A DNA stretch of 63,606 bases, filler included, from Klebsormidium nitens (taxonomy: Eukaryota > Plantae > Klebsormidiophyceae): assembly GCA_000708835.1 (NCBI GenBank). It is 8 parts of 8 records of this genome, joined end to end, with 100 filler letters (N's around TTAATTAATTAA, not from the genome) between each part and the next. Parts side by side here need not be neighbours in the genome. Positions count along the whole stretch, not along the records: positions 1 to 27,792 come from DF237810.1; 7 more parts are not named here. One strand, written 5' to 3'. The translations under genes were made by a program, and so were the position numbers. Shown in pieces: positions 1 through 63,606 of the stretch; the stretch's first letter is position 1, and the number at the start of each line of letters is the position of its first letter. The notes beneath the pieces were generated by a model. The model did not search any database. It was given only the letters and a program-made list of their open reading frames with translations, and had not been told where the DNA came from.

Positions 1-1
1 T

Positions 2-434
2 ATTTCGTTTACATCGGAGCCCGTAAGCAGAACAGAAGGATTGGCAGGATGTTTCATAATTGACGGAAGCGGCCTGTTGTTGGTCCGGTGGCCTAGCTGA
101 TAGCGACGACGAGCAGTGGAACCTACTGGGGTAGAATAAGCAGCATCGCGAGCGTGGCGGTTCCGATCTTGTTTGCTCGTAAAAAGATTGTGGTCGAGAA
201 CCTTTTTGAATTCCCTGTGTAAAGTGTCAACTGTCTGGCTGTGTGTGTTGAGTTCACGGAGGGTCCAACTGGCAAGTTTAGTCGAGAAAAGTGTGGGAAG
301 AGAAGGTTGAAGGGTGTTATGGAGGGTGGTATCTGTAAAGTACTCGGTTTGCAAGCGGCGGGCTTCGCAACGGGTGGGCTTGTCAATATTCTGCGCTCCA
401 CGAATTTTGGCTGCGTACAAATTTGCCAACAGTA
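2..434. repeat. Near-identical copy of LINE segment 654-1086, on the other side of an N gap
   Basis: Constant offset of 652 nt with at least two substitutions; ORFs 123..437 and 775..1053 give the same peptide. Could be a second 5'-truncated LINE copy or an assembly overlap. Confidence 0.9.
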
Positions 435-652
435 CATCGGATAAAGGGGGGGTCGCCTAGCATGTGCCGGAGGCTGCCGCCGGCAGCTGTCGGCACCGGA
501 GAAGCAGGGGTTGATTATAATCGACGGAACGCAGCCGGAACGTGCCGCTGGTCTGCCGATGAAAATGCCCCGNNNNNNNNNNNNNNNNNNNNNNNNNNNN
601 NNNNNNNNNNNNNNNNNNNNNNNNNNNNNNNNNNNNNNNNNNNNNNNNNNNN

Positions 653-2300
653 CATTTCGTTTACATCGGAGCCCGTAAGCAGAACAGAAGGATTGGCAGG
701 ATGTTTCATAATTGACGGAAGCGGCCTGTTGTTGGTCCGGTGGCCTAGCTGATAGCGACGGCGAGCAGTGGAACCTACTGGGGTAGAATAAGCAGCATCG
801 CGAGCGTGGCGGTTCCGATCTTGTTTGCTCGTAAAAAGATTGTGGTCGAGAACCTTTTTGAATTCCCTGTGTAAAGTGTCAACTGTCTGGCTGTGTGTGT
901 TGAGTTCACGGAGGGTCCAACTGGCAAGTTTAGTCGAGAAAAGTGTGGGAAGAGAAGGTTGAAGGGTGTTATGGAGGGTGGTATCTGTAAAGTACTCGGT
1001 TTGCAAGCGGCGGGCTTCGCGACGGGTGGGCTTGTCAATATTCTGCGCTCCACGAATTTTGGCTGCGTACAAATTTGCCAACAGTAGTCTGTAGCGCTTC
1101 AACCAATGTAAAGCATGTTGCGTTTTGCCAGCAATAACTGTCTTGTACAAACGGTGACCTGGGGTGTGCGGCCCTGTGTGGAATGCTGTGGCCGGAATGG
1201 TTACAAAAAGAGTCGTGAGCTGTTCATGCAACTCAGTCAGTGCATCATGCGAGAGGTGAAGCGGCGGGTCAGTAGGGTCATGAAGCAGAGCAGGAGCAAG
1301 GGCGGGAGGGACAGTGCGTTGCCAATCAACAACTGCTTTACGGAGGGCAAGTTCTTGATCTGCAGACAGATGAGCCGTGTCAATATCAATCCGGGGACGT
1401 GTAAGAGGGGCAGCGGGATACTCGAGCCAGCCATGGCAAAGACGAGCTAGGCTAATGTTGTGGAGGACGGGTCGGTGATCAGACAAGCCAAGAGGTTGTG
1501 TAACTGAGGAGTCAAGGACCTGAGTAGGTTCACAATGGTCAGGGGGAAAGGACGTAAACATTTTGTCAAGGATAGAGCGGTATGTCTGCTTTGATGAAGA
1601 GTAAGTAAAATCATCATAGGCTGAAAGTTTGTCACGGGCCATCGGGTCATATAGATGGAAACCTTGATCGGCTAGGTGTGTGAGAAAGCGCAATAGGTGT
1701 TGAGGTGCTGCAGGGGTGATACGCTCTGTTGAGTCAGGTGGGTCGGCACGATATATGTCGCGCTCAAGGTCCAGATAACTGTTCCAATCACCAGCAAGAA
1801 TTGTGTGCCTGTTGGATAACCCAGAAGATGTGTCCGCACGGGGGGCAAGAGGAAGAACATAAGAGGTAAAAGCCTCCCAAAAGGCGGCCTTTTGCTCAGG
1901 TTGCGCCGGAGCGTAGGCGCCAATAATGTCAATCTGAATGAGAGCCCCGTTTGGAGTAGGGATGCTGAGGGTGCCGTGCTGGAGGCGCGCGCGGAATTGA
2001 GAGATGTCACCAGAGGTGGATCGTAAATCTATTCCAGCCTATATTATACCTAGCTAATGGAGTTCGACCACTAACACCTGTGGAGTCTCTACCTCAAGCC
2101 ATCAACCAATGCCCGCTGCCCTAGGCGTTTGTACGTGACCATTGGTGTGCATGACGTCATCTGGCGTACTGGAGTCCGAAGTTCGAACAGGTATTGCCAT
2201 CGATGCACCTGTGACCTTCCTCACCAACTCTGAATTAATTCACAGCATAATCCTTGTGGACGTGTCCACAGCTCTGTGGTTGTGAATGATTCTCGGCCGC
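653..2300 (-). mobile_element. Non-LTR (LINE) retrotransposon ORF2 N-terminal part: APE endonuclease plus linker, degenerate at its 5' end; RT domain lies outside the readable sequence
   Basis: One minus-strand frame from about 2035 to 653 reads IIGAYAPAQPEQKAAFW, LAGDWNSYLD, FTYSSSKQTYRSILDKMF and SDHRPV, the ordered APE motifs (YAP, GDxN, FTY/RxD, SDH). The same frame has in-frame stops upstream of about 2040. Confidence 0.85.
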
Positions 2301-3302
2301 AAAATCTTCGCCGGGCAGATGTGGGTGTGATGCCGTCCGGAGCCGGTAGAATGAGCTGGGCATCGATTTTCCCCACCCGCAAAAGGCGGGTCCAAGAAAG
2401 AAGCCAAGGCCGGAACCCCGGGGGGGTTTTGAACGGCTCCAGTGTAGTCTAATTTAGACATGCTTTAATGTAGAACCGTCGATAGGAAGTTCCGTTTGAG
2501 TGAGGCTACTGCTAGTGTATAAGCCTAAGGAAACACTCATAAGCGTTGCTTATAATGAACTCTAACATATAAGAAAATAACATAACTTGCTTCTAGATGT
2601 AGAATTCGGCGTATACGCCTCGAGTTGCTTATGGTAGTCCTTTGCTCTTTTGGGGACCTGTAGGACCATAGGATGAGAACCATCGACACAACCCCTATCC
2701 GTACCGGTAAAACGGTCGGATCGTATAATAACACCATCGATCTGGCGTACTCACAGGGGCTAAAATTTACGGAACATTTTTTCCCGGGACAGATGGACCA
2801 TCATTGCACAAATTTCGGAACTCCGTACGGCGAAAAATGATTTCCTGGAATGCCGGCGGTTCGACCTCGAATGGACTCTGGTTCCAATGCTCGTGAAGTT
2901 GAAGTTGCAGTCGTAGAGAAGAGGGAGCTCTAGGCATCACGTTGTGAGGATGTTGCGACGCTCAGCATATCAGGGCAGCGTTTGGCAGATGCAATTTCGC
3001 CGCTGGCCGGAAGGTGATTCTATGACGGTGACGTGTACCTTTCTGCTTCTCTTGCTCCTCCAGATGACAATGTCACACCAAACTTAGTTTTGGCTGGAGG
3101 CAACCATTTTTGGCTCCTTCATTCTAGCAGGTAATACCCGTTTTCTGGGGCCCTTCCTGCCGGCGATCTACAGATAAAGCTTCACTCTTAATGAGTACAG
3201 CAAGTTCAGAACAAAGTTTGGTGTTCCAGATAAATACCGCAGGCACGTGAGTTGAACGCACGCCTGAAGAATCTGAAAGCAACAGATTCCAGAGCAGCAG
3301 CA

Positions 3303-6300
3303 ATGACAGCCATACAGTATATGCACCAACATGACAACGACAAACCTCCCGATCAGCATCACGGCGGGACAGAACATTTATCTTCATTGAAGGGACTGGC
3401 AAGATGTTTTCCTTGTGGGGGGGGGCAGGAGGAGGCTGCTGCAGGGGAGCAGCTACCCCCCCCCAGGGCTCGGCGGCTGAAGCGCAACGTCTCGATGCTG
3501 TCAAAGTTGGCAGAAGGGAGTGGGATGGGGGAGAGGTATGGCCCTAAAATCCTCTGATCAGGTTTCCGGAGCTTGGTCATATGGCTCTGGTCTTGACCAT
3601 GTATGCTTGGATTCTCTCCGTCTGAAGCGAGTGCTGGTCCTGTGAACCGAGCGTATTGAACAATATGGTCACCTAGTTTAGACCTTGATGAGTGTAGCTC
3701 TATGAGAGCCGTTGCTCAACCTGAGAACCTGGGAAGAGGCCAGCGCTGAGGAGCCCCCACCCTTTACCCCCAGAGATAGAGCCCTTTCCTGTTTTATTGA
3801 TTGTGGGTTGGGAGCAGGGTTCTAGGTTATGCTCCCCTTTGCTGCAGCTCCACAATATTTGGTACCCAATTGACGAGATCGACACGAGGCAAACCCCAAG
3901 CAACTTCTTCTACCCTTCAATCACATGAATACCATTTGTCGAGCCAGAACGAACGGAATGAAGAACTACACCTTCGCCTATTCTGTGTTTCCTGCATCAG
4001 CCATTTGTAATATGCAGCCGGTTGATGAGAGCCCATGGAATGTCTCGTCAGGCACTCCCCTGGTCCCGCCACCCGATACAGCTGAGCCTTATGGAATATG
4101 GGGTTTCGTTGACTCATTTTGACACTCGTCAGCTGCTCTGAGCAGTGTAGTTCTGGAAGTTGCATCTGGTCAACAGAGGCCGGCCCCTTATCCTGTTTTT
4201 GCATTTACCGGCCGCATGAGGACATGAAAATCAGCCTCTAGTATTTGAAGCTTTTGGGTATTTGTGGACCACCAAAACTCTTCTGCACAAACGCACCATG
4301 CCCCAACCTTCATCCAAGCGCAACAAGTTCGACAAGCGGCCAGCCCCGAGCAAACTGCCAGCAAACTGCCTTGGGCAAACTGCATATTACTCTGAGAAAA
4401 TGCTAATGTCGGCTTTGAGTTGACAAGTTTACAGAATTCTGGCGTTTATATACTCACGCCCGTCATTACCTTCTCGTCAATTAATGCAGCTCTGCGACAG
4501 CTGTAAGCCCACTGCAACAGATTGACCAGCCCCCAGCCCCCAGCAAAGTGCATAAGAAGTCCTCCCACCCCATGGCTGATCAGGACATGAAACTTCAGCT
4601 CCTACTTTGAGAAACCGGGTGTGTAACTTGTCATCTGTCTTTTCTGCCGGATGCAGCTCTGCGACAGCTGTCACGCAACTGCAACAGATTGAAGAGAGGC
4701 CAGCCCCGAGTGGTTTTCTAGTGGACATTCCCCACCTGACCACTAGCGACGTAAAACTCGTCCAAGAGAGTTGGGCCAAGGTGGTGGAAGCCCATGGCGT
4801 TGGAGCGGTGACCCTTTTCTACGTGAACTTATTCACACTGGCGCCGCACCTGGAGTCGCTGTTCAAGAAGACCAAGTGAGTGTGTTCACACTGCCTTTTC
4901 ATTCTTCGAGAACACACCACACTGGCGCAATGCTTGAAGTTGCCATGCGAACTTCCAATCGGGTGTGAAAGTTTTGTATGCTCGTCTGCATCAAGCCCGG
5001 ATGCTTATACACTCATGATCGATGTGAAGGCAATTGCTCTTGACACCCGAGTGCAGACAGCAGTATGAGTAAGGTCAACAAGTCCGTCTTTCACAATATT
5101 ATATCGCCCTGGGAGGAGTGCATAAAGTTCTGGCACAAAAAGCTGTTACAATTGATCAACTTTCACTTTGGGGTCTGCTTGCTTTCTGTAGTCAAACTCA
5201 CCAACAGCGGTATCCTAATGTCTTGAACAGGCCCTTAGGAAACGCTGCTACTAGGTTTGATGTCTATCTCTATGGCAAGCGGCACGTGTGCAAGTATTGT
5301 CCTACGGTCCTCAGCTTTGAAAACCCTAAAATGTCACCTTTATGTTCAAATTTGCACATTTTGATGAAGCAGAATCCACTGGAATGATGGAGACCCGGAT
5401 TGGCCACCGAGCTGCATCGCAACCAGGAAAAGTTCTGTTGCAGCGTTGACATATATCCGTAGGGCTGAGAATCTGGAGCCCCTTAAAAATGCAAAACCCC
5501 AATGATTACGAGGCTCTTTACTTCTGCACATTTGCAGGAATCTACAGTCACAAAGAGTGGCTAATCGACAAGGCGCACAATTACCACCTCTTAAAGATCG
5601 AAGTTCCGAAATGGCACTGCTTCGAAAATGGAAGCCCCACATGAGGAAGTTGTCACTAGATCGGCTGAAACGTCTAAGAGACCACTTCAACAGACACGAT
5701 GGTTGACAAGTGCACATTTAAGGCTTTCTTCACGAAGTAGACTTCAAAGATACTGTTGAATGCCCCACAAACGAGTCGCTCTCTGCAGGAATATCCAAGA
5801 GGCAATGTTTACGGACATGATGATGACTCTGGTCGGCAAACTGCACGATTGGGAGTGGGTTGTGAGCGCACTGGAGGCGTCTGCGATCCGGCATCTGCGC
5901 TATGGAGTGTCCGTCTCCATGTTCCCCGCAGTCGGGCAGGTGAGGTTATATGTAACCGCTCTCCTTAAGTGCTCCAATTAGAGCTTTTGGGTTTGGGACC
6001 CGGGTTACTAACCCAGGGTTTGGGCATTCGGGCTACGGCGCGCTGTGTCCATGTTTCCCGGTAGTTGGGCAGGTGGTAAGGTTACACGTAACCGCTCTCC
6101 TTAAGTGCTCCAGTACCCATTAGGGCTTTTGGGTTTGGGACCTGGGTTACTAACCCAGGGTTTGGGCATCTACGGTACGGCGTGTCTGTGTCCATGTTTC
6201 CTGCAGTTGGGCAAATGAGGTTACACGTAACCGCTCTACTTAACTCCTCCAGTACTTGTCAGACACTTTGGGTGTACTTATCAGAGAATTGGGGTTTGGA

Positions 6301-9300
6301 CCTGATTCATCAATCTGTTCTTAAATCTGCACTACGGCGTATCATGGTCCATGTTCCCCGCGGTTGGGCAGTTATGGTTGTACTCAATGTTCTATTTCAG
6401 AACACTTAACAGCTCTGGTACCTGTCAGAGACTTTGGGATTGGACCTGGATTTCAAGCCAGGCTTCGGCATCTGCGCTACGGCGTGTCCGTGTCCATGTT
6501 CCCCGCAGTCGGCCAAATAAGGTTATGATTGACTGCTCTAGTTATCGTCACAAGCTTTGGGTTTGGGCCCTGGGTTTTCACTCTCAGGCTTTCCTATTTG
6601 GGGATTTGGTTTAACAATTCCAGATGCGTTCCGGGTTTGGATGTGCGCGGCAGCGTTTCGAGTTCCATGTCCTCAGCCATCGGGCGCGTGGGGTTATGTG
6701 CACCAAATTCGTTAGAGCGTTCAAAGTTTGGGACCCGGGTAATGAGATTTAGTGTCTGGGGACCTGCGCGCTAAAAGGACTCCGGTGTTCATGGTCCCCT
6801 CAGTCCAGCCGCTTGATCCGTTTGCAGGAGGATTATAACTACTAAGGACTTTGTATGGAAAGGTTAGGTTAGGGTGCCGTGAGGAAGAGGACATCTGGTC
6901 TCTTTTTACCAACTCTAGAACCGTGAAAGAACGTCGCTGCGTTGATTCCGAGCAGTCAGTCTCATCTTTCTCCCCCAGAATGGCACCAGAGCGCAAAGGG
7001 GGACGTGGCTGCAAAAGCGTGTAACTCTCCAAACGTCGCTGTCAATCAGCAGACCCGCGGACGAGTCCACTCTTCCAGCAGTTGCAAAGCAGTGCATTCC
7101 TTTACTTAGATTTCTCCTCTTTTCCCTTTCCCCAGGCGCTGCTGCAAACGCTGGACATGGGCCTGGGGGTCCACTGGACTCCGGAGGTCAAAGCGGCCTG
7201 GATCAAGCTCTGGACCGCGATCGTTTCTGTAAGCTTCGCACAATTCTGCTGCTCCTTGTGTTTCTGCGTCGAGGATAAGGTTTTTTACGCCCCTGCCTTT
7301 CGGTCTATATTGCGTGGAGTTCGCATCTCTTTCGTTCCTCTAAGTCGAGCTCAATTCCGTATCCTCTCCCTCCTTTTAACCAAACTCTGGACCTCGTTGC
7401 TCTCTTTTCGCTTCCGAGTCATTCTTATTGAGACGTGTCTTCGCTCTTTCGCCCGTCGTTTCTTGCTTTGATCTCCCTCCCTGGATCGAATGCTCACGAC
7501 CTCAAACAACTTCTTGAGCTTCGCCGCTCTTGTTCCCTTGCTCTTCCTTTGCACTCAGACTCGCTTCCCGTTCCTCGCCTGCTCTTTCAACCCTCTGTTT
7601 TAGTTTGCCGGACGCTCCCGGACGGCCCCCGAGGCCAAAGCCCTTATCCGCCCTTAATCAGACGGGAAGAGGAGTCATCAGAAGAGGGTTCTCCTTCCTT
7701 ACGGTCGTCTGCTATCTCAGCGGTACGAGCACCAATCAGTGATGCGAGCAAAGAACACGTCGCGATTGACCTCCGCAAGCACAATCTTGCGCTTCACGGA
7801 CTGCCGCTTTTGAACGTGCCGTGGCTCTTGGAGCGGTCATAGTGTGACAAGTAAGAAATAACCCTCGTCTCTCAGGATCTGGCTTCCAGCGAGTCCTTTC
7901 CCCGTGAGATTTGTTCCATGTTTTTCAATCAAATCAGCCCAGGCTACAGTCTCCACGTTCCGTTCCGTTGACCTTTGTCGTCTGCCGTTGTCTCTTTTAG
8001 TCATGTCGGTGCACCTGGGGCAGAGTCCTCTTCACTCCGACTCAACCTTCAAAAGCCCCACTAAACTTTCCTTCTCCAGGCAGCAGTCTTAGATTCCCCT
8101 TCCACTTATTCTTGGCGCCTCCAAATTCGGTTTGGGTGATGTCCGTGCCCTTGAAGGTGGACGCCTCCACCCGTACCGTCGTGGGCAACGTCTCGCTCCA
8201 GTCACGATCGAGCTGGACCGACCCCCTTATTCCGCTTCCGCTCGGCTGATCCGTATTATTTTCCGTTCCGCTCAGGTGATGTCCGTGCACCTGAAAGCTG
8301 ACGCGTTGACCCGCGCCGTCGCGTGCAACAGCCTCGCTCTAGTTGCGGCCGAGCTGGATCGAGCGCCCCGGGGAGAACGTGTGGAGCGACCGCTGACCAA
8401 AATGCCGAGCGGACTGACCCCCCTGCTCATGGCGATCCGAGACAAAAAGGTCGATCTCGTCAAGTGAGAAGTCAAACTCGAGAATTCAGCTGTTCGAAAC
8501 ATTTCCGTTACTGGCAATTGATCAATCAAACGATCGGTCGAACGATGGCGCTCACCAGAATGAACCCCCTGCTCATGGCGATCCGGGACAAGAAGGTCGA
8601 TCTCGTTAAGTGAGGGCCGAAATCGCGACACTCATTATTCCCGTTTACGTATCTTTTTGAAACGAGCAAATAAATGGATGGAACAAACGATCGAAGAAAG
8701 CGGTGACCGAAATGCCGCGCGGATTGAGCCCCCCGCTCATAGCACAAGAAGGGTCGATTTGGTGAAGTGAAACCCGAAATGCGAAAACTCAGCTGTCGTT
8801 TCCTTTCCCTTCTGGGCTCATCTAACGACTCCGTTCAGACCGCACCGAGTAGAACTCAAAATTGGCCATGCCTTCAAGTCAGTCGCACGGGAACTCGGGT
8901 TCTAGTCACAAGGCCAGGAGTTGTCAACAAGATATTGATAACCGTGCTAGTACATGCTTCTGGACGCTTTGGCATCCGCTCGCACCTCTACGAATGTTCT
9001 ACCATCTTTGGGAAGCGAATGGGGTAAACGTTGCCCGGTTAAGAGCTTCGATCACTTCTACAATTGCTCGACACGTTCAAGGTCCCGTTACACCAACTAG
9101 AGAAGCGAAGCCGGAGGGGGAGACAATGCAGATGGCGACAACCCCCCACGAAGAGGAACTTCGAATTTTCCAAATGGCCCGAGAAAGTTGGTTAACACTC
9201 GGGTTAATGTGCAGGTACATGCTCTCGGACATCCTATCCATCCGTTCTGACCGTACCGGGTATTACTACGGCCGCGCGCAACTTTGGGCGACCCACCCGA

Positions 9301-12300
9301 CGATCGTGAACGAGATTGTGGACAACGTTCCGACGGCGATGAAGGAGTTGCTTGATGGGTGCTACTGGCAGAGCGGCCATTCCACGGACGGGTCCTGGCG
9401 GGTGGGTTTCTTAACCCACTATTCTCTAGTCATTGTTCATTGTTGGGTCACGGAGATACCCTTTCGATCTAAGTCGAAATCCTTGTTGGCTAGTGTACTC
9501 CGACGGCGCTAAAAAATGTGCTCAATGAGTGAACCGGCAGAGCGGGCATGCGACGGACGGGTTCCGGCGGGTGAGCTTCTTAACCCACTTTCTTCTAGGG
9601 TCCAGGATTTCTGGTTACGGAAGTACTTGTAAGTTCGATAAATGACCAACTTTCCTCTGGGATTTAAGGTTTTGGATTATGGAGGTACCAGTTCCTTTAA
9701 GTTGAGATCCTTCAAACAGATGCCGAGGGCGATGAAGGACCTGCTGGCCGAACTGTCACTCCGTGAACGGACTTTGTTCTCATCCTATCTCGTGGATGTA
9801 CTCAGCTTATCGCTGTCCCAAAAGAAAATCCGTTCCATTTCGCAGGCCAACTCTTTCTATTCTAGTGCCTGTGCAGGAACCCCCATGACCATATCGCCCT
9901 CCTTGACTTTCTCTCCCTGTCAAAGTTTGGTATTCCGTGAAGCGCATGCAAACTTTTTGAGACCGTTTACAGGCACCCCACGAACCCAATGCTGCCACCA
10001 ACCCGAGTTCACATTCTCTTTCTCACAACTCGTCTCTCTGGTTTCCTTACCCCTTTTCTGTTTAGCACAAGGTCGCCACATTTTCTTTCTTACAACTTCG
10101 TCTTTCTGGTTCCCTTAACCCTTCTCTGTTGTATCCCGCTGGCCAACTTTTACATTCGGGGCCTGTACGGCGAACCCCAGAAACCGCATGCTACCATCCA
10201 CTTAACCCAACTTCACCATGACTGTTTCACCACTTCGGATTCCTGGTTTCCTTAACCCTTTCTCTTTCATCCCGCAGGCCGACTTCTACATTCAGGGCCT
10301 GTACGGCCAATCCCACAAAGTATATTCAACATGCACCTAACCCGATTTCACAATGGTCAAATTACCACTGCTTCTATCTGATTTCTTTAACCCGTTTTTC
10401 TTCAATCCGCAGGCCAACTTCTACATTCAGGGCCTGTACGGCGAACCCCATCGGCCGATCTCCCAATCACTTTGGCACAGTTCACCACCTCCTTTCCTGA
10501 AGCTTTTCCTTTGATTCCTGAACTCTTTGCAGGCAAACTTTCGCTTGTGCGAGCACCCGAAAATGCGAATTTTCTCTCATTCCTTGACCAGTTTTCGTTC
10601 CATACTGCAGGCCAACTTCTACATTCAGGGCCTGTACGGCCAATCCCACAAACCCAATGCTACCATCCACTTAACCCACGTTCACCTTGTGGATTCTACC
10701 ATGCACTTCGTCGTTCTATTTACCTTAACCCTTTTCTGTTCCATCCCGCAGGCCAACTTCTATATTCAGGGCCTTTACGGAGAACCCCATCGGCCGATCT
10801 CCGCAATCACTTTGGCACAGTTCACCACCTTCTTTCCTGAAGCCTTTCCTTTTATTTCTAAAGTCTTTGTATCTGGGTTTGCGCAGGCAAACTTCCGCTT
10901 GTGCGAGCCCCCAAAAGTAAGGATATTCACTCATTCCTTGACCCGTTTTCGTTTTATTCCGCAGGCCAACTTCTACATTCAGGGCCTGTACGGCGAACCC
11001 CACCGACCGATCTCCAAATCGCCGCTGGCTCAGATGCTCAACCTGCGCGACAACGAGGCTTTCCAGCACCCCGTTACCGGAATCCTTATCTTCCAGAAGT
11101 GGAACATGTTCGGGCGCCGCGTATTCTTCCGAAACATGGTGATCGGATGCTCCGCATTCCTGCTTCTCGTGTTGGGGTGAGTACAGCTCTATCGAAGCAA
11201 GCTCCTCGTTCGAGTGAGAGAATTGAGGCAGATTGGTCAGTCTTCCTTTTGTGTGAATCTAGACTGATCAGGTAGAAACTGGAAGGTTGCTCGGAAAGGA
11301 CGGTGTGAAATTCAGAGCGTGTGAATCTAGACTGATCAAGTTGACACTCAAAGGTTGCTCGGAACGTGCGGTATAATATCCTGAGCTTGGCGACTCAGTT
11401 GAAAGTAGACCGCGCTCTTTCGTGTCAATCTACCTCGCAAGACGACGGTTTGCCGTTCCGTGCCCTCTTCTGGGTCTTACCTTAGAACCCAGTTACCTAA
11501 CCTCCTCGATCCACAAAATTCTGGACGCTTTGCCTTTCAGAAGGTTGACAAACAAGGGTTTCTCTTCGTAGGTACGTCGCTTGGCCTCGCCAGATCGACG
11601 GCCTGCCGTTCCGTGCCCTCTTCTGGGTCTTCCCTTAGAACCCAGTCACCTAACCTCCTCGAACCACAAAAGTTTAGACGCTTTGACTTTCAGAAGGTTG
11701 ACACAAAAGTTTTCTCTTCGTAGGTACGTCGCTTGGCCTCGCCAGATCGACGGCCTGCCGTTCCGAGCCCTCTTCTGGGTCTTCCCTTAGAACCCAGTTA
11801 CTTTACCCCCTCGAGCCACGAAAGTTTAGACGCTCTGATTTTCAGAAGGTTGACACAAAAGTGTTTCTCTTCTTAGGTACGTCGCTTGGCCTCGCCAGAT
11901 CGACGGTCTGCCGTTCCGAGCCCTCTTCTGGGTCTACATCATCGCAACGTTGATCGCCGAGATCCGGCGCGCGATAGCCGTTGGATTCATCGAGGCCGGT
12001 TTCTTGGGCTTTGCGATCCCGATCCCGGTCCACTTCCTCTCGGTGATCCAGTTCGTGCGGCTCGTAATGGACATTTTGGTCTTGACGGCAATCCCTTTCG
12101 AGCACACGTGGAACAAGACCGGCAAGTGAGTCACCAAACTGGGTTCAAAACGGTTGAGGATTTTTTCGCTTTCAGCGGATTTGACGGAGTCCTCAACGGA
12201 CTTTCTCTCGGTGTCAAGTTCGTGAGACTCGTTCCGGATCTGCTGGTTTTTGCGGCGATTCCATTCGAACACACGTGGAACAAAAGCGGCAAGTGAGTGA

Positions 12301-15300
12301 ATAAGCACACGGTTCAAGCCTTTTTTTGGTTCTCAACGGTTTTGACGCTTCTTTGAGTTCTCGACGAAGTTTCTCTCGTTGATCCAGTTCGTGGGGCTCG
12401 TTATGGTCTTGATGGCGATCCCGTTCGAACACACGTGGAACAAGAACGGCAAGTGAGTAACTAAGCACACGGTTGAACCCTTTTTTTGCTTCTCAACGGG
12501 TTTGACGGTAATTCGAGTCCTCGACGGGACTTTCTCTCGGTGATTTTGTTCGTGAAACTCCTTATCGATCTGCTGATTTTTGCGGCGATACTGTTCGAGC
12601 ACACGTGGAACGAGGACGGAAAGTGAGTAGACTCAAAACGGTTGACCCTCCCTTGATTCTCATTAGGTTTGACGGATCTTTAAGCAAATATCTCGGTCCG
12701 CTTCTCTTGATGATCGAATTCTTGAGACTTGTACTGGACCTTCTAGTCTTGGCGGCGAATCCGTTTGAGCAAGCGTTCAACAAGAACGGGAAGGGAGTGG
12801 CTGAACTGGTTTTAAGACGGTGGGAGTTCCCTTCTTATGTATAAATGTGGGTGACAATCTTCTGAGCGATGGTTTTCCGAGAACCATTCCGTGCGGCTTG
12901 GTGTATGCATATTTTGGAGGCACTATGTGGAAGGAGACGGGAGAATGGATGACAGCACGTTTGAAGGCATTGCAGAGAGAAACGTTTGGCTCTCCTGTTG
13001 GGGCAAAGCAAGTCTGGGCGGATTTTGAGCGAGCATCCTAAATCCATCCCGTTTCCCGTCCGTGAGGTAAAAAAGAGAGTTCAAATGCGTAATGATCGAA
13101 ACGGCTGGTCCTGGCGGCGACCCCGCAACACACCGCGTCTGAATTCTCTGAATCCCTGTTAAAGGAAAGTTCACTTTTACGAATAGGAGTCTCAAATTGC
13201 TCTCTATCCTCGCAAAAAGTCTGCCCGGCCGAGGGTTCTGCTGCCTCTGATTGAATACCTTGTCACGTTCTCCTAAGCTCGAAGGCAAATCTCCTTCGCA
13301 CGCGGGCGAGTTTGCCGGAGCAAAGCGTCACTAGTCGCATGCGTTGCAAACAACACAGCCAGAAATCAACCCAACTACGTCTCGCCCTTGCAGGACCACG
13401 GAAAGCATCCTCATAGCCACGGCGACCATAGCGTATTGCTTCCAGCTGCTCCACTACTACCTCGCCTCGCGCGAGCTCTCATCGTTCGTTTTCACTCTGA
13501 GCCGAATGATGTACGACCTCGTCAAGTTTATGGCGGTGTTCATACTCATCTGGGTCGGCTTCGCGCTCGCCTTTTATATTCTTCTGGGCGATCTGCCGAC
13601 CCCGGAAGGCTCCTCCGCGACTTTCACGAGCGTTAACTGGTCTTTTACCACCTTCTTTATCATGCTCTACAGGTGAGTATTGATCGGTCGTTCAATACAG
13701 CTCTGTTCGAGCAATCTGCCCATTTTGACGTATGTTAATCAGTCTGCTGCTGGCAGATGTCAGTCTAGATTTGTCGCCACTACATTCATAATGCTCTATA
13801 GGTGTGGATTACTAAGTCAATTCATAAAAGTTCCTTTCGAGCAACATGCCACTTTTAATAGGAATCCTTTTGTGGGTTGGTGAGTCTGCTGCCGACTAAG
13901 ATTGCTCTGGATTTGTCGACGCTATAACTGGCAGGTTGCGCGGGAAAAGCTGTAAGGCAAGCTTGCCTGGAGTAAGCAAGTTGATTGCTGAACATAGTAC
14001 GCTTTTATTGAAGCGTTTGTTGCGAAAGGTACTTTAGTATGCTCAATTGGGCGTCGCAACTCTTGTCTGCGACGTCAGGCATCAGACAATCACAGAAATC
14101 CACACTCGACAGTCGGCCTAAGGCTTGTTTGTTCCCTGTTGCAGCTGAGTTAGACTTTCCAGGCCATCGGAGATCGCCCTGATCAGGGGCGTCGCAGATT
14201 CTGGCTGCCCTATCAAGTAGCATTCTTAAATTTCCACCGCCAACTTTGAGTTACCAACTTCTACCATCAACTCTAAGTACACTTTTTCTGAGACTTGTCT
14301 TCTTACTGCAGCTATGCCGAGTTCGACTTCCAGGCCATTGAGAACAGCCAAGTCAGGGCCGTCGCAATCGTTCTTTGGTTCTTCTACTTGATGCTCGCGA
14401 ACCTGCTGCTATTGAACCTGCTCATCGCCCAGTTTGCAACGACCTACGAGAAGGTCTACCGAGATAGTTACGCCGTCGCGCTGAGAAAGTGAGTATCGCA
14501 CGAGCCCCCATACTGGCTCACCCTTTTTCTGAGCGCTTACTTGCAATGCTGTAATCAAATGTGCATCATCTTAAGCTAGCCCAGACTTGTGCACATCCGC
14601 TTATCGTGAAGCGCATCCGTGGCAGCAACTAATTTGATTCGACCTCAGAAGGTCTTTGTAGCCCGGAAAATCTATGAGTTGGCCCAAAAGATCACCAAAG
14701 CCCTACCGGGTACCCATCGGTGCAGACGGCAACAAGATAACAAAAAAACCAATCCACTTTCGGCTCACCCCAATCTACTCCTGGTGCCGATTCGGTTAGG
14801 GGGCTCGTACGGTACTGCCAACCTCGGAAACCCACAGGAAAATCTGGCTGCTAACCAGGCTGATTACCAGATTCGAGATCTCAGTTTCTTGGACCAATAT
14901 CCGGGCTTTGACCTCGTTCCGAGGCTGGCTACCGCCCACTTCTGCTTACTGGACACATAACCCACAAGCAGCTCGTAACCGTACATGATTAAGGGCCAAA
15001 AAGTCCTGTGTTTGTGCAAACCTGTTCAAGTTTTCGTCGCCCACTTGACCAAAGTGTCAACATGGACGGGGTTGACGAACAACTCTGGTAATAAGCTCGG
15101 TTCGGATTGCGTCAACGGCCAAAGCGGAGCGTCAACAAACAAACCGTAGTCCAACGTAACGATTCCGAAACGGAATTTTGTTCGAACTACTTTGTAACAA
15201 TCCGGACGAAATTGCGGAATCATAATCATGATGAATCCGACAAGAATCCAAACGCCTTATATTGTCACTTGGAAACGGATATCCTAGCTGGTTCTGGCAG

Positions 15301-17435
15301 TTTCATGGCTTCCAAGGACCATTCTAAAGTTGGTCAACCTTCCGAGTTTCTGATTTTCCAGATGCATAGAAATGTTTAAACGATAGAAATGATCACCAGG
15401 TTGGAGTACGGGTGATACAATAGCTTTTCTCCCTGGTTTGCAGGCTCGCCCATGAACTCTTAGCGATCGAAGGCACCTTCTCGACCGAGGAACGGCTCAA
15501 GCACTACAACAAACTCAACTTCGACCAGCCCCTCGAGTTTGACGAGTTTGACGCGGGGCCGTCAGGAGGCATTCAGGTAACATACGCTTTACCGCTTTGC
15601 TCACACTTATCTGCCAGTAGGATACGCTATTCCGCTGTGCTTGTGAGCTATCTGCCATCGGCCGCCTTGTGAGGGGTCCGTCAAATAGCTTTTTGATGCG
15701 CTCGACGACGGCCGACAGGAATATACGCTATACTGCATTCAGCCGCCGTTTGAACCGACGGTGCAGTGCGATCCGCTTGCAACTGGGCCGGAACGGAAGA
15801 GAAGCTGAAACCCATTGCAATTTGACCTGGGAGAATGCACAGGAACCGGAGCGATTGCGGCCCCCGACTCGAGGCCGGTCCGCACTAATTCGCTTTCTGC
15901 ATCTGAGAGAGCAGCCGTTCGAATATTGCTGATCATTCAACTCGCTGCTGGACTATTTACATGCTCAGTTTCTGTGTGTGCCCTTAAACGAATTTGATTC
16001 CGGGCGACTCGATTACGCCCCGTTTGAACGCTCGGATTGGAATCGCAAATACCTTGCCGGAATTGCGAGTGTAACGTGCGCTTGTTTTGCCAGTGCAAAA
16101 ACGCCGTCTCTTCGTGAACCGCACAATATCAGCGTCACAATGACGATCTCTTGCTGACACCCATTCCAGAATAACGTCAAGCAGGTGCTTCAAGACGTGG
16201 ACACGTCAGCCGACAAGATCGTGGACCGCATCCAGCGGTTCGGCGGCAAGTCCGCCCCCGATTTGCCCTGGCCGGGGGAGACCACCGAGAACTACAACCT
16301 CGTTTCCGGCCCGGACAACGGAACGGACGAGCGGAAGCCCGCCGCACCGGAACCGGCTCAACGGAAGCCCGCCTCACCGGAACCGGGCCATCGGAAGCCC
16401 GCCGAACCGGAGAGACGAGCGGGTCGTCCGGCTGCCAGCGGAGAGGGAGGAGGGGAGGGGCCGGGCGCGGCAGAGAAGAGTCCGATCGAGTTTTGGAACA
16501 ATAAAGGGCAGGCGGAGCGTTTCCGGATGATCGCAGACTGTAGGGACGACTCTTCTCTTACGGAGTCAGAGGCGTTTTACCGGGCGGGCGTGTTGAGGGG
16601 CCGGGGGGATGGGCCGGTGCGGAAACGGCGGGCGAGCTTGACCAGGATCGTTTCCGCCGCGGAGCTCGCGGGGCACAAGACGCCGAAGTCCAAGTGGCTG
16701 GCCATACACGGGAAGGTGAAGACTCGCTTCTTGCCAAGCCCGCATGAAATCTGATTGCAAAATGTGGTTTAAATACAGTGCCTCGAAATCCCAAGCCAGC
16801 GAAGGGTTCTGGGAGTCCAAGTGAATTCTCGCTTCTTTGCCAAGCCCACGGATCTTGTTGAGTACTGTTTGATTTCCGGAGGTCGACAGCAAATGCATCT
16901 GAAGGCAATAGAGATTGTTCGCTTTCGAACCGGGAGAAGTCCGCGCTTTGATCAATCTTGCTTTGATCCGTTTTCCAGACAACCATTCTCGGAGGCTGAT
17001 TTATTCACAGCTTTTGTCGAGGCACTAAGGAAACGTAGGCGTCGCCCCATCCTTGATCTACGACTCTTGTCCACTACAGGGACATACAGCCTTTGAAGTG
17101 TTGGAGAGTCTCGCTGCGAATCGTGACCATGTACTGTTTTGGGCGACCGCCAAAGCGGAGACCGTGCTAAACGTTCGCTAAGTAGGAACGCTCTTCCAAC
17201 GCCCTCCCTATTGAAAACGTGTGTACTCATTCGTATGCAGGTGTACGATGTGACGACATTTGCCGGTACGCATCCCGGGGGGTTGATCATCGACTCAGCA
17301 TTGGGACGCGATGCTACTCAGGAGTTTGAGGCTTCCGGACATAGCGATTACGCACGGGGCCTCTTAAAGCCGTTGAAGGTGGGGCGACTATTGCCAGCAC
17401 CGTCAAGCGATCAGCATGGCTACTTGGGTGGTTAA
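3303..17435 (+). CDS. 13-exon gene: globin + ankyrin-like repeats + TRP-type 6TM cation channel + C-terminal cytochrome b5 heme-binding domain (about 948 aa)
   Basis: Exons 3303-3535, 4657-4875, 5789-5939, 7136-7228, 8276-8463, 9215-9401, 10965-11176, 11877-12125, 13394-13672, 14312-14488, 15444-15576, 16185-16715, 17241-17435. All introns are GT-AG, all phases match, total 2847 nt = 949 codons. Junctions give sensible peptides: LFKKTK|NIQ, FPAVGQ|ALLQTL, WTAIVS|VMSVHL, GGIQ|VLQD, WLAIHGK|VYDVT. Exon 1 and the start codon are the least certain. Confidence 0.85.
4657..8299 (+). CDS. Globin domain (3/3 fold, flavohemoglobin/single-domain-globin-like) of the fusion gene, exons 2-5
   Basis: LTTSDVKLVQESW (A helix), TLFYVNLFTLAPHLESLF (Tyr at B10, Phe at CD1), IQEAMF (probable Gln E7), SAIRHLRYGV (proximal His F8), FPAVGQALLQTL (G), WTPEVKAAWIKLWTAIVSVM (H). 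Confidence 0.92.
6020..6700 (+). repeat. About 5 decaying tandem copies of the exon 3 3' end plus donor region inside intron 3
   Basis: Recurring GCGCTACGGCGTGTCCGTGTCCATGTTCCCCGCAGT(C/T)GG...AGGTTA variants near 6022, 6165, 6325, 6468 and 6640. Confidence 0.85.
7995..8775 (+). repeat. Copies of both ends of exon 5 in the flanking introns
   Basis: Exon-start copies near 8000 and 8137 (GTGATGTCCGTGCCCTTGAAG); exon-end plus donor copies near 8560-8615 (almost perfect, LLMAIRDKKVDLVK then GTGAGG) and 8710-8775. Confidence 0.85.
8300..9401 (+). CDS. Ankyrin-like repeat region of the fusion gene, exons 5-6
   Basis: SGLTPLLMAIRDKKVDLVKYML fits the ankyrin GxTPLxxA...V..LL pattern; the preceding LTRAVACNSLALVAAEL resembles a second degenerate repeat. 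Confidence 0.6.
9530..10800 (+). repeat. Intron 6 array: copies of the exon 6 end/donor and at least 5 copies of the exon 7 acceptor plus start
   Basis: GCC(A/G)ACTT(C/T)TAC/TATATTC(A/G)GGGCC..TACGG unit starting at 10142, 10278, 10413, 10611 and 10752 (true exon 10965); all but 10142 follow CAG. Donor-side copies near 9535 and 9722. Confidence 0.9.
10965..14488 (+). CDS. TRP-like ion-transport domain (pre-S1 to S6 and TRP-helix region), exons 7-10
   Basis: Pre-S1 HPVTGILIFQKWNMFG; six hydrophobic segments; S4-S5 FTLSRMMYDLVKFMAVFILIWVGFALAFYILL; pore helix FTSVNWSFTTFFIML..EFDF; S6 LMLANLLLLNLLIAQFATTYEKV, matching the TRP LLNLLIAM..TY..V consensus. Confidence 0.88.
11430..11800 (+). repeat. 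About 152-bp tandem copies of the exon 8 acceptor plus start in intron 7
   Basis: TAG|GTACGTCGCTTGGCCTCGCCAGATCGACGG at 11572 and 11724 versus the true exon at 11877; a fainter copy near 11435. Confidence 0.92.
12130..12810 (+). repeat. About 165-bp tandem copies of the exon 8 3' end plus donor in intron 8
   Basis: CACACGTGGAAC...AA|GTGAGT recurs with intact GTGAGT at 12293, 12453 and 12623 (true donor 12126); a degraded copy near 12770. Confidence 0.92.
16647..17435 (+). CDS. Cytochrome b5-like heme-binding domain split by the last intron of the fusion gene
   Basis: IVSAAELAGHKTPKSKWLAIHGK, donor GTGAAG at 16716, acceptor ATGCAG ending 17240, then VYDVTTFAGTHPGGLIIDSALGRDATQEFEASGHSDYARGLL. 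Both axial His motifs (HPGG, GHS) are intact; stop TAA at 17433-17435. Confidence 0.92.
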
Positions 17436-18105
17436 AAGAGAGTCATATATAGGGGCCCGACGGGTTGCATTTGGGCGTTCACTGCGCGTGAGCCTGCCCG
17501 ACAACCCGCTTGATTGAGGTCCATGCATTCATGCCTAAAAGCTCGACCATAATAAAAAGAGGCGGGAAAAAGGCCGGTCTCGAGGATACACTAAGTGGTT
17601 TGTTGACGTCTAGAGTCTAGACCACATAAAGGCAAAGCATACTAAATCGTCAATTATTTGCTAAACTTCGATGAATCTAACAACTAGAACAGATCTGGGT
17701 GGCCATTGGGCCGCGTCGAATTAGGTCACCTGCCGCTGGAACATACATAACAAGGTTCGCTAGGTCCATGTACAATGATGCCGAGCCCTGGAGTCTACAT
17801 AGGCGTGACACGTCCGTCCATGTGAATTCGGCACTAACCTCTGATACTGTACTTGCACAATGCTCCATGCCTCGGATCTGATATACCCGGGCTATAAAAG
17901 AAGTATCCATACACGTACATACGATCATGTCTCTGCGATGAAGCGCAACTGGCGGCGGTAGATATTCTGCAATCACTGAAGAGCTGTTAGCCACACTGAT
18001 TCATTAGTATGGCCCGGGCCGGCAATTGGCTACCGTACGTGACCTGAGCTGTAGCCGATGTGTCCATGCGAACTTACTAGTGACGCATTAACAATGCGCC
18101 ATTGT

Positions 18106-18827
18106 CATAGCGTTCTAGAAGTAGCTTGGGAACATGCCCCTAACTCAGCCCGGTTGCTTGATGGAGAAGTGGTCGCATTTGGATGAGATTCGTTTGCAGG
18201 ATAAGGTTCGGAGGAAGTGTTAGGGGCGGCCGAGCTCCGAACCTAAGCACTGGAAACCAAGACATGCACCCGACTACTGTACCGACCAGCAGTGTATATA
18301 GCTGTTAGACCCGGAGCCTACCGTCGGTAGACATTTCACCGTGCGATTCGCGACCGGCCTAGCTCAAATCACTGGCAACAAATTGAATCGACACCGGCCT
18401 CTACGAGTTATCGCGCTTTGATGTACGAATTGCGTGCCAACGTCATATTAAGTTTACACATACCGCAGAGGCTGAACCCCGCGACCGTACGGTACCGCTG
18501 TTCGGTCTGACACGTTAGACCGTGAAGCATAGTTGGCGGGCTCTGCGCGCGCCGTGTGGCATAAAATAATATTATGCTCGTGTGGCCGTACGATCGGGTG
18601 CACACTGTGCACGCGCAGCCACACTGTGCACGCGCAGAGTATTTTGCCCCGCAATTGACACTACTTTCTGCCTGCTGTTCTGGTAAGGCACATTTGCACC
18701 GTCGATGAAGCTTTTGACGGCTAAAACTACCTTATCCTGCGCGGCAATCCAATTTGAGATCTGCAGTGGTGGCTTCTACGGCCTCCGAGTTAGGGGCATG
18801 GTCGCGCGCTACTTCTAGAACGCTATG
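18106..18827. mobile_element. Non-autonomous TIR DNA transposon (MITE-like), 722 bp, 3-bp TSD
   Basis: CATAGCGTTCTAGAAGTAGC-N7-CATGCCCCTAACTC at 18106-18146 is the reverse complement of 18787-18827 (20 bp and 14 bp perfect blocks). TGT flanks both ends (18103-18105 and 18828-18830). No convincing ORF inside. Confidence 0.75.
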
Positions 18828-19885
18828 TGTACCTGCAACCCCGGCGCCTCAATGACGGCAACTATAATCGGATGAGGAGACTTCGATAGTACGTGCAATT
18901 ATTACAGCAGACTAGCTGAATTATGCATTCGAAGCCAAAGTAACTCATGCAGAAGCTCATTGACAGCTTGCAGAGCCCAATCCAGCTACCTGTACACGGT
19001 ATGTGCGGTGCCAATCTTTCTCTTCATGGTCTAACTGAGCCAGTACATGCGGTATGGTTTGTCCGATCCGGCTCCGTCACCAGTCACGGGTTCTAGCTAG
19101 CAGTGCAACTACCGTACGTGATAAAGTATAGGCATGCTTTATTGCTCAAAGCTGAAGGTTCGCGATCGAGTCTTGGGTCGAAGTGATGTTTCTACCGTCG
19201 ATCTGTTTCTAAGTCGCGGCTTCCGATTTGCAATTGCCTGAAGCCTGCAGCGCAACCCATACCCGCTAATGGTCTTGCATTAAAAGCCCCCCCGGGAAAC
19301 TGGCAAAGCGATATTCAGCGGTCTTTAGTGCAGTGGATGACTACTGTACGGGTGATGGCAACGTCCAACAAGGCGGGCAACAAAGACAGTTTGTTCCTAA
19401 CCTGCTACGCAACCATTTTCGCAAGCCTAGAAAAAGTTGCAGTGGTTTCCAAGAATGTTTGACGGGCAGGATAAACAAAACAGTCTTCGCTCCCACACAC
19501 CTTCGACGGAACGCGCTGTAAGAGATTCCAAGCAAGTTTGACGTGCACTAGAATGGCTGTTACCGCTGTTACCCCCCAAAAACGCCGACGCCTCAACACA
19601 AGACGAAAACCTTTGGTACACTACCCCTCGTAGATGCTTTTTCAATGTGAGTCACAACGGCTGTCGTTAGTCCTGCTTAAGGGAATTTCTACTATGATAT
19701 ACACGCTGTACATTCCCCGTATATTCCGTTCTCCTCCTCGCGTGCGGTACTCCTTCCTGCTGCACCTGCCGGAACCCCGATCACTTCAAGAAACCAAGTC
19801 GACGGGTCGGCTCATATCGTCAGTTCTCGTTGCTCTCCCTCGTACCTGCTGCTCGCCGTCTCACGCCCGTGCAAAAAGGGTCACA

Positions 19886-20113
19886 GCTCGCTTCATCATT
19901 CCGCCCACTTCTGTTCGTTCGTTCCGCTCATTCCGCTCACTTCATCACTTGTCTAATAGCAGCTGATGCCACTTGTCCGCGCCCGGTAGGTGTCCACCGT
20001 CCATCACCGCTCGTTTCGTCATTCCGCCCACTTCTATCTGTTCGTTCCGCTCGTTCCGCTCACTTCATCACTCGTCTAATAGCAGCTGATGCCACTCGTT
20101 CGCCCCCGGTAGG
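19886..20113. repeat. Two-copy 123-bp tandem duplication near the 3' end of the MYB gene
   Basis: GCTCG(C/T)TTC(A/G)TCATTCCGCCCACTTCT...CTAATAGCAGCTGATGCCACT...CCGGTAGGT at 19886 and 20009. Confidence 0.85.
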
Positions 20114-20423
20114 TCTCCTCCGGGCAGCCCGAGGACAGAATCCCACCCCCTCTGATACCTCTCTTCCTCCGATCCTCTGAACGTCGTCATGATGACGTCA
20201 GTCTCTGACATCTCTGTGCCGTTTCGTTCCTCTTTTGGCGAGTAGCCACTCTCCGTTCCGGTTTCAGAATACTCGCTCGAACGGGGGTATGCAAAGAGCG
20301 CGGTCGGGTTAACTTGCGCGCCCGGGTTAGCCCAGGTTAGCCCCGGGTTTGTAATCTCGGGGGCGCCTTCTCTTCCAAACCTCCAGTGGGGTTGCAAGTG
20401 GGTCCTCGCCCTCGCTCCGCCCG

Positions 20424-23400
20424 TCACAATTCCGAGCGGATTCCGCTCCCCCTCTCGACCGGAACATAAGCGACTCCTGCCCCGGTGCCATTCCCCGAGA
20501 GACGCTCCAGCGTCAAGAGGCACGAAGTGATCTCTGACTCGTCATGAGCTCTGCTCAATTCCACCAACGTTTTGCGCGTATTCACACCATCCGGGTAGAC
20601 ATTCCTCGTTTCGCTCCCAGACTCAGGCGGCAGAGACAGTTTCTCGTTTCGGGGGGCTTCCAGCTGCGTCTCTTGCTTCGCAAGCAGCCCCCCCGCCGCG
20701 GATCCCCCGATCAGCGTTTGCAGGAATTGGACTATGGAGCGCATTTGGGAGTGCTGCTCCCGCAATCGGAACACATCCGGGGGGGTAGAACCCCCGGGTT
20801 TTTTACAACCCAGCTCCAAGTCCGCCCCTTGCTCCTCCACAAGCGACCGGAGGTGGTCACTCAGCAGGGCGCATAGGATCGCGTCGTTCGTTCCCGGGGG
20901 GTACATTGCGCGCTGAGCGGGACCCCCCGAGGCGAGAAGCATTCCGGAGCTCTTGTTCCGCTCCGTTCCGTTCCTCGTTTCGGTAGCACAGCGCCCGGGA
21001 GATCCCCCCGACGCCCGCTTCCGCTTCCGCACACCAGCCTGCTCGCGCGGATTTACGGCGACTGCTGCTGATGTCATCCTCAGGCCAAACCCTGACGTTA
21101 TCGCAGCAGCTTCCGCTGACGCAGCAGCGGAAGGGGGCTGCATTCCGCGGAACGCCGTGCGGATCGCGTGCGGAATTGGCTCGGGGAATGGGGCCGTCTG
21201 AAAAGCGTGGTCGGCCGAGGGCCTTTCCGGGGCGAGAAGCGGTTCGCGCCGGGAGTCCCGGTACCAACCGGCGGATGACGTGTCCAGGCTTGTTGCCATT
21301 CGAACCGGGATCGTGACAATAGTCGGGGCAGAGTGGGGAGCCAGAGGAACGCTCAAGGAGCGACGGGGGGTTACGGGTTTAGGAATAACCCTATCGAAAT
21401 CCAGGGGTTCGAGATCCGAGAGCTGAGAGGTGAGGAGTTGTGAGGTCGAGTTTCGAGGGCTTAGAGGTCTAAGACTTTTGGCAAAAAGTCCCCGAAGATC
21501 CGCATTTCGGTCTTCAGATCCGGGGCTCGCGAAAGAGGGAGCGTCAACCCCCAGGTTCTGGGGGGTCACCTCGACTTGGAAAACCCCCCCCTGCCCGTAC
21601 GGAAAAGCGGCTCCCGCACCTTTTGACCAGTCGAGGGGGTCGGTCGGTGATCGACCCAAGGTTGCCGGCGGATTCCGCCTCCATTCCGCTGCCAATGACC
21701 GGGCCCACGCTGAATGAAACCGCAACTCCGCGGTAGGATTCATCGGGCCGTCTGCCAGTCTTGGCAGTACTTTTTCAGCGGGGCTCGGTTTTACCGGCGG
21801 GAGCGCTTGGGGTCGTTCCGGCGGCGGTCCGCTGCGGAATAAGAAGGACGGCCGGATTGAGAGGAGGTATAAAGGACAAGTTTTCTCAAGCAATGCCCGG
21901 GGTGGTTGAGAGTTTACGCAGGGGCGGGTCAGTTGTTCGAGATCAAAGTGTACCGCTCGGTCATGCAGAAATCTGAGCGTGTCGAACCGTGCGAGATAAC
22001 CCGCTTCGGATCAGCCTCTTAAAATGCAAACTGCTAAGAGTGCTTCGTAATGTTGTACATCCGAAGCACTGCCGAAGGGAGCTCGCGACTCGCAAATCGA
22101 ACTAGGAATCTGGACAAAACATGTACTCGCATTATTTTCCGAGTATGAGAGTCGTTTGAACGCCCGCTTGCCACTCGAAGAAGAGTAAAACGTGTCGTCG
22201 CTCGTTGCTTGCGGGACAGAAATCTATCAGCGGGCACTGCTGACACGACATTCCACCTCTCTCGTCAACGGCAAGGAACACCGAGAGATTGAATTCTCCT
22301 GAGTTCTAGTAACTTAGACGAAGCATATCGACTTGACCGCACTCAAAGAAGACGTCAGAAACAGCCCACTATCCGCAATTCAGACACCTCACCTTTCCGC
22401 ACTGACTGCTTTCTTCACCGAGCAAACGGCCGGGGACGTCGTCATTGCCGCCTTCTGTATCGACGGAAACGAAATTCACTCGGTCAGTCAACAGCAGAGC
22501 GACTCCTGGACCCTTGCTAGGAGCTGTGTAGGTGCGCGGAGCAAACGCGTGTCCGCCTCCCTCTTAAAACAGTGCCGCAGCCTGAAGTAGAACGTGGTCC
22601 TTCGTAAAAGACTAAAACCCGTTGACTGCGCATTCGCGACTCTTAGAACCGGACGCTCACGTCAGCAGAAGCTTTCTTCTGAATGTTGCCAACACTAAAG
22701 AAAGAGCGCATCGTGCGTCGAAGGGCGCCAGTGCTCGTCCGACCGGCGTGCGCAAGCAAAGAAAACAAGGTTGCAGGTACAAACATGATTCGGAGAAAGA
22801 GAGCGAAACCGAGAATGAAGAGTCGGAGCTTCTCGTTTTTGACCCGCTGGTGGGAGTCAAGGAGATTCTGAAAACGATCCGACAATCGGCCTTCAATAGG
22901 CGGTAGTGATCAAACGACCAACCGCATGGCGGTTGAAGATAAGCCGGCTGTATGCGGTGATTAAGATAGCTCGAGTTACCCCAAAGTCACAACTTGCGCG
23001 CATATGGCAGTTCTGCGTTGCCCTCTGGGTTATGTTAGTCAGAGTATCCCTGTGAAAGACAAGCGCGCACCTTGGCAGCGGTGATCTCTTTCCAGTGCGC
23101 TTTGATCGCGGCCTGGCTTCGTCCTGGCAACTTCTCCGCGATAGCCGCCCATCTACAAAATGCCCATACAAAAATGATTATTTCCCATTTACATCCTTAT
23201 ATCATATGAAGTTCACGCTCCCACAATCGGCGCCTAAAAGGCGCCCAAGTGGCTTCCAGCGCGTGCACCAGGTACGTGTCAGACATCAGATCCGCCTGAC
23301 ACCACAAAGGCACCATTATTGCCCTGACTGAGTAATCGACGCCCAAGGTATACGTATCTTTAGATTGACAACTAGATTTCAAGCGTGATTTTATTCCAAC

Positions 23401-25253
23401 TCATTATGCCGACTGCTGGAAGCAAAAGGTTACAACACGCTCCAGTTGCCTTCGTTGCCGTCTTTTTAAACGACTCTCAATCAGCTGACCTCTTCCAACG
23501 AAACCAGGGTTTCAGAATGTGCCAGGTTTTCTGTCTGAATCTGCCTGGCAAAGCTTCTCCTGTCAAACAGGATGCCACCATGCGTATCGCCGCTTATTTC
23601 TGACGCACCTGTTACCATGCTCCTGGTGTAACGCCCGCAAATCGTGCTCCTCTTCGGGCGTCCATTTCCGCTGCAAGAAGAGGACGCGACCACGTGTCAG
23701 TCCCCTGGCGGTCCACGTGTCTTCCAGCATTGAAGCACTTGAGAGACTCGGTATGGGGAATCTGTCTGTTTATTGAGGGCTCTCACTCGCAGAAGCTGCA
23801 AGCGCCGCCTCTCCCTGCGGCGCTCTCGTAGAAACATCCGCTGAGACCGATGTATCGTTTCGCCAGCTAGCATTCTGGAGCCTTTTCGTGCAACTGACGT
23901 CAGCGTCTGCGCTCATCCTCTCTGAGCGCCGAAGCCGCTCACGGGCCGTGACTATGGGTCGATCGTATGTTGTTTGAAGGACACTTCATGTATCATTCCC
24001 TGGTGATGTCGTTTTAAGTAATCACGAGTGCCTGTTTGGTGCGGCACCGTTTTAAGTGAAAAAACTGCCGGGCTTCTCAAAAATATGAGAGTACTACTGA
24101 CGTCAGCATCTGCTGGAAGACCCGCTGACGTCACGGTCCTTCTGAGGACTCCGTGGAGAGCTACGACTACTCGAAGACGGTGCACCGTGCCCATCAAGTA
24201 GCTGCCACCTAAGAACAACCATCCGCACTGCTGACGTCGGCGCCTGAGCTCAGATTGGCACTGCTGACGACGTCGAACCGGGGGCCTCACCGAGGCCAGT
24301 TGCGGGTCGAGCGCGGTGCGCCACCGGTGTCGGCACTTTTTGGCGGACCGTTTGCCGAGCAGCGCACGTGCGGCTGCCTCCCAGTCGGTCGTCTCGGGGG
24401 ATCCCCCGACAAACGCCGCCAAAATCGCGTCTTCTTCCTGACATCGAACGGCAGAGGTTTCGCTGGTTAGGAACCTTTGCTGCTTGTGGTTTTTGACAGC
24501 TCTGGAACCGCTCGGAGGTAATGGAATTTGTTGCGTGATCTATACGGGGCCTCTTTCTGGTCAGTTGTCTGAGAAAAGGCTGCCACTGGATTGCGTCGCT
24601 CCCTGCTTCTAGCATGGGATTGACGTTGGTCAGAAGCCTCTCCGATCCTGATTTCTATTCGAGGGATGGTGTTCGATGCGCTAGAGTTCTTTCGTCAACA
24701 TGAAAAGCTTCCTTGTCAGTGCTCGAGTCGACGGTCAGACAACGGCTCAGAAACGGGGGTTTCCGAAACAGTATAAGAGCGGGATGAAGATGTCAGAAAA
24801 AAGAGCGATTTGCCCTATATGAAAAGAAAGTCTCAAAAGAGAGGGTCACAAGCAACTCGTACGTACCAATGACTTTTGAGGACAGTTGGTCGTTTCCAGT
24901 CAACTCCACAACATCATCTACCCAGGAAAGGTGAAACTGACGGTCCCAAGGACTCGTGAAACCCACAGCTTTCCCTTAGAAAGCGCTGCTACTTCAGAAA
25001 GTCTGACCGTCTCTGAAATAGAGACAAAACCAAGATGGGTTACACAGGGCTGAAAAAGAAGGATGAGCTTAACCGTCCATTGAAACCAAAAGATGCAAAA
25101 AAAACCAAAAAGATGCAAAAAACAAGCGACTGACAAGCGGTTTCCGGGAGAGGAAAGTAAGCGCACCTTAGCCCATTTGGTGCGATTCTTGCCCGTGCGC
25201 AACTTTACTAGGACGTCCGAGTCCGAAGCGGAGTCTGGCTCCAAGACCCCTCC
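20424..25253 (-). CDS. R2R3-type MYB transcription factor-like gene; 5' end incomplete, 3' end uncertain
   Basis: Exons 25253-25167, 24437-24291, 23670-23609, 23152-23071, 22454-22393, 21972-20424 join in phase. R2: KWAK|EEDAILAAFV...DWEAAARALLGKRSAKKCRHRWRTALDPQL. R3: RKWTPEEEHDLRALHQEHGNR|WAAIAEKLPGRSQAAIKAHW, with the phase-2 intron at GNR|W typical of plant R2R3-MYBs. Long Pro/Ser-rich C-terminus. Confidence 0.82.
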
Positions 25254-25749
25254 CTGCAGATGCACGAAGACGACGTGAGCCAGACGCCCATGAAGGAAAA
25301 TCGACGCCAGGTTTACGCAAAGGTATGCTCAGATTCTTCTTGTCAGTGATTTTTCAAGTCAGAACCTTCGGCTGAAGGCACGAGTCTGGAAAAGGCTTGA
25401 GTCGATGCGTTTGGGAGGGTCAGCAAAGTAAGCTCGGATTCAAATCTTACAAAATGATATTGGTCATGTTTGGGTTAGAAGAGAAGCTAGTGTCTTTAGG
25501 AGCAGTGAGTCTTGATTTGAAACGACATGGTACCAACTAGATCAAACAATCTGGAATACGGTTGATCCCGTCAGCAATCGTCGTGCTAGAGCAAAGGGGC
25601 CTTCTCCTGCCAGCAAAAGCAAAAGATGAAGATTATCTGAAACCCTTTTCTTTTCAAGATTATCCAACCCCTCATACACCTGAAATTTCCTCAGTAAAGT
25701 GCTCGGTGCTGAAAAAGTGAAGCCCCTACATAAGAAGAGCCCAGAAATT

Positions 25750-26418
25750 TCATTGTCCACCTTTTTGAGACCGATATCCGCCTACATGTGTCGCTGTTGA
25801 CTCGCCTTGAGAGGCAGCCTTTTCACACTCTGCCCCTCCGCTGGTGTGAATGCCTCCCACGCAGGCAACTTTCTTCCCCATCCCCATGGTGTAAAACGGC
25901 CCCTGGTACCCTTCAGGAATACCTTTAACGCCCCCGTTTCCAAAGTCCCCCGCTCCCCTGCTGAGCACTTCTGCGCCCCCTCCTTGAGAACCCAGCGCCT
26001 TTGGCCGAGCATTGTTGGAATCCCCCCCTCCAACGCCAGGCAATTCTGACCCCCTCTCCTGGCAACCACCGGCCTTCAGGCGCGAAAACCAAGCGTCCCA
26101 GGTCTCGAGCACAGCTTGACTCATCACGGGCTGCAGTGCGTTGCCAAACTCCTCCACATGCGACGACATTCCCTTGAATCCACCCAAATTTGATTGGCTG
26201 ATGCGAGAAGCAGATTGCTCCGAATCGCCGGCTTCTCTTCTGATGAAGGGGCCCTCTTGGGTTTTGTACAAGTCCCCTGCTTCTTTGCTGGTTATGCTCG
26301 CAATGCTCCTGAGAAGTGGACACCGTTTCTCCCTCTCACTAAAATTGAACCCCACTCTCAAGCAATCCCCACCAAAACTTGCGCCGTTACAAAAGTCCCC
26401 AGGTGTGGAGTACTCCAA
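25750..26418 (-). CDS. 222-codon ORF, possibly an upstream exon of the MYB gene
   Basis: Open frame just upstream of the MYB exons on the same strand; no recognisable domain and the splice link was not resolved. Confidence 0.3.
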   Translation of the reverse strand: MEYSTPGDFCNGASFGGDCLRVGFNFSEREKRCPLLRSIASITSKEAGDLYKTQEGPFIRREAGDSEQSASRISQSNLGGFKGMSSHVEEFGNALQPVMSQAVLETWDAWFSRLKAGGCQERGSELPGVGGGDSNNARPKALGSQGGGAEVLSRGAGDFGNGGVKGIPEGYQGPFYTMGMGKKVACVGGIHTSGGAECEKAASQGESTATHVGGYRSQKGGQ

Positions 26419-27792
26419 TAGGTGATTGACGCCGCCGCTCGAAAGAGAGACTGCTTAGCCCACGCCAGGGAAAAGGCTGTCAAAGGCCTTAAGGCAGGGC
26501 AGACTGTCAGGACTCGCCCTCAAGCCACTGCAAAAGAAAGTCCAACACAAATTGTGAGATAGTATCTGGTAGGACCTCTAACACGAGATGCAACTTCTTT
26601 TGGAAATGGTTTGCCAGCTGAATTTTTATGAATGAGAAGAGCTGGATAGTGTCAACTGGTGCTTGAGGACTGCCTGTCTGTGCAATCAATGGGTACGGCA
26701 GAGGCTCAATAATGCACATCCAACATTGATACAAGGAACCAAGTGACGCTCATGAAGCGGCAATATTCTGCTTTCAAATTGACTTTTGCAGCAGGGGTGC
26801 CCGCAATTGAAACCCTGTTCAGCTCAGGCTTCGTGTAAAGGGATATATAATTGTGAAGAGACTCTCCATTGGCAAGCAGCAATGTCAGAGTTGGCCCTTC
26901 AAAAAACACACTTATGTGGACGCACAATATTGTGGCCTATCCGCGGTAGCCTGATCTATAACGGTGTCACTTACAATAAGGTTTGATCACAAAATCGGAT
27001 GGCGGACCGACCTAACAGGACTCGCCCCTACAAAACAAGAGTTGCTGCGTCCCGCGTGTGAACTCTTGTTGGCAGCCCAATCAACAAGTGGCCTAGCAGA
27101 CGTCCCCGTGGTTCGAAAAGACAACCCAAGACATGCTAATCCCTTCTGAGTTGCCAACCTCCTCTCTTGCTTGATGCTGCCTAAGTGACCCTTCCTTCTC
27201 GGTGTATCCTGTTCAACTTTCTCAGTGAAATGATTGACACACGAGCAGCCCAGCGAAATGAAACCAACCCTTCTTGGCAAAGTAGCTTCTGTTTATACCC
27301 CATATCTCAACTGAGATTCAGGTTTAGTAAGCTCATGGCATGAGGCGCTGAATGTATAGAGGTTGTCTGGACATCATACTACAATAGCCAAACCAACAAA
27401 TAATTGTCCGAATAGGGCACTCTATAGACCATACTTTTTGCTCTTCAAAGGTGCAGAGTGCAAATGCTGACCTGGACATCATGTGAGAGGCACAAACAGC
27501 ATCAATGACGTAGAACATAATCTGCAAAAGGGTCAAAAATGTTCAGCTGCGGTGATGGGTAGGCTTAATTCGCTTAGCCTTCACTTCAGTCCTACCGCAG
27601 TCCTTAGAGAAGGTCATGTCCCATCATACATCGCAAAATTTCCAATGAACCGACCAGGTGCCGCACTCATGCCGACCAGGCATCTCCAGTGCCGCACTCA
27701 TGCCGTTAACTGCCGACCCCCTGCCGACCCCTGCCGTTCGGCGCTGTGTTTGCCGCAACGCCTGCCGCATGATGCCGGCAGTGCCTATGGCT

Positions 27793-27892
27793 NNNNNNNN
27801 NNNNNNNNNNNNNNNNNNNNNNNNNNNNNNNNNNNNTTAATTAATTAANNNNNNNNNNNNNNNNNNNNNNNNNNNNNNNNNNNNNNNNNNNN
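27793..27892. other. Assembly gap with an artificial TTAATTAATTAA linker; same at 35657, 42780, 47373, 53699, 56552 and 61893
   Basis: Identical 12-mer centred in N runs at seven places. Confidence 0.97.
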
Positions 27893-29911
27893 GGACAAAC
27901 TCCGGAAACAGGCACCAATGCACTGGAAGGGGTGGTGTGAGTCACTGCGCCCACCATGAACTCCGGCACTCTGCCAATTGACTGGCATGCACGATAGCCA
28001 TTGGATATGTGCTGAATTCTTGTGAGAGCTTCCTTCCAAAACCAAACCCGTCAGACTCGGAAGCAGCGGCACTTGCAAAAATCTGCTTCCACCCTTCAAA
28101 CTGAAGCAACGCCTTGCCTGACAAATGAAACAACCTGGGAAGCAAAGGGAGCTATCCAAACACATACCAAAGTGGATCACCATAACCACCTGCAGCAACA
28201 AAGTCTTCCAGAGAGAACTACCATAGCAACATGGGGGGAAGGGTGCAGAGAAGCATGTGACTCACCAGTTCCTGTGGTGCTTGGACCCGCAGCCGCTGCA
28301 CAAGGCCAAAACTGATTTGTCAGCGCGAATGCAATAGAGTCTTCGACAAGCACGCTGCAGAGGTTCAGATGACCAGCAGCAATGCCATGCTCAAGCCCGC
28401 TTTGGGGTACTCAGCAGCCAAGATAAGACAGAATTAAGGTGGCGCATGTCCACAATGAGCTTGGATGTATTGCCACTGCTGACTCACAGAAAAAGCAAGC
28501 ATCCTGGATCAGTTTAATGCAGCAAGCAGAGTCAGTATGAATGCTTCTGCCAGGCAAACTTCCATACCAAACACCGAGCTCAGCTTAAGCCTTCTTCTGC
28601 AAACAAAGAAGAAATGAGAATTGGCTTCTTACCTAGGCGGGGCAGCACAATCTTGAAGCGGGAGCCATCTTCAAAGCTCTGCCGCTCAGTTAGATCCAAG
28701 GCATCCCAGACCCCTTGCTTTTGATCCCACAGAAAACAACTACAATCTGGAAACGCTCCTGCAGCCACTCTTCGACTGCCTGCTGCTTGATGGTGGCCGA
28801 AGTGTCGCAATCAAGAAACTTAACCCGGTCTGCTTCACTCTCCACAACAATGTAGAAAATCTTCATGCCTTCCCTGCTCCTGCAGTCTGGTTTTATCCTC
28901 TTGTGGGGATAAAGGGGGACTGTATCGAAATCTGAAACAGAAGGCCTCCAGCTCAAGCTTCACGTGGCTTGGCCCATTGCAAATTGCGTAGTCCTCCTGT
29001 TCAATGCGTGGCACACCGAGCTCAGCATTCGAAGCACCAAGACACGCCTCTAGTATCTAGAGCCCTAACCATGCTAGGAGGTGAAGACCATGGGCAACAG
29101 CAGAGAGTGAACACCAATGGCCACGGGCATACCTCAAAGGTAACGCGCGGCGAGCCTCGCACTGCCGCGCACTTGACATTTCAGCAACTAGCCAGCTCAA
29201 CCTGTGTAACGGGTGACCTCCAAACCGGCATAAAATTGGCCAGTCCCGTGCCGCCACGTGTCCCCCCTCTCCGTCTCAGCCGGTCACCTCTGTCCCGACC
29301 GGGTCAGTTCCCGAGTGGGACAGTCGGAGCCTGGAGGGACAAAATTCCGGCCCCACGTTGAATTACGTAGTGTAATCTGGTGAGAGGGGCAAGAAATCCC
29401 GCCAAAACCCTGCCCGCACTTTAACTTACGTATTATATCCTGGTGAGAGTTCGGTACGTATGAGCGTGAATCTGCGACACGTGGACGTCTTTTCGATACG
29501 TGGACGCTTCTCAGGCCTTTGGGAGTCGACAAAGTCCTGACCGAGCGGCAGACTGCACCCTATAAATTCCGAATTTCGGGTCGCAAATCTTCATTCATTC
29601 ATTCTTCATTCTTCATTTCCAGCTTCCATACCTTCACAACAAGCAGCAGGCCGCCTACTCCGGACTTCGGGCCTAGTGACGCGCCGAGCAGCGCAGACTT
29701 GCAAGCAAAAGCCCGATTCTAGATACAGCAAAAGTGTACTTAGGGCCATAGCTTTCAATAGAAGCCGGCTCGCCCGCCCATTCAGCAACTCCGGACCCAG
29801 TTTCGCGCCGACCAGCACCTACTTGCGAGCGAGGGCCCGATTCTGGAATAAGCGACAGTGTGCTAAGGGCCATAGCTTCCAATAGAACCCGGCGCGTGCA
29901 GCAAACCAACC

Positions 29912-31377
29912 ATGACGACCAGCCTAAACCGCAGCTCGGACTCGGACTCGGAGTCATTGGAGGCAACTGTGGACCGGAATATTGAGTCGGAGCCAAACAG
30001 CGCCTCAGAGGCAAAGGATGGCGAGAGCTTGGAAGGGATGGAGTTCGAGGACAGGTCGGTGGCTGGCCCGCGACTCTGCTGCTTCGCTTGAGGAATTTCT
30101 CGATGACGCCGACTCGAGCGACTGTGGGGAATCCACAGTGTTCTATGCTGCGCTTGACAATGCAAGGGAGGCACATGTCAGTGAAACGTTTTTTTCTAAA
30201 GCTTACTTCCTGTCAAACTGCTAGCCGGGTTATCGTTAGCCTAGTGAAAGCAGTATGCAGCAGGCGTAGCACATGATACAACCTTCGTTTAAATGATCCG
30301 GCGCTGCCGCATCCCTGGGGCATTTTGAGCGCTGGCACGCAATAGCAGATTAGTCCAGGTGCAACCGCTGCAATCAGACTTTTTCGAGATTGCCCAAGCG
30401 AGCATCAGACCTGCCCTTAGCCACAAAGATGTTAATCCACCTGTCAACCTCTGCAGATTGATTCGGCCAAATTGCTTGAAGGCCAGAAGAACTTCTGCGT
30501 CGAAAGAAGGAAGAGGACCCGCGACGATGAGAAGGGCAGCAACATCGCAGAGTCTGTACCGAAAAAAACAGGGCGGAAAGAACAGAGAAGGTCCCGACGG
30601 AAAGCTGCTGGTAGTGATCATGCAGAGGTAGGCTCATCAACAACTCAGAATAAGCCGACTCCTCTGACTGTTCTTCATAGAAGACGGAGGATGCGCCAAG
30701 TTCTACTCTCTGAAAGTTCAGACGAAACAATTTGAGAAACACTTTTCAGCTGGCTGTAACAGTTCAGAGTGTGGTTTTTTCGTGCTGATTTATTGTCCCG
30801 AGCAAGCCATCTTTCAGCAGCAGATTGAAATAGTTAATCAAGGAACATGTGTGAGGCTGTTAGACTTCGTCCATCTTACCCCTCAATTATCAAATGCGTG
30901 GCGGTAGAAAGTAGATGCCAGGAGATGTCGAGCTTACATCCTGATGTTCAGAGTTGATTCAGCATTGAGATGGTTGAACGTCATTCCTGATGCTGGTTTA
31001 CAAACCTAAGCTTGTGCGCTTCTCTTTTATTGATGCAGCCTTCTTCGTTGCTGCCAAACGAGATGGCAGTTGCCTCCACCCGTCCTCCCAATCATGAGAA
31101 GCCTACCTCAAGTCTCCCCAACAGCGAGCGACTCATTCGACCTCCGTCCTCATCATCCCCCTTTGATGAGGACGTGGAAGCGGAAGAAAGAGCCATTGAG
31201 TCGCGCTCTGAGGTTGGAGACCAGTCTGCCACGTCGAGCGAGTGGGGCGATCGTCCTGATGACAACGATACTACGTGGGACTCGGACGATGAGGGTGATT
31301 TTGAGGAGCTGCGCGAGTTCTTTGGGGTCTGCCGCATCGATCTCGGGTTCGAGCGCGATTGCACGGAGCTGGAACAG
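29912..31377 (+). pseudogene. Acidic/basic low-complexity coding-like segments, possibly 5' exons of the spliced Prim-Pol gene
   Basis: MTTSLNRSSDSDSESLEA... shifting frame into SLEEFLDDADSSD; Lys/Arg-rich ORF 30472-30735; acidic ORF 31012-31422 with a CAG|GTATGC donor near 31377. No full phase-consistent model was obtained. Confidence 0.3.
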
Positions 31378-31499
31378 GTATGCCCGCTCTCTGCAATTGA
31401 AAGTTCTGCTTGCTGTATCTGAAAGTTGTTCAAGGTGTACCTCTTAGCGCTCCCTTCAAGGGTGTAGAACTGGAATCATCAACCGACCGCGAAGAAATT

Positions 31500-34400
31500 G
31501 TCCAAGTGTCCCAAGGTTTTGCCAAACTTTTTCTGGGGAAACTTTTTCTGATGTCACCATCCCCATTCTCAGAGATTGTCTCGGCCACAATGTCTGGACA
31601 ACTAGACAGTCCTGTATCCGCTGCAGTTTCTCTGTGCTCCTGTCACTTTTCTCAGACAATCTATTTTCGATTGGTACACTGTCCACATGTCCAAGGGTTT
31701 ACTGAAAACTTTTTTGAGGGAATTTCCTTGCTGACGTCATCGCCCCAGTTCCTAGACGACTCGTCCACAAAGTCTGGACAGCCGTGCAGTCCATATTTCT
31801 GCTGGAATGTCGTTCGGTGTTTCTGTGCTCTTGACACTTGAGAGACCAGACTCGATACAAGTGTGTCCACGTGTCCAAGCTTTTGCCGAACTTTTTGGTG
31901 AAAAACTTTTGCTGACGTCACCTTTTCTTCCGACGGGGCGTGCTTGAGTGCAAGTGCTTGGCTCGTCAAGGGCAGGCTGATCTGAAGTCCAGCTCTTCTC
32001 TCTGCAGGGACCGAGCCCGGCTCTTGAGGCCCCTGTACCGAGTATCGACCCCATCCTGGCCGCCGCTCATCATTTTCACAGCCTCGGCGTTGTGACAGTC
32101 ACCCACGACCTCTTCGAGAAGGCGTTTTCAAACGGTCAAGTCCGGAAGCAGCCATGCAATTGGGCCTCTGACAAGTTGTGAAAGGAGGTAAACCTGGGCA
32201 ACTGCCTCCAGGAGTTCGCCAAGCCTGGACGCAACTCCATCGCCATCGTCACGGAGCAGTCTGACATCTATGCGCTCGACGTGGACGTCAAGGACGGGGG
32301 CTTTGAGGCGCTGGAACGAATGGTCACGGAGAACGACGTTTTTCTGGATGACACGCCCCATGTAATCACCGGCAACGGGGGGCTGCACCTTCTTTTTTCC
32401 TTGTCCAAATCTGAGGAGGCTGGCCTGCTTAACTCTAGCAACAGGGCCAGAATTCTGTACTCGGGCGAAGCGGTGGGCATCGTTGTACGTGGCAGGGGCG
32501 GAATGCTGTACACCGCTCCCAGCAGCTACAAGGGCGTTGATGGCATCCGTCGGAGCTACGAGTGGAAAGAGGAGATTCTTCCCGACCGCTCCAATCTTCG
32601 GGCCGTTCCAGACTGGCTCATCCGCATCTTGAACGGCAGCGGCGAAGCGCCAAGCGAACGTGGGCGGATGGCTCGGGGTGGAGATGGGGCCCGGTACGTG
32701 TGACTTGATGCTCTTTTCATTCTGCGTCAGACAGATGTTTGATACAAGAAACTGGTTGATTCGGCATGTGGTTTTAGTCGGTAGAGCTGACTGAGCATGT
32801 CCTAGTTGTCCAAGCTTCAGCGCACCTTTTTGGTGTCTTTAAGAAGTGACGTCAGCAAAGGCGATTGAAAAGCATTGAATTTATCTACTCTCCCCACGCG
32901 TCTATAGATCTGGGAGTGTTAGCAAGACCGTTGAAATGTTTATCGAGCTGCTGCAAATATCTCACCAATTGTCGCAGTCCTCAGCACTTGCCTCCACTTG
33001 AAGGGTATCAATCGATGATAGCCACTAGACCTTGTAACTGGCGACCAGTGGCGCACATGCCACACTCCTCTGATTGGAAATTGGGTCCGTTTCTGTTGGG
33101 TTCAAGCGCACTGCCGATCTTGCTTCTGCCAAAGACTCGGCGTCTCTCGCTCTTTGTTTGCAAAGCCTACTTCTGATCCGTTCTTTGAAAGGTGCTAGCA
33201 ACTACAATCCAATTTCCCTGGATTTTTACAACAAAGCGCCTTGCTTTTATGCAGTAAGCCGCAGACTGTACCTATCGGACCTCCTCGTCCGATCGAAGAC
33301 CCTCGGCTGACTCCCCCAGCAGCGGTTTTGGAGCGCGTCAAGGCCTGTGTGGCTGCCACGGGCGACACCGCCTCCTGGTTCGATCGCCTCAAGATGGGCG
33401 ACAGCGGGCCAATGTACGTCTTTCGAGTGGCTGCCCCCCGACGCTGCCCGTACGGCAATCACCACGACGGTTCCAACAACTTCTCTGTGCTCGTGCGCAA
33501 GAGGGACCTGCTCTATTGTTGCAACAGCTCGGAGTGCCAAGGGGTACGCCCCTTGCTGAAGATTGGGGAGCTCACGCGCTCGGAGGCGATGAGTGGGGGC
33601 GAGACTCGCGCTTTCGGTGCTGATGATGTCAGCGCGATCAACAGCCTGCACAAAAGATTCGTGGACGCCTGGGCCTTTGAGGGAGACGTCGGCGGCAGCA
33701 AGATTGTCGGTGAGATGTACGCAGGCAGCGGCAGGTGAGAATTTTACGAGATACACAAGGAGCCACTTCAGCGACACCTTCAGAAAATCTTTTAAATTGT
33801 CGACGGCTCTTCTCAAACACTTGGACAGCATACGGCGGTTTTGGATTGGATACTCAAGTAGTTCTCTGTGCGCGGTGAAGTGTATTCCTGGACGCTTGAA
33901 GCATTTACGTTTAGCCGAGGAGCCTTGGACGCCCCCGCACTAACGTCTAGGGTTGTGAAACGTGCCCAGCAGAGGGTGGAAGCTGCTGACGTCATCAGAT
34001 TTCAGCCCCCCGTCTTTGCGGCTTTGTCTAGGTGTCCAAGGCTCATTACGAACCTTTTTGTTGTCAGACGGGGTCTAGCAATCTTCACGTCTGCTCGGAT
34101 GCACAAGCTGCCATTCGAGAAGCTTCCGTTTTAGCTTGTGTGTCTAAGTGTCCAAGGTCTACCACCAACATTTCTCGCGACCACCAATTGCTAACGTCAT
34201 TAGTGTTTGGGCCAGTCTTTGCGTGTCCAGATGTCCAAGGTTCATCGTCGATTTTGTGTGGGCACCAAACGCTGTCATCATCGTGCTTTTGCTCTGTTGA
34301 GAATACGTCTACTGCCAAACTGGACAGCTTGGACACTAACTGAACGCTGATCCAGACAGGAGTAGATTACCATCACTTTAGTAGCACTCAGGCTTCAATG

Positions 34401-35580
34401 GTGACGTCAGCAGAAAGGAGTCCAGATTTTTTTAAAAATAACCTTGGACACTTGGACAGCCGACATTCATTTCCTCTTTGTTGTTGCCTTTGCAGGTTGT
34501 GCTTTGATGGTGAATGCTGGCACTATTGGGACGGGCGGCGCTTTGTAGCTGATGAGAAGAGTGCATTCTTTGTGAAGAACGTACTTATCAATCAACTGAG
34601 GATCGTCTACAAGCAAGTGCGGGACGAATTGAGCGCAGCGATTGAGACAACCCGGGATGAGGAACAACGAGAGGTCCTACAACAGCAGTTGAAGCATTTG
34701 CGCACGTACAACAACAGCCGAGAGATGGGCAGTACCTTGGACCTCGCCCGGGGGGAGCTGTTTGTCCCCAATTTCATCCAACAACTGGATGCAAACCCGG
34801 ATGTACTGAACACCAAGAATGGCGTGCTCCTTTTGAGAACCGGCATGCTCGATGCACACAGGCCCGAGTACATGTGCTCAAAGATTGCGGAGACGGACTT
34901 CATGGTGAGCCCCACTTTTGTCTTGGATCGACAACCAAGCCTTTGACAAAGCATGCTCTGATTTACGAGGTTTACAACTCTTTCAGGTGCCGAGCAGGTT
35001 CGCTGCAACTGTCTGTGTGGATACAGCAATTGACACTTCGTCTGCAGGATAGATTGGCATCCTGAATTGCCAGATCTACCTTAACTGTGTTGCACATTCA
35101 ATGTCTTTTTGAGATTATCCATTGTTGTTGGCGTTGGAGTCTTTTCTTTGTTTGCTAAAGCAACACGCGAGAAGCTGGAGGATTTGCATCATAAGATGCA
35201 TCTTATTTCTTTCTGCAGGAAATCGAGTACCCAACTCCGCTCGTTGATGCTTTCCTAAGCGACATCTTCAACCACGACTCTGAGCTGGTGGACTATATTC
35301 GGAAGTTGTATGGCTATGCTCTGAATGGTCATACCCGAGAAGAGATCTTCGTGCTCTTGCTTGGAGGTGGAGGTGAGCACTTAATTGATTGATGGGCGCA
35401 GCAGTTTGTTTAGCCGCAGAGCGCCAGAGCCTCCCGTGCTGACGTCATCTCGAGGACTTCCGATATGTTCAGCAAAAGCTTGTACACTTGGACAACCGCG
35501 GATTCGGTCGGTTTTAGGGGCTTATCCAAGTGTTCGAGGTCTTCCGGAAGATATTTTGGATTGGTTGTTGACGTCATCAA
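31500..35580. repeat. Dispersed bipartite motif TGTCC-N3-TGTCC ... about 50 nt ... TGACGTCA in introns and flanks of the Prim-Pol/D5 gene, both orientations
   Basis: Forward: 31681 to 31732, 31864 to 31913, 32798 to 32847. Reverse: 34402-34458 and 35440-35494. Half-motifs near 34030, 34140, 34225 and 34320. Confidence 0.75.
32008..35372 (+). pseudogene. Intron-containing bifunctional DNA primase/polymerase (Prim-Pol) + Zn-finger-like + D5/P4-family primase-helicase gene; in-frame TGA, truncated by a gap
   Basis: Exons 32008-32693, 33255-33734, 34496-34904, 35219-35372 with matching phases. Prim-Pol: IAIVTEQSDIYALDVDVKDGG, TGNGGLHLLF, RGRGGMLYTAPS. Cys/His motif CPYGNHHDGSNN...YCCNSSEC. D5_N: LDANPDVLNTKNGVL...HRPEYMCSKI. 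Pre-Walker A: LYGYALNGHTREEIFVLLLGGG. In-frame TGA at 32179-32181. Confidence 0.85.
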
Positions 35581-37236
35581 CGAGAGTCTTGAAAATCCCG
35601 AGTGAAAGCTTGNNNNNNNNNNNNNNNNNNNNNNNNNNNNNNNNNNNNNNNNNNNNTTAATTAATTAANNNNNNNNNNNNNNNNNNNNNNNNNNNNNNNN
35701 NNNNNNNNNNNNAAACACCTCCTCGGTGGGCTCAGCGTTACGCTCGTTCTTCTCGTTGTAGCCATGAGGCCACACTCCGGCGCCACCATCCTGCATTGCT
35801 AAGGACTGCCATGATGGCGCACAGTCAGCTTCAGCGCGCTGCGTGCTAAGGGTCAGACATGTGCTCAATTATGCATCCTCAGTCAAGCGCCATTGCGCGA
35901 AGCAGGTGTGCGCTTGTCCCTCAAAAGCATGCATGCACCTTCACAAGGCTGTCAAAGTGCTGCTCAAACGGGAGCGCAAGAAAACCGGCGTGGATCTGAA
36001 AATCTGCCCTTAGCAAAATGCAACAGCTCGGCAAATCACCCCGTAACGCCCCGATCCGAGCGGTAATATGCAAAACCCTGGCCAGGTCTTACAGCACTTC
36101 CTGACGTAACGTGGCTCCGAAATCAGAATTTTCCTGCCTCGTAACTCTAAGGTCTGAAATCATGCAACGCGGCCAATGCCCTGTCACCGCACAAGATGCA
36201 ACCCACTGAGGTGCCCCTACTGGTCCGTAAGGTGTCACGTGCACCGCTGTCCCTAGAATTAGCCTTTGGTCTCCTTTCACAAAGGAAACCCTGCGTAAAA
36301 GTCAGAGTGCCGAAACGTCTAAAATCCATGCCACCTCAACCCAACTAGCTACACAATGCAGCCAAGCTCAAACCAAAGCATGATCTACTTGCAAGTCGTA
36401 GGAGAAAGCCTCCCGGGCTCGTGGCTACCCGGGCGGCCCCTCAGAACATGCATCTGCGCGGACGCAATGGTTTAAGACAAGGTCACCGGAGAATGATCTA
36501 TCATGCTAAGAAACCACATGTATCAATGAGAACACATGAGAAGCACCGGAGACAACACCTTTACTTCAATGGGCAGCCCTTCCAAAAGAAGCGGCTCCTT
36601 CCTCTCCTTCCCTCCTTCAAGGTCACTTGCAAGCAGATACCTCAGACTTGGTTAAAAGCTCTCTTGTAGCAAAGGCGTTCTAAGAGTGCTAGCATACAAC
36701 CGGGTAAGTACAAGCAATGTGTGTTGTATGGATATCGATAACCCTTAACTAACCGCATACTAGACCGGACTAGCTATGAGGCAAGCATTGTATTAAGCAA
36801 TAAAGTACCGCTTTATATGGTTAACACTGACTATCGAACTCGGGTCGGTTTACCTATATTTCGTGAACCCCGATTTAGGTAGTTCCGAATTGAAGCTAAA
36901 TTGACGGTAACTGTGGATGCCTGGGAGTCACGATCGGACCACCGTTCGATGATACCGAAATGAGGCTAAAAAGTGAATTGTTGTTCTAGCTATACAGCTC
37001 TAATTATGCTAATGGATACTAGGGGTAATGTGGGCCGCAGTTCTTGTTATAGTCGGAATATGTCGCCCCCACCGTGTGGTTGTCACAGCTGAGAAGCAAT
37101 CGGGCAAACCGCCACGTATGGCTGTCATGTCTACATGTACCCTCGAACCATTGCATGAGCTCAGAATCGACATGCTACAGCGCCGAGACTGTACGTCATG
37201 ACAATAGTCTATACCGATTGTATTGACTACACCTAA

Positions 37237-37269
37237 GAGCGAGATAGACTAGCCTAGTCTATCTCGCTC
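37237..37269. repeat. Perfect 16-bp inverted repeat with a 1-nt spacer
   Basis: GAGCGAGATAGACTAG-C-CTAGTCTATCTCGCTC. Confidence 0.95.
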
Positions 37270-37481
37270 CTAGGTCTACTAGTAGTAGACTAAAGGCATC
37301 TAGGATTCAATAGAAAGTTGCGGCTTACTAAGAATCCTATTACTAAATAACCTTGGTTATGAAGGCTAAGTATAATTCTAAGTAACGACTCAGACTGTAC
37401 CCGTCCGGTGATCAAGGTCTTAAAGGATCCTTGACACATCCGAATACGAGGTTGCCAGACTGTATCAGCCAGCATGTCTTA

Positions 37482-37739
37482 TGTGACGAGGCGGCTGCCA
37501 GGGCAGTGCCCTTGTACGGGGAAGCGTCATTGCGTGGTCTGCCACAGTCTTAAGTGAGATTGCAAACTGCCAGCCTAGATGAGGAGGCTGCAGCACTAGC
37601 CTGCAAATCTTCACTATAAAATGGGTTGGATTGCGAAGTTGCGAACACATAAATACTTCTTGCGTTCGAGCTTCCACCCGCACGACCATTCCAATCTTCT
37701 GCAACTACTCGGCCCAACTTACGGGTTGAGCCCGTCACA
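37482..37739 (+). mobile_element. 5' LTR (258 bp) of a Ty3/Gypsy retrotransposon
   Basis: Starts TGTGACG and ends CGTCACA (7-bp terminal inverted repeat, TG...CA), followed after 1 nt by a PBS and then gag. Confidence 0.8.
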
Positions 37740-37740
37740 C

Positions 37741-37751
37741 TGGCATCAGAG
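37741..37751 (+). promoter_or_regulatory. Primer-binding site complementary to the tRNA-Met(i) 3' end
   Basis: TGGCATCAGAG immediately after the LTR-terminal CA; the canonical plant PBS is TGG(T/C)ATCAGAGC. Confidence 0.75.
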
Positions 37752-38040
37752 GCAAATTCCTCTTTCTGCCTTCCTTTCGGCCCCCCACTATCCCTTCAAA
37801 AGCTCTCCCGAGCTTTCTTTAAGCCCCTCAATCATGGGCGGCGGCACCTCTCTTCCGCCTGTCAGCGCAGCCTCGATCTTTGTCTCGTATGGAGGCAATT
37901 GCTCACCGCTTTAGTGAGCGGGCGAAGGGCGCGCAGGTTACTGTGGCGCGCTTGCGTGGCGGCGCCATCGAAGCTGGGCAGGGCGGCTCGCGTGTGCGAT
38001 TCGCGGGGGTAGATGGGAGACGGCCATGCATGAAGCCGAT

Positions 38041-40230
38041 ACCCAGACTAATATGGAGCGTGAGGTCCCTGAGTCCCCTACGTCTCAGATTGCACGTCTT
38101 GAAGCCGCACTTGCTGAATCTCGGTTGGAATCTGCTGGACTTCGGCTTTCTGGTGTCTCGTTTAGAACTCAGAAGCCTGATTCAGTGAAGCTGACTCGTT
38201 TTATGGCAAGTCTTCAGACGGGGCAATGGACATTAGGACTTGGTTCTCGATGATGGAACTTAAGAGTACTGTGCATACACCAAGGTTCCTGAAGATGAGA
38301 GGGCTGCTTGCGTCTCTCTTTATCTAGATGGGAAAGCGAGGGTGACATATCATGCTCGGGTCCAGTCGGCCAAGCTCCTCATACCCGAATTCAAACCAAC
38401 CACGACATGGCTTAAGGACTTGCTGCTTTCTGCGTATGGATCCATTGACCCCGTTTCAGAGGCCTGGACTAAGCTTAAAAGACTTCGTCAAGGCTCTTCT
38501 TCGGTTGAGGATTATGCGCTGACGTTTGAGCAAGTTTGTTGTGAGTTCCGTAAGGAGAGTATTTCAGAGGCAGTCAAAATCCAGATGTTCATGGACGGTT
38601 TGAAAAGCGAGGTTCGTTTCCGGTGTGCATCATGCCGGACGGATCCCGTTGGACTAGCTTTGCTCTGTTTCTCAAGTGTTGCTCGCTCAATTGGGCAGTG
38701 ATGCAACAGACGAGGAAGGACCCAAATCCGGGTCCGGGGTCGCATCGGAAGGTTGAGAGCAAGCTTCGAAGGCGCTGTCGCGACGTTGCGGCAAACCGAG
38801 CGATTGCCTGAATTACCGGGCAGCTCGACTCGGCGACCGACGCGACAGCGTGAATGCCTTCGCAGCGACGCGAGGGCGTTACACACTTGCGACGTTGCAG
38901 CCAGTCGACTCGCGCGCACGTGCGGCAAAATTTGGAAAATTTAAAATTTCACCGTCGATGAAAATTACGATCGAAAATCGGCGTTCGAAATTTGCCCCGC
39001 AGCTTTCGGGAAGCGCCTTCGCGGCGCTGAACACTTGAATTGTCGTAGCGCCTTGACGGCGCTGCGGTAGCCGGGGCTCACCCTTCCGATGCGGGGTCGG
39101 GTCCTAGTCGGTCAGCCGCGGATAAGCAAAGCAAGCCCAAGACTAACCGCCCCTTCAATCTTGTGCAAGGCGCTGTGACTAGGAAGAAGCAGCACCACCA
39201 TCCCTACATGAAGAAGTGGATGGGCAAGGCGAACGGGTCGGAATTGGAAATCGCTCGGAAGGGGGTGGCACGGCTCATGAAGGCGGAAGTGTGCCTCTAC
39301 TGTAAGAAGAAGGGCCACTTCGCTAGGGGTTGTTTGCAAAACCCTAAGAACTGTAAGGCCGCCGCCACCCCTCAGTCGGAAAACTCTTAAGCTCTCTTTC
39401 TGAGGCTGATAAGTCAGAGAGCATCGGTAGTGTAGCGAACACTGCAGCTAGTGAGAAAATATACCTAATTTCGGATGACTTAAAATGTTACAGACACGAG
39501 TTTGTAAGGCATTTGGATGATCCGGTGTCATTTCCGTTGCTGGTGTTTACTCTTCTGATTGGCCCGAACTCAGCCACTTTTCCGATCTTGATTTGGCGCA
39601 TAAACACATGTCGATTAACGCCGATTCTGATGCGGGCCTTTGTAGCAGCTTCCAAAGTGTTTATGCTAAGGCGCCGCACGATACTTCGGCTTGCATCCTG
39701 ATAACGCATCCTCGTCAACTTCCTTTGGAATGGTTGAAAGGATGGCGTTCTGTGTATATGGTCCCGCGCGGCTCGCCTTTAATCAAGTATAACAAACAAG
39801 GCGTTGCTGAAGTTACAACTGCAAAGCACGCGCTTCGAGTTATGTATTATGCTAGCCTTCCGGTTCCCGTTGATCTTCTAGCAGAGGATGATGTTACCAA
39901 TGCAACTCTATAGGCACAAAGTCTCGATCAAAGATGCTCTATTCAGGGCGAGCGGCCGGTATTACGGCGAACTTCCTCTTTGGCTCTGGTGCTAGCTGTT
40001 GCTTTGTTTCCGCAATATTGCTGGTATTACTATTGCAGAGAGTGCTTCTCAGGTCGCAAAGTTAGGCAATAACACAGACGTTCTAAGCGATGGCACGGCG
40101 CAAGTGCACATTAGACTTGGTGCTTTTTGTCGACGTATTGATTGTTTCTAGGTTCCTGACTTGTTGGATGGAGTCGATCTAGTTTTGGATGATGACATTA
40201 TGACTTCTTTCAACGTAGAGTTAAGATACC
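38041..40230 (+). pseudogene. Degenerate Ty3/Gypsy gag (CCHC knuckle), intervening methyltransferase-like segment and aspartic protease; truncated before RT
   Basis: DIRTWFSMME, KVPEDERAACVSLYLDGKAR, AWTKLKRLRQGSSSVEDYALTF, FMDGLKSEVR; CLYCKKKGHFARGC near 39290; protease-like LFGSGASCCFVS and DLLDGVDLVL at 39.9-40.2 kb. Several frameshifts and stops. Confidence 0.85.
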
Positions 40231-40590
40231 GAACTCGTGGTGCCGTCCTCTTAAAAAAGTATCATGAGATTCGGTCATGATCGTGCGCCGAACCTCGAAG
40301 GTGTCGGCGGTGGCAGGCACATAGATGCGACCATCTTCTATAACTAGACCCTCTGAAGTGATACGCAGTCGTCGGGCCGCCACGCTGTTTACATCTCGCA
40401 GCGTTGGGTCCTTGGCATACGAAGAAATGATGGCTTCTTGAAGAAGGGGAGGTAAGCCAAACTTACTTGGAAGCGTACACCTTGTGAAGACCTCGCTGCC
40501 AGCTAACACCGTATGGGGTTGGCCGACCGCCACGACCGGCGTGCTAAGCTCTTCATCCCGCAAAAGTGTGAGGCAGGCAGCGTCACTCAC
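40230..40590 (-). pseudogene. Ty3/Gypsy pol fragment (RNase H-integrase linker and start of the H2C2 region), inverted relative to the adjacent gag-PR
   Basis: IISSYAKDP...EDGRIYVPATADTFEVRRTIMTESHD..RGRH matches the RIYVP...R..I..E.HD...GH pattern. Confidence 0.7.
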
Positions 40591-40598
40591 GGGGAACC

Positions 40599-40782
40599 GG
40601 CTTGAGTAAGACTGCAGAATGCCAGCCTAGATGAGGTGGATGCAGCACTAGCCTGCAAATCTTCACCATAAAATGGGTTGGATTGCGAAGTTGCGAACAC
40701 AAAAATACTTCTCGCGTTCGAGCTTCCACCCGTACGACCATTCCAAGCTTCTGTAACTAGTCGGCCCAATGTAACGGTTGGC
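40599..40782 (+). repeat. Diverged partial copy of the LTR at 37482-37739
   Basis: Aligns with 37548-37728 (TGCCAGCCTAGATGAGG...GGGTTGGATTGCGAAGTTGCGAACAC...GAGCTTCCACCCG), but the LTR termini are not preserved. Confidence 0.85.
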
Positions 40783-41162
40783 CAGCTATATGCGAAGAGC
40801 TGGCAGGATACACGTTCAGCAACCAAGTGCGAAAACCATGGAAGCAGGCATTCTCAAGCGATGGCGCAGCTCAGAACAATTGTCGTCTTTCTGCCCAAGA
40901 CAACTTCTGTCCTCTCGTTGGACAAGTCCCTCAGGACATCCTTCAAGATTTCAGAGTCTTGTTTCTGCCTGCGTTTAGTCAGTCACGAATCGTAGAGAGG
41001 CAGACTTGGGCACTGCCCATGGTTGCGTCTAGTCATCTCCATGACGTCCTTCCAGCATGGCAAAGAGCATACTTCCGACTTCAAAGTAGAGCGTCATGCG
41101 CCATGCCAAGCAATCCTGGTCATGAAAAAGACATGCTAGTCTAGTAGCTCTACTTATACTAC

Positions 41163-41613
41163 TGTTGACATATCCAATAATAATCATTATCGAACATTAC
41201 TTCGACAGCTGCCACGTGTCACTACCGGACAGTGGACTTAGATTGCCACGCGTCGCACGGGCGAGCGTTCTTTAACTCTGTGGGTTTGAGCGGTTAAGCT
41301 TAACCATAGCCCAAACGTCACAATACCCTGTTACTCTTCCTCAGCTTATTTTACTTCCCCTAAGGATAGGAAAACTACTACTTGCTATCCTGACTGACAG
41401 TCAAGGGGTGAACACACTACCGCAGAGACAAGGCACATCCTTGATCTTGACGTTGGCAACGTACGTCAGCGTGCTGCGGGCGCTCGCGCACTGTTACTAC
41501 AAAAGATCTCCTTAGAGCCTTTGACAGTGACCGCGACACTTCACGAAGAGACAACTACTACACTTCTGACTACAGAGGCCAAAAACTACTACTTCTACAC
41601 ACAACCACTCTCT
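41163..41613. mobile_element. Possible LTR remnant, perhaps the 3' LTR of the minus-strand element at 42 kb
   Basis: Begins TGTTGACA, non-coding, and lies 3' of the integrase across the gap; the other end is hidden in Ns. Confidence 0.3.
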
Positions 41614-42042
41614 TNNNNNNNNNNNNNNNNNNNNNNNNNNNNNNNNNNNNNNNNNNNNNNNNNNNNNNNNNNNNNNNNNNNNNNNNNNNNNNNNNNNNNN
41701 NNNNNNNNNNNNNNNNNNNNNNNNNNNNNNNNNNNNNNNNNNNNNNNNNNNNNNNNNNNNNNNNNNNNNNNNNNNNNNNNNNNNNNNNNNNNNNNNNNNN
41801 NNNNNNNNNNNNNNNNNNNNNNNNNNNNNNNNNNNNNNNNNNNNNNNNNNNNNNNNNNNNNNNNNNNNNNNNNNNNNNNNNNNNNNNNNNNNNNNNNNNN
41901 NNNNNNNNNNNNNNNNNNNNNNNNNNNNNNNNNNNNNNNNNNNNNNNNNNNNNNNNNNNNNNNNNNNNNNNNNNNNNNNNNNNNNNNNNNNNNNNNNNNN
42001 NNNNNNNNNNNNNNNNNNNNNNNNNNNNNNNNNNNNNNNNNN

Positions 42043-42735
42043 GTCATTTAGGTCGACAGAGACGAAATGACGCAAATACGTTTCCAGCGATTGATTCACT
42101 CGTTCTGACTGACCGTCAGTTTGTGGATGGAAAGAAGACGACATAACGTGCCTAGTACCAATAAGCTCCGTTACCCCTTTCCAAAACGCACTCGTGAATC
42201 GAGTATCACGATCTGTGATAAACTCCTTGCTCAGACCGTGAAACTTCCAAATCTGATCAATATAGAGCTCTGCAAAATCCTTTGCAGACAAATCCTCTCG
42301 GCAAGCTACGAAATGCACCATTTTCGTCAACTTGTCGACAAAGACACAAACACTGTCATTCCCTCGTTCCGTCTTGGGCAACTTAAAAATAAATTCAAAC
42401 GTAATAGTTTCCCAAGGCTTCTGTGGAACAGGGAGAGGCTGCAATGCACCAAAGGGCCTGTGGCAACGGGACTTATTTCTTTGGCACAAAACACAGCAGG
42501 AGACATATTTGGTTACATCCTCTGTCAGAGATGCCCACCAAAACAACCGACCAACTGCCTTTCTGGTCTTCTCTATTCCATAGTGTCCCGAGTAAGGTGT
42601 ATCGTGATACTCTGCGATAATTTGCCTTCTCAGATCAACGTCATCTGGGACGACTATCGGAGACTTCCTTTTCAAGACAAAACCTTGCCAAGTGGTACTC
42701 AGCTGGTTTGAGTCCGCCCAGTTTGCATGTCGCTG
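42043..42735 (-). mobile_element. Ty3/Gypsy integrase (H2C2 zinc-binding and rve core), partial between gaps
   Basis: YHDTPYSGHYG...CVLCQRNK; WETITFEFI (first catalytic Asp appears as Glu); FITDRDTRFTSAFW; FHPQTDGQSERVNQSLETYLR. Confidence 0.95.
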
Positions 42736-42835
42736 NNNNNNNNNNNNNNNNNNNNNNNNNNNNNNNNNNNNNNNNNNNNTTAATTAATTAANNNNNNNNN
42801 NNNNNNNNNNNNNNNNNNNNNNNNNNNNNNNNNNN

Positions 42836-43628
42836 TGTCTTTGAGCTCCACCAAAGACCCGTCAGTTGAGATCTCTTTGCTTTCAGTGCCACTCGCCTCC
42901 GCACGCTGGCTGGTATTGTTGTTTACCAACTCAGTCAACCATGGAGGCATTTCTTTGCACGCTTCATAGCTTGGCGGACCGTTGAGCCACTCGTACGTCT
43001 TAAGGTTACCTTGACCATCAATGTAGCTTGACGGCTGGGCATAAATGAGCCCTCCAATTTTACGACCATCCACCGCAAACTTTTCGCCATCGATCTTTAT
43101 AGTCGAGAAGTCTCGTTTGCATTTGAGGCCCGGCGAATTTGCCCTAAAGTAAAAATGTAACCCGCCCGATCCGCTTTTAGCTTTTAGTGTCTCCGGTTCT
43201 CCATGAATAGCGATCAGAGGATCCCAAAGTTCCATTCCCGGAGTCTTTGTGTCATCGTCCGTGACATCAATATCAATTGCCATGATGCCGCTAGCCTCCG
43301 TCAATATCGCAATTCCATTCGCGTTTTGAACTTCGCCCATAACGCGATCGAAGGCGGTCTTCCACGACTTTGGAGTCGTGATTTGCCGCCACTTTGGATG
43401 ATGAGCAGCTTTTTTAGCTCTTGCCGGTTTGACTATCCTCCCCTCGTCATCCTTTTTATCCTTCCCGTAATCCCAATACATGCGCACCGGTATAGCAAAT
43501 ATGCCAACCTCACTGAGTTTTTTGATCTCGTTCCTGATGGCTTTGGGCTCTACGGCCCTAGACGATCTGGTGCCCTAGGGCCCTGGGGCGCTAGCTCCAA
43601 CGGTTGCGAGCCTTGTGGCCCAGGCCAT
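42836..43628 (-). pseudogene. Intronless Prim-Pol (bifunctional DNA primase/polymerase N-terminal domain); upstream in-frame TAG, truncated by a gap
   Basis: GIAILTEASGIMAIDID, SGSGGLHFYF, VDGRKIGGLIYAQPS, TYEW...MPPWL. The frame extends upstream to ATG 43628 through a TAG at 43575-43577. Confidence 0.88.
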
Positions 43629-43734
43629 GGTGACTGTACTCCAGTGAGGAAAAAAAAATGGGACGATTGAAACGCGCTCCTTCGACGTCTGCGTTCTCGT
43701 ACCACTTTTTTTCGAAGCTTCATTGTAGGGCGTC

Positions 43735-44070
43735 ATGGTCCAAAGCACAAGTCCTTTGATTGACACCGAGACTTATCCGTGTCATTGCCGCGTTTGTGAG
43801 ACGAGTCGCGCTTACCAAAAAAAACACCATGTGGAACACGCGCAGACCGTTCGAAGATACTATGGCCGAAACCGGGAGAACATCCTCATGCAAAAAGCGT
43901 ACAAACGCTTGCTTACTGGGACTACAACAAAGCTCCACAAAGCCACAATTCAGCGCTTGATAGACGCCGGGTATAATGTGTCCCGGACGGCCGTCCCCTT
44001 GGACACGGGACGCGAGTCCAAAGCCCCCACCGTGTCTTTGAGTGCGTTCACAAGCATCGAAGTCTCATGA
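43735..44070 (+). CDS. Small basic hypothetical protein, virus-like
   Basis: 111-aa ORF with CxCxxC and RRYYGRNRENILMQKAY, in a compact intronless cluster. Confidence 0.5.
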   Translation: MVQSTSPLIDTETYPCHCRVCETSRAYQKKHHVEHAQTVRRYYGRNRENILMQKAYKRLLTGTTTKLHKATIQRLIDAGYNVSRTAVPLDTGRESKAPTVSLSAFTSIEVS

Positions 44071-44116
44071 AAGAGGGGTAAGTGGCAAGGCGGTCGAAGG
44101 GTCTGAGCGTCTCAGA

Positions 44117-45169
44117 CTAGAATTGGATGCGAGATCCATCCGGTCTGTATTTGAGTTCATAGTGGCGCATCGCGATTGGTGCCGTATGCAACATTGACCT
44201 GGCAAGCTGGTCTCGTTCAGAGAGGCTTGGCGCATCCTTCATCGCATTGCTGACAGTGATCTTTCGAAGGAGGCACGACCCCAGATTTGAATCGGGATAG
44301 ATGGCCGCTAAAAACTTGGTCAAATAACCTGATCCCATTGAGGCATCTGGTGTCCTCATTCGGCTGAGCAGGTACTTTCGCAGGAAGATAGCGAGACTCT
44401 CCGCAATCACTTTGCCAAGCCGGACCGGAATGTCAAGAACCTGTGGTCCGTGTGTTTTGTCGGTTTTGTACGAGTTGAGATGGAGCCTATAGCTTCCCTT
44501 TGCATATTCCAGGAGGTAGTTGCGGAATCCGGACATCAGCTCACGTGCGGCGGTGCTTCCAATCTCTTCAAAGGGCACAATGGGAAGATCGCTCCAGTCG
44601 TTACGGATCGCAGGCATTTGGGTGTATAAACTTAGCACGAGGTAGCGGCAAAGCGTCACTTTATCCGCAACCGTAACCTCTTCCGGCTTTTTGGGCGCGA
44701 TGGATCGATTGATCTTCCGTTGAAGTTCGACGCGGCGTTGATTGATCTCGTCCAACGACTTCCAGTTCTTTGCCTCTCGCTCTGACATATGTTGAGCAGG
44801 CCGAGCATCTTCCATGGCCTTTCTAACGGCAGTGTATCTCTTGAAAAGTGCCTCGTAGATCCGTTGATCACTGGGCCATAGTTTCCGAGCTATGACGAGG
44901 AGAGGGCTTCTGCTCGTTGCTTGAGTTGGTAGTTTGTTGGGATAAGCATTGTCAAGAAACTCAATGATATCATTCGTAGATGTGACCCAGTCGAGATTCT
45001 CGAAATCCTCCTTTGGAGCATGCATGCTCTTGAAGAGGCGCATCACCCGTGCACAGTATTGCTCGACTGTGTACGGGTTTCGTGTCGAATCATCAAACAC
45101 GTTGCGGAGCAGCTGTTCTGCTGACAACGACGTTCTTATAACCTTTGTGGTTGCTTCTGAAGCTGCCAT
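44117..45169 (-). CDS. Tyrosine recombinase/integrase resembling those of Polinton-like viruses and large DNA viruses
   Basis: Intact 350-aa intronless ORF with catalytic motifs in order: PAIRND (Arg I), NSYKT (Lys), CLLRK (H-x-x-R position, His replaced), SMLHT (His II), MRHY (Tyr). Confidence 0.8.
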   Translation of the reverse strand: MAASEATTKVIRTSLSAEQLLRNVFDDSTRNPYTVEQYCARVMRLFKSMHAPKEDFENLDWVTSTNDIIEFLDNAYPNKLPTQATSRSPLLVIARKLWPSDQRIYEALFKRYTAVRKAMEDARPAQHMSEREAKNWKSLDEINQRRVELQRKINRSIAPKKPEEVTVADKVTLCRYLVLSLYTQMPAIRNDWSDLPIVPFEEIGSTAARELMSGFRNYLLEYAKGSYRLHLNSYKTDKTHGPQVLDIPVRLGKVIAESLAIFLRKYLLSRMRTPDASMGSGYLTKFLAAIYPDSNLGSCLLRKITVSNAMKDAPSLSERDQLARSMLHTAPIAMRHYELKYRPDGSRIQF

Positions 45170-45421
45170 GCCTAGGGTATCTAGATACTGAGAAAAAAAA
45201 GATGAACGGCATCTGGCCGCGAAGTGCTCAGATACCGAATCTCCGTGTTCATCTTTCTTTTCACAGTTTCGGTGCGTCTAGGAGCTTTTCATGGTTATCT
45301 TCCACGCAAAAGCTTGTAAAACCCGGCTTGGGGGGCTTGACGCTTTTCTAGTATCGGCCGATACCTGAATATTGCCAGATACACGAATATGGATGTTCGG
45401 AATTTCTAAAACGAAGCTCTT

Positions 45422-45988
45422 TCAGCAATTCATTTTAGAAGTGAAATCTTGTGGAGATTTGCTGGCATGGCAAACTTTGTTGGGATTCGCAAGCGCCTCT
45501 AATTCCAAGATTGGTGTCTCACTCCACACCATGCTAGGGGCATATTCGGCACTCGATGGAGAACGGGCTTGGATATCTGTGCAACCGGTTGGAAGAACCG
45601 ACTCTCGTTCATGCGATATGTTCTTTAGCCGTGATTCCCTTAAGCGTAGCTTCTTTGCTTGACGTTGAGCCCGAGACGCGTTCTTGAGGGCAACCCGCCC
45701 ACTGACCTTAAGAGCAAATGGGCCATGGATGCGGCTTCGAACCCTATATGAAGAAAAACCTTCTGCATTCAGGGATCGCACGAGCGCTCTAGCTGGTAAT
45801 ATGACGCAAGTTAAACGTTCTGCAAGAGCGCGGATTCCCGCTAAGGCAGCTGGATCAAGGATCGTTTCAAGCAATCCAAAGTCATTGTACGATCTTACTA
45901 TTGCGGTTCTAGCACTCTCGAGAACCGCTCGGTCCATCTGCTCAACCGCAAACGTGGTTGGAGGACAAAAGCCTAAAATTGCATCCAT
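45422..45988 (-). CDS. Hypothetical protein (188 aa) in the recombinase cassette
   Basis: ATG-initiated intronless ORF, co-oriented between HIRAN and the recombinase; no domain recognised. Confidence 0.5.
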   Translation of the reverse strand: MDAILGFCPPTTFAVEQMDRAVLESARTAIVRSYNDFGLLETILDPAALAGIRALAERLTCVILPARALVRSLNAEGFSSYRVRSRIHGPFALKVSGRVALKNASRAQRQAKKLRLRESRLKNISHERESVLPTGCTDIQARSPSSAEYAPSMVWSETPILELEALANPNKVCHASKSPQDFTSKMNC

Positions 45989-46348
45989 TCAAATCGTTGA
46001 ATACGGCGCACAAAAGAATCACAAGATATCATTGCACACAGCCGCTAAGTGCTTCTACTTGATACTTTGATTGTTTATGTATCTCTTATATGCCTTTGAC
46101 TTCTTGAACTTTTGCTGCGGATTCGAGGCATCCGTTCGAGGCAAAGGAAGCAACCGCCATCTCGTTTCTATTGCTGTGGCAAATTGGCTGCCGATGGTAC
46201 GGCATCATGCGAGTGAGTGGCGGCAGACATGATAGACCTTCGGATTGAAATGAATCCGAAACTTGAATGGGTGCTCCTCATTTCCCTAAGTCTTGCATCG
46301 ATTCTTGGGATCCGTCATACAAGATGTCAAATGCTTGCTCAAATCTCT

Positions 46349-46771
46349 TCAGGGCCCCGTGATCCGAGTCCTGATCTCTTGATGGCAATATGGCAAACGA
46401 GTGCAAGATTTTGAGGAGGGGCCAACTCGCTGCAGCCTGCGGAGTCCGCCATAGCTATTGTGAAACCCCATGGCCCGCCGCCGACCGCCCCTGCCTCGAT
46501 TGATACGATGGACTTTTGCTGGCAACCCCGAATCCGCACGAACAGGCTCAAAAACTCTGTGGTGCTTATCACCGCGTCCAATGAAGCCGAGTGGCATGCT
46601 GCGATCGGCCGAGTGGAAGATGGCAACCGCATATGAGCCGAAGCCGTTCCCCAAATGCTTCAGGAGCACGAGCTCTTGGCCAACCCTTAGGTCGCGAACT
46701 GCAGCCTGTCTATTGTCGAAGGTCCATCCAACGGCTCGGCATAGCGTGTGGCCGTCGGGGAGTTGCTCCAT
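46349..46771 (-). CDS. HIRAN-domain-like protein
   Basis: RAVGWTFDNRQAAVRDLRVGQELVLLKHLGNGFGSYAVAIFHSADRSMPLGFIGR follows the HIRAN pattern V.G......L..G..L.L....N..D..AV.V.....LG(Y/F)I. Confidence 0.65.
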   Translation of the reverse strand: MEQLPDGHTLCRAVGWTFDNRQAAVRDLRVGQELVLLKHLGNGFGSYAVAIFHSADRSMPLGFIGRGDKHHRVFEPVRADSGLPAKVHRINRGRGGRRRAMGFHNSYGGLRRLQRVGPSSKSCTRLPYCHQEIRTRITGP

Positions 46772-46827
46772 TGCCGCGGTCGAAATGTGACGTTGTTTGG
46801 TCCAAGCATAAGCGACGATCAAACTTA

Positions 46828-47328
46828 AATCGATGGCGCGAAGGTGTCCGAATGTCCGAGTTTTTTACGCTCCTTTTGAGGTCGAACATGCTTGATGACG
46901 TCAGCAAGCATTTGGCCAATGATAATCCTTCCTGTAGGTGATGACACGCAGGTGTCAGAGTGTCCGACGAACCTTTCCGAAGGCGGCCCCTCTAATGTTG
47001 TCAGCAGCCATGCCACCAATAATGTGCTATAATCAACGACGCAAAGGTGTCCAAGTGTCCGAGTTTCTGACATACCTTTTTGGGTCGAGCATGCTTGATG
47101 ACGTCAGCAGCCATGCTACCAGTAATGTGCTGTAATCAACGGCGCGAAGGTGTCCAAGTGTCCGAGTTTCTCACATACCTTTTTGGGTCGAGCATGCTTG
47201 ATGACGTCAGCAGCTATGCCACCAGTAATGTGCTGTAATCAACGGCGCGAAGGTGTCCGAGTGTCCGAGTTTCTCACGTACCTTTTTGGGTCGGGCATGC
47301 TTGATGACGTCAGCAGCCATGTGTGACG
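46828..47328. repeat. 103-bp tandem repeat, about 5 copies, running into a gap
   Basis: Unit AATCAACGGCGCGAAGGTGTCCAAGTGTCCGAG...TTTTTGGGTCGAGCATGCTTGATGACGTCAGCAG; TGACGTCA at 46896, 47099, 47202 and 47305. Confidence 0.95.
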
Positions 47329-47428
47329 NNNNNNNNNNNNNNNNNNNNNNNNNNNNNNNNNNNNNNNNNNNNTTAATTAATTAANNNNNNNNNNNNNNNN
47401 NNNNNNNNNNNNNNNNNNNNNNNNNNNN

Positions 47429-50400
47429 GTCCCAAACTCCGACAAAGCGAGAGTCCCCGTTCGGTTCGCAAACACGAAAACGGGTTCACTGAACCGGATT
47501 ACGACCAAGTATGCACTGTCTGACTCGAGGCCGTAGAAGATATCGCTGGGGCTGCCACGTGGCGTCATGGAGACCGTAGGACGCATATCATCGAACACAA
47601 ACTCAAAAGCGTCCGAACCGCTGTTTGGGCTGCCCAGACTGTCGGCACAGCTTCCGTGCAGTATCCGGACAGATACCGTTCCGTTCCGCCCGAACGGAAC
47701 GACGCGAAATGAGAACGCGGTACTCGAGGCGCTGTCCCCAGCACCGTCAATGCGTATCAAGGAGGACAGGTTGCTGACGTCATTCGGGGAGTTTGAGCCG
47801 CTAGGCGACGCGCGCGCGGCCGCGCTGGTCGAGCGACTCGCGTCGAGGAGATGTTCAGCTTTGCCGCCGGTCACTGAAATTCCGCTCAAATCGAACCCGG
47901 TTACTTCGCGGCTAAAAGTGACCGTGAACAGAATTGGCGAAGAGTTCGTGGCCCATGCAGCTTTGCTGCTGACGGCAGCGGCTGATGTCACGGTGACGGG
48001 CGTCAAGGCGCCGGCTGGAACTAGCGCCGCCTCCGGGGGTTTGGCTTGAAAAACAACGGACGCTTCCGCTGGAAAGTTCGGGTTTCCCGCTGCGTCTAGG
48101 CAGACCCCAGGGGGAACGCTTATGCCGATCGGCCCATCGCCTATGGGTGTGACCTCGATGGTATACTGCTGCGGATCCAAAGTGAAGAAGCTGTCCGGGT
48201 CAGGCACTGCCGCGCCGGCGACGATCACCTCGCATGACGTTACGCTGACGCAGGTGAAGCCGTTGCCTCCCCAGCAAGGCTTGCTGAATGAGACAGTAAC
48301 CGGAAACGGATTCCGCCGGACGGGTGAGTCGGGCACGGAGAGCTTAACATAAGCGCCCGTAAAGTCGGCGGTCCAAGAGAAGGCCAAAGCGGCGGCGACT
48401 CCGACAGCGTTTATGAAGCGAACGGTCGCCGCGTGCGGCCCCACTTTCAGGTTCGTAAACACGGCCTCGGCCCGGCTAGAATTGCTGACGTCACCGCAGG
48501 GGTAGGGGGCCAAGCCGTCCAGCGAGCAGTACGCGTTGCAGCCGTTACAGTCCGCAGATGCCGCGTTGGCGCGCGCGGAAAAGGCGACCGCTCCGCTGGG
48601 CGCGTTTCCGGCGGGTTTGCTGACGACGAAAACGACGGGAGCGCGCTGGTCCACCGTCCAGCGGAACACTGCTGGGGTCAGCGCGCGGTTGCCGGCCGCG
48701 TCCACGGAAACCACGATTATGACGTGGGCAGTGACCGAGTCCGCTAACCCGAGGTTTGTAAAGATGACCGGGTTGATGCAGGGCTGGAAGGGGTCCGAAT
48801 CCAGGGCGCATTCGTACGCGCACTGTCCGCAGGTGGTCTGGACGCCGTTGACCGTGTCGTTCGCTGAGAAGGAGAACTGGGCGGTCGACGTGCCGGTAAT
48901 GAAAGAGGGGCCGGACTGAATGGATACCGTGGGCGAAATCGTGTCAACAACCCATCTGCGAAAAGAAAAAGCGCTCGTTGGGAAATCCAACAGGACTTTG
49001 ATCTGTGTGTGGTACGGAAAGTTGAACCACAAAACGGTCCTTGAGCTATCTTGGACATCCTACCTGAGCAGCTATTCTTATGAGAGGAGCGTTGGTGATA
49101 GATATTACTTGAAAGTCATTCTTGATGTCTCTATCGAAAAAGGTACAATTTTGCGAAGGACTGAGATCTGATGACCTGCTAATAGCGATGCACGACCTCG
49201 CCTCAGTTGAAAGTATTACGGCTTTGAATTTCAAAACGGATCCTTAAAACTAGCCACCGACTTCGGTGCAGAACACGAGTCTCAGGTTCCCACCAGAGTA
49301 AGTGCGACCTCAGATCTCTCCTGGTCTACAACGCTTTTAGGTTGGACTTGCAACGGAGTCTCCGTTTTTCGTCCTTGGAATGTGCTTTTCCAAAGATTCT
49401 CGAATCAAAGTTGAACGAGCCGAGAAAAGTGCCCTTGGTTCGGCATCGCGCGCTTACTCGTATGGCACAGACAGAGTCGACGCGCCCTGGACGTCCGTGA
49501 CGCGCACCACCAAGCTGTGCGTCCCCTGCTGTAACGCCAAGAGCTTCAGCGGCGTTGCTGCGTTACACCCCACGAACGGCCCGCTGTTGAGCTGGCACTG
49601 GTAAGTGCACCCGACGCAAGGAACGTTCCGTAGCGTTCCCGTGAACGTGACCTCAGCGGACGTCTTATTGGTTGCCGCGAAAAGCGGCGGCCCCGAGATG
49701 ACGCTCGCGAGCGGCAGGCTGAAGTTGACCTGCCACCTGTAAACTGCGGGGGCGCCCACGTTGCCGAAGATGTCGTCAGCTTGCACCGAGAAAGTGTGCA
49801 TGCCCTCGTATAGGTTTGCCAACGTCACGCGGCTGCTCGGGTCGCATAACCGGGGGGTGGCTCCGTCGAGAGCGCAGGAGAAAAGGCACCCGGGGCACGG
49901 AACGGGCTGCCCGGCGGAACCGGAAGAGTTGGTGCCCGGAACGATCGCACCAAACGAGAAGATTGCGTTCGAAAGTGCGGTCGAGGCGGGTGGATAATAG
50001 AAGATGCCCACGGTTGGGCCAACCAGGTCAGCGGTCCAGTTATAGGACAGACTGGAAGTCAGGACCCCGTCGGGGTCGGTGGTTTGTACCGAGAAGGTGT
50101 GAGCGCCGTTGGAGACGTTCCTACAAGAAACAGGAGGAACGACCCTAAGAAAGCCTCTTCAAGAACTCCAAGCTATGGCTGCCAAAATCGTGGCCACAGA
50201 ATGTGCTCTCCTGCATTCATAACTGCATCAGCCAAACAAGCTTCGTGGCACTGCTTCCCGTCTTCACTGCGTCGTTGTGAGTGCTGTGTAAAGAACGACT
50301 GCCTCTCCAGTATTCAGAACATCACGCTAAGATTGTAGAGAAAAGGTTTCGTTCCAAAGACACCGTTCAAACGCTCTGAGCATTCTAGTACCTGTGATTA

Positions 50401-53400
50401 TCAGGTGAATCTCCCCACACGAACGGTCCGTTGACCTTGCCAGCTTCTTTGGATGCAGAGCAACAAAAGGCTTCCTTCTCCCCCATAGATCCACTGGGCA
50501 GTCTAAATGCCCATCCTTCCGTCTCATCTCCGGTAAGAACAAGCAGACATGTGATGCTAATGCAGGAGTTCGAGATCTGAACCCTCCAAATGGATCATCT
50601 TACACACTTCCAACCATGACTCTCACCTGTAAACCGTGCCGCTCGCAATTCCACTTCCTTGTGAGCAGGACTGCCACGTGGCCTGATCCAACCGGCACAG
50701 AAAGGTACACGTGACGCATCGGACGGCGGACCCCGCGATGGTCGCGGCGAACTGGAAGCGCGCGGTGCTGGTGCCGGTAATGGGCGCGGGCGCGAGCGTT
50801 AGTTGCGCCTTGGGAGGAGTCAGGTCTACCTGCGAGCTACGTCAGAGTTGTTCCTGTGACGCGAAAAAGTCTCGCTGTGATGTCGGAACTCAATACGGCC
50901 ACAAAAATCAGTTGAGCGGGCAGTTCGAAGACTTTGCAGCGAAAACGGAAGTGTTCTTCGTAGCCCATAAAGCGGATGTCACTGCAGTCGACTTGGAAGG
51001 ACAAATCATCAGAATTGTCCCAGAATTGTCCTTCCAAGGGTTGCTACGAGCACAAAAGCCGTTGGAGGTGTAGACCGACCTGAAACGGTCTTTCCATGAA
51101 CTTTCTGCCCTGGCCATCTCAAAATCAACGTGCCTTCTGAGTATCCAGTCTCGTTGGATCCTGATACATGGGTGAGAGCCAGATAGCAAGGCAATCTAGG
51201 CTTGCTCCTTACCACGACAAACCGTTCAACCGGCACCGCCTCTTCGTTCCCGGCCGCGTCAATACTTCGCGCCGCAAAAACATGCTGCCCCGGCTGCAGA
51301 AAGTACCTCATGGGCTGGCCCTGATGACACGTGGCAAACGCTCCGCCGTCGATGCTACATTGGACGGTGCACGCAGGACAAACCAACGACGTAGACCCGT
51401 CCGACGACTGGTCTCGGACAGTGACGTTGAACTGGACGTTTTGCAGACTCGTTAGCCGATCCGTTGGGGCGTTGCTGGTCACGCGGGTTACGGGCGGGGT
51501 TGAGTCAATAACCCATGTGTAACTCGTGGGGGCGCTGCTTAAACCGAGCGGGTCGAACGCGTCAACGGAAAAAGTGTGGGGCCCCTCCCCGGGAGCGGAC
51601 ACGTTTACCGAGTAGCTTAGAAGGTTAAGGACCTGGTTAAAGATCGGCGAACCCGGATTTGCGCATGCTGGCTGTGTCTGGCCATCCACAGTGCAGTGGA
51701 AGGTGCAACCGGAGCAGTTACCTCCCATTCCGTCCCTCGCGTAGAAGCGGAACTCCGCGGACGGATCCCTCGTTGAGGGGGGCGGACCGGAGACGATTCC
51801 GACAGTGGGAACGAGCCGGGGGGGTGAAGACAGGGCTGGTAGTGGGGGGGAGATAAGTGTTGAGCTCGAGGGAAGGGGGGCAGAGACGGGCGGCTGTGGT
51901 GGGGGGGGCGGCGCCAGCGGCGCCTGCATGCTGACGTAATACACCGTCGTGTAGGACAGGCTCTCTGACGTCACCGTGATCTGCAGAACGGAGCGGCCGA
52001 ACGGAACCGGAACGGTCTGGCTGATCTTCCCGACGGCAGCTTTTCCGGCGCCGATTGACACCAACGCAGCCGTGTCGTTTGTGGCTGCGAACAGAGTCGC
52101 TACGCCCCCCCCGGAAGCGAAAGTCGCAGAGTAGTTGAGGGAGTTTGGTGTGAATGGGGGGGAGACAAGGCCGGGCGTGAGGAAGAGGATCTGCAGCGAC
52201 GCGTCGGTCCCTTGGAGAATGGCCGTCCGGAAAAAGTAGACCCTGGTAGAAGCGCCGTTGGAGGCCTGTAAAATGAAAAGGTGGTTCAAGGTCAACGCGC
52301 ATGGTTCACGAAACTGCCAACAAATGTTTCCCGGAAGTCTCACCTGCAAAGCATGGAGTCCAGCTTTACGTGTGGTGGCCTTTTCGACGTTGATGAGTCG
52401 TCCTGAGACACTAAATATGAGTGCCAAAAGGGGCTGAGCCTGGTCGAGCGCATTGCAAGCGTCTCACTTTTGAGTACGAACACTTCGTTTTCACGGAAAA
52501 ATAAATATTTTTAAAGGAGAGAATTGCATCTTCAAATCACATGTTGAAGGAAGCAAGAACGCCTGCGAACGAGCAATGAACCGATCACTCTATTCAAAGA
52601 GGTTGCGAAGCAGCACAACGCACCGTGACTGTGAGGGCCAAGATTCCGCCGGAAGTCGCAGCGAACGGATCGGATGTCACCCCACTGGTCAAAGCCGGGG
52701 TTCCGCCGGAAGGCAAGGCGACGGAAATGGTGGCTCCGGGGTCGGCAGAAACTGCCGTGACGGTAATCGCTTGCACGTCCTTCGCCACGAAAATGGAGTA
52801 CAGGGTTCCTGAGGAAAATGGTAACCCGTTATGAGATCCTACCTTGGATTGCTGAAATCATAAATGAGCGTGGAACTGAAAAGAGGGTCCGAATCCTCCT
52901 GATCATGACTGCTTCGAATGACTGACATGACAATCTCTTGATCCGGGAACTGATTCCAGAGGGTCAACTTGAGGCAAATACATCCTACAGAGTGCAAAGT
53001 CTGTGGCAACTGACGAAATGCAATGAACAGGGCCACAATACGCGCGCGTAGCAGCTTGACACGATCGAACGCTCTGAGCTTGCCTGAATAATCTCAAGCT
53101 GGATGCCTGACATCTAGATCCCTACAATATCTTTCTGTAACTCGCTTTTTCCGCCATCTACTTGCAGGCTGGTCTCAGCTTGAGTCGTCTAGGACTGGGC
53201 TTCCGTAGTACCTTTTGATCCTGATTTGCTGCCGTTTCCTTTTGGTCTTGTAGTGCTGATCACATGCCCATCGGTCAGATGAACGATACTCACCAGACGG
53301 GCTGAAGTTCGGGAAGAGTATGGCACTCGTCTCAAAGGTCAGAAGCGTCGCAGCTGGTGGAGGTACCGGAGGGGGCGGCTGGTGGGGGCGGGCTCGGAAG

Positions 53401-53654
53401 GGGGGGGGCGGCGAGTCTGGAGGCGGCAGGTTGGGTGGGGGCTCGAACGGGGGGCGGGTGAGGTGGCAGGTTTGGAAGGGTTGGGTTAGGAGGGGGTGGG
53501 CTAGGAGGAGGCGGGTTTGGGGGAGGCGGGTTTGGGAGGGGGTGGGCTCGGAGGAGGCGGGTTAGGAGGGGGTGGGTTAGGAGGCGGCTTAAGAGGCGGT
53601 GGATTCGGTGGTGGGTTTGGCGGGGCCGGGTTTGGAGGGGGTTTTGGCGGTGGT
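47429..53654 (-). CDS. Large probably extracellular protein: Pro-rich stretches, cadherin-like beta-sandwich modules, 7 Cys-rich Ig-like repeats and bacterial-Ig-like domains; partial at both ends
   Basis: Exons 53654-53294, 52808-52624, 52265-51213, 50829-50627, 50120-49458, 48955-47429 join in phase. Module W..D..PP...F.F...CxxCxxxC.(L/I/V)(D/N)......C...L..G.H.F.V...D..G recurs seven times. An apparent 1-nt frameshift near 53530 in the G-rich tract may be a sequencing error. Confidence 0.85.
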
Positions 53655-53754
53655 NNNNNNNNNNNNNNNNNNNNNNNNNNNNNNNNNNNNNNNNNNNNTT
53701 AATTAATTAANNNNNNNNNNNNNNNNNNNNNNNNNNNNNNNNNNNNNNNNNNNN

Positions 53755-53953
53755 GGGAATGTTGGGCATCGGTGACAGGTCGGCAAACACGCCTGCCGCC
53801 CAGCAATGCTCCGTGCCGCGCAAGTGCCGGGGTCACACCGTGCCGCGCACAACCTGCCGCTCGGCGGACACTGAGCGCAGACCAAAGGCTTCGGCGCCCC
53901 AGCGGCGGCGCTCCGGCACGTTCGTGATAGCAGGCAAAAGGTGCGGCACCATA
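53755..53953. repeat. TGCCG-rich repeat segment at a contig end; similar segments at 435-572 and 27650-27792
   Basis: Dense TGCCG/CGGCA words in all three segments, each ending at an N gap. Confidence 0.6.
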
Positions 53954-54075
53954 GACCGTTAGGCCTAGGCGAGACCCCCTTTTTCCGATGAACTCGTCAC
54001 GGCATAGACGATTGATTCTAGCAATGCTATTGCACCGTAGATGTATACTCTAGATTGCACAAACCATATTGTACT

Positions 54076-54504
54076 TTAAGATTCTGCATTCGGTAAGCTT
54101 GCGAAATGACCGTTAATGGGATTAACGGGTTTGAGCAGTAGACGCACTGCTGCATGCCTTAACAATACTTCGATTTCATGATCGTAGACTACTGCATCTT
54201 CGAAGATGATGGTATAGCTTTGATATTGTTCGACTGGAAGTGTCAGCTCTGTAAGCCGTTCCTTGAGGCCGTTCAATGTGAATGTATCAAGTGTTCTATT
54301 TTCTCGTAGATCTGCCGTTTGACGCACTAGAAGCGCTAGGCCTATGCTAACTATATCCGCACTTTTCAGCACAAGTTCAAATCGTAGTACCTGCTTGTAG
54401 CAATCTATCATTGTACCATTTGACAATTTTTTGCATCGATCTAGATCGATTGCTCTACCAAGTAAATCATCATCACCAGGCCCCACTTCTTTCAGAGATT
54501 TCAA
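54076..54504 (-). CDS. Hypothetical intronless protein in an AT-richer virus-like cluster
   Basis: 142-codon ORF in a visibly lower-GC block, co-oriented with its neighbours; no domain recognised. Confidence 0.4.
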   Translation of the reverse strand: MKSLKEVGPGDDDLLGRAIDLDRCKKLSNGTMIDCYKQVLRFELVLKSADIVSIGLALLVRQTADLRENRTLDTFTLNGLKERLTELTLPVEQYQSYTIIFEDAVVYDHEIEVLLRHAAVRLLLKPVNPINGHFASLPNAES

Positions 54505-54846
54505 AGAGCGCGCATTGGTCGTAAGCTACGACATTGGATCGTAGAGTTGTGTATACTCTACTGAATGGAAATTTATGATGAAGGAATGTTCGAGAATAAC
54601 CACGACCCGTTTGAAGAGCGGAGTATTGTTCAACAGTCCTAGAATACACTTCAAGGCTACAATAACTTCAATAGAAAGAGTCAACAAGCACTATAAACAT
54701 CGAAGTCGACTCTTCAGCATAAGCTGTGATTTTTCAAAGTGGATCGATAGCGTGAGTCGACAAGAAAAAGGGGTTCTGAATATGTTCTAGATATCGTTCG
54801 AGCACTATTTGAATCAAATAATGTATGTCTATTGTGTTGAGACTCT

Positions 54847-55395
54847 TCAAGTCTCTGAATGCGTACTCTTCCTCGACGGAGTTTTTTTCGGCTTAGACGG
54901 AGAATCGTTTTTGAAAATTGTCTTGCTCTTCATGCCTTTCTCATTCGAGCTTGTGTTTTTGGGGGTTGTCTTAGTCGTTTTCGACAAAGATTTTAGTTTT
55001 GTTGTACCACAGAAATTCCAATCCAACAATGTATCCACCGAGAACTTTCTTGTGGACGTGCGATATGTTCCAGTAAAAGCGAGACCAGTTGGTTGATCTG
55101 GCTTTTTTAGAAGTTCGATATCTACTTGGTATGCAAATATTCTACCCGCCGAATTGCGTGTTGTTTCGACAAGTAAGACATAGTAGACTAGAGGTGCTCG
55201 ACTGCGCGTGCTAGTTGCCGTTGACTTCAAGCTTCGATACAACATTGATGTCACTGTTGCACCTGCTTGAAGAGGACGACCACTTTCACGATTGATCTCT
55301 ATTCGAGCATCTCGTACTTTGTCGGTCACATTTGCCTTGCAAGTGCCTGAAAAAGCGGACTCGACTCTGAATGAACGAATACCGGAAGCCATCAC
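54847..55395 (-). CDS. Hypothetical intronless protein with a Lys/Ser/Thr-rich C-terminus
   Basis: 182-codon ORF with a beta-rich-looking core and a basic tail; no domain recognised. Confidence 0.45.
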   Translation of the reverse strand: MMASGIRSFRVESAFSGTCKANVTDKVRDARIEINRESGRPLQAGATVTSMLYRSLKSTATSTRSRAPLVYYVLLVETTRNSAGRIFAYQVDIELLKKPDQPTGLAFTGTYRTSTRKFSVDTLLDWNFCGTTKLKSLSKTTKTTPKNTSSNEKGMKSKTIFKNDSPSKPKKTPSRKSTHSET

Positions 55396-55454
55396 GTATA
55401 AGTGTCTTCGAATATTGCAAAGAGAAAAGTTTTGCTATCTGTCTCGTGACCCAC

Positions 55455-56335
55455 CTATGTATCCTCGCCACGAGAGTCTCGTTCCCCCCAAAATAACGCG
55501 CACTTGAGGCGGGACGGAGCGGCCCTCTTGCCAGGCAGGAGGTTGATGATGGTCACCAGGCCCCGTGCACCGGTGACCGGGGTTGGGCGCTGACCAGTTC
55601 CCTCAAATTTGAGGTTGTCTACCAGGGATACAACCTCCGGATTTTGCAATTTGATGTTCTTCCAAGTTTGACGTGGATTGTTGACTCCAGTCACGCTGCC
55701 AATGACGTCCAGAACGCTCACTCTCGGCAGGGTCTTGCTCGTTTTTCCAATCTTCATGCCCTCGCCCAGGCCTTCCCCGCAAATAATCATCTGTTTGAGG
55801 CCTTCCACAACCTTAGGCCCCTCGACCTTGAGGAAATCGGCCACGAGCCTCGCGCACTCCGAGCGGAAGTCGTCTGCAGTGCTCTTTTGCCGTCAAGGAG
55901 GCCGACTATCTTGTCGAATTTGCTGGCATGCAGGAGCGGGCTCTCTTTGTGGCCGCTGAAGCGTGTGACCCTCGAGATCCAGGTCGTCACCGCCCTCGTC
56001 GAGTTCGTAGAGCAGATCGGACAAGATTGGCAGTGGGTTGTACGTATCCCCACACGTGATAACAATCAGTCTGCGGCGCTGATTCCAGGACAGGGCCGGT
56101 CGACCTTGCGGATGACAGATTCGTCGAACACTTCTCCTTCCATGATCAAGCGGCTCTTTGCGATGCGGATGCTGAGCAACCAGATGTAAAGACGGTCATA
56201 TTTCTTTGACCTCATGATATCCTCGTTTCCGCGACATGCCGCAGCCAACAAATTGTGGTAATGCACTTTCGAATAAGCACTTGTTGATTTGAGAAAAGTG
56301 CACTTTTCTCTAACAAATGCCTTGGCCGCTAGCAT
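55455..56335 (-). pseudogene. Tandem BRO-N-like DNA-binding domain gene, large-DNA-virus type; one stop and one frameshift
   Basis: Second unit PRVSVLDVIGSVTG..NPRQTWKNIKLQNPEV...KFEGTGQRPTPVTGARGLVTIINLLPGKRA. First unit IRKVDRPCPGISAAD*LLSRV...KIVGLLDGKRAL shares one frame across the TGA at 56066-56068, then shifts frame near 55845. Confidence 0.65.
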
Positions 56336-57129
56336 TTTTCAACATATAATTGTTGGGTAACATTTCGTTGTCATTATTTTCTGACATCAATGGTTGATAT
56401 AAACAGGTCAGCACGTCTGATCGTGTGAAAATTATTGTCGAAACACTAATGTATGCCAATAAGTATGGATGCCTTGCGTCAGCTGTTCACTGACAACATT
56501 CGAACTTNNNNNNNNNNNNNNNNNNNNNNNNNNNNNNNNNNNNNNNNNNNNTTAATTAATTAANNNNNNNNNNNNNNNNNNNNNNNNNNNNNNNNNNNNN
56601 NNNNNNNACATCCAACGGACTTCCTACGAGCCACTGCAATTTGGTTGTGAGTCTCAAGGTTAGCCGGTGCGGGTGTTGCGAGGGTTGCCTTGAATGTTAG
56701 CACGCTACTTCCAATCTTAACTTGTTCAATTGCATTACAACTTCATCCTTGCTTTTCACAAGCTGGACATGCCAGCTACCCTATTTGAATGAAAGTCTTG
56801 GGTGAACAATGCCGCTTGAATGAGCTTTGAACGGAAGTCCGTGGTAGGAAGCAGCTTGCTTGGGTCAACATTAGATGGAGTCGAGAGGATTTCTGCATTT
56901 CAGCTTTCAGTTCAGTTGGTTCGGAAGGAAAGGGAACTTGCATTGATTGGATCAGCGCTAGCAGCACCAGGCGAGCCTGGAGTTGACAGTATTGCTTGGG
57001 AATTGGATAATTTGGAAATTTCAGTAGCAATCCAGGAGAGAATTGACCAACAACTTCCAGACGTATATCAAGAAACAGGATTGGTAGGAAACTTCAGCGG
57101 ACAGCCATTTCAATATCGGACGTGAGACT

Positions 57130-58750
57130 CAGATCTTTGTGGGATTGAACAACTGTATTCGGATCTCGGACATTACACCGGTCCAATTTTTGAGCTATGG
57201 GGGACTGTTCTGTGTCCATTGTGCAACACCCCAGCTCAGGATTGGGACGACATGTTCAGTTTCATCCTGTTAACTCAGCCTCTCAGGACAACCTTTTCGG
57301 ATAATCCTGGGGGACCCCGCGTCAAAACTAGTCAGTTGACTGTCCAGAAGGATCTCTGGAAGCCAGTGGTGGCCGGAGTCATACGGCGCCATTTCACAGC
57401 GAACGGGGTTTCTTGTGCCCGCTCCGCCCTTTTATTCTTGGATATCTCAGGATTTTACTTGGTGAATGTCCCCTGCCAGTGTGCATCGGACCGTCCGCAG
57501 CAGCGCGCAGCTACTAACAGCATTCTTCCACGTACATAATTTTAATTGGGAAGAGACCGCAAAAGGTGTCCCTGGACTCTTGGAACGTGTCAACGCCCCA
57601 CTTAGCCCCGCAGCCAAGAGCCGCCGGAGCTCAGTCCCCAGCCTATCCAACACTCCCCCACCTTCTCCCCAACATCCCAGCCAGCTCCAGTGTAACCACT
57701 GCGGGCCAGACTCATCCCCTCACTCTTCAGATCAGTGCCCTGGACGGCCGTCCAGAGCCTTCCGCAGCAGCCTGAAGGTCAATATCAGCGCTAACACCCA
57801 ACAGGGCCAGCGCAAGCCGACTCCGGGACAGCGCCGCTCGAGAGGCCCAAGCCAACAACATCGACCAGACGCGGCTGCAACATGCAGTCACCCGAGCGGA
57901 TACCCTGTTTGCGGGACACGTAGCCCTGGACGGCACCAAAGTTGTTGAGCGTCACCGCTTCGCAGCCCGGAAGGCCAAGCTCCAACACCGCTACGTCACC
58001 ACCACTGGCAGCGTGGGGTGTACGAGGCTATCAGGGAAATCCCTGAGATCCTTCCCCCCAAGTGGCGTCAACAGCGGAACAAGCACCTCGCTTGCCCGCC
58101 CAACACGTCACGCCGCCTGCCCACTACCCGGGTGCCTAAGCATGCGCCTCCCCCAGTAGTCCACAACCCCACCTGGCGTAAGCAGCACCGTGCCGACACT
58201 CCCAGGCCCCCAGGCTTTGGAGACAATTGGCGCCGTGCACTTTGCCCCCGCGGCAAGGCTGCATCAGGGTCCGGTGTACCAGACCCAACCCATTTTCATA
58301 AGGCCGGACAAGACGACGTACAAGGGCCCCTACCAGCCGGCTCCCTACCGTCCGCCCCAGCTTTTTCCCAAGTACCCGCAGTACCGTCAGCCGTACCCTC
58401 AGCAGTACCAGCAACAGCCGTTCCGGAAGCTGACCTGGAAGTCCAACAACTACTACGAGCCCCTGAACTAGGGACAAGGTAATACGGAAATCCAGAAAGG
58501 TGTTGCCTTTCTGTTGTGCCAGTTATTGATGATTGTTGTTTGACCGGTGGGATTAAACCCAAATTACCCGAAGCTACAATCAGTTGGACTGAGAGTATTT
58601 CTATTATTGTATCTGGCTGCCATGTTATTGACTGCGCAGGAACATACTTGGACCAGAGGCATTGGATGCACAGCCAAGTGCCGCTCTCTTATCGCCGTGG
58701 AAATCACCCCACTTGATAAGGATTCTTGTTTGCCCGGACAGTATTCTAAC
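57130..58750 (+). pseudogene. Degenerate retrotransposon gag-like region with Cys/His knuckles and a possible protease remnant
   Basis: Frameshifted segments TPAQDW, SQLTVQK..V...IRRHF, CNHCGPDSSPHSSDQC, PVCGTRSPGRHQSC, a Pro/Gln/Tyr-rich stretch, then VIDCAGT. Confidence 0.45.
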
Positions 58751-58922
58751 CCACTGTCATGATTGACTGGACATTGAAGCGCTTTGAAATTGTCGAAGCA
58801 TGTGTGTAACAGCTAGTGATAGAGTCCAGTTAGCATACTAGGCGGTTGTTCAGACGAGGGAATCTCTTACGGACATCCGCAACTGGCAAGCCCAGGGGGA
58901 AAGTACCCACCCTCTGCGTTCG

Positions 58923-58978
58923 GAGTAGATAAGACCCACGTAGTTATACAGAGTAGATAAGACCCACGTAGTTATACA
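58923..58978. repeat. Perfect 28-bp direct tandem duplication
   Basis: GAGTAGATAAGACCCACGTAGTTATACA twice. Confidence 0.95.
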
Positions 58979-59214
58979 GTAGTTTCCAATAGCTACAGGT
59001 GACAACATTAATGATCCGTATCATCCCTTCCGGTTTCACATTGAAAGGTCAAAGGAAACACAACATTGAAAAGTAGTGCCTATTGGCAGGATCACTAAGA
59101 TTCTGCAGTAGGATCAGCAGTAAAGTTACGAGTTGGACATCCAACTCAGGCAGAATAACTGCCACTAGTCCAATCTGGACGTGAATTTGGACAACCAGGT
59201 AGCTTGCAGTACAT

Positions 59215-60423
59215 ATGTCCGGTCCAGGAACTGAAGGCGGATACCATCTTCGCAGAAATCTTCAGAACCCTTACGCCCAACGTTCTTTATACGGGAACGA
59301 AGGGCCGCGACAACCTTTTGTCCAGTGGTCCAACCAACAACATCGCGTTGTAGAAGGTGAGCTTTTTGCTGCCACTCAAAACACCGACACTTCTGAATTT
59401 TTGGATTCCGCAGACTCTCAGTCAGTGGCCTCCGTCACAATGGCACTGGAGGACTTGGATTTGTTTAGTCAGAAGTTCACCGAAGAGACAAAATCATCTG
59501 TCACTCTGGACAATCTGCGTTCAGCATATGCAGCGTGGGAAGCCACACACAAGTTGCAAGCAGGTTTTGACACACTAACATCCACGGACAAGTTCCATGT
59601 TGTCATGTTCAAAACCGGTGGCGCAGCTCACGACACCTGCCTAACACTTTTAACAGAAAAAAAAGAGGAGTTAGCCAGACATAATGAATCACTGCAATCC
59701 AATTACGTTAGGGATAAGACCATCGCTGAACAAGCCATCGCTGCCTGGGATGCCCAGACAGCCGAACAACGCGGTTCAAATGCTAGATCCACGCTACCAC
59801 ATGAACCTCCAATGATTACTGACTTTCTTGGAAATCCGGTCACTGAACTTTGGACTCGTCTATTGCAGGCCTACCCCAAGGATTCCGCCGCCAAGATCCA
59901 AGCCTATGGAGAGTTCAAGGTTGAAGAAAATGAGTCCATTACAACCGCTAGTCAGAGGATGTCTAAATTAGCGTTAGACCTAAAACAACCGCAAGCACAG
60001 GCAGCTGAGAAGCTGCTCAATGCCTTGCCGTGGAATATACAGTCTAAGGTTAGAACTAAATTACAGTTTCGGTATGAAGATATTAGTACTTGGACAGTAG
60101 AATTGATAAGATCGGAAGCCGAAAAGCTAGAAAAGATTATTAATCAGGAGAAACTATTGAATCCTAAATCAATCACTTCACATAGCTCCGCTAGTCCTAG
60201 CCATTCCAAAAGTGAACCTAGGTATAATATTAAGAAACCTAAGTGTACTAATTGTGGACGACTGGGGCATATGGCCCCCAATTGTAGAAGTACTAATAAG
60301 ACAAGTGCTAAAACAGCCGATCAGAACATCCCAGCTTCATTTCAGCCAGGACCATGCTTTCGATGCGGACAACCGGGTCATCAAGCGCCGCGGCCCAATG
60401 TCCGAGTCCGAATCGGCCCATGA
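59215..60423 (+). mobile_element. Retrotransposon gag-like ORF (402 aa) with CCHC zinc knuckles
   Basis: KLLNALPWNIQSKV; CTNCGRLGHMAPNC; CFRCGQPGHQAP; a further WCTHHKRMIHHNASQC follows in another frame. Confidence 0.75.
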
Positions 60424-60949
60424 CCAATGGTCCGATCAATCAACGCATATCTGGAAAACCATGGTGCACCCATCATAAACGCATGATTCATCACAATGCA
60501 TCGCAATGCATCCGGAATTGGCTAATAAGTCTAGAAACCAAACTACACGGAGTTCCGCGGCACAACATAACCGACGGACATCCAGGGGCATTACAGACCC
60601 CAAGTTCAAAAAAGAATTATGGAACGAATATGAAAAACGTCATCAAATATCTAATGCATATTCCTCACGAGGCTCAAGTCCTGCCAGTCCCAAAGAAATA
60701 GAGTCTAAAAATCCCTTGCCCTCACATGTGTGTCGGATAGCACAACCTCGCTATAATAGAACATCGCACGAGCATAGATGATAATACTTCTATTGCCAAC
60801 AATCGATTGCGGCCAATCAAAAGTTTAAAATTTACCGCCACTTCGGCACAAGTAAACTCTCATACATGTCAAGCTTCATGGCAGCGCATATATCATGATG
60901 TGCATGATACCCGCCCCACTTCGGCAAGGTCGTCCCAACCGGCCTAATA

Positions 60950-61831
60950 CTAATCCATACCTTGATCAGTGCCTGACTTTGCATTTACCACCGCTGCAAA
61001 ATGCTCGAGTAACTTCTGAACCTGGCCCTTTAACTCCTTCACCTCCAGCGCAATCTCCTTTATGCTTTCTTGCGGATATGCCCGTTGGTTGGCAACCACT
61101 CCCGGTTTGCCATGCTTGGTCCAACAAGCTGCAGCCATGTGACCTTTCTTCTGACACACGCTACACTGTACGTCCGCGTTAACCTGACATTCAGACAGCA
61201 CGTGACCCTCTCGTCCACAACGGTAACAGATTCTACCATCCTGAAATGCCAAGTTTGCATCAATCTCACTTACTCCATATGAGTCGTTTTCCTCCTTGGT
61301 CTTACCCTTGCGGCCGTCTGCATACGCCGTTGCAAGATCCTGACGGTCTGCCACTTCAAAAGCTTGGTCGAGCGTATAAACTCCATTAGCTCCCATACTG
61401 TAAACAATGGGTTCCACGCGCACACGCAACTTTTCCGGCAAGGCTTCAACAAACTTAACAGCCATCTCCTGGCTATTCAGAAGTCCTGTCTCATCTGCAA
61501 GATACTCCAAGCGAGAACGCAACATCTTGCACGTCTCATTAGGCTTCTTCTTCAAACTTGTCAACTCGCGAACCTGCTCTGCGCTAGCACCTCTGAACTC
61601 CGTCTTAAAATGCCTCACTACTTCTTCAAGCGGGTCCCACTGGGCAAGCTCAGCTGCATCGGCAGGCGCGGTCAATACATGATCCTTATTTTTACGCCAA
61701 AGTCTCAGAGCCTCCAGCTCGAGAAATCCAGGCAACTGCTCAAGGAACCTCGCATTGGTTAACCTTGCATCCTTCGATCTAGCTCTGGCATAGTTTGCCG
61801 TTAAGCGGTCTCCAAAGTCTTCAACAGACAA
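60950..61831 (-). mobile_element. Retrotransposon gag-like ORF (293 aa, 5' end in a gap) with two CCHC knuckles
   Basis: LTSLKKKPNET, FVEALPEKLR, CYRCGREGHVLSEC, CSVCQKKGHMAAAC. Confidence 0.8.
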
Positions 61832-61948
61832 CGTCCCTGGACGACCCANNNNNNNNNNNNNNNNNNNNNNNNNNNNNNNNNNNNNNNNNNNNTTAATTAA
61901 TTAANNNNNNNNNNNNNNNNNNNNNNNNNNNNNNNNNNNNNNNNNNNN

Positions 61949-63606
61949 GATGACGATGACGATCTGGACATTATGTCCTTGAAGCATTGGAAAGTGGAGG
62001 AGTTGGAGGCCATTCTGCAGGAAGGTGCACAGCAAAACGAAATGCCTGCAGAGGATGGGGCAGAACAGGAAGAGGTTAGTGGGGGGGATGGGACCATGAG
62101 GCCAGGGACCGGTGTTGATATGTTCGATCTGCTGGCAGCAGTCCAGCCGCACCCCTCTCTGGTTGCAGAAATGGAGGACATTACGCTTGAGCCTCCGACC
62201 CAGGCGCAGATGGACGAGCTTCAGGCTTTAACACAAGGACTTGCACACCAGGATAGAATGCGGGCACAGGATGGGGCTCAGGAGGAAGAGGTAGAGCAGC
62301 CAAGGCGTAAATCAATATGTCACAAGGAGTTACGTAGCGCCTCCAAAGCTCTGGGGGACAAGGGAAGGCCGGTGGCCGGGGCGGCGGTGCTTGCAGGCAG
62401 TCCAGCTGCAGCTGGCGGCACTGGGAAGGAGAAGGCACAAGGAGGTGCTAGCAGCAAGGCCGCGGTTGGGAAGCATGCAACGACCGCGGGTGAGCAATCC
62501 GCTTTCTCGTTTCCAAAGGGCCACATGGGTTCATTTCCCAAACTCGATGTATGATCGCATTTTGGTATACAATGCGGTCAATCTCCGCTCAAAGCGGCTT
62601 ACTCCGTTTTCGTGGCAGACGGTTTGTTTACCAAAAACGGGTCATGAGTGCGCTTTAGGATATTGCACTATTTCAGCTGGAAGCAGCTGATATGAGTCTC
62701 TGCTAACCCGAGCTCGCATTATTGTTTGGATCCCGGTGCATGCTCAATATGGTGGGCTCTCATCTTGAGTATTTTATGCACCAGCGGAGAAGAAGCGCAG
62801 TGGGGTAAAGGGCGCAAACCTCAAGGCAGCGGCAAGCGGCAAGGGAAAGGCACCGGACAGTCAGACTACGCAGGCTGGCAAAGGTACGGTTGTCAGGTTC
62901 ACCTCGTTCTGCAGTTCCTACGAGCTTTGGTTGTTGAATTTTGGATATGGATCAAGTGCACGCTCTGCCTTATGGGCTTTTGCCAAGCTGTGCTTTCATG
63001 TTTCAAGCAGAATGCATCCAGTTAAACCATTGCTCATAGTTTGAACCATGTTTCGACAGGCTCTAAGCGTAAGGCGCCGGAAGGTGCTGCCTCTGGCAAT
63101 CCCCAACCAGAGAAGAAGACGCGTCGGTACAGGCCGGGAACCCTAGCTCTTAGGGAGATCCGCAAGTACCAGAAGAGCACGGACCCGCTCATCCCGCGAC
63201 TCTCGTTCGCTCGTCTCGTGCGCGAGCTATGCGATGCAGAGACTGCCCGACGGCCTGGTACCGACGAAGACGGCAAGTTTAGGTATGCAATTCCACCTGG
63301 CTTGGAATGCCTAAGTGTTGATACGGCATGAGCTCCAGGAGCAAGTGGCTAGATCGATCAACGTCTCCAAGTATGAACGTGGAATATTCAAAAGTGAGCA
63401 AATTATCTTGTTTTTGAAAATCGTGCGGTTACGGAGCTGTCCCCCTTTATCATAGTGCTGATCCGAGTTGGCAAGCTTGCCTCCAGGTGGCAGGCGTCGG
63501 CGTTGGACGCCCTGTTGGAGGCAAGTCAGGACTTTGTCGTAGGGCTGTTTGGTGACGCGATCTTCTGCCAGGCGCACGGCAAGCGGAAGACCCTTCAGAA
63601 GAAGGA
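61949..63606 (+). CDS. Divergent histone H3 variant, CENH3-like, with a very long N-terminal extension; partial at both ends
   Basis: Exons <61949-62489, 62785-62883, 63060-63282, 63487->63606 join in phase. Histone fold [54 protein letters not shown]|[40 protein letters not shown]. Loop 1 is about 9 aa longer than in canonical H3 and Trp replaces the H3 Phe in RFQ. Confidence 0.8.

Follow-up and report, generated by a model that had tools for sequence, protein, structure and literature searches.

The window analysed here is a stretch of 63,606 nucleotides of Klebsormidium nitens DNA, filler included, and positions 3303-17435 of it hold one gene on the + strand. This gene is already present in GenBank, at 3303-17435 on DF237810.1 (27,792 bp). 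When the 13 exons proposed in a preliminary description were joined by script, a single open reading frame of 948 aa was obtained. All 12 introns began with GT and ended with AG, and the spliced translation was identical, letter for letter, to the deposited K. nitens protein of 948 aa (P0005). The two fusion joints given in that description, WTAIVS/VMSV at 7228/8276 and AIHGK/VYDVT at 16715/17241, were found exactly as claimed. The deposited name "cytochrome b5 isoform" is uninformative and a misnomer. From the N- to the C-terminus the domain order is a disordered region, a globin, two ankyrin-like repeats, a linker, a pore domain of six transmembrane helices (6TM), a TRP-like helix, a C-terminal beta module, a tether and a cytochrome b5. 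In the whole protein Pfam detected Globin (E 1e-9), Ion_trans (E 3.5e-9) and Cyt-b5 (E 6e-20). The full protein was required for this, as a search with the separate exons gave weak Globin and Ion_trans matches and missed most parts. An open frame at 12805-13038 was considered as a candidate exon and rejected as not belonging to the gene.

Exons, the globin/channel boundary intron and a tether repeat of the K. nitens gene, in window positions
Feature	Position	Strand	Content
Exon 1	3303..3535	+	Start codon 3303; aa 1-77, disordered N-terminal region, pLDDT <50
Exon 2	4657..4875	+	Globin helices A-CD; Tyr B10 = Y133 (4820-4822), Phe CD1 = F147 (4862-4864)
Exon 3	5789..5939	+	Globin helices E-F; Gln E7 = Q154 (5796-5798), proximal His F8 = H186 (5892-5894)
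Exon 4	7136..7228	+	Globin helices G-H; end of the globin-only part; Pfam Globin
Intron 4	7229..8275	+	Globin/channel boundary
Exon 5	8276..8463	+	Two ankyrin-like helix pairs, aa 242-261 and 281-301; family motif APRGER
Exon 6	9215..9401	+	TRPV/TRPA-type linker (coupling) domain; conserved IRxDR..YYYG..HP; pLDDT >90
Exon 7	10965..11176	+	Linker beta-hairpin (ANFYI), pre-S1 helix with fingerprint W403 and F411, S1
Exon 8	11877..12125	+	End of S1 through S3 and start of S4; Pfam Ion_trans, model helices
Exon 9	13394..13672	+	S4, S4-S5 linker, S5, pore helix; Ion_trans E 5e-7 with this exon alone
Exon 10	14312..14488	+	Acidic pore loop (YAEFDF), S6 with N-L-I-A gate motif N639-A643, start of TRP-like helix
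Exon 11	15444..15576	+	End of TRP-like helix; conserved C-terminal module PLEF..D.G..GG.Q, pLDDT 91-97
Exon 12	16185..16715	+	End of C-terminal module, beta strand DRI.RFGG..D.PWP; tether; first b5 strands from ~16647
Tether repeat	16332-16411	+	30-nt in-frame repeat
Exon 13	17241..17435	+	Remaining cytochrome b5, HPGG (H895, 17271-17273) and GHS (H918, 17340-17342); stop codon

The splicing of the gene was followed in RNA data. The joints 3535/4657, 4875/5789, 5939/7136, 7228/8276 and 8463/9215, which are all the junctions within 3401-9400, were recovered with zero mismatches in RNA contigs from 4 runs, so that the proposed joint between globin and channel is present in transcripts. A single contig of 3603 nt covers exons 1-6, and its leftover 2153 nt fit the leftover 1777 nt of coding sequence plus a 3' UTR of approx. 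376 nt; a contig of 2638 nt from another run had an equal 3' extent. For intron 12 together with exon 13, a share of 0.23 of the words was found across 13 RNA runs, and 0.24 is the share expected with exon 13 present and intron 12 absent. For exon 9 the share of words present in the RNA runs exactly matched the exon share. The k-mer shares and the lengths of the RNA contigs thus support the joint 16715/17241, as proposed earlier, and the 3' half of the mRNA indirectly. The b5 domain is cut by intron 12, and its first part is therefore contiguous with the coding sequence on the channel side. It was confirmed that the locus is one expressed, spliced gene with one mRNA for globin, channel and b5. 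In some RNA libraries intron 4 was partly retained, with a depth of 34 against 88 (X6) and of 7 against 45 (X12), whereas the depth of introns 1, 2, 3 and 5 in the RNA contigs was 0. Read-through of intron 4 would lead to a stop at 7469-7471 and to a predicted globin-only product of approx. 312 aa.

The globin is predicted to have a canonical 3/3 fold with TyrB10, PheCD1, GlnE7 and HisF8 as ligand-pocket residues. Helices A-H in a 3-on-3 sandwich, His F8 and Phe CD1, all features of an F/M-family globin, were found. In PDB searches the sequence matched Hell's Gate globins, neuroglobin and Vitreoscilla Hb, and phmmer aligned it to the Hell's Gate globins 3wfw and 3s1i. No S-family sensor globin (HemAT or GCS) was among the best 60 PDB matches listed. 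When residues 104-240 of the AF2 model were compared with neuroglobin and HGbI, Z-scores of 18-19 were obtained, with an rmsd of 1.8 Å over 131-136 residues. The Pfam Globin score exceeds its cut-off and is modest (39 bits). Judged by sequence and model, the globin is of the flavohemoglobin/neuroglobin-like (F/M) type. Globins with TyrB10 and GlnE7 are known to have a high O2 affinity and to act as NO dioxygenases. The heme-pocket residues are well kept in the family alignment, with H186 in 93/95 sequences, F147 in 92/95 and Y133 in 78/95.

Between globin and membrane domain an ankyrin part had been proposed. No Pfam Ank family was detected in P0005 at E up to 0.1, and a family profile of the linker region matched ankyrin in the PDB at E 0.01, across one repeat. 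A full ankyrin repeat domain was rejected on these grounds. In the AF2 model, two helix pairs superpose on the final ankyrin repeats of TRPV3 (264 onward) and TRPA1 (549 onward). The proposal therefore stands in a reduced form: as far as sequence and model tell, the ankyrin part is about two degenerate repeats, and the globin effectively occupies the place of the ankyrin domain.

The TRP-type channel of the preliminary description was recognised by sequence as well as by predicted fold. Pfam Ion_trans lies at 439-656, and the model comprises six transmembrane helices S1-S6 with a re-entrant pore loop and a pore helix at 591-602. Among PDB sequences, the channel matched Drosophila Inactive/Nanchung, TRPV1, TRPV3, TRPC3 and TRPA1. 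Residues 240-720 of the AF2 model align with TRPV3 264-744, TRPA1 549-1009 and Inactive 163-688 (Z approx. 18), and the structural alignments to TRPV/TRPA extend from about 240 to 714-725. The beta sheet of the linker is completed by a C-terminal strand (strands 345-352, 355-360 and 706-711, pLDDT >90). Similarity to TRPV3, TRPV1, Drosophila Inactive/Nanchung and TRPA1 reaches a sequence E of 8e-12 and a Foldseek E of 3.5e-10, with Z approx. 18 over 400-437 residues. Shared with these channels are the linker with its beta hairpin, the pre-S1 'KW..F', S1-S6, the pore helix, the N-L-I-A gate motif, the TRP-like helix and the C-terminal beta strand. In contrast to them, the K. nitens protein retains only the ankyrin remnant with the globin ahead of it, lacks the TRP-box Trp and the S4-S5 Gly, carries a C-terminal b5 and is only 14-19% identical.

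The TRP fingerprint was mapped by offsets from conserved anchors and by alignment to Inactive. Nine of its 12 residues are kept (W403, F411, F567, F598, Y629, N639, L641, I642 and A643), and three are missing, at positions G418, E538 and A660. At least 9 of the fingerprint residues were found in 95% of TRPs (PMC9242649), and the K. nitens count is the exact lower bound of that criterion. The S4-S5 Gly is replaced by E538. The TRP-box Trp after S6 is not there; its equivalent is A660, an Ala invariant across the family, and the helix itself is present in the model. With both this Trp and the S4-S5 Gly missing, the coupling may differ from that of TRPV channels. TRPA1 likewise lacks a canonical TRP box. 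On sequence and modelled fold, we recognised the channel part as TRP-type, TRPV/TRPA-like and of group I.

The C-terminal module is followed by a tether of approx. 115 aa that is predicted to be disordered. The cytochrome b5, a canonical one, was recognised by sequence: Pfam Cyt-b5 scored 71 bits against a cut-off of 23.7 and was found with exon 13 alone at E 1.6e-15, and PDB b5 structures (microsomal b5) were matched at E 4e-14. The axial histidines lie about 23 residues apart and both are kept in K. nitens and in dinoflagellates; the claim that His F8 of the globin and both b5 ligands are intact was thus borne out (H186, H895, H918). In the AF2 model the b5 domain is of low confidence (pLDDT 45-64) and poorly placed. 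Cytochrome b5 is known to reduce ferric hemoglobin and cytoglobin.

The mention of globin plus channel-like proteins in dinoflagellates in the preliminary description proved correct, and these proteins are the key context of this gene. We found more than 480 dinoflagellate homologs with the globin-linker-channel core, many of them from transcripts. They come from Symbiodinium, Effrenium, Durusdinium, Polarella and Prorocentrum, including MMETSP and Logan transcripts, and the entries are uncharacterised ('unnamed protein product' or 'Globin domain-containing protein'). Hundreds of intron-free dinoflagellate transcripts hold globin and channel within one ORF. The outcome of the searches depended on the query. 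The dinoflagellate family was reached only by using residues 480-1000 of P0006, and a profile search with a three-sequence alignment returned only the two K. nitens proteins. An exhaustive search of representative proteins with the S5-pore exon gave 4 proteins; since the S5-pore region is too diverged to reach dinoflagellates, this search says little on distribution. The second K. nitens protein, the paralog P0001, is 67% identical to P0005 and agrees with it in architecture and in the position of all 12 introns; it matches P0006 at E 8e-45.

An iterative HMM search recovered all modules, with globin, linker motifs, 6TM domain and C-terminal motifs collinear, and found the C-terminal module in 122/125 proteins. 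The alignment of 95 family sequences contains 23 invariant columns. A structure-atlas comparison gave TM-scores of 0.78-0.82 over 566-589 residues, globin included. The dinoflagellate proteins resemble the K. nitens protein in the channel-proximal globin with His F8, the linker (APRGER / IRADR..YYYG / ANFYI), the 6TM pore with NLLIAQ in S6, the C-terminal PLEF..GG.Q and RFGG..PWP and, in a subset, the cytochrome b5. They differ from it in their low identity (approx. 22-24%), with a very long branch between the groups, in the number of globin domains, two to three against a single one, in the distal residue, mostly His/Leu and not Gln, and in the place of the b5, which is N-terminal when present. 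Such an N-terminal b5 was found in 18 of the 120 dinoflagellate members listed, with Pfam confirmation in a check of 5 proteins. Some dinoflagellate members also carry EF-hands. The sequence comparisons indicate a family that is large and abundant in dinoflagellates, and a globin-channel core that is not unique to K. nitens.

We consider it somewhat more probable than not, reasoning from analogy with the related proteins, that the K. nitens protein acts as a one-polypeptide transducer from gas/redox state to ion flux, i.e. a heme-based, O2/NO/redox-regulated cation channel with the b5 as electron supply. Like its structural relatives it would form a tetrameric cation channel with both termini cytosolic, and the globin would sit where TRPV/TRPA channels have their regulatory ankyrin domain. 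Heme ligation and redox state (O2, NO, CO, Fe2+/Fe3+) would then act through the linker domain on the S6 gate. Electrons might reach the globin via the tethered b5, presumably from NADH-b5 reductase. By keeping the globin ferrous, or by resetting it after NO dioxygenation, b5 reduction could allow the sensor to cycle. Both ends of TRPV/TRPA-type channels lie in the cytosol, and the two heme domains should therefore be exposed to it, which speaks for the placement suggested earlier; a b5 at either end of the protein would reach the compartment of the globin. In dinoflagellates the b5 is N-terminal, which suggests that it was fused independently and that the parts are functionally linked. Most dinoflagellate members have no b5, and the core mechanism would thus not depend on it. 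NO signalling is plausible in K. nitens, whose NO synthases include one in fusion with ankyrin repeats and a globin (PMC8728061).

Known systems resemble parts of this arrangement. Bacterial globin-coupled sensors (HemAT, DosC, AfGcHK and the membrane-bound Geobacter GCS) likewise combine an N-terminal heme globin with a C-terminal output. In these sensors the ligand or redox state of the heme controls the output domain (PMC7475203, PMC8076648). Their globins, however, are of the S-family, whereas the best matches in K. nitens are F/M-family; an ion channel is absent from the outputs listed for them, and the K. nitens protein is eukaryotic. Flavohemoglobin and the cytoglobin/hemoglobin-b5-b5 reductase systems share with it a TyrB10/GlnE7/HisF8 globin served by a dedicated electron donor. 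It is established that b5 is the physiological reductant of ferric globins (see PMC3820574). In contrast to those systems, the K. nitens b5 is held in cis by a flexible tether, without a reductase domain, in a membrane channel.

The same parts could also make up an enzyme anchored in the membrane, with NO dioxygenase or heme redox activity. Globin and b5 would then catalyse the detoxification of NO, the reduction of nitrite or reactions with peroxide, and the channel would merely tether or localise them and be gated otherwise (Ca2+, lipids, voltage or mechanical force). The alignments give this reading some substance, TyrB10/GlnE7/HisF8 being the signature of NO-dioxygenating flavohemoglobins. 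Enzymes such as flavohemoglobin and nitrate reductase typically have a dedicated electron donor as part of the same polypeptide, and the EF-hands of some dinoflagellate members suggest other inputs. We nevertheless regard it as unlikely. In more than 100 family sequences the globin lies, without exception, directly before the linker domain, where a regulatory ankyrin domain would otherwise be, whereas a passive tether would tolerate other positions. Furthermore, globins without a b5, as found in most members, fit a ligand sensor better than an enzyme in need of electrons.

We give little credence to a heme-free globin that would serve as a structural or regulatory substitute for ankyrin, like RsbR and photoglobin, next to an independent b5 (a partner in lipid/sterol metabolism or a heme/steroid-binding module). 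Families of non-heme globins do exist (PMC8717448), and the modest Pfam score of the globin would agree with such a role. Against it, conservation of His F8, Phe CD1 and Tyr B10 is 82-98% among proteins of K. nitens and dinoflagellates with an overall identity of only approx. 22%, the model superposes closely on heme-bound globins, and the b5 has retained both of its axial histidines. Finally, that two or three neighbouring genes (globin, channel and b5) were wrongly fused by the predictor is hardly credible: introns of 0.5-1.6 kb between the protein parts and the read-through of intron 4 would suit such an artefact, but it is already refuted for the globin-channel junction by the exact exon 4-exon 5 joint in 4 runs and the contig across exons 1-6, and the b5 encoded across an intron absent from the RNA of 13 runs, the paralog and the dinoflagellate transcripts with globin and channel in one ORF argue against it as well.

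To our knowledge, the routes by which O2 or NO act on ion channels are so far indirect. They run through prolyl hydroxylases or cysteine chemistry on TRPA1, through sGC-cGMP-CNG cascades, or through heme loosely bound to BK or Kv channels. If the reading as a heme-regulated channel is true, this would be the first ion channel known to act as a hard-wired, heme-based sensor-effector for gases, with globin and electron donor built into the channel protein. For TRP biology it would mean a defined input domain that binds a ligand, and for globin biology a new output. The protein is also a candidate for a compact tool, a conductance that is genetically encoded and gated by gas or redox state. Dinoflagellates, among them the coral-symbiont Symbiodiniaceae, have many members of the family, and it occurs also in a streptophyte alga with NO synthases. 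Stress by O2 and NO is central to coral bleaching.

Extending the analogy to the whole family, we tentatively propose that globin-TRP channels may be an unrecognised class of direct heme-gated channels. In these, the globin would have replaced the ankyrin domain as regulatory input, and a pore permeable to Ca2+ would be opened or closed by the binding of O2 or NO or by the Fe2+/Fe3+ state that the tethered b5 sets. In dinoflagellates, where the family is greatly expanded, they could translate hypoxia, hyperoxia or NO into Ca2+ signals. The b5 would have been recruited twice independently, C-terminally in Klebsormidium and N-terminally in dinoflagellates, possibly also in cryptomonads. In Guillardia theta, EKX33177.1 and EKX39126.1 exceed 1000 aa and are described as having three globin domains and, at the N-terminus, a putative cytochrome b5 (PMC4101818). 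This N-terminal layout equals that of the b5-bearing dinoflagellate members, and the likeness is a lead only, drawn from a published description that leaves the remaining residues uncovered. Bestrhodopsins, rhodopsin-bestrophin fusions of unicellular algae including dinoflagellates, are likewise cofactor-binding sensors fused to an ion channel (cited in PMC11453091); their parts are unrelated to those studied here, with a retinal rhodopsin instead of a heme globin and a bestrophin instead of a TRP channel.

The literature searched, with most subscription journals outside it, yielded neither a paper on a fusion of a globin with a TRP or other ion channel nor a characterised channel of this architecture. 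The novelty suggested earlier holds for the literature searched and does not extend to the gene itself, which had already been deposited, nor to its core, which is common to hundreds of dinoflagellate proteins. The suggestion of an algal sensor lost on land was not upheld: the only green-lineage sequences found are those of Klebsormidium, whose very long branch adjoins the dinoflagellate family. Recent horizontal transfer from dinoflagellates was rejected as well, with the K. nitens pair approx. 6.7 changes/site from all dinoflagellate sequences, and it is also opposed by the 12 spliceosomal introns common to both paralogs.

A GC content of about 50% and short open frames broken by stops in the window pointed to an intron-rich eukaryotic gene. 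By exhaustive HMMER search we detected P0001, a paralog of 872 aa (GAQ91211.1, Klebsormidium nitens, record name "cytochrome b5 isoform"), with 80% identity to the S5-pore exon over that exon. A word-indexed search with P0001 returned P0005, the 948-aa protein studied here, under the same name. Exon boundaries were set by tblastn with P0001 as guide and by a brute-force splice-site search. The 13-exon translation equalled P0005 residue for residue, and 12 of 12 introns had GT..AG borders. The coordinates, exon count, protein length and both quoted junctions of the preliminary description agreed with the rebuilt model and with the deposited annotation. The P0001 gene has the same architecture, and each of its 12 introns falls at the same place in the protein. 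The P0005 gene is already in GenBank and UniProt, but misleadingly named; "cytochrome b5 isoform", used there for both proteins, covers less than 10% of the protein and masks the globin and the channel. The sole other called gene on DF237810.1 encodes a Myb DNA-binding protein of 743 aa (Pfam Myb_DNA-binding, Myb_DNA-bind_6), which has no evident functional connection with the channel gene.

Features of the P0005 gene and its surroundings, in window positions unless stated otherwise.
Feature	Position	Strand	Remark
P0005 gene	3303-17435	+	look-up by sequence, K. nitens DF237810.1
Intron 4	7229-8275	+	
Stop upon intron 4 read-through	7469-7471	+	
30-nt tandem repeat	16332-16411	+	exon 12, in frame
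Exon-edge copies	5890-6255, 6324-6509, 8004-8160, 8560-8767, 9538-9600, 10142-10820, 11433-11935, 12213-12614		
Myb gene	20424-26169	-	
Exon-edge copies, paralog	2680-2799, 4443-4526, 5620-5751, 6791-6838		positions in the paralog locus

Exons of the gene were present in many K. nitens RNA runs. RNA contigs from four runs, taken from four different studies, were aligned over 3401-9400, and the joints 3535/4657, 4875/5789, 5939/7136, 7228/8276 and 8463/9215 were seen in contigs of the four runs with zero mismatches, 7228/8276 being one of the two junctions singled out earlier for mapping. One 3603-nt contig of run X17 spanned exons 1-6 (contig positions 479-1450) and continued 2153 nt past exon 6, which corresponds to the remaining 1777 nt of coding sequence plus approx. 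376 nt of UTR. A 2638-nt contig of run X13 started in exon 4 and ran 2148 nt past exon 6, thus having the same 3' extent. The other junction, 16715/17241, was tested indirectly: intron 12 and exon 13 gave a share of 0.23 of the sampled words in thirteen RNA runs, compared with 0.24 expected for exon 13 present and intron 12 absent. The b5 coding sequence is itself split by intron 12, and its first strands lie in exon 12, contiguous with the C-terminal region of the channel. Of the proposed one-gene fusion, we regard the globin-channel part as established and the channel-b5 part as very probable.

Introns were partly retained in some RNA libraries. Intron 4 sits precisely at the globin/channel boundary and had a depth of 34 vs 88 in run X6; in three of the four runs its RNA contig depth was 15-40% of the exon depth, with zero depth in introns 1, 2, 3 and 5. 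Read-through would end the frame after about 312 aa, yielding a product with the globin alone. This retention could be a regulated isoform or merely slow splicing. For introns 9 and 12 the word shares exceeded those expected from exons alone, which suggests that parts of these introns, too, were retained in the same studies.

Pfam placed a Globin domain at residues 132-234 of P0005. Among solved structures it matched the Methylacidiphilum Hell's Gate globins (3wfw, 1.7e-16; 3s1i), neuroglobin and Vitreoscilla hemoglobin, and these alignments identified B10 as Tyr133, CD1 as Phe147, E7 as Gln154 and F8 as His186. His F8, Phe CD1 and Tyr/Phe B10 were near-invariant in the family alignment. The predicted globin superposed on neuroglobin and HGbI with Z 18-19 and an rmsd of 1.8 Å.

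Pfam Ion_trans covered residues 439-656, and residues 397-683 matched the TRPV channels Inactive and Nanchung of Drosophila (E 8e-12 to 1e-10), TRPC3/6, TRPV1, TRPV3 and TRPA1. Group I TRP channels share 12 fingerprint residues (PMC9242649); nine were present in P0005, with A660 in place of the TRP-box Trp, E538 in place of the S4-S5 Gly and G418 in place of one S1 aromatic. An AF2 model built from a 95-sequence family alignment had a mean pLDDT of 71.5, above 90 at residues 240-420 and 660-740 and low at the termini, the tether and b5. Its residues 240-720 superposed on TRPV3 264-744, TRPA1 549-1009 and Inactive 163-688 with Z of approx. 18 over 400-437 residues. Pfam found no ankyrin repeat in P0005, and the profile of the region matched ankyrin at E 0.01 via one repeat unit only. 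In the model the helix pairs 242-261 and 281-301 overlie the last two ankyrin repeats of TRPV3 and TRPA1, so the globin is predicted to occupy the place of most of their ankyrin repeat domain. The ankyrin part named in the preliminary description is thus reduced to two vestigial ankyrin-like repeats. At the C-terminus, Pfam Cyt-b5 covered residues 865-934, which region matched solved microsomal and mitochondrial b5, and the axial histidines were intact as reported before (H895 in HPGG, H918 in GHS). The repeat in exon 12 (2.7 copies, 88% matches) encodes proline-rich PAxPEPxxRK units in the disordered channel-b5 tether; the P0001 tether is shorter and does not contain these units.

P0006 (1054 aa), the ORF of an intron-free Logan transcript contig of 3253 nt, was 24% identical; it has globins and shares with P0005 the linker, channel and C-terminal motifs, but has no b5. 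With its linker-channel part as query, at least 489 proteins matched upon scoring the 8000 candidates that had the most words in common with it. Symbiodinium, Effrenium, Durusdinium, Polarella and Prorocentrum were named among the 120 listed matches, the rest being Gambierdiscus-labelled or unlabelled transcripts (MMETSP, EukProt, Logan). In an iterative HMM search the usual layout began with a globin and a second globin region, the latter matched in two pieces, and went on with linker, channel and C-terminal module. A cytochrome b5 lay N-terminal to the globins in 18 of the 120 listed; Pfam agreed for four of the 18. ESM Atlas clusters of 226, 169 and 56 members were annotated Globin and YVC1_C only, and their models matched P0005 100-714 with TM 0.78-0.82. 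EF-hand domains (PF13405, PF00036) occurred in some dinoflagellate members among P0120, P0122, P0123, P0007 and P0086, where a channel match in two pieces suggests an insertion inside the channel region. Parts of two successive globin-channel units share a single ORF in P0007 (1661 aa) and in P0086 (1551 aa), as read-through of the tandem gene arrays of dinoflagellates would produce. In the searches run, green-lineage matches were limited to Klebsormidium and one 87-aa JGI/IMG metagenome fragment, which does not bear out the idea of a sensor lost on land. The fragment (P0002) was 80% identical to the S4-S5-pore exon and indicates at least one more Klebsormidium-like organism with the channel.

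In the linker-channel tree the K. nitens pair joined the dinoflagellate clade by approx. 6.7 changes per site, and b5-bearing forms were spread over several dinoflagellate subclades. Both b5 histidines were conserved in the two lineages. Since b5 stands at opposite ends in K. nitens and dinoflagellates, two independent fusions would most simply account for the sequences. In a TRP subunit the N- and the C-terminus both lie in the cytosol. Together with the opposite placement of b5, this makes the best case, ahead of any experiment, for b5 acting jointly with the globin-channel core.

The gene, its expression, the identities of its domains, the conserved heme ligands and the place of the globin are directly supported. 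Judged from the families, P0005 would form a tetramer with cytosolic hemes, and the heme state would be passed via the linker domain to S6; in TRPV channels and TRPA1 the linker couples cytosolic inputs to the gate. The b5 would reduce the globin, by analogy with the methemoglobin and cytoglobin systems. We give the reading as a heme-gated channel about an even chance. Its main rival is that globin and b5 form a tethered enzyme by which the pore is not gated. Two further readings, a globin without heme and an annotation artefact, are unlikely. Judged from the pair TyrB10/GlnE7, the globin may bind O2 tightly and act as an NO dioxygenase, as flavohemoglobins do. K. nitens has two NO synthases, one of which is a fusion with ankyrin repeats and a globin (PMC8728061). 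The observation first made is confirmed and its interpretation partly supported.

No account of a globin fused to a TRP or other ion channel came up in full-text literature searches, and globin reviews list no channel among the chimeric globins. For two proteins of more than 1000 aa from the cryptomonad Guillardia theta, EKX33177.1 (1060 aa) and EKX39126.1 (1497 aa), three globin domains and a cytochrome b5 at the N-terminus have been reported, the remaining residues being left uncommented (PMC4101818). They may be unrecognised members of the globin-channel family. P0005 can be regarded as adding a new sensory module to the TRP channels, and just as well as adding a new output to the globin-coupled sensors.

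In at least seven of the 12 introns the neighbouring exon edge recurs, splice site included, as degenerate tandem copies. The exon 3 end (...HLRYGVSVSMFPAVGQ before gt) has three extra copies, the exon 7 start (QANFYIQGLYG) five copies and the exon 8 end (...FEHTWNK before gt) three; TRF gave repeat periods of 142, 153 and 160 nt. Similar but fewer copies were found at the paralog locus. It looks as if the introns have grown by tandem duplication across exon-intron boundaries, leaving decoy splice sites.
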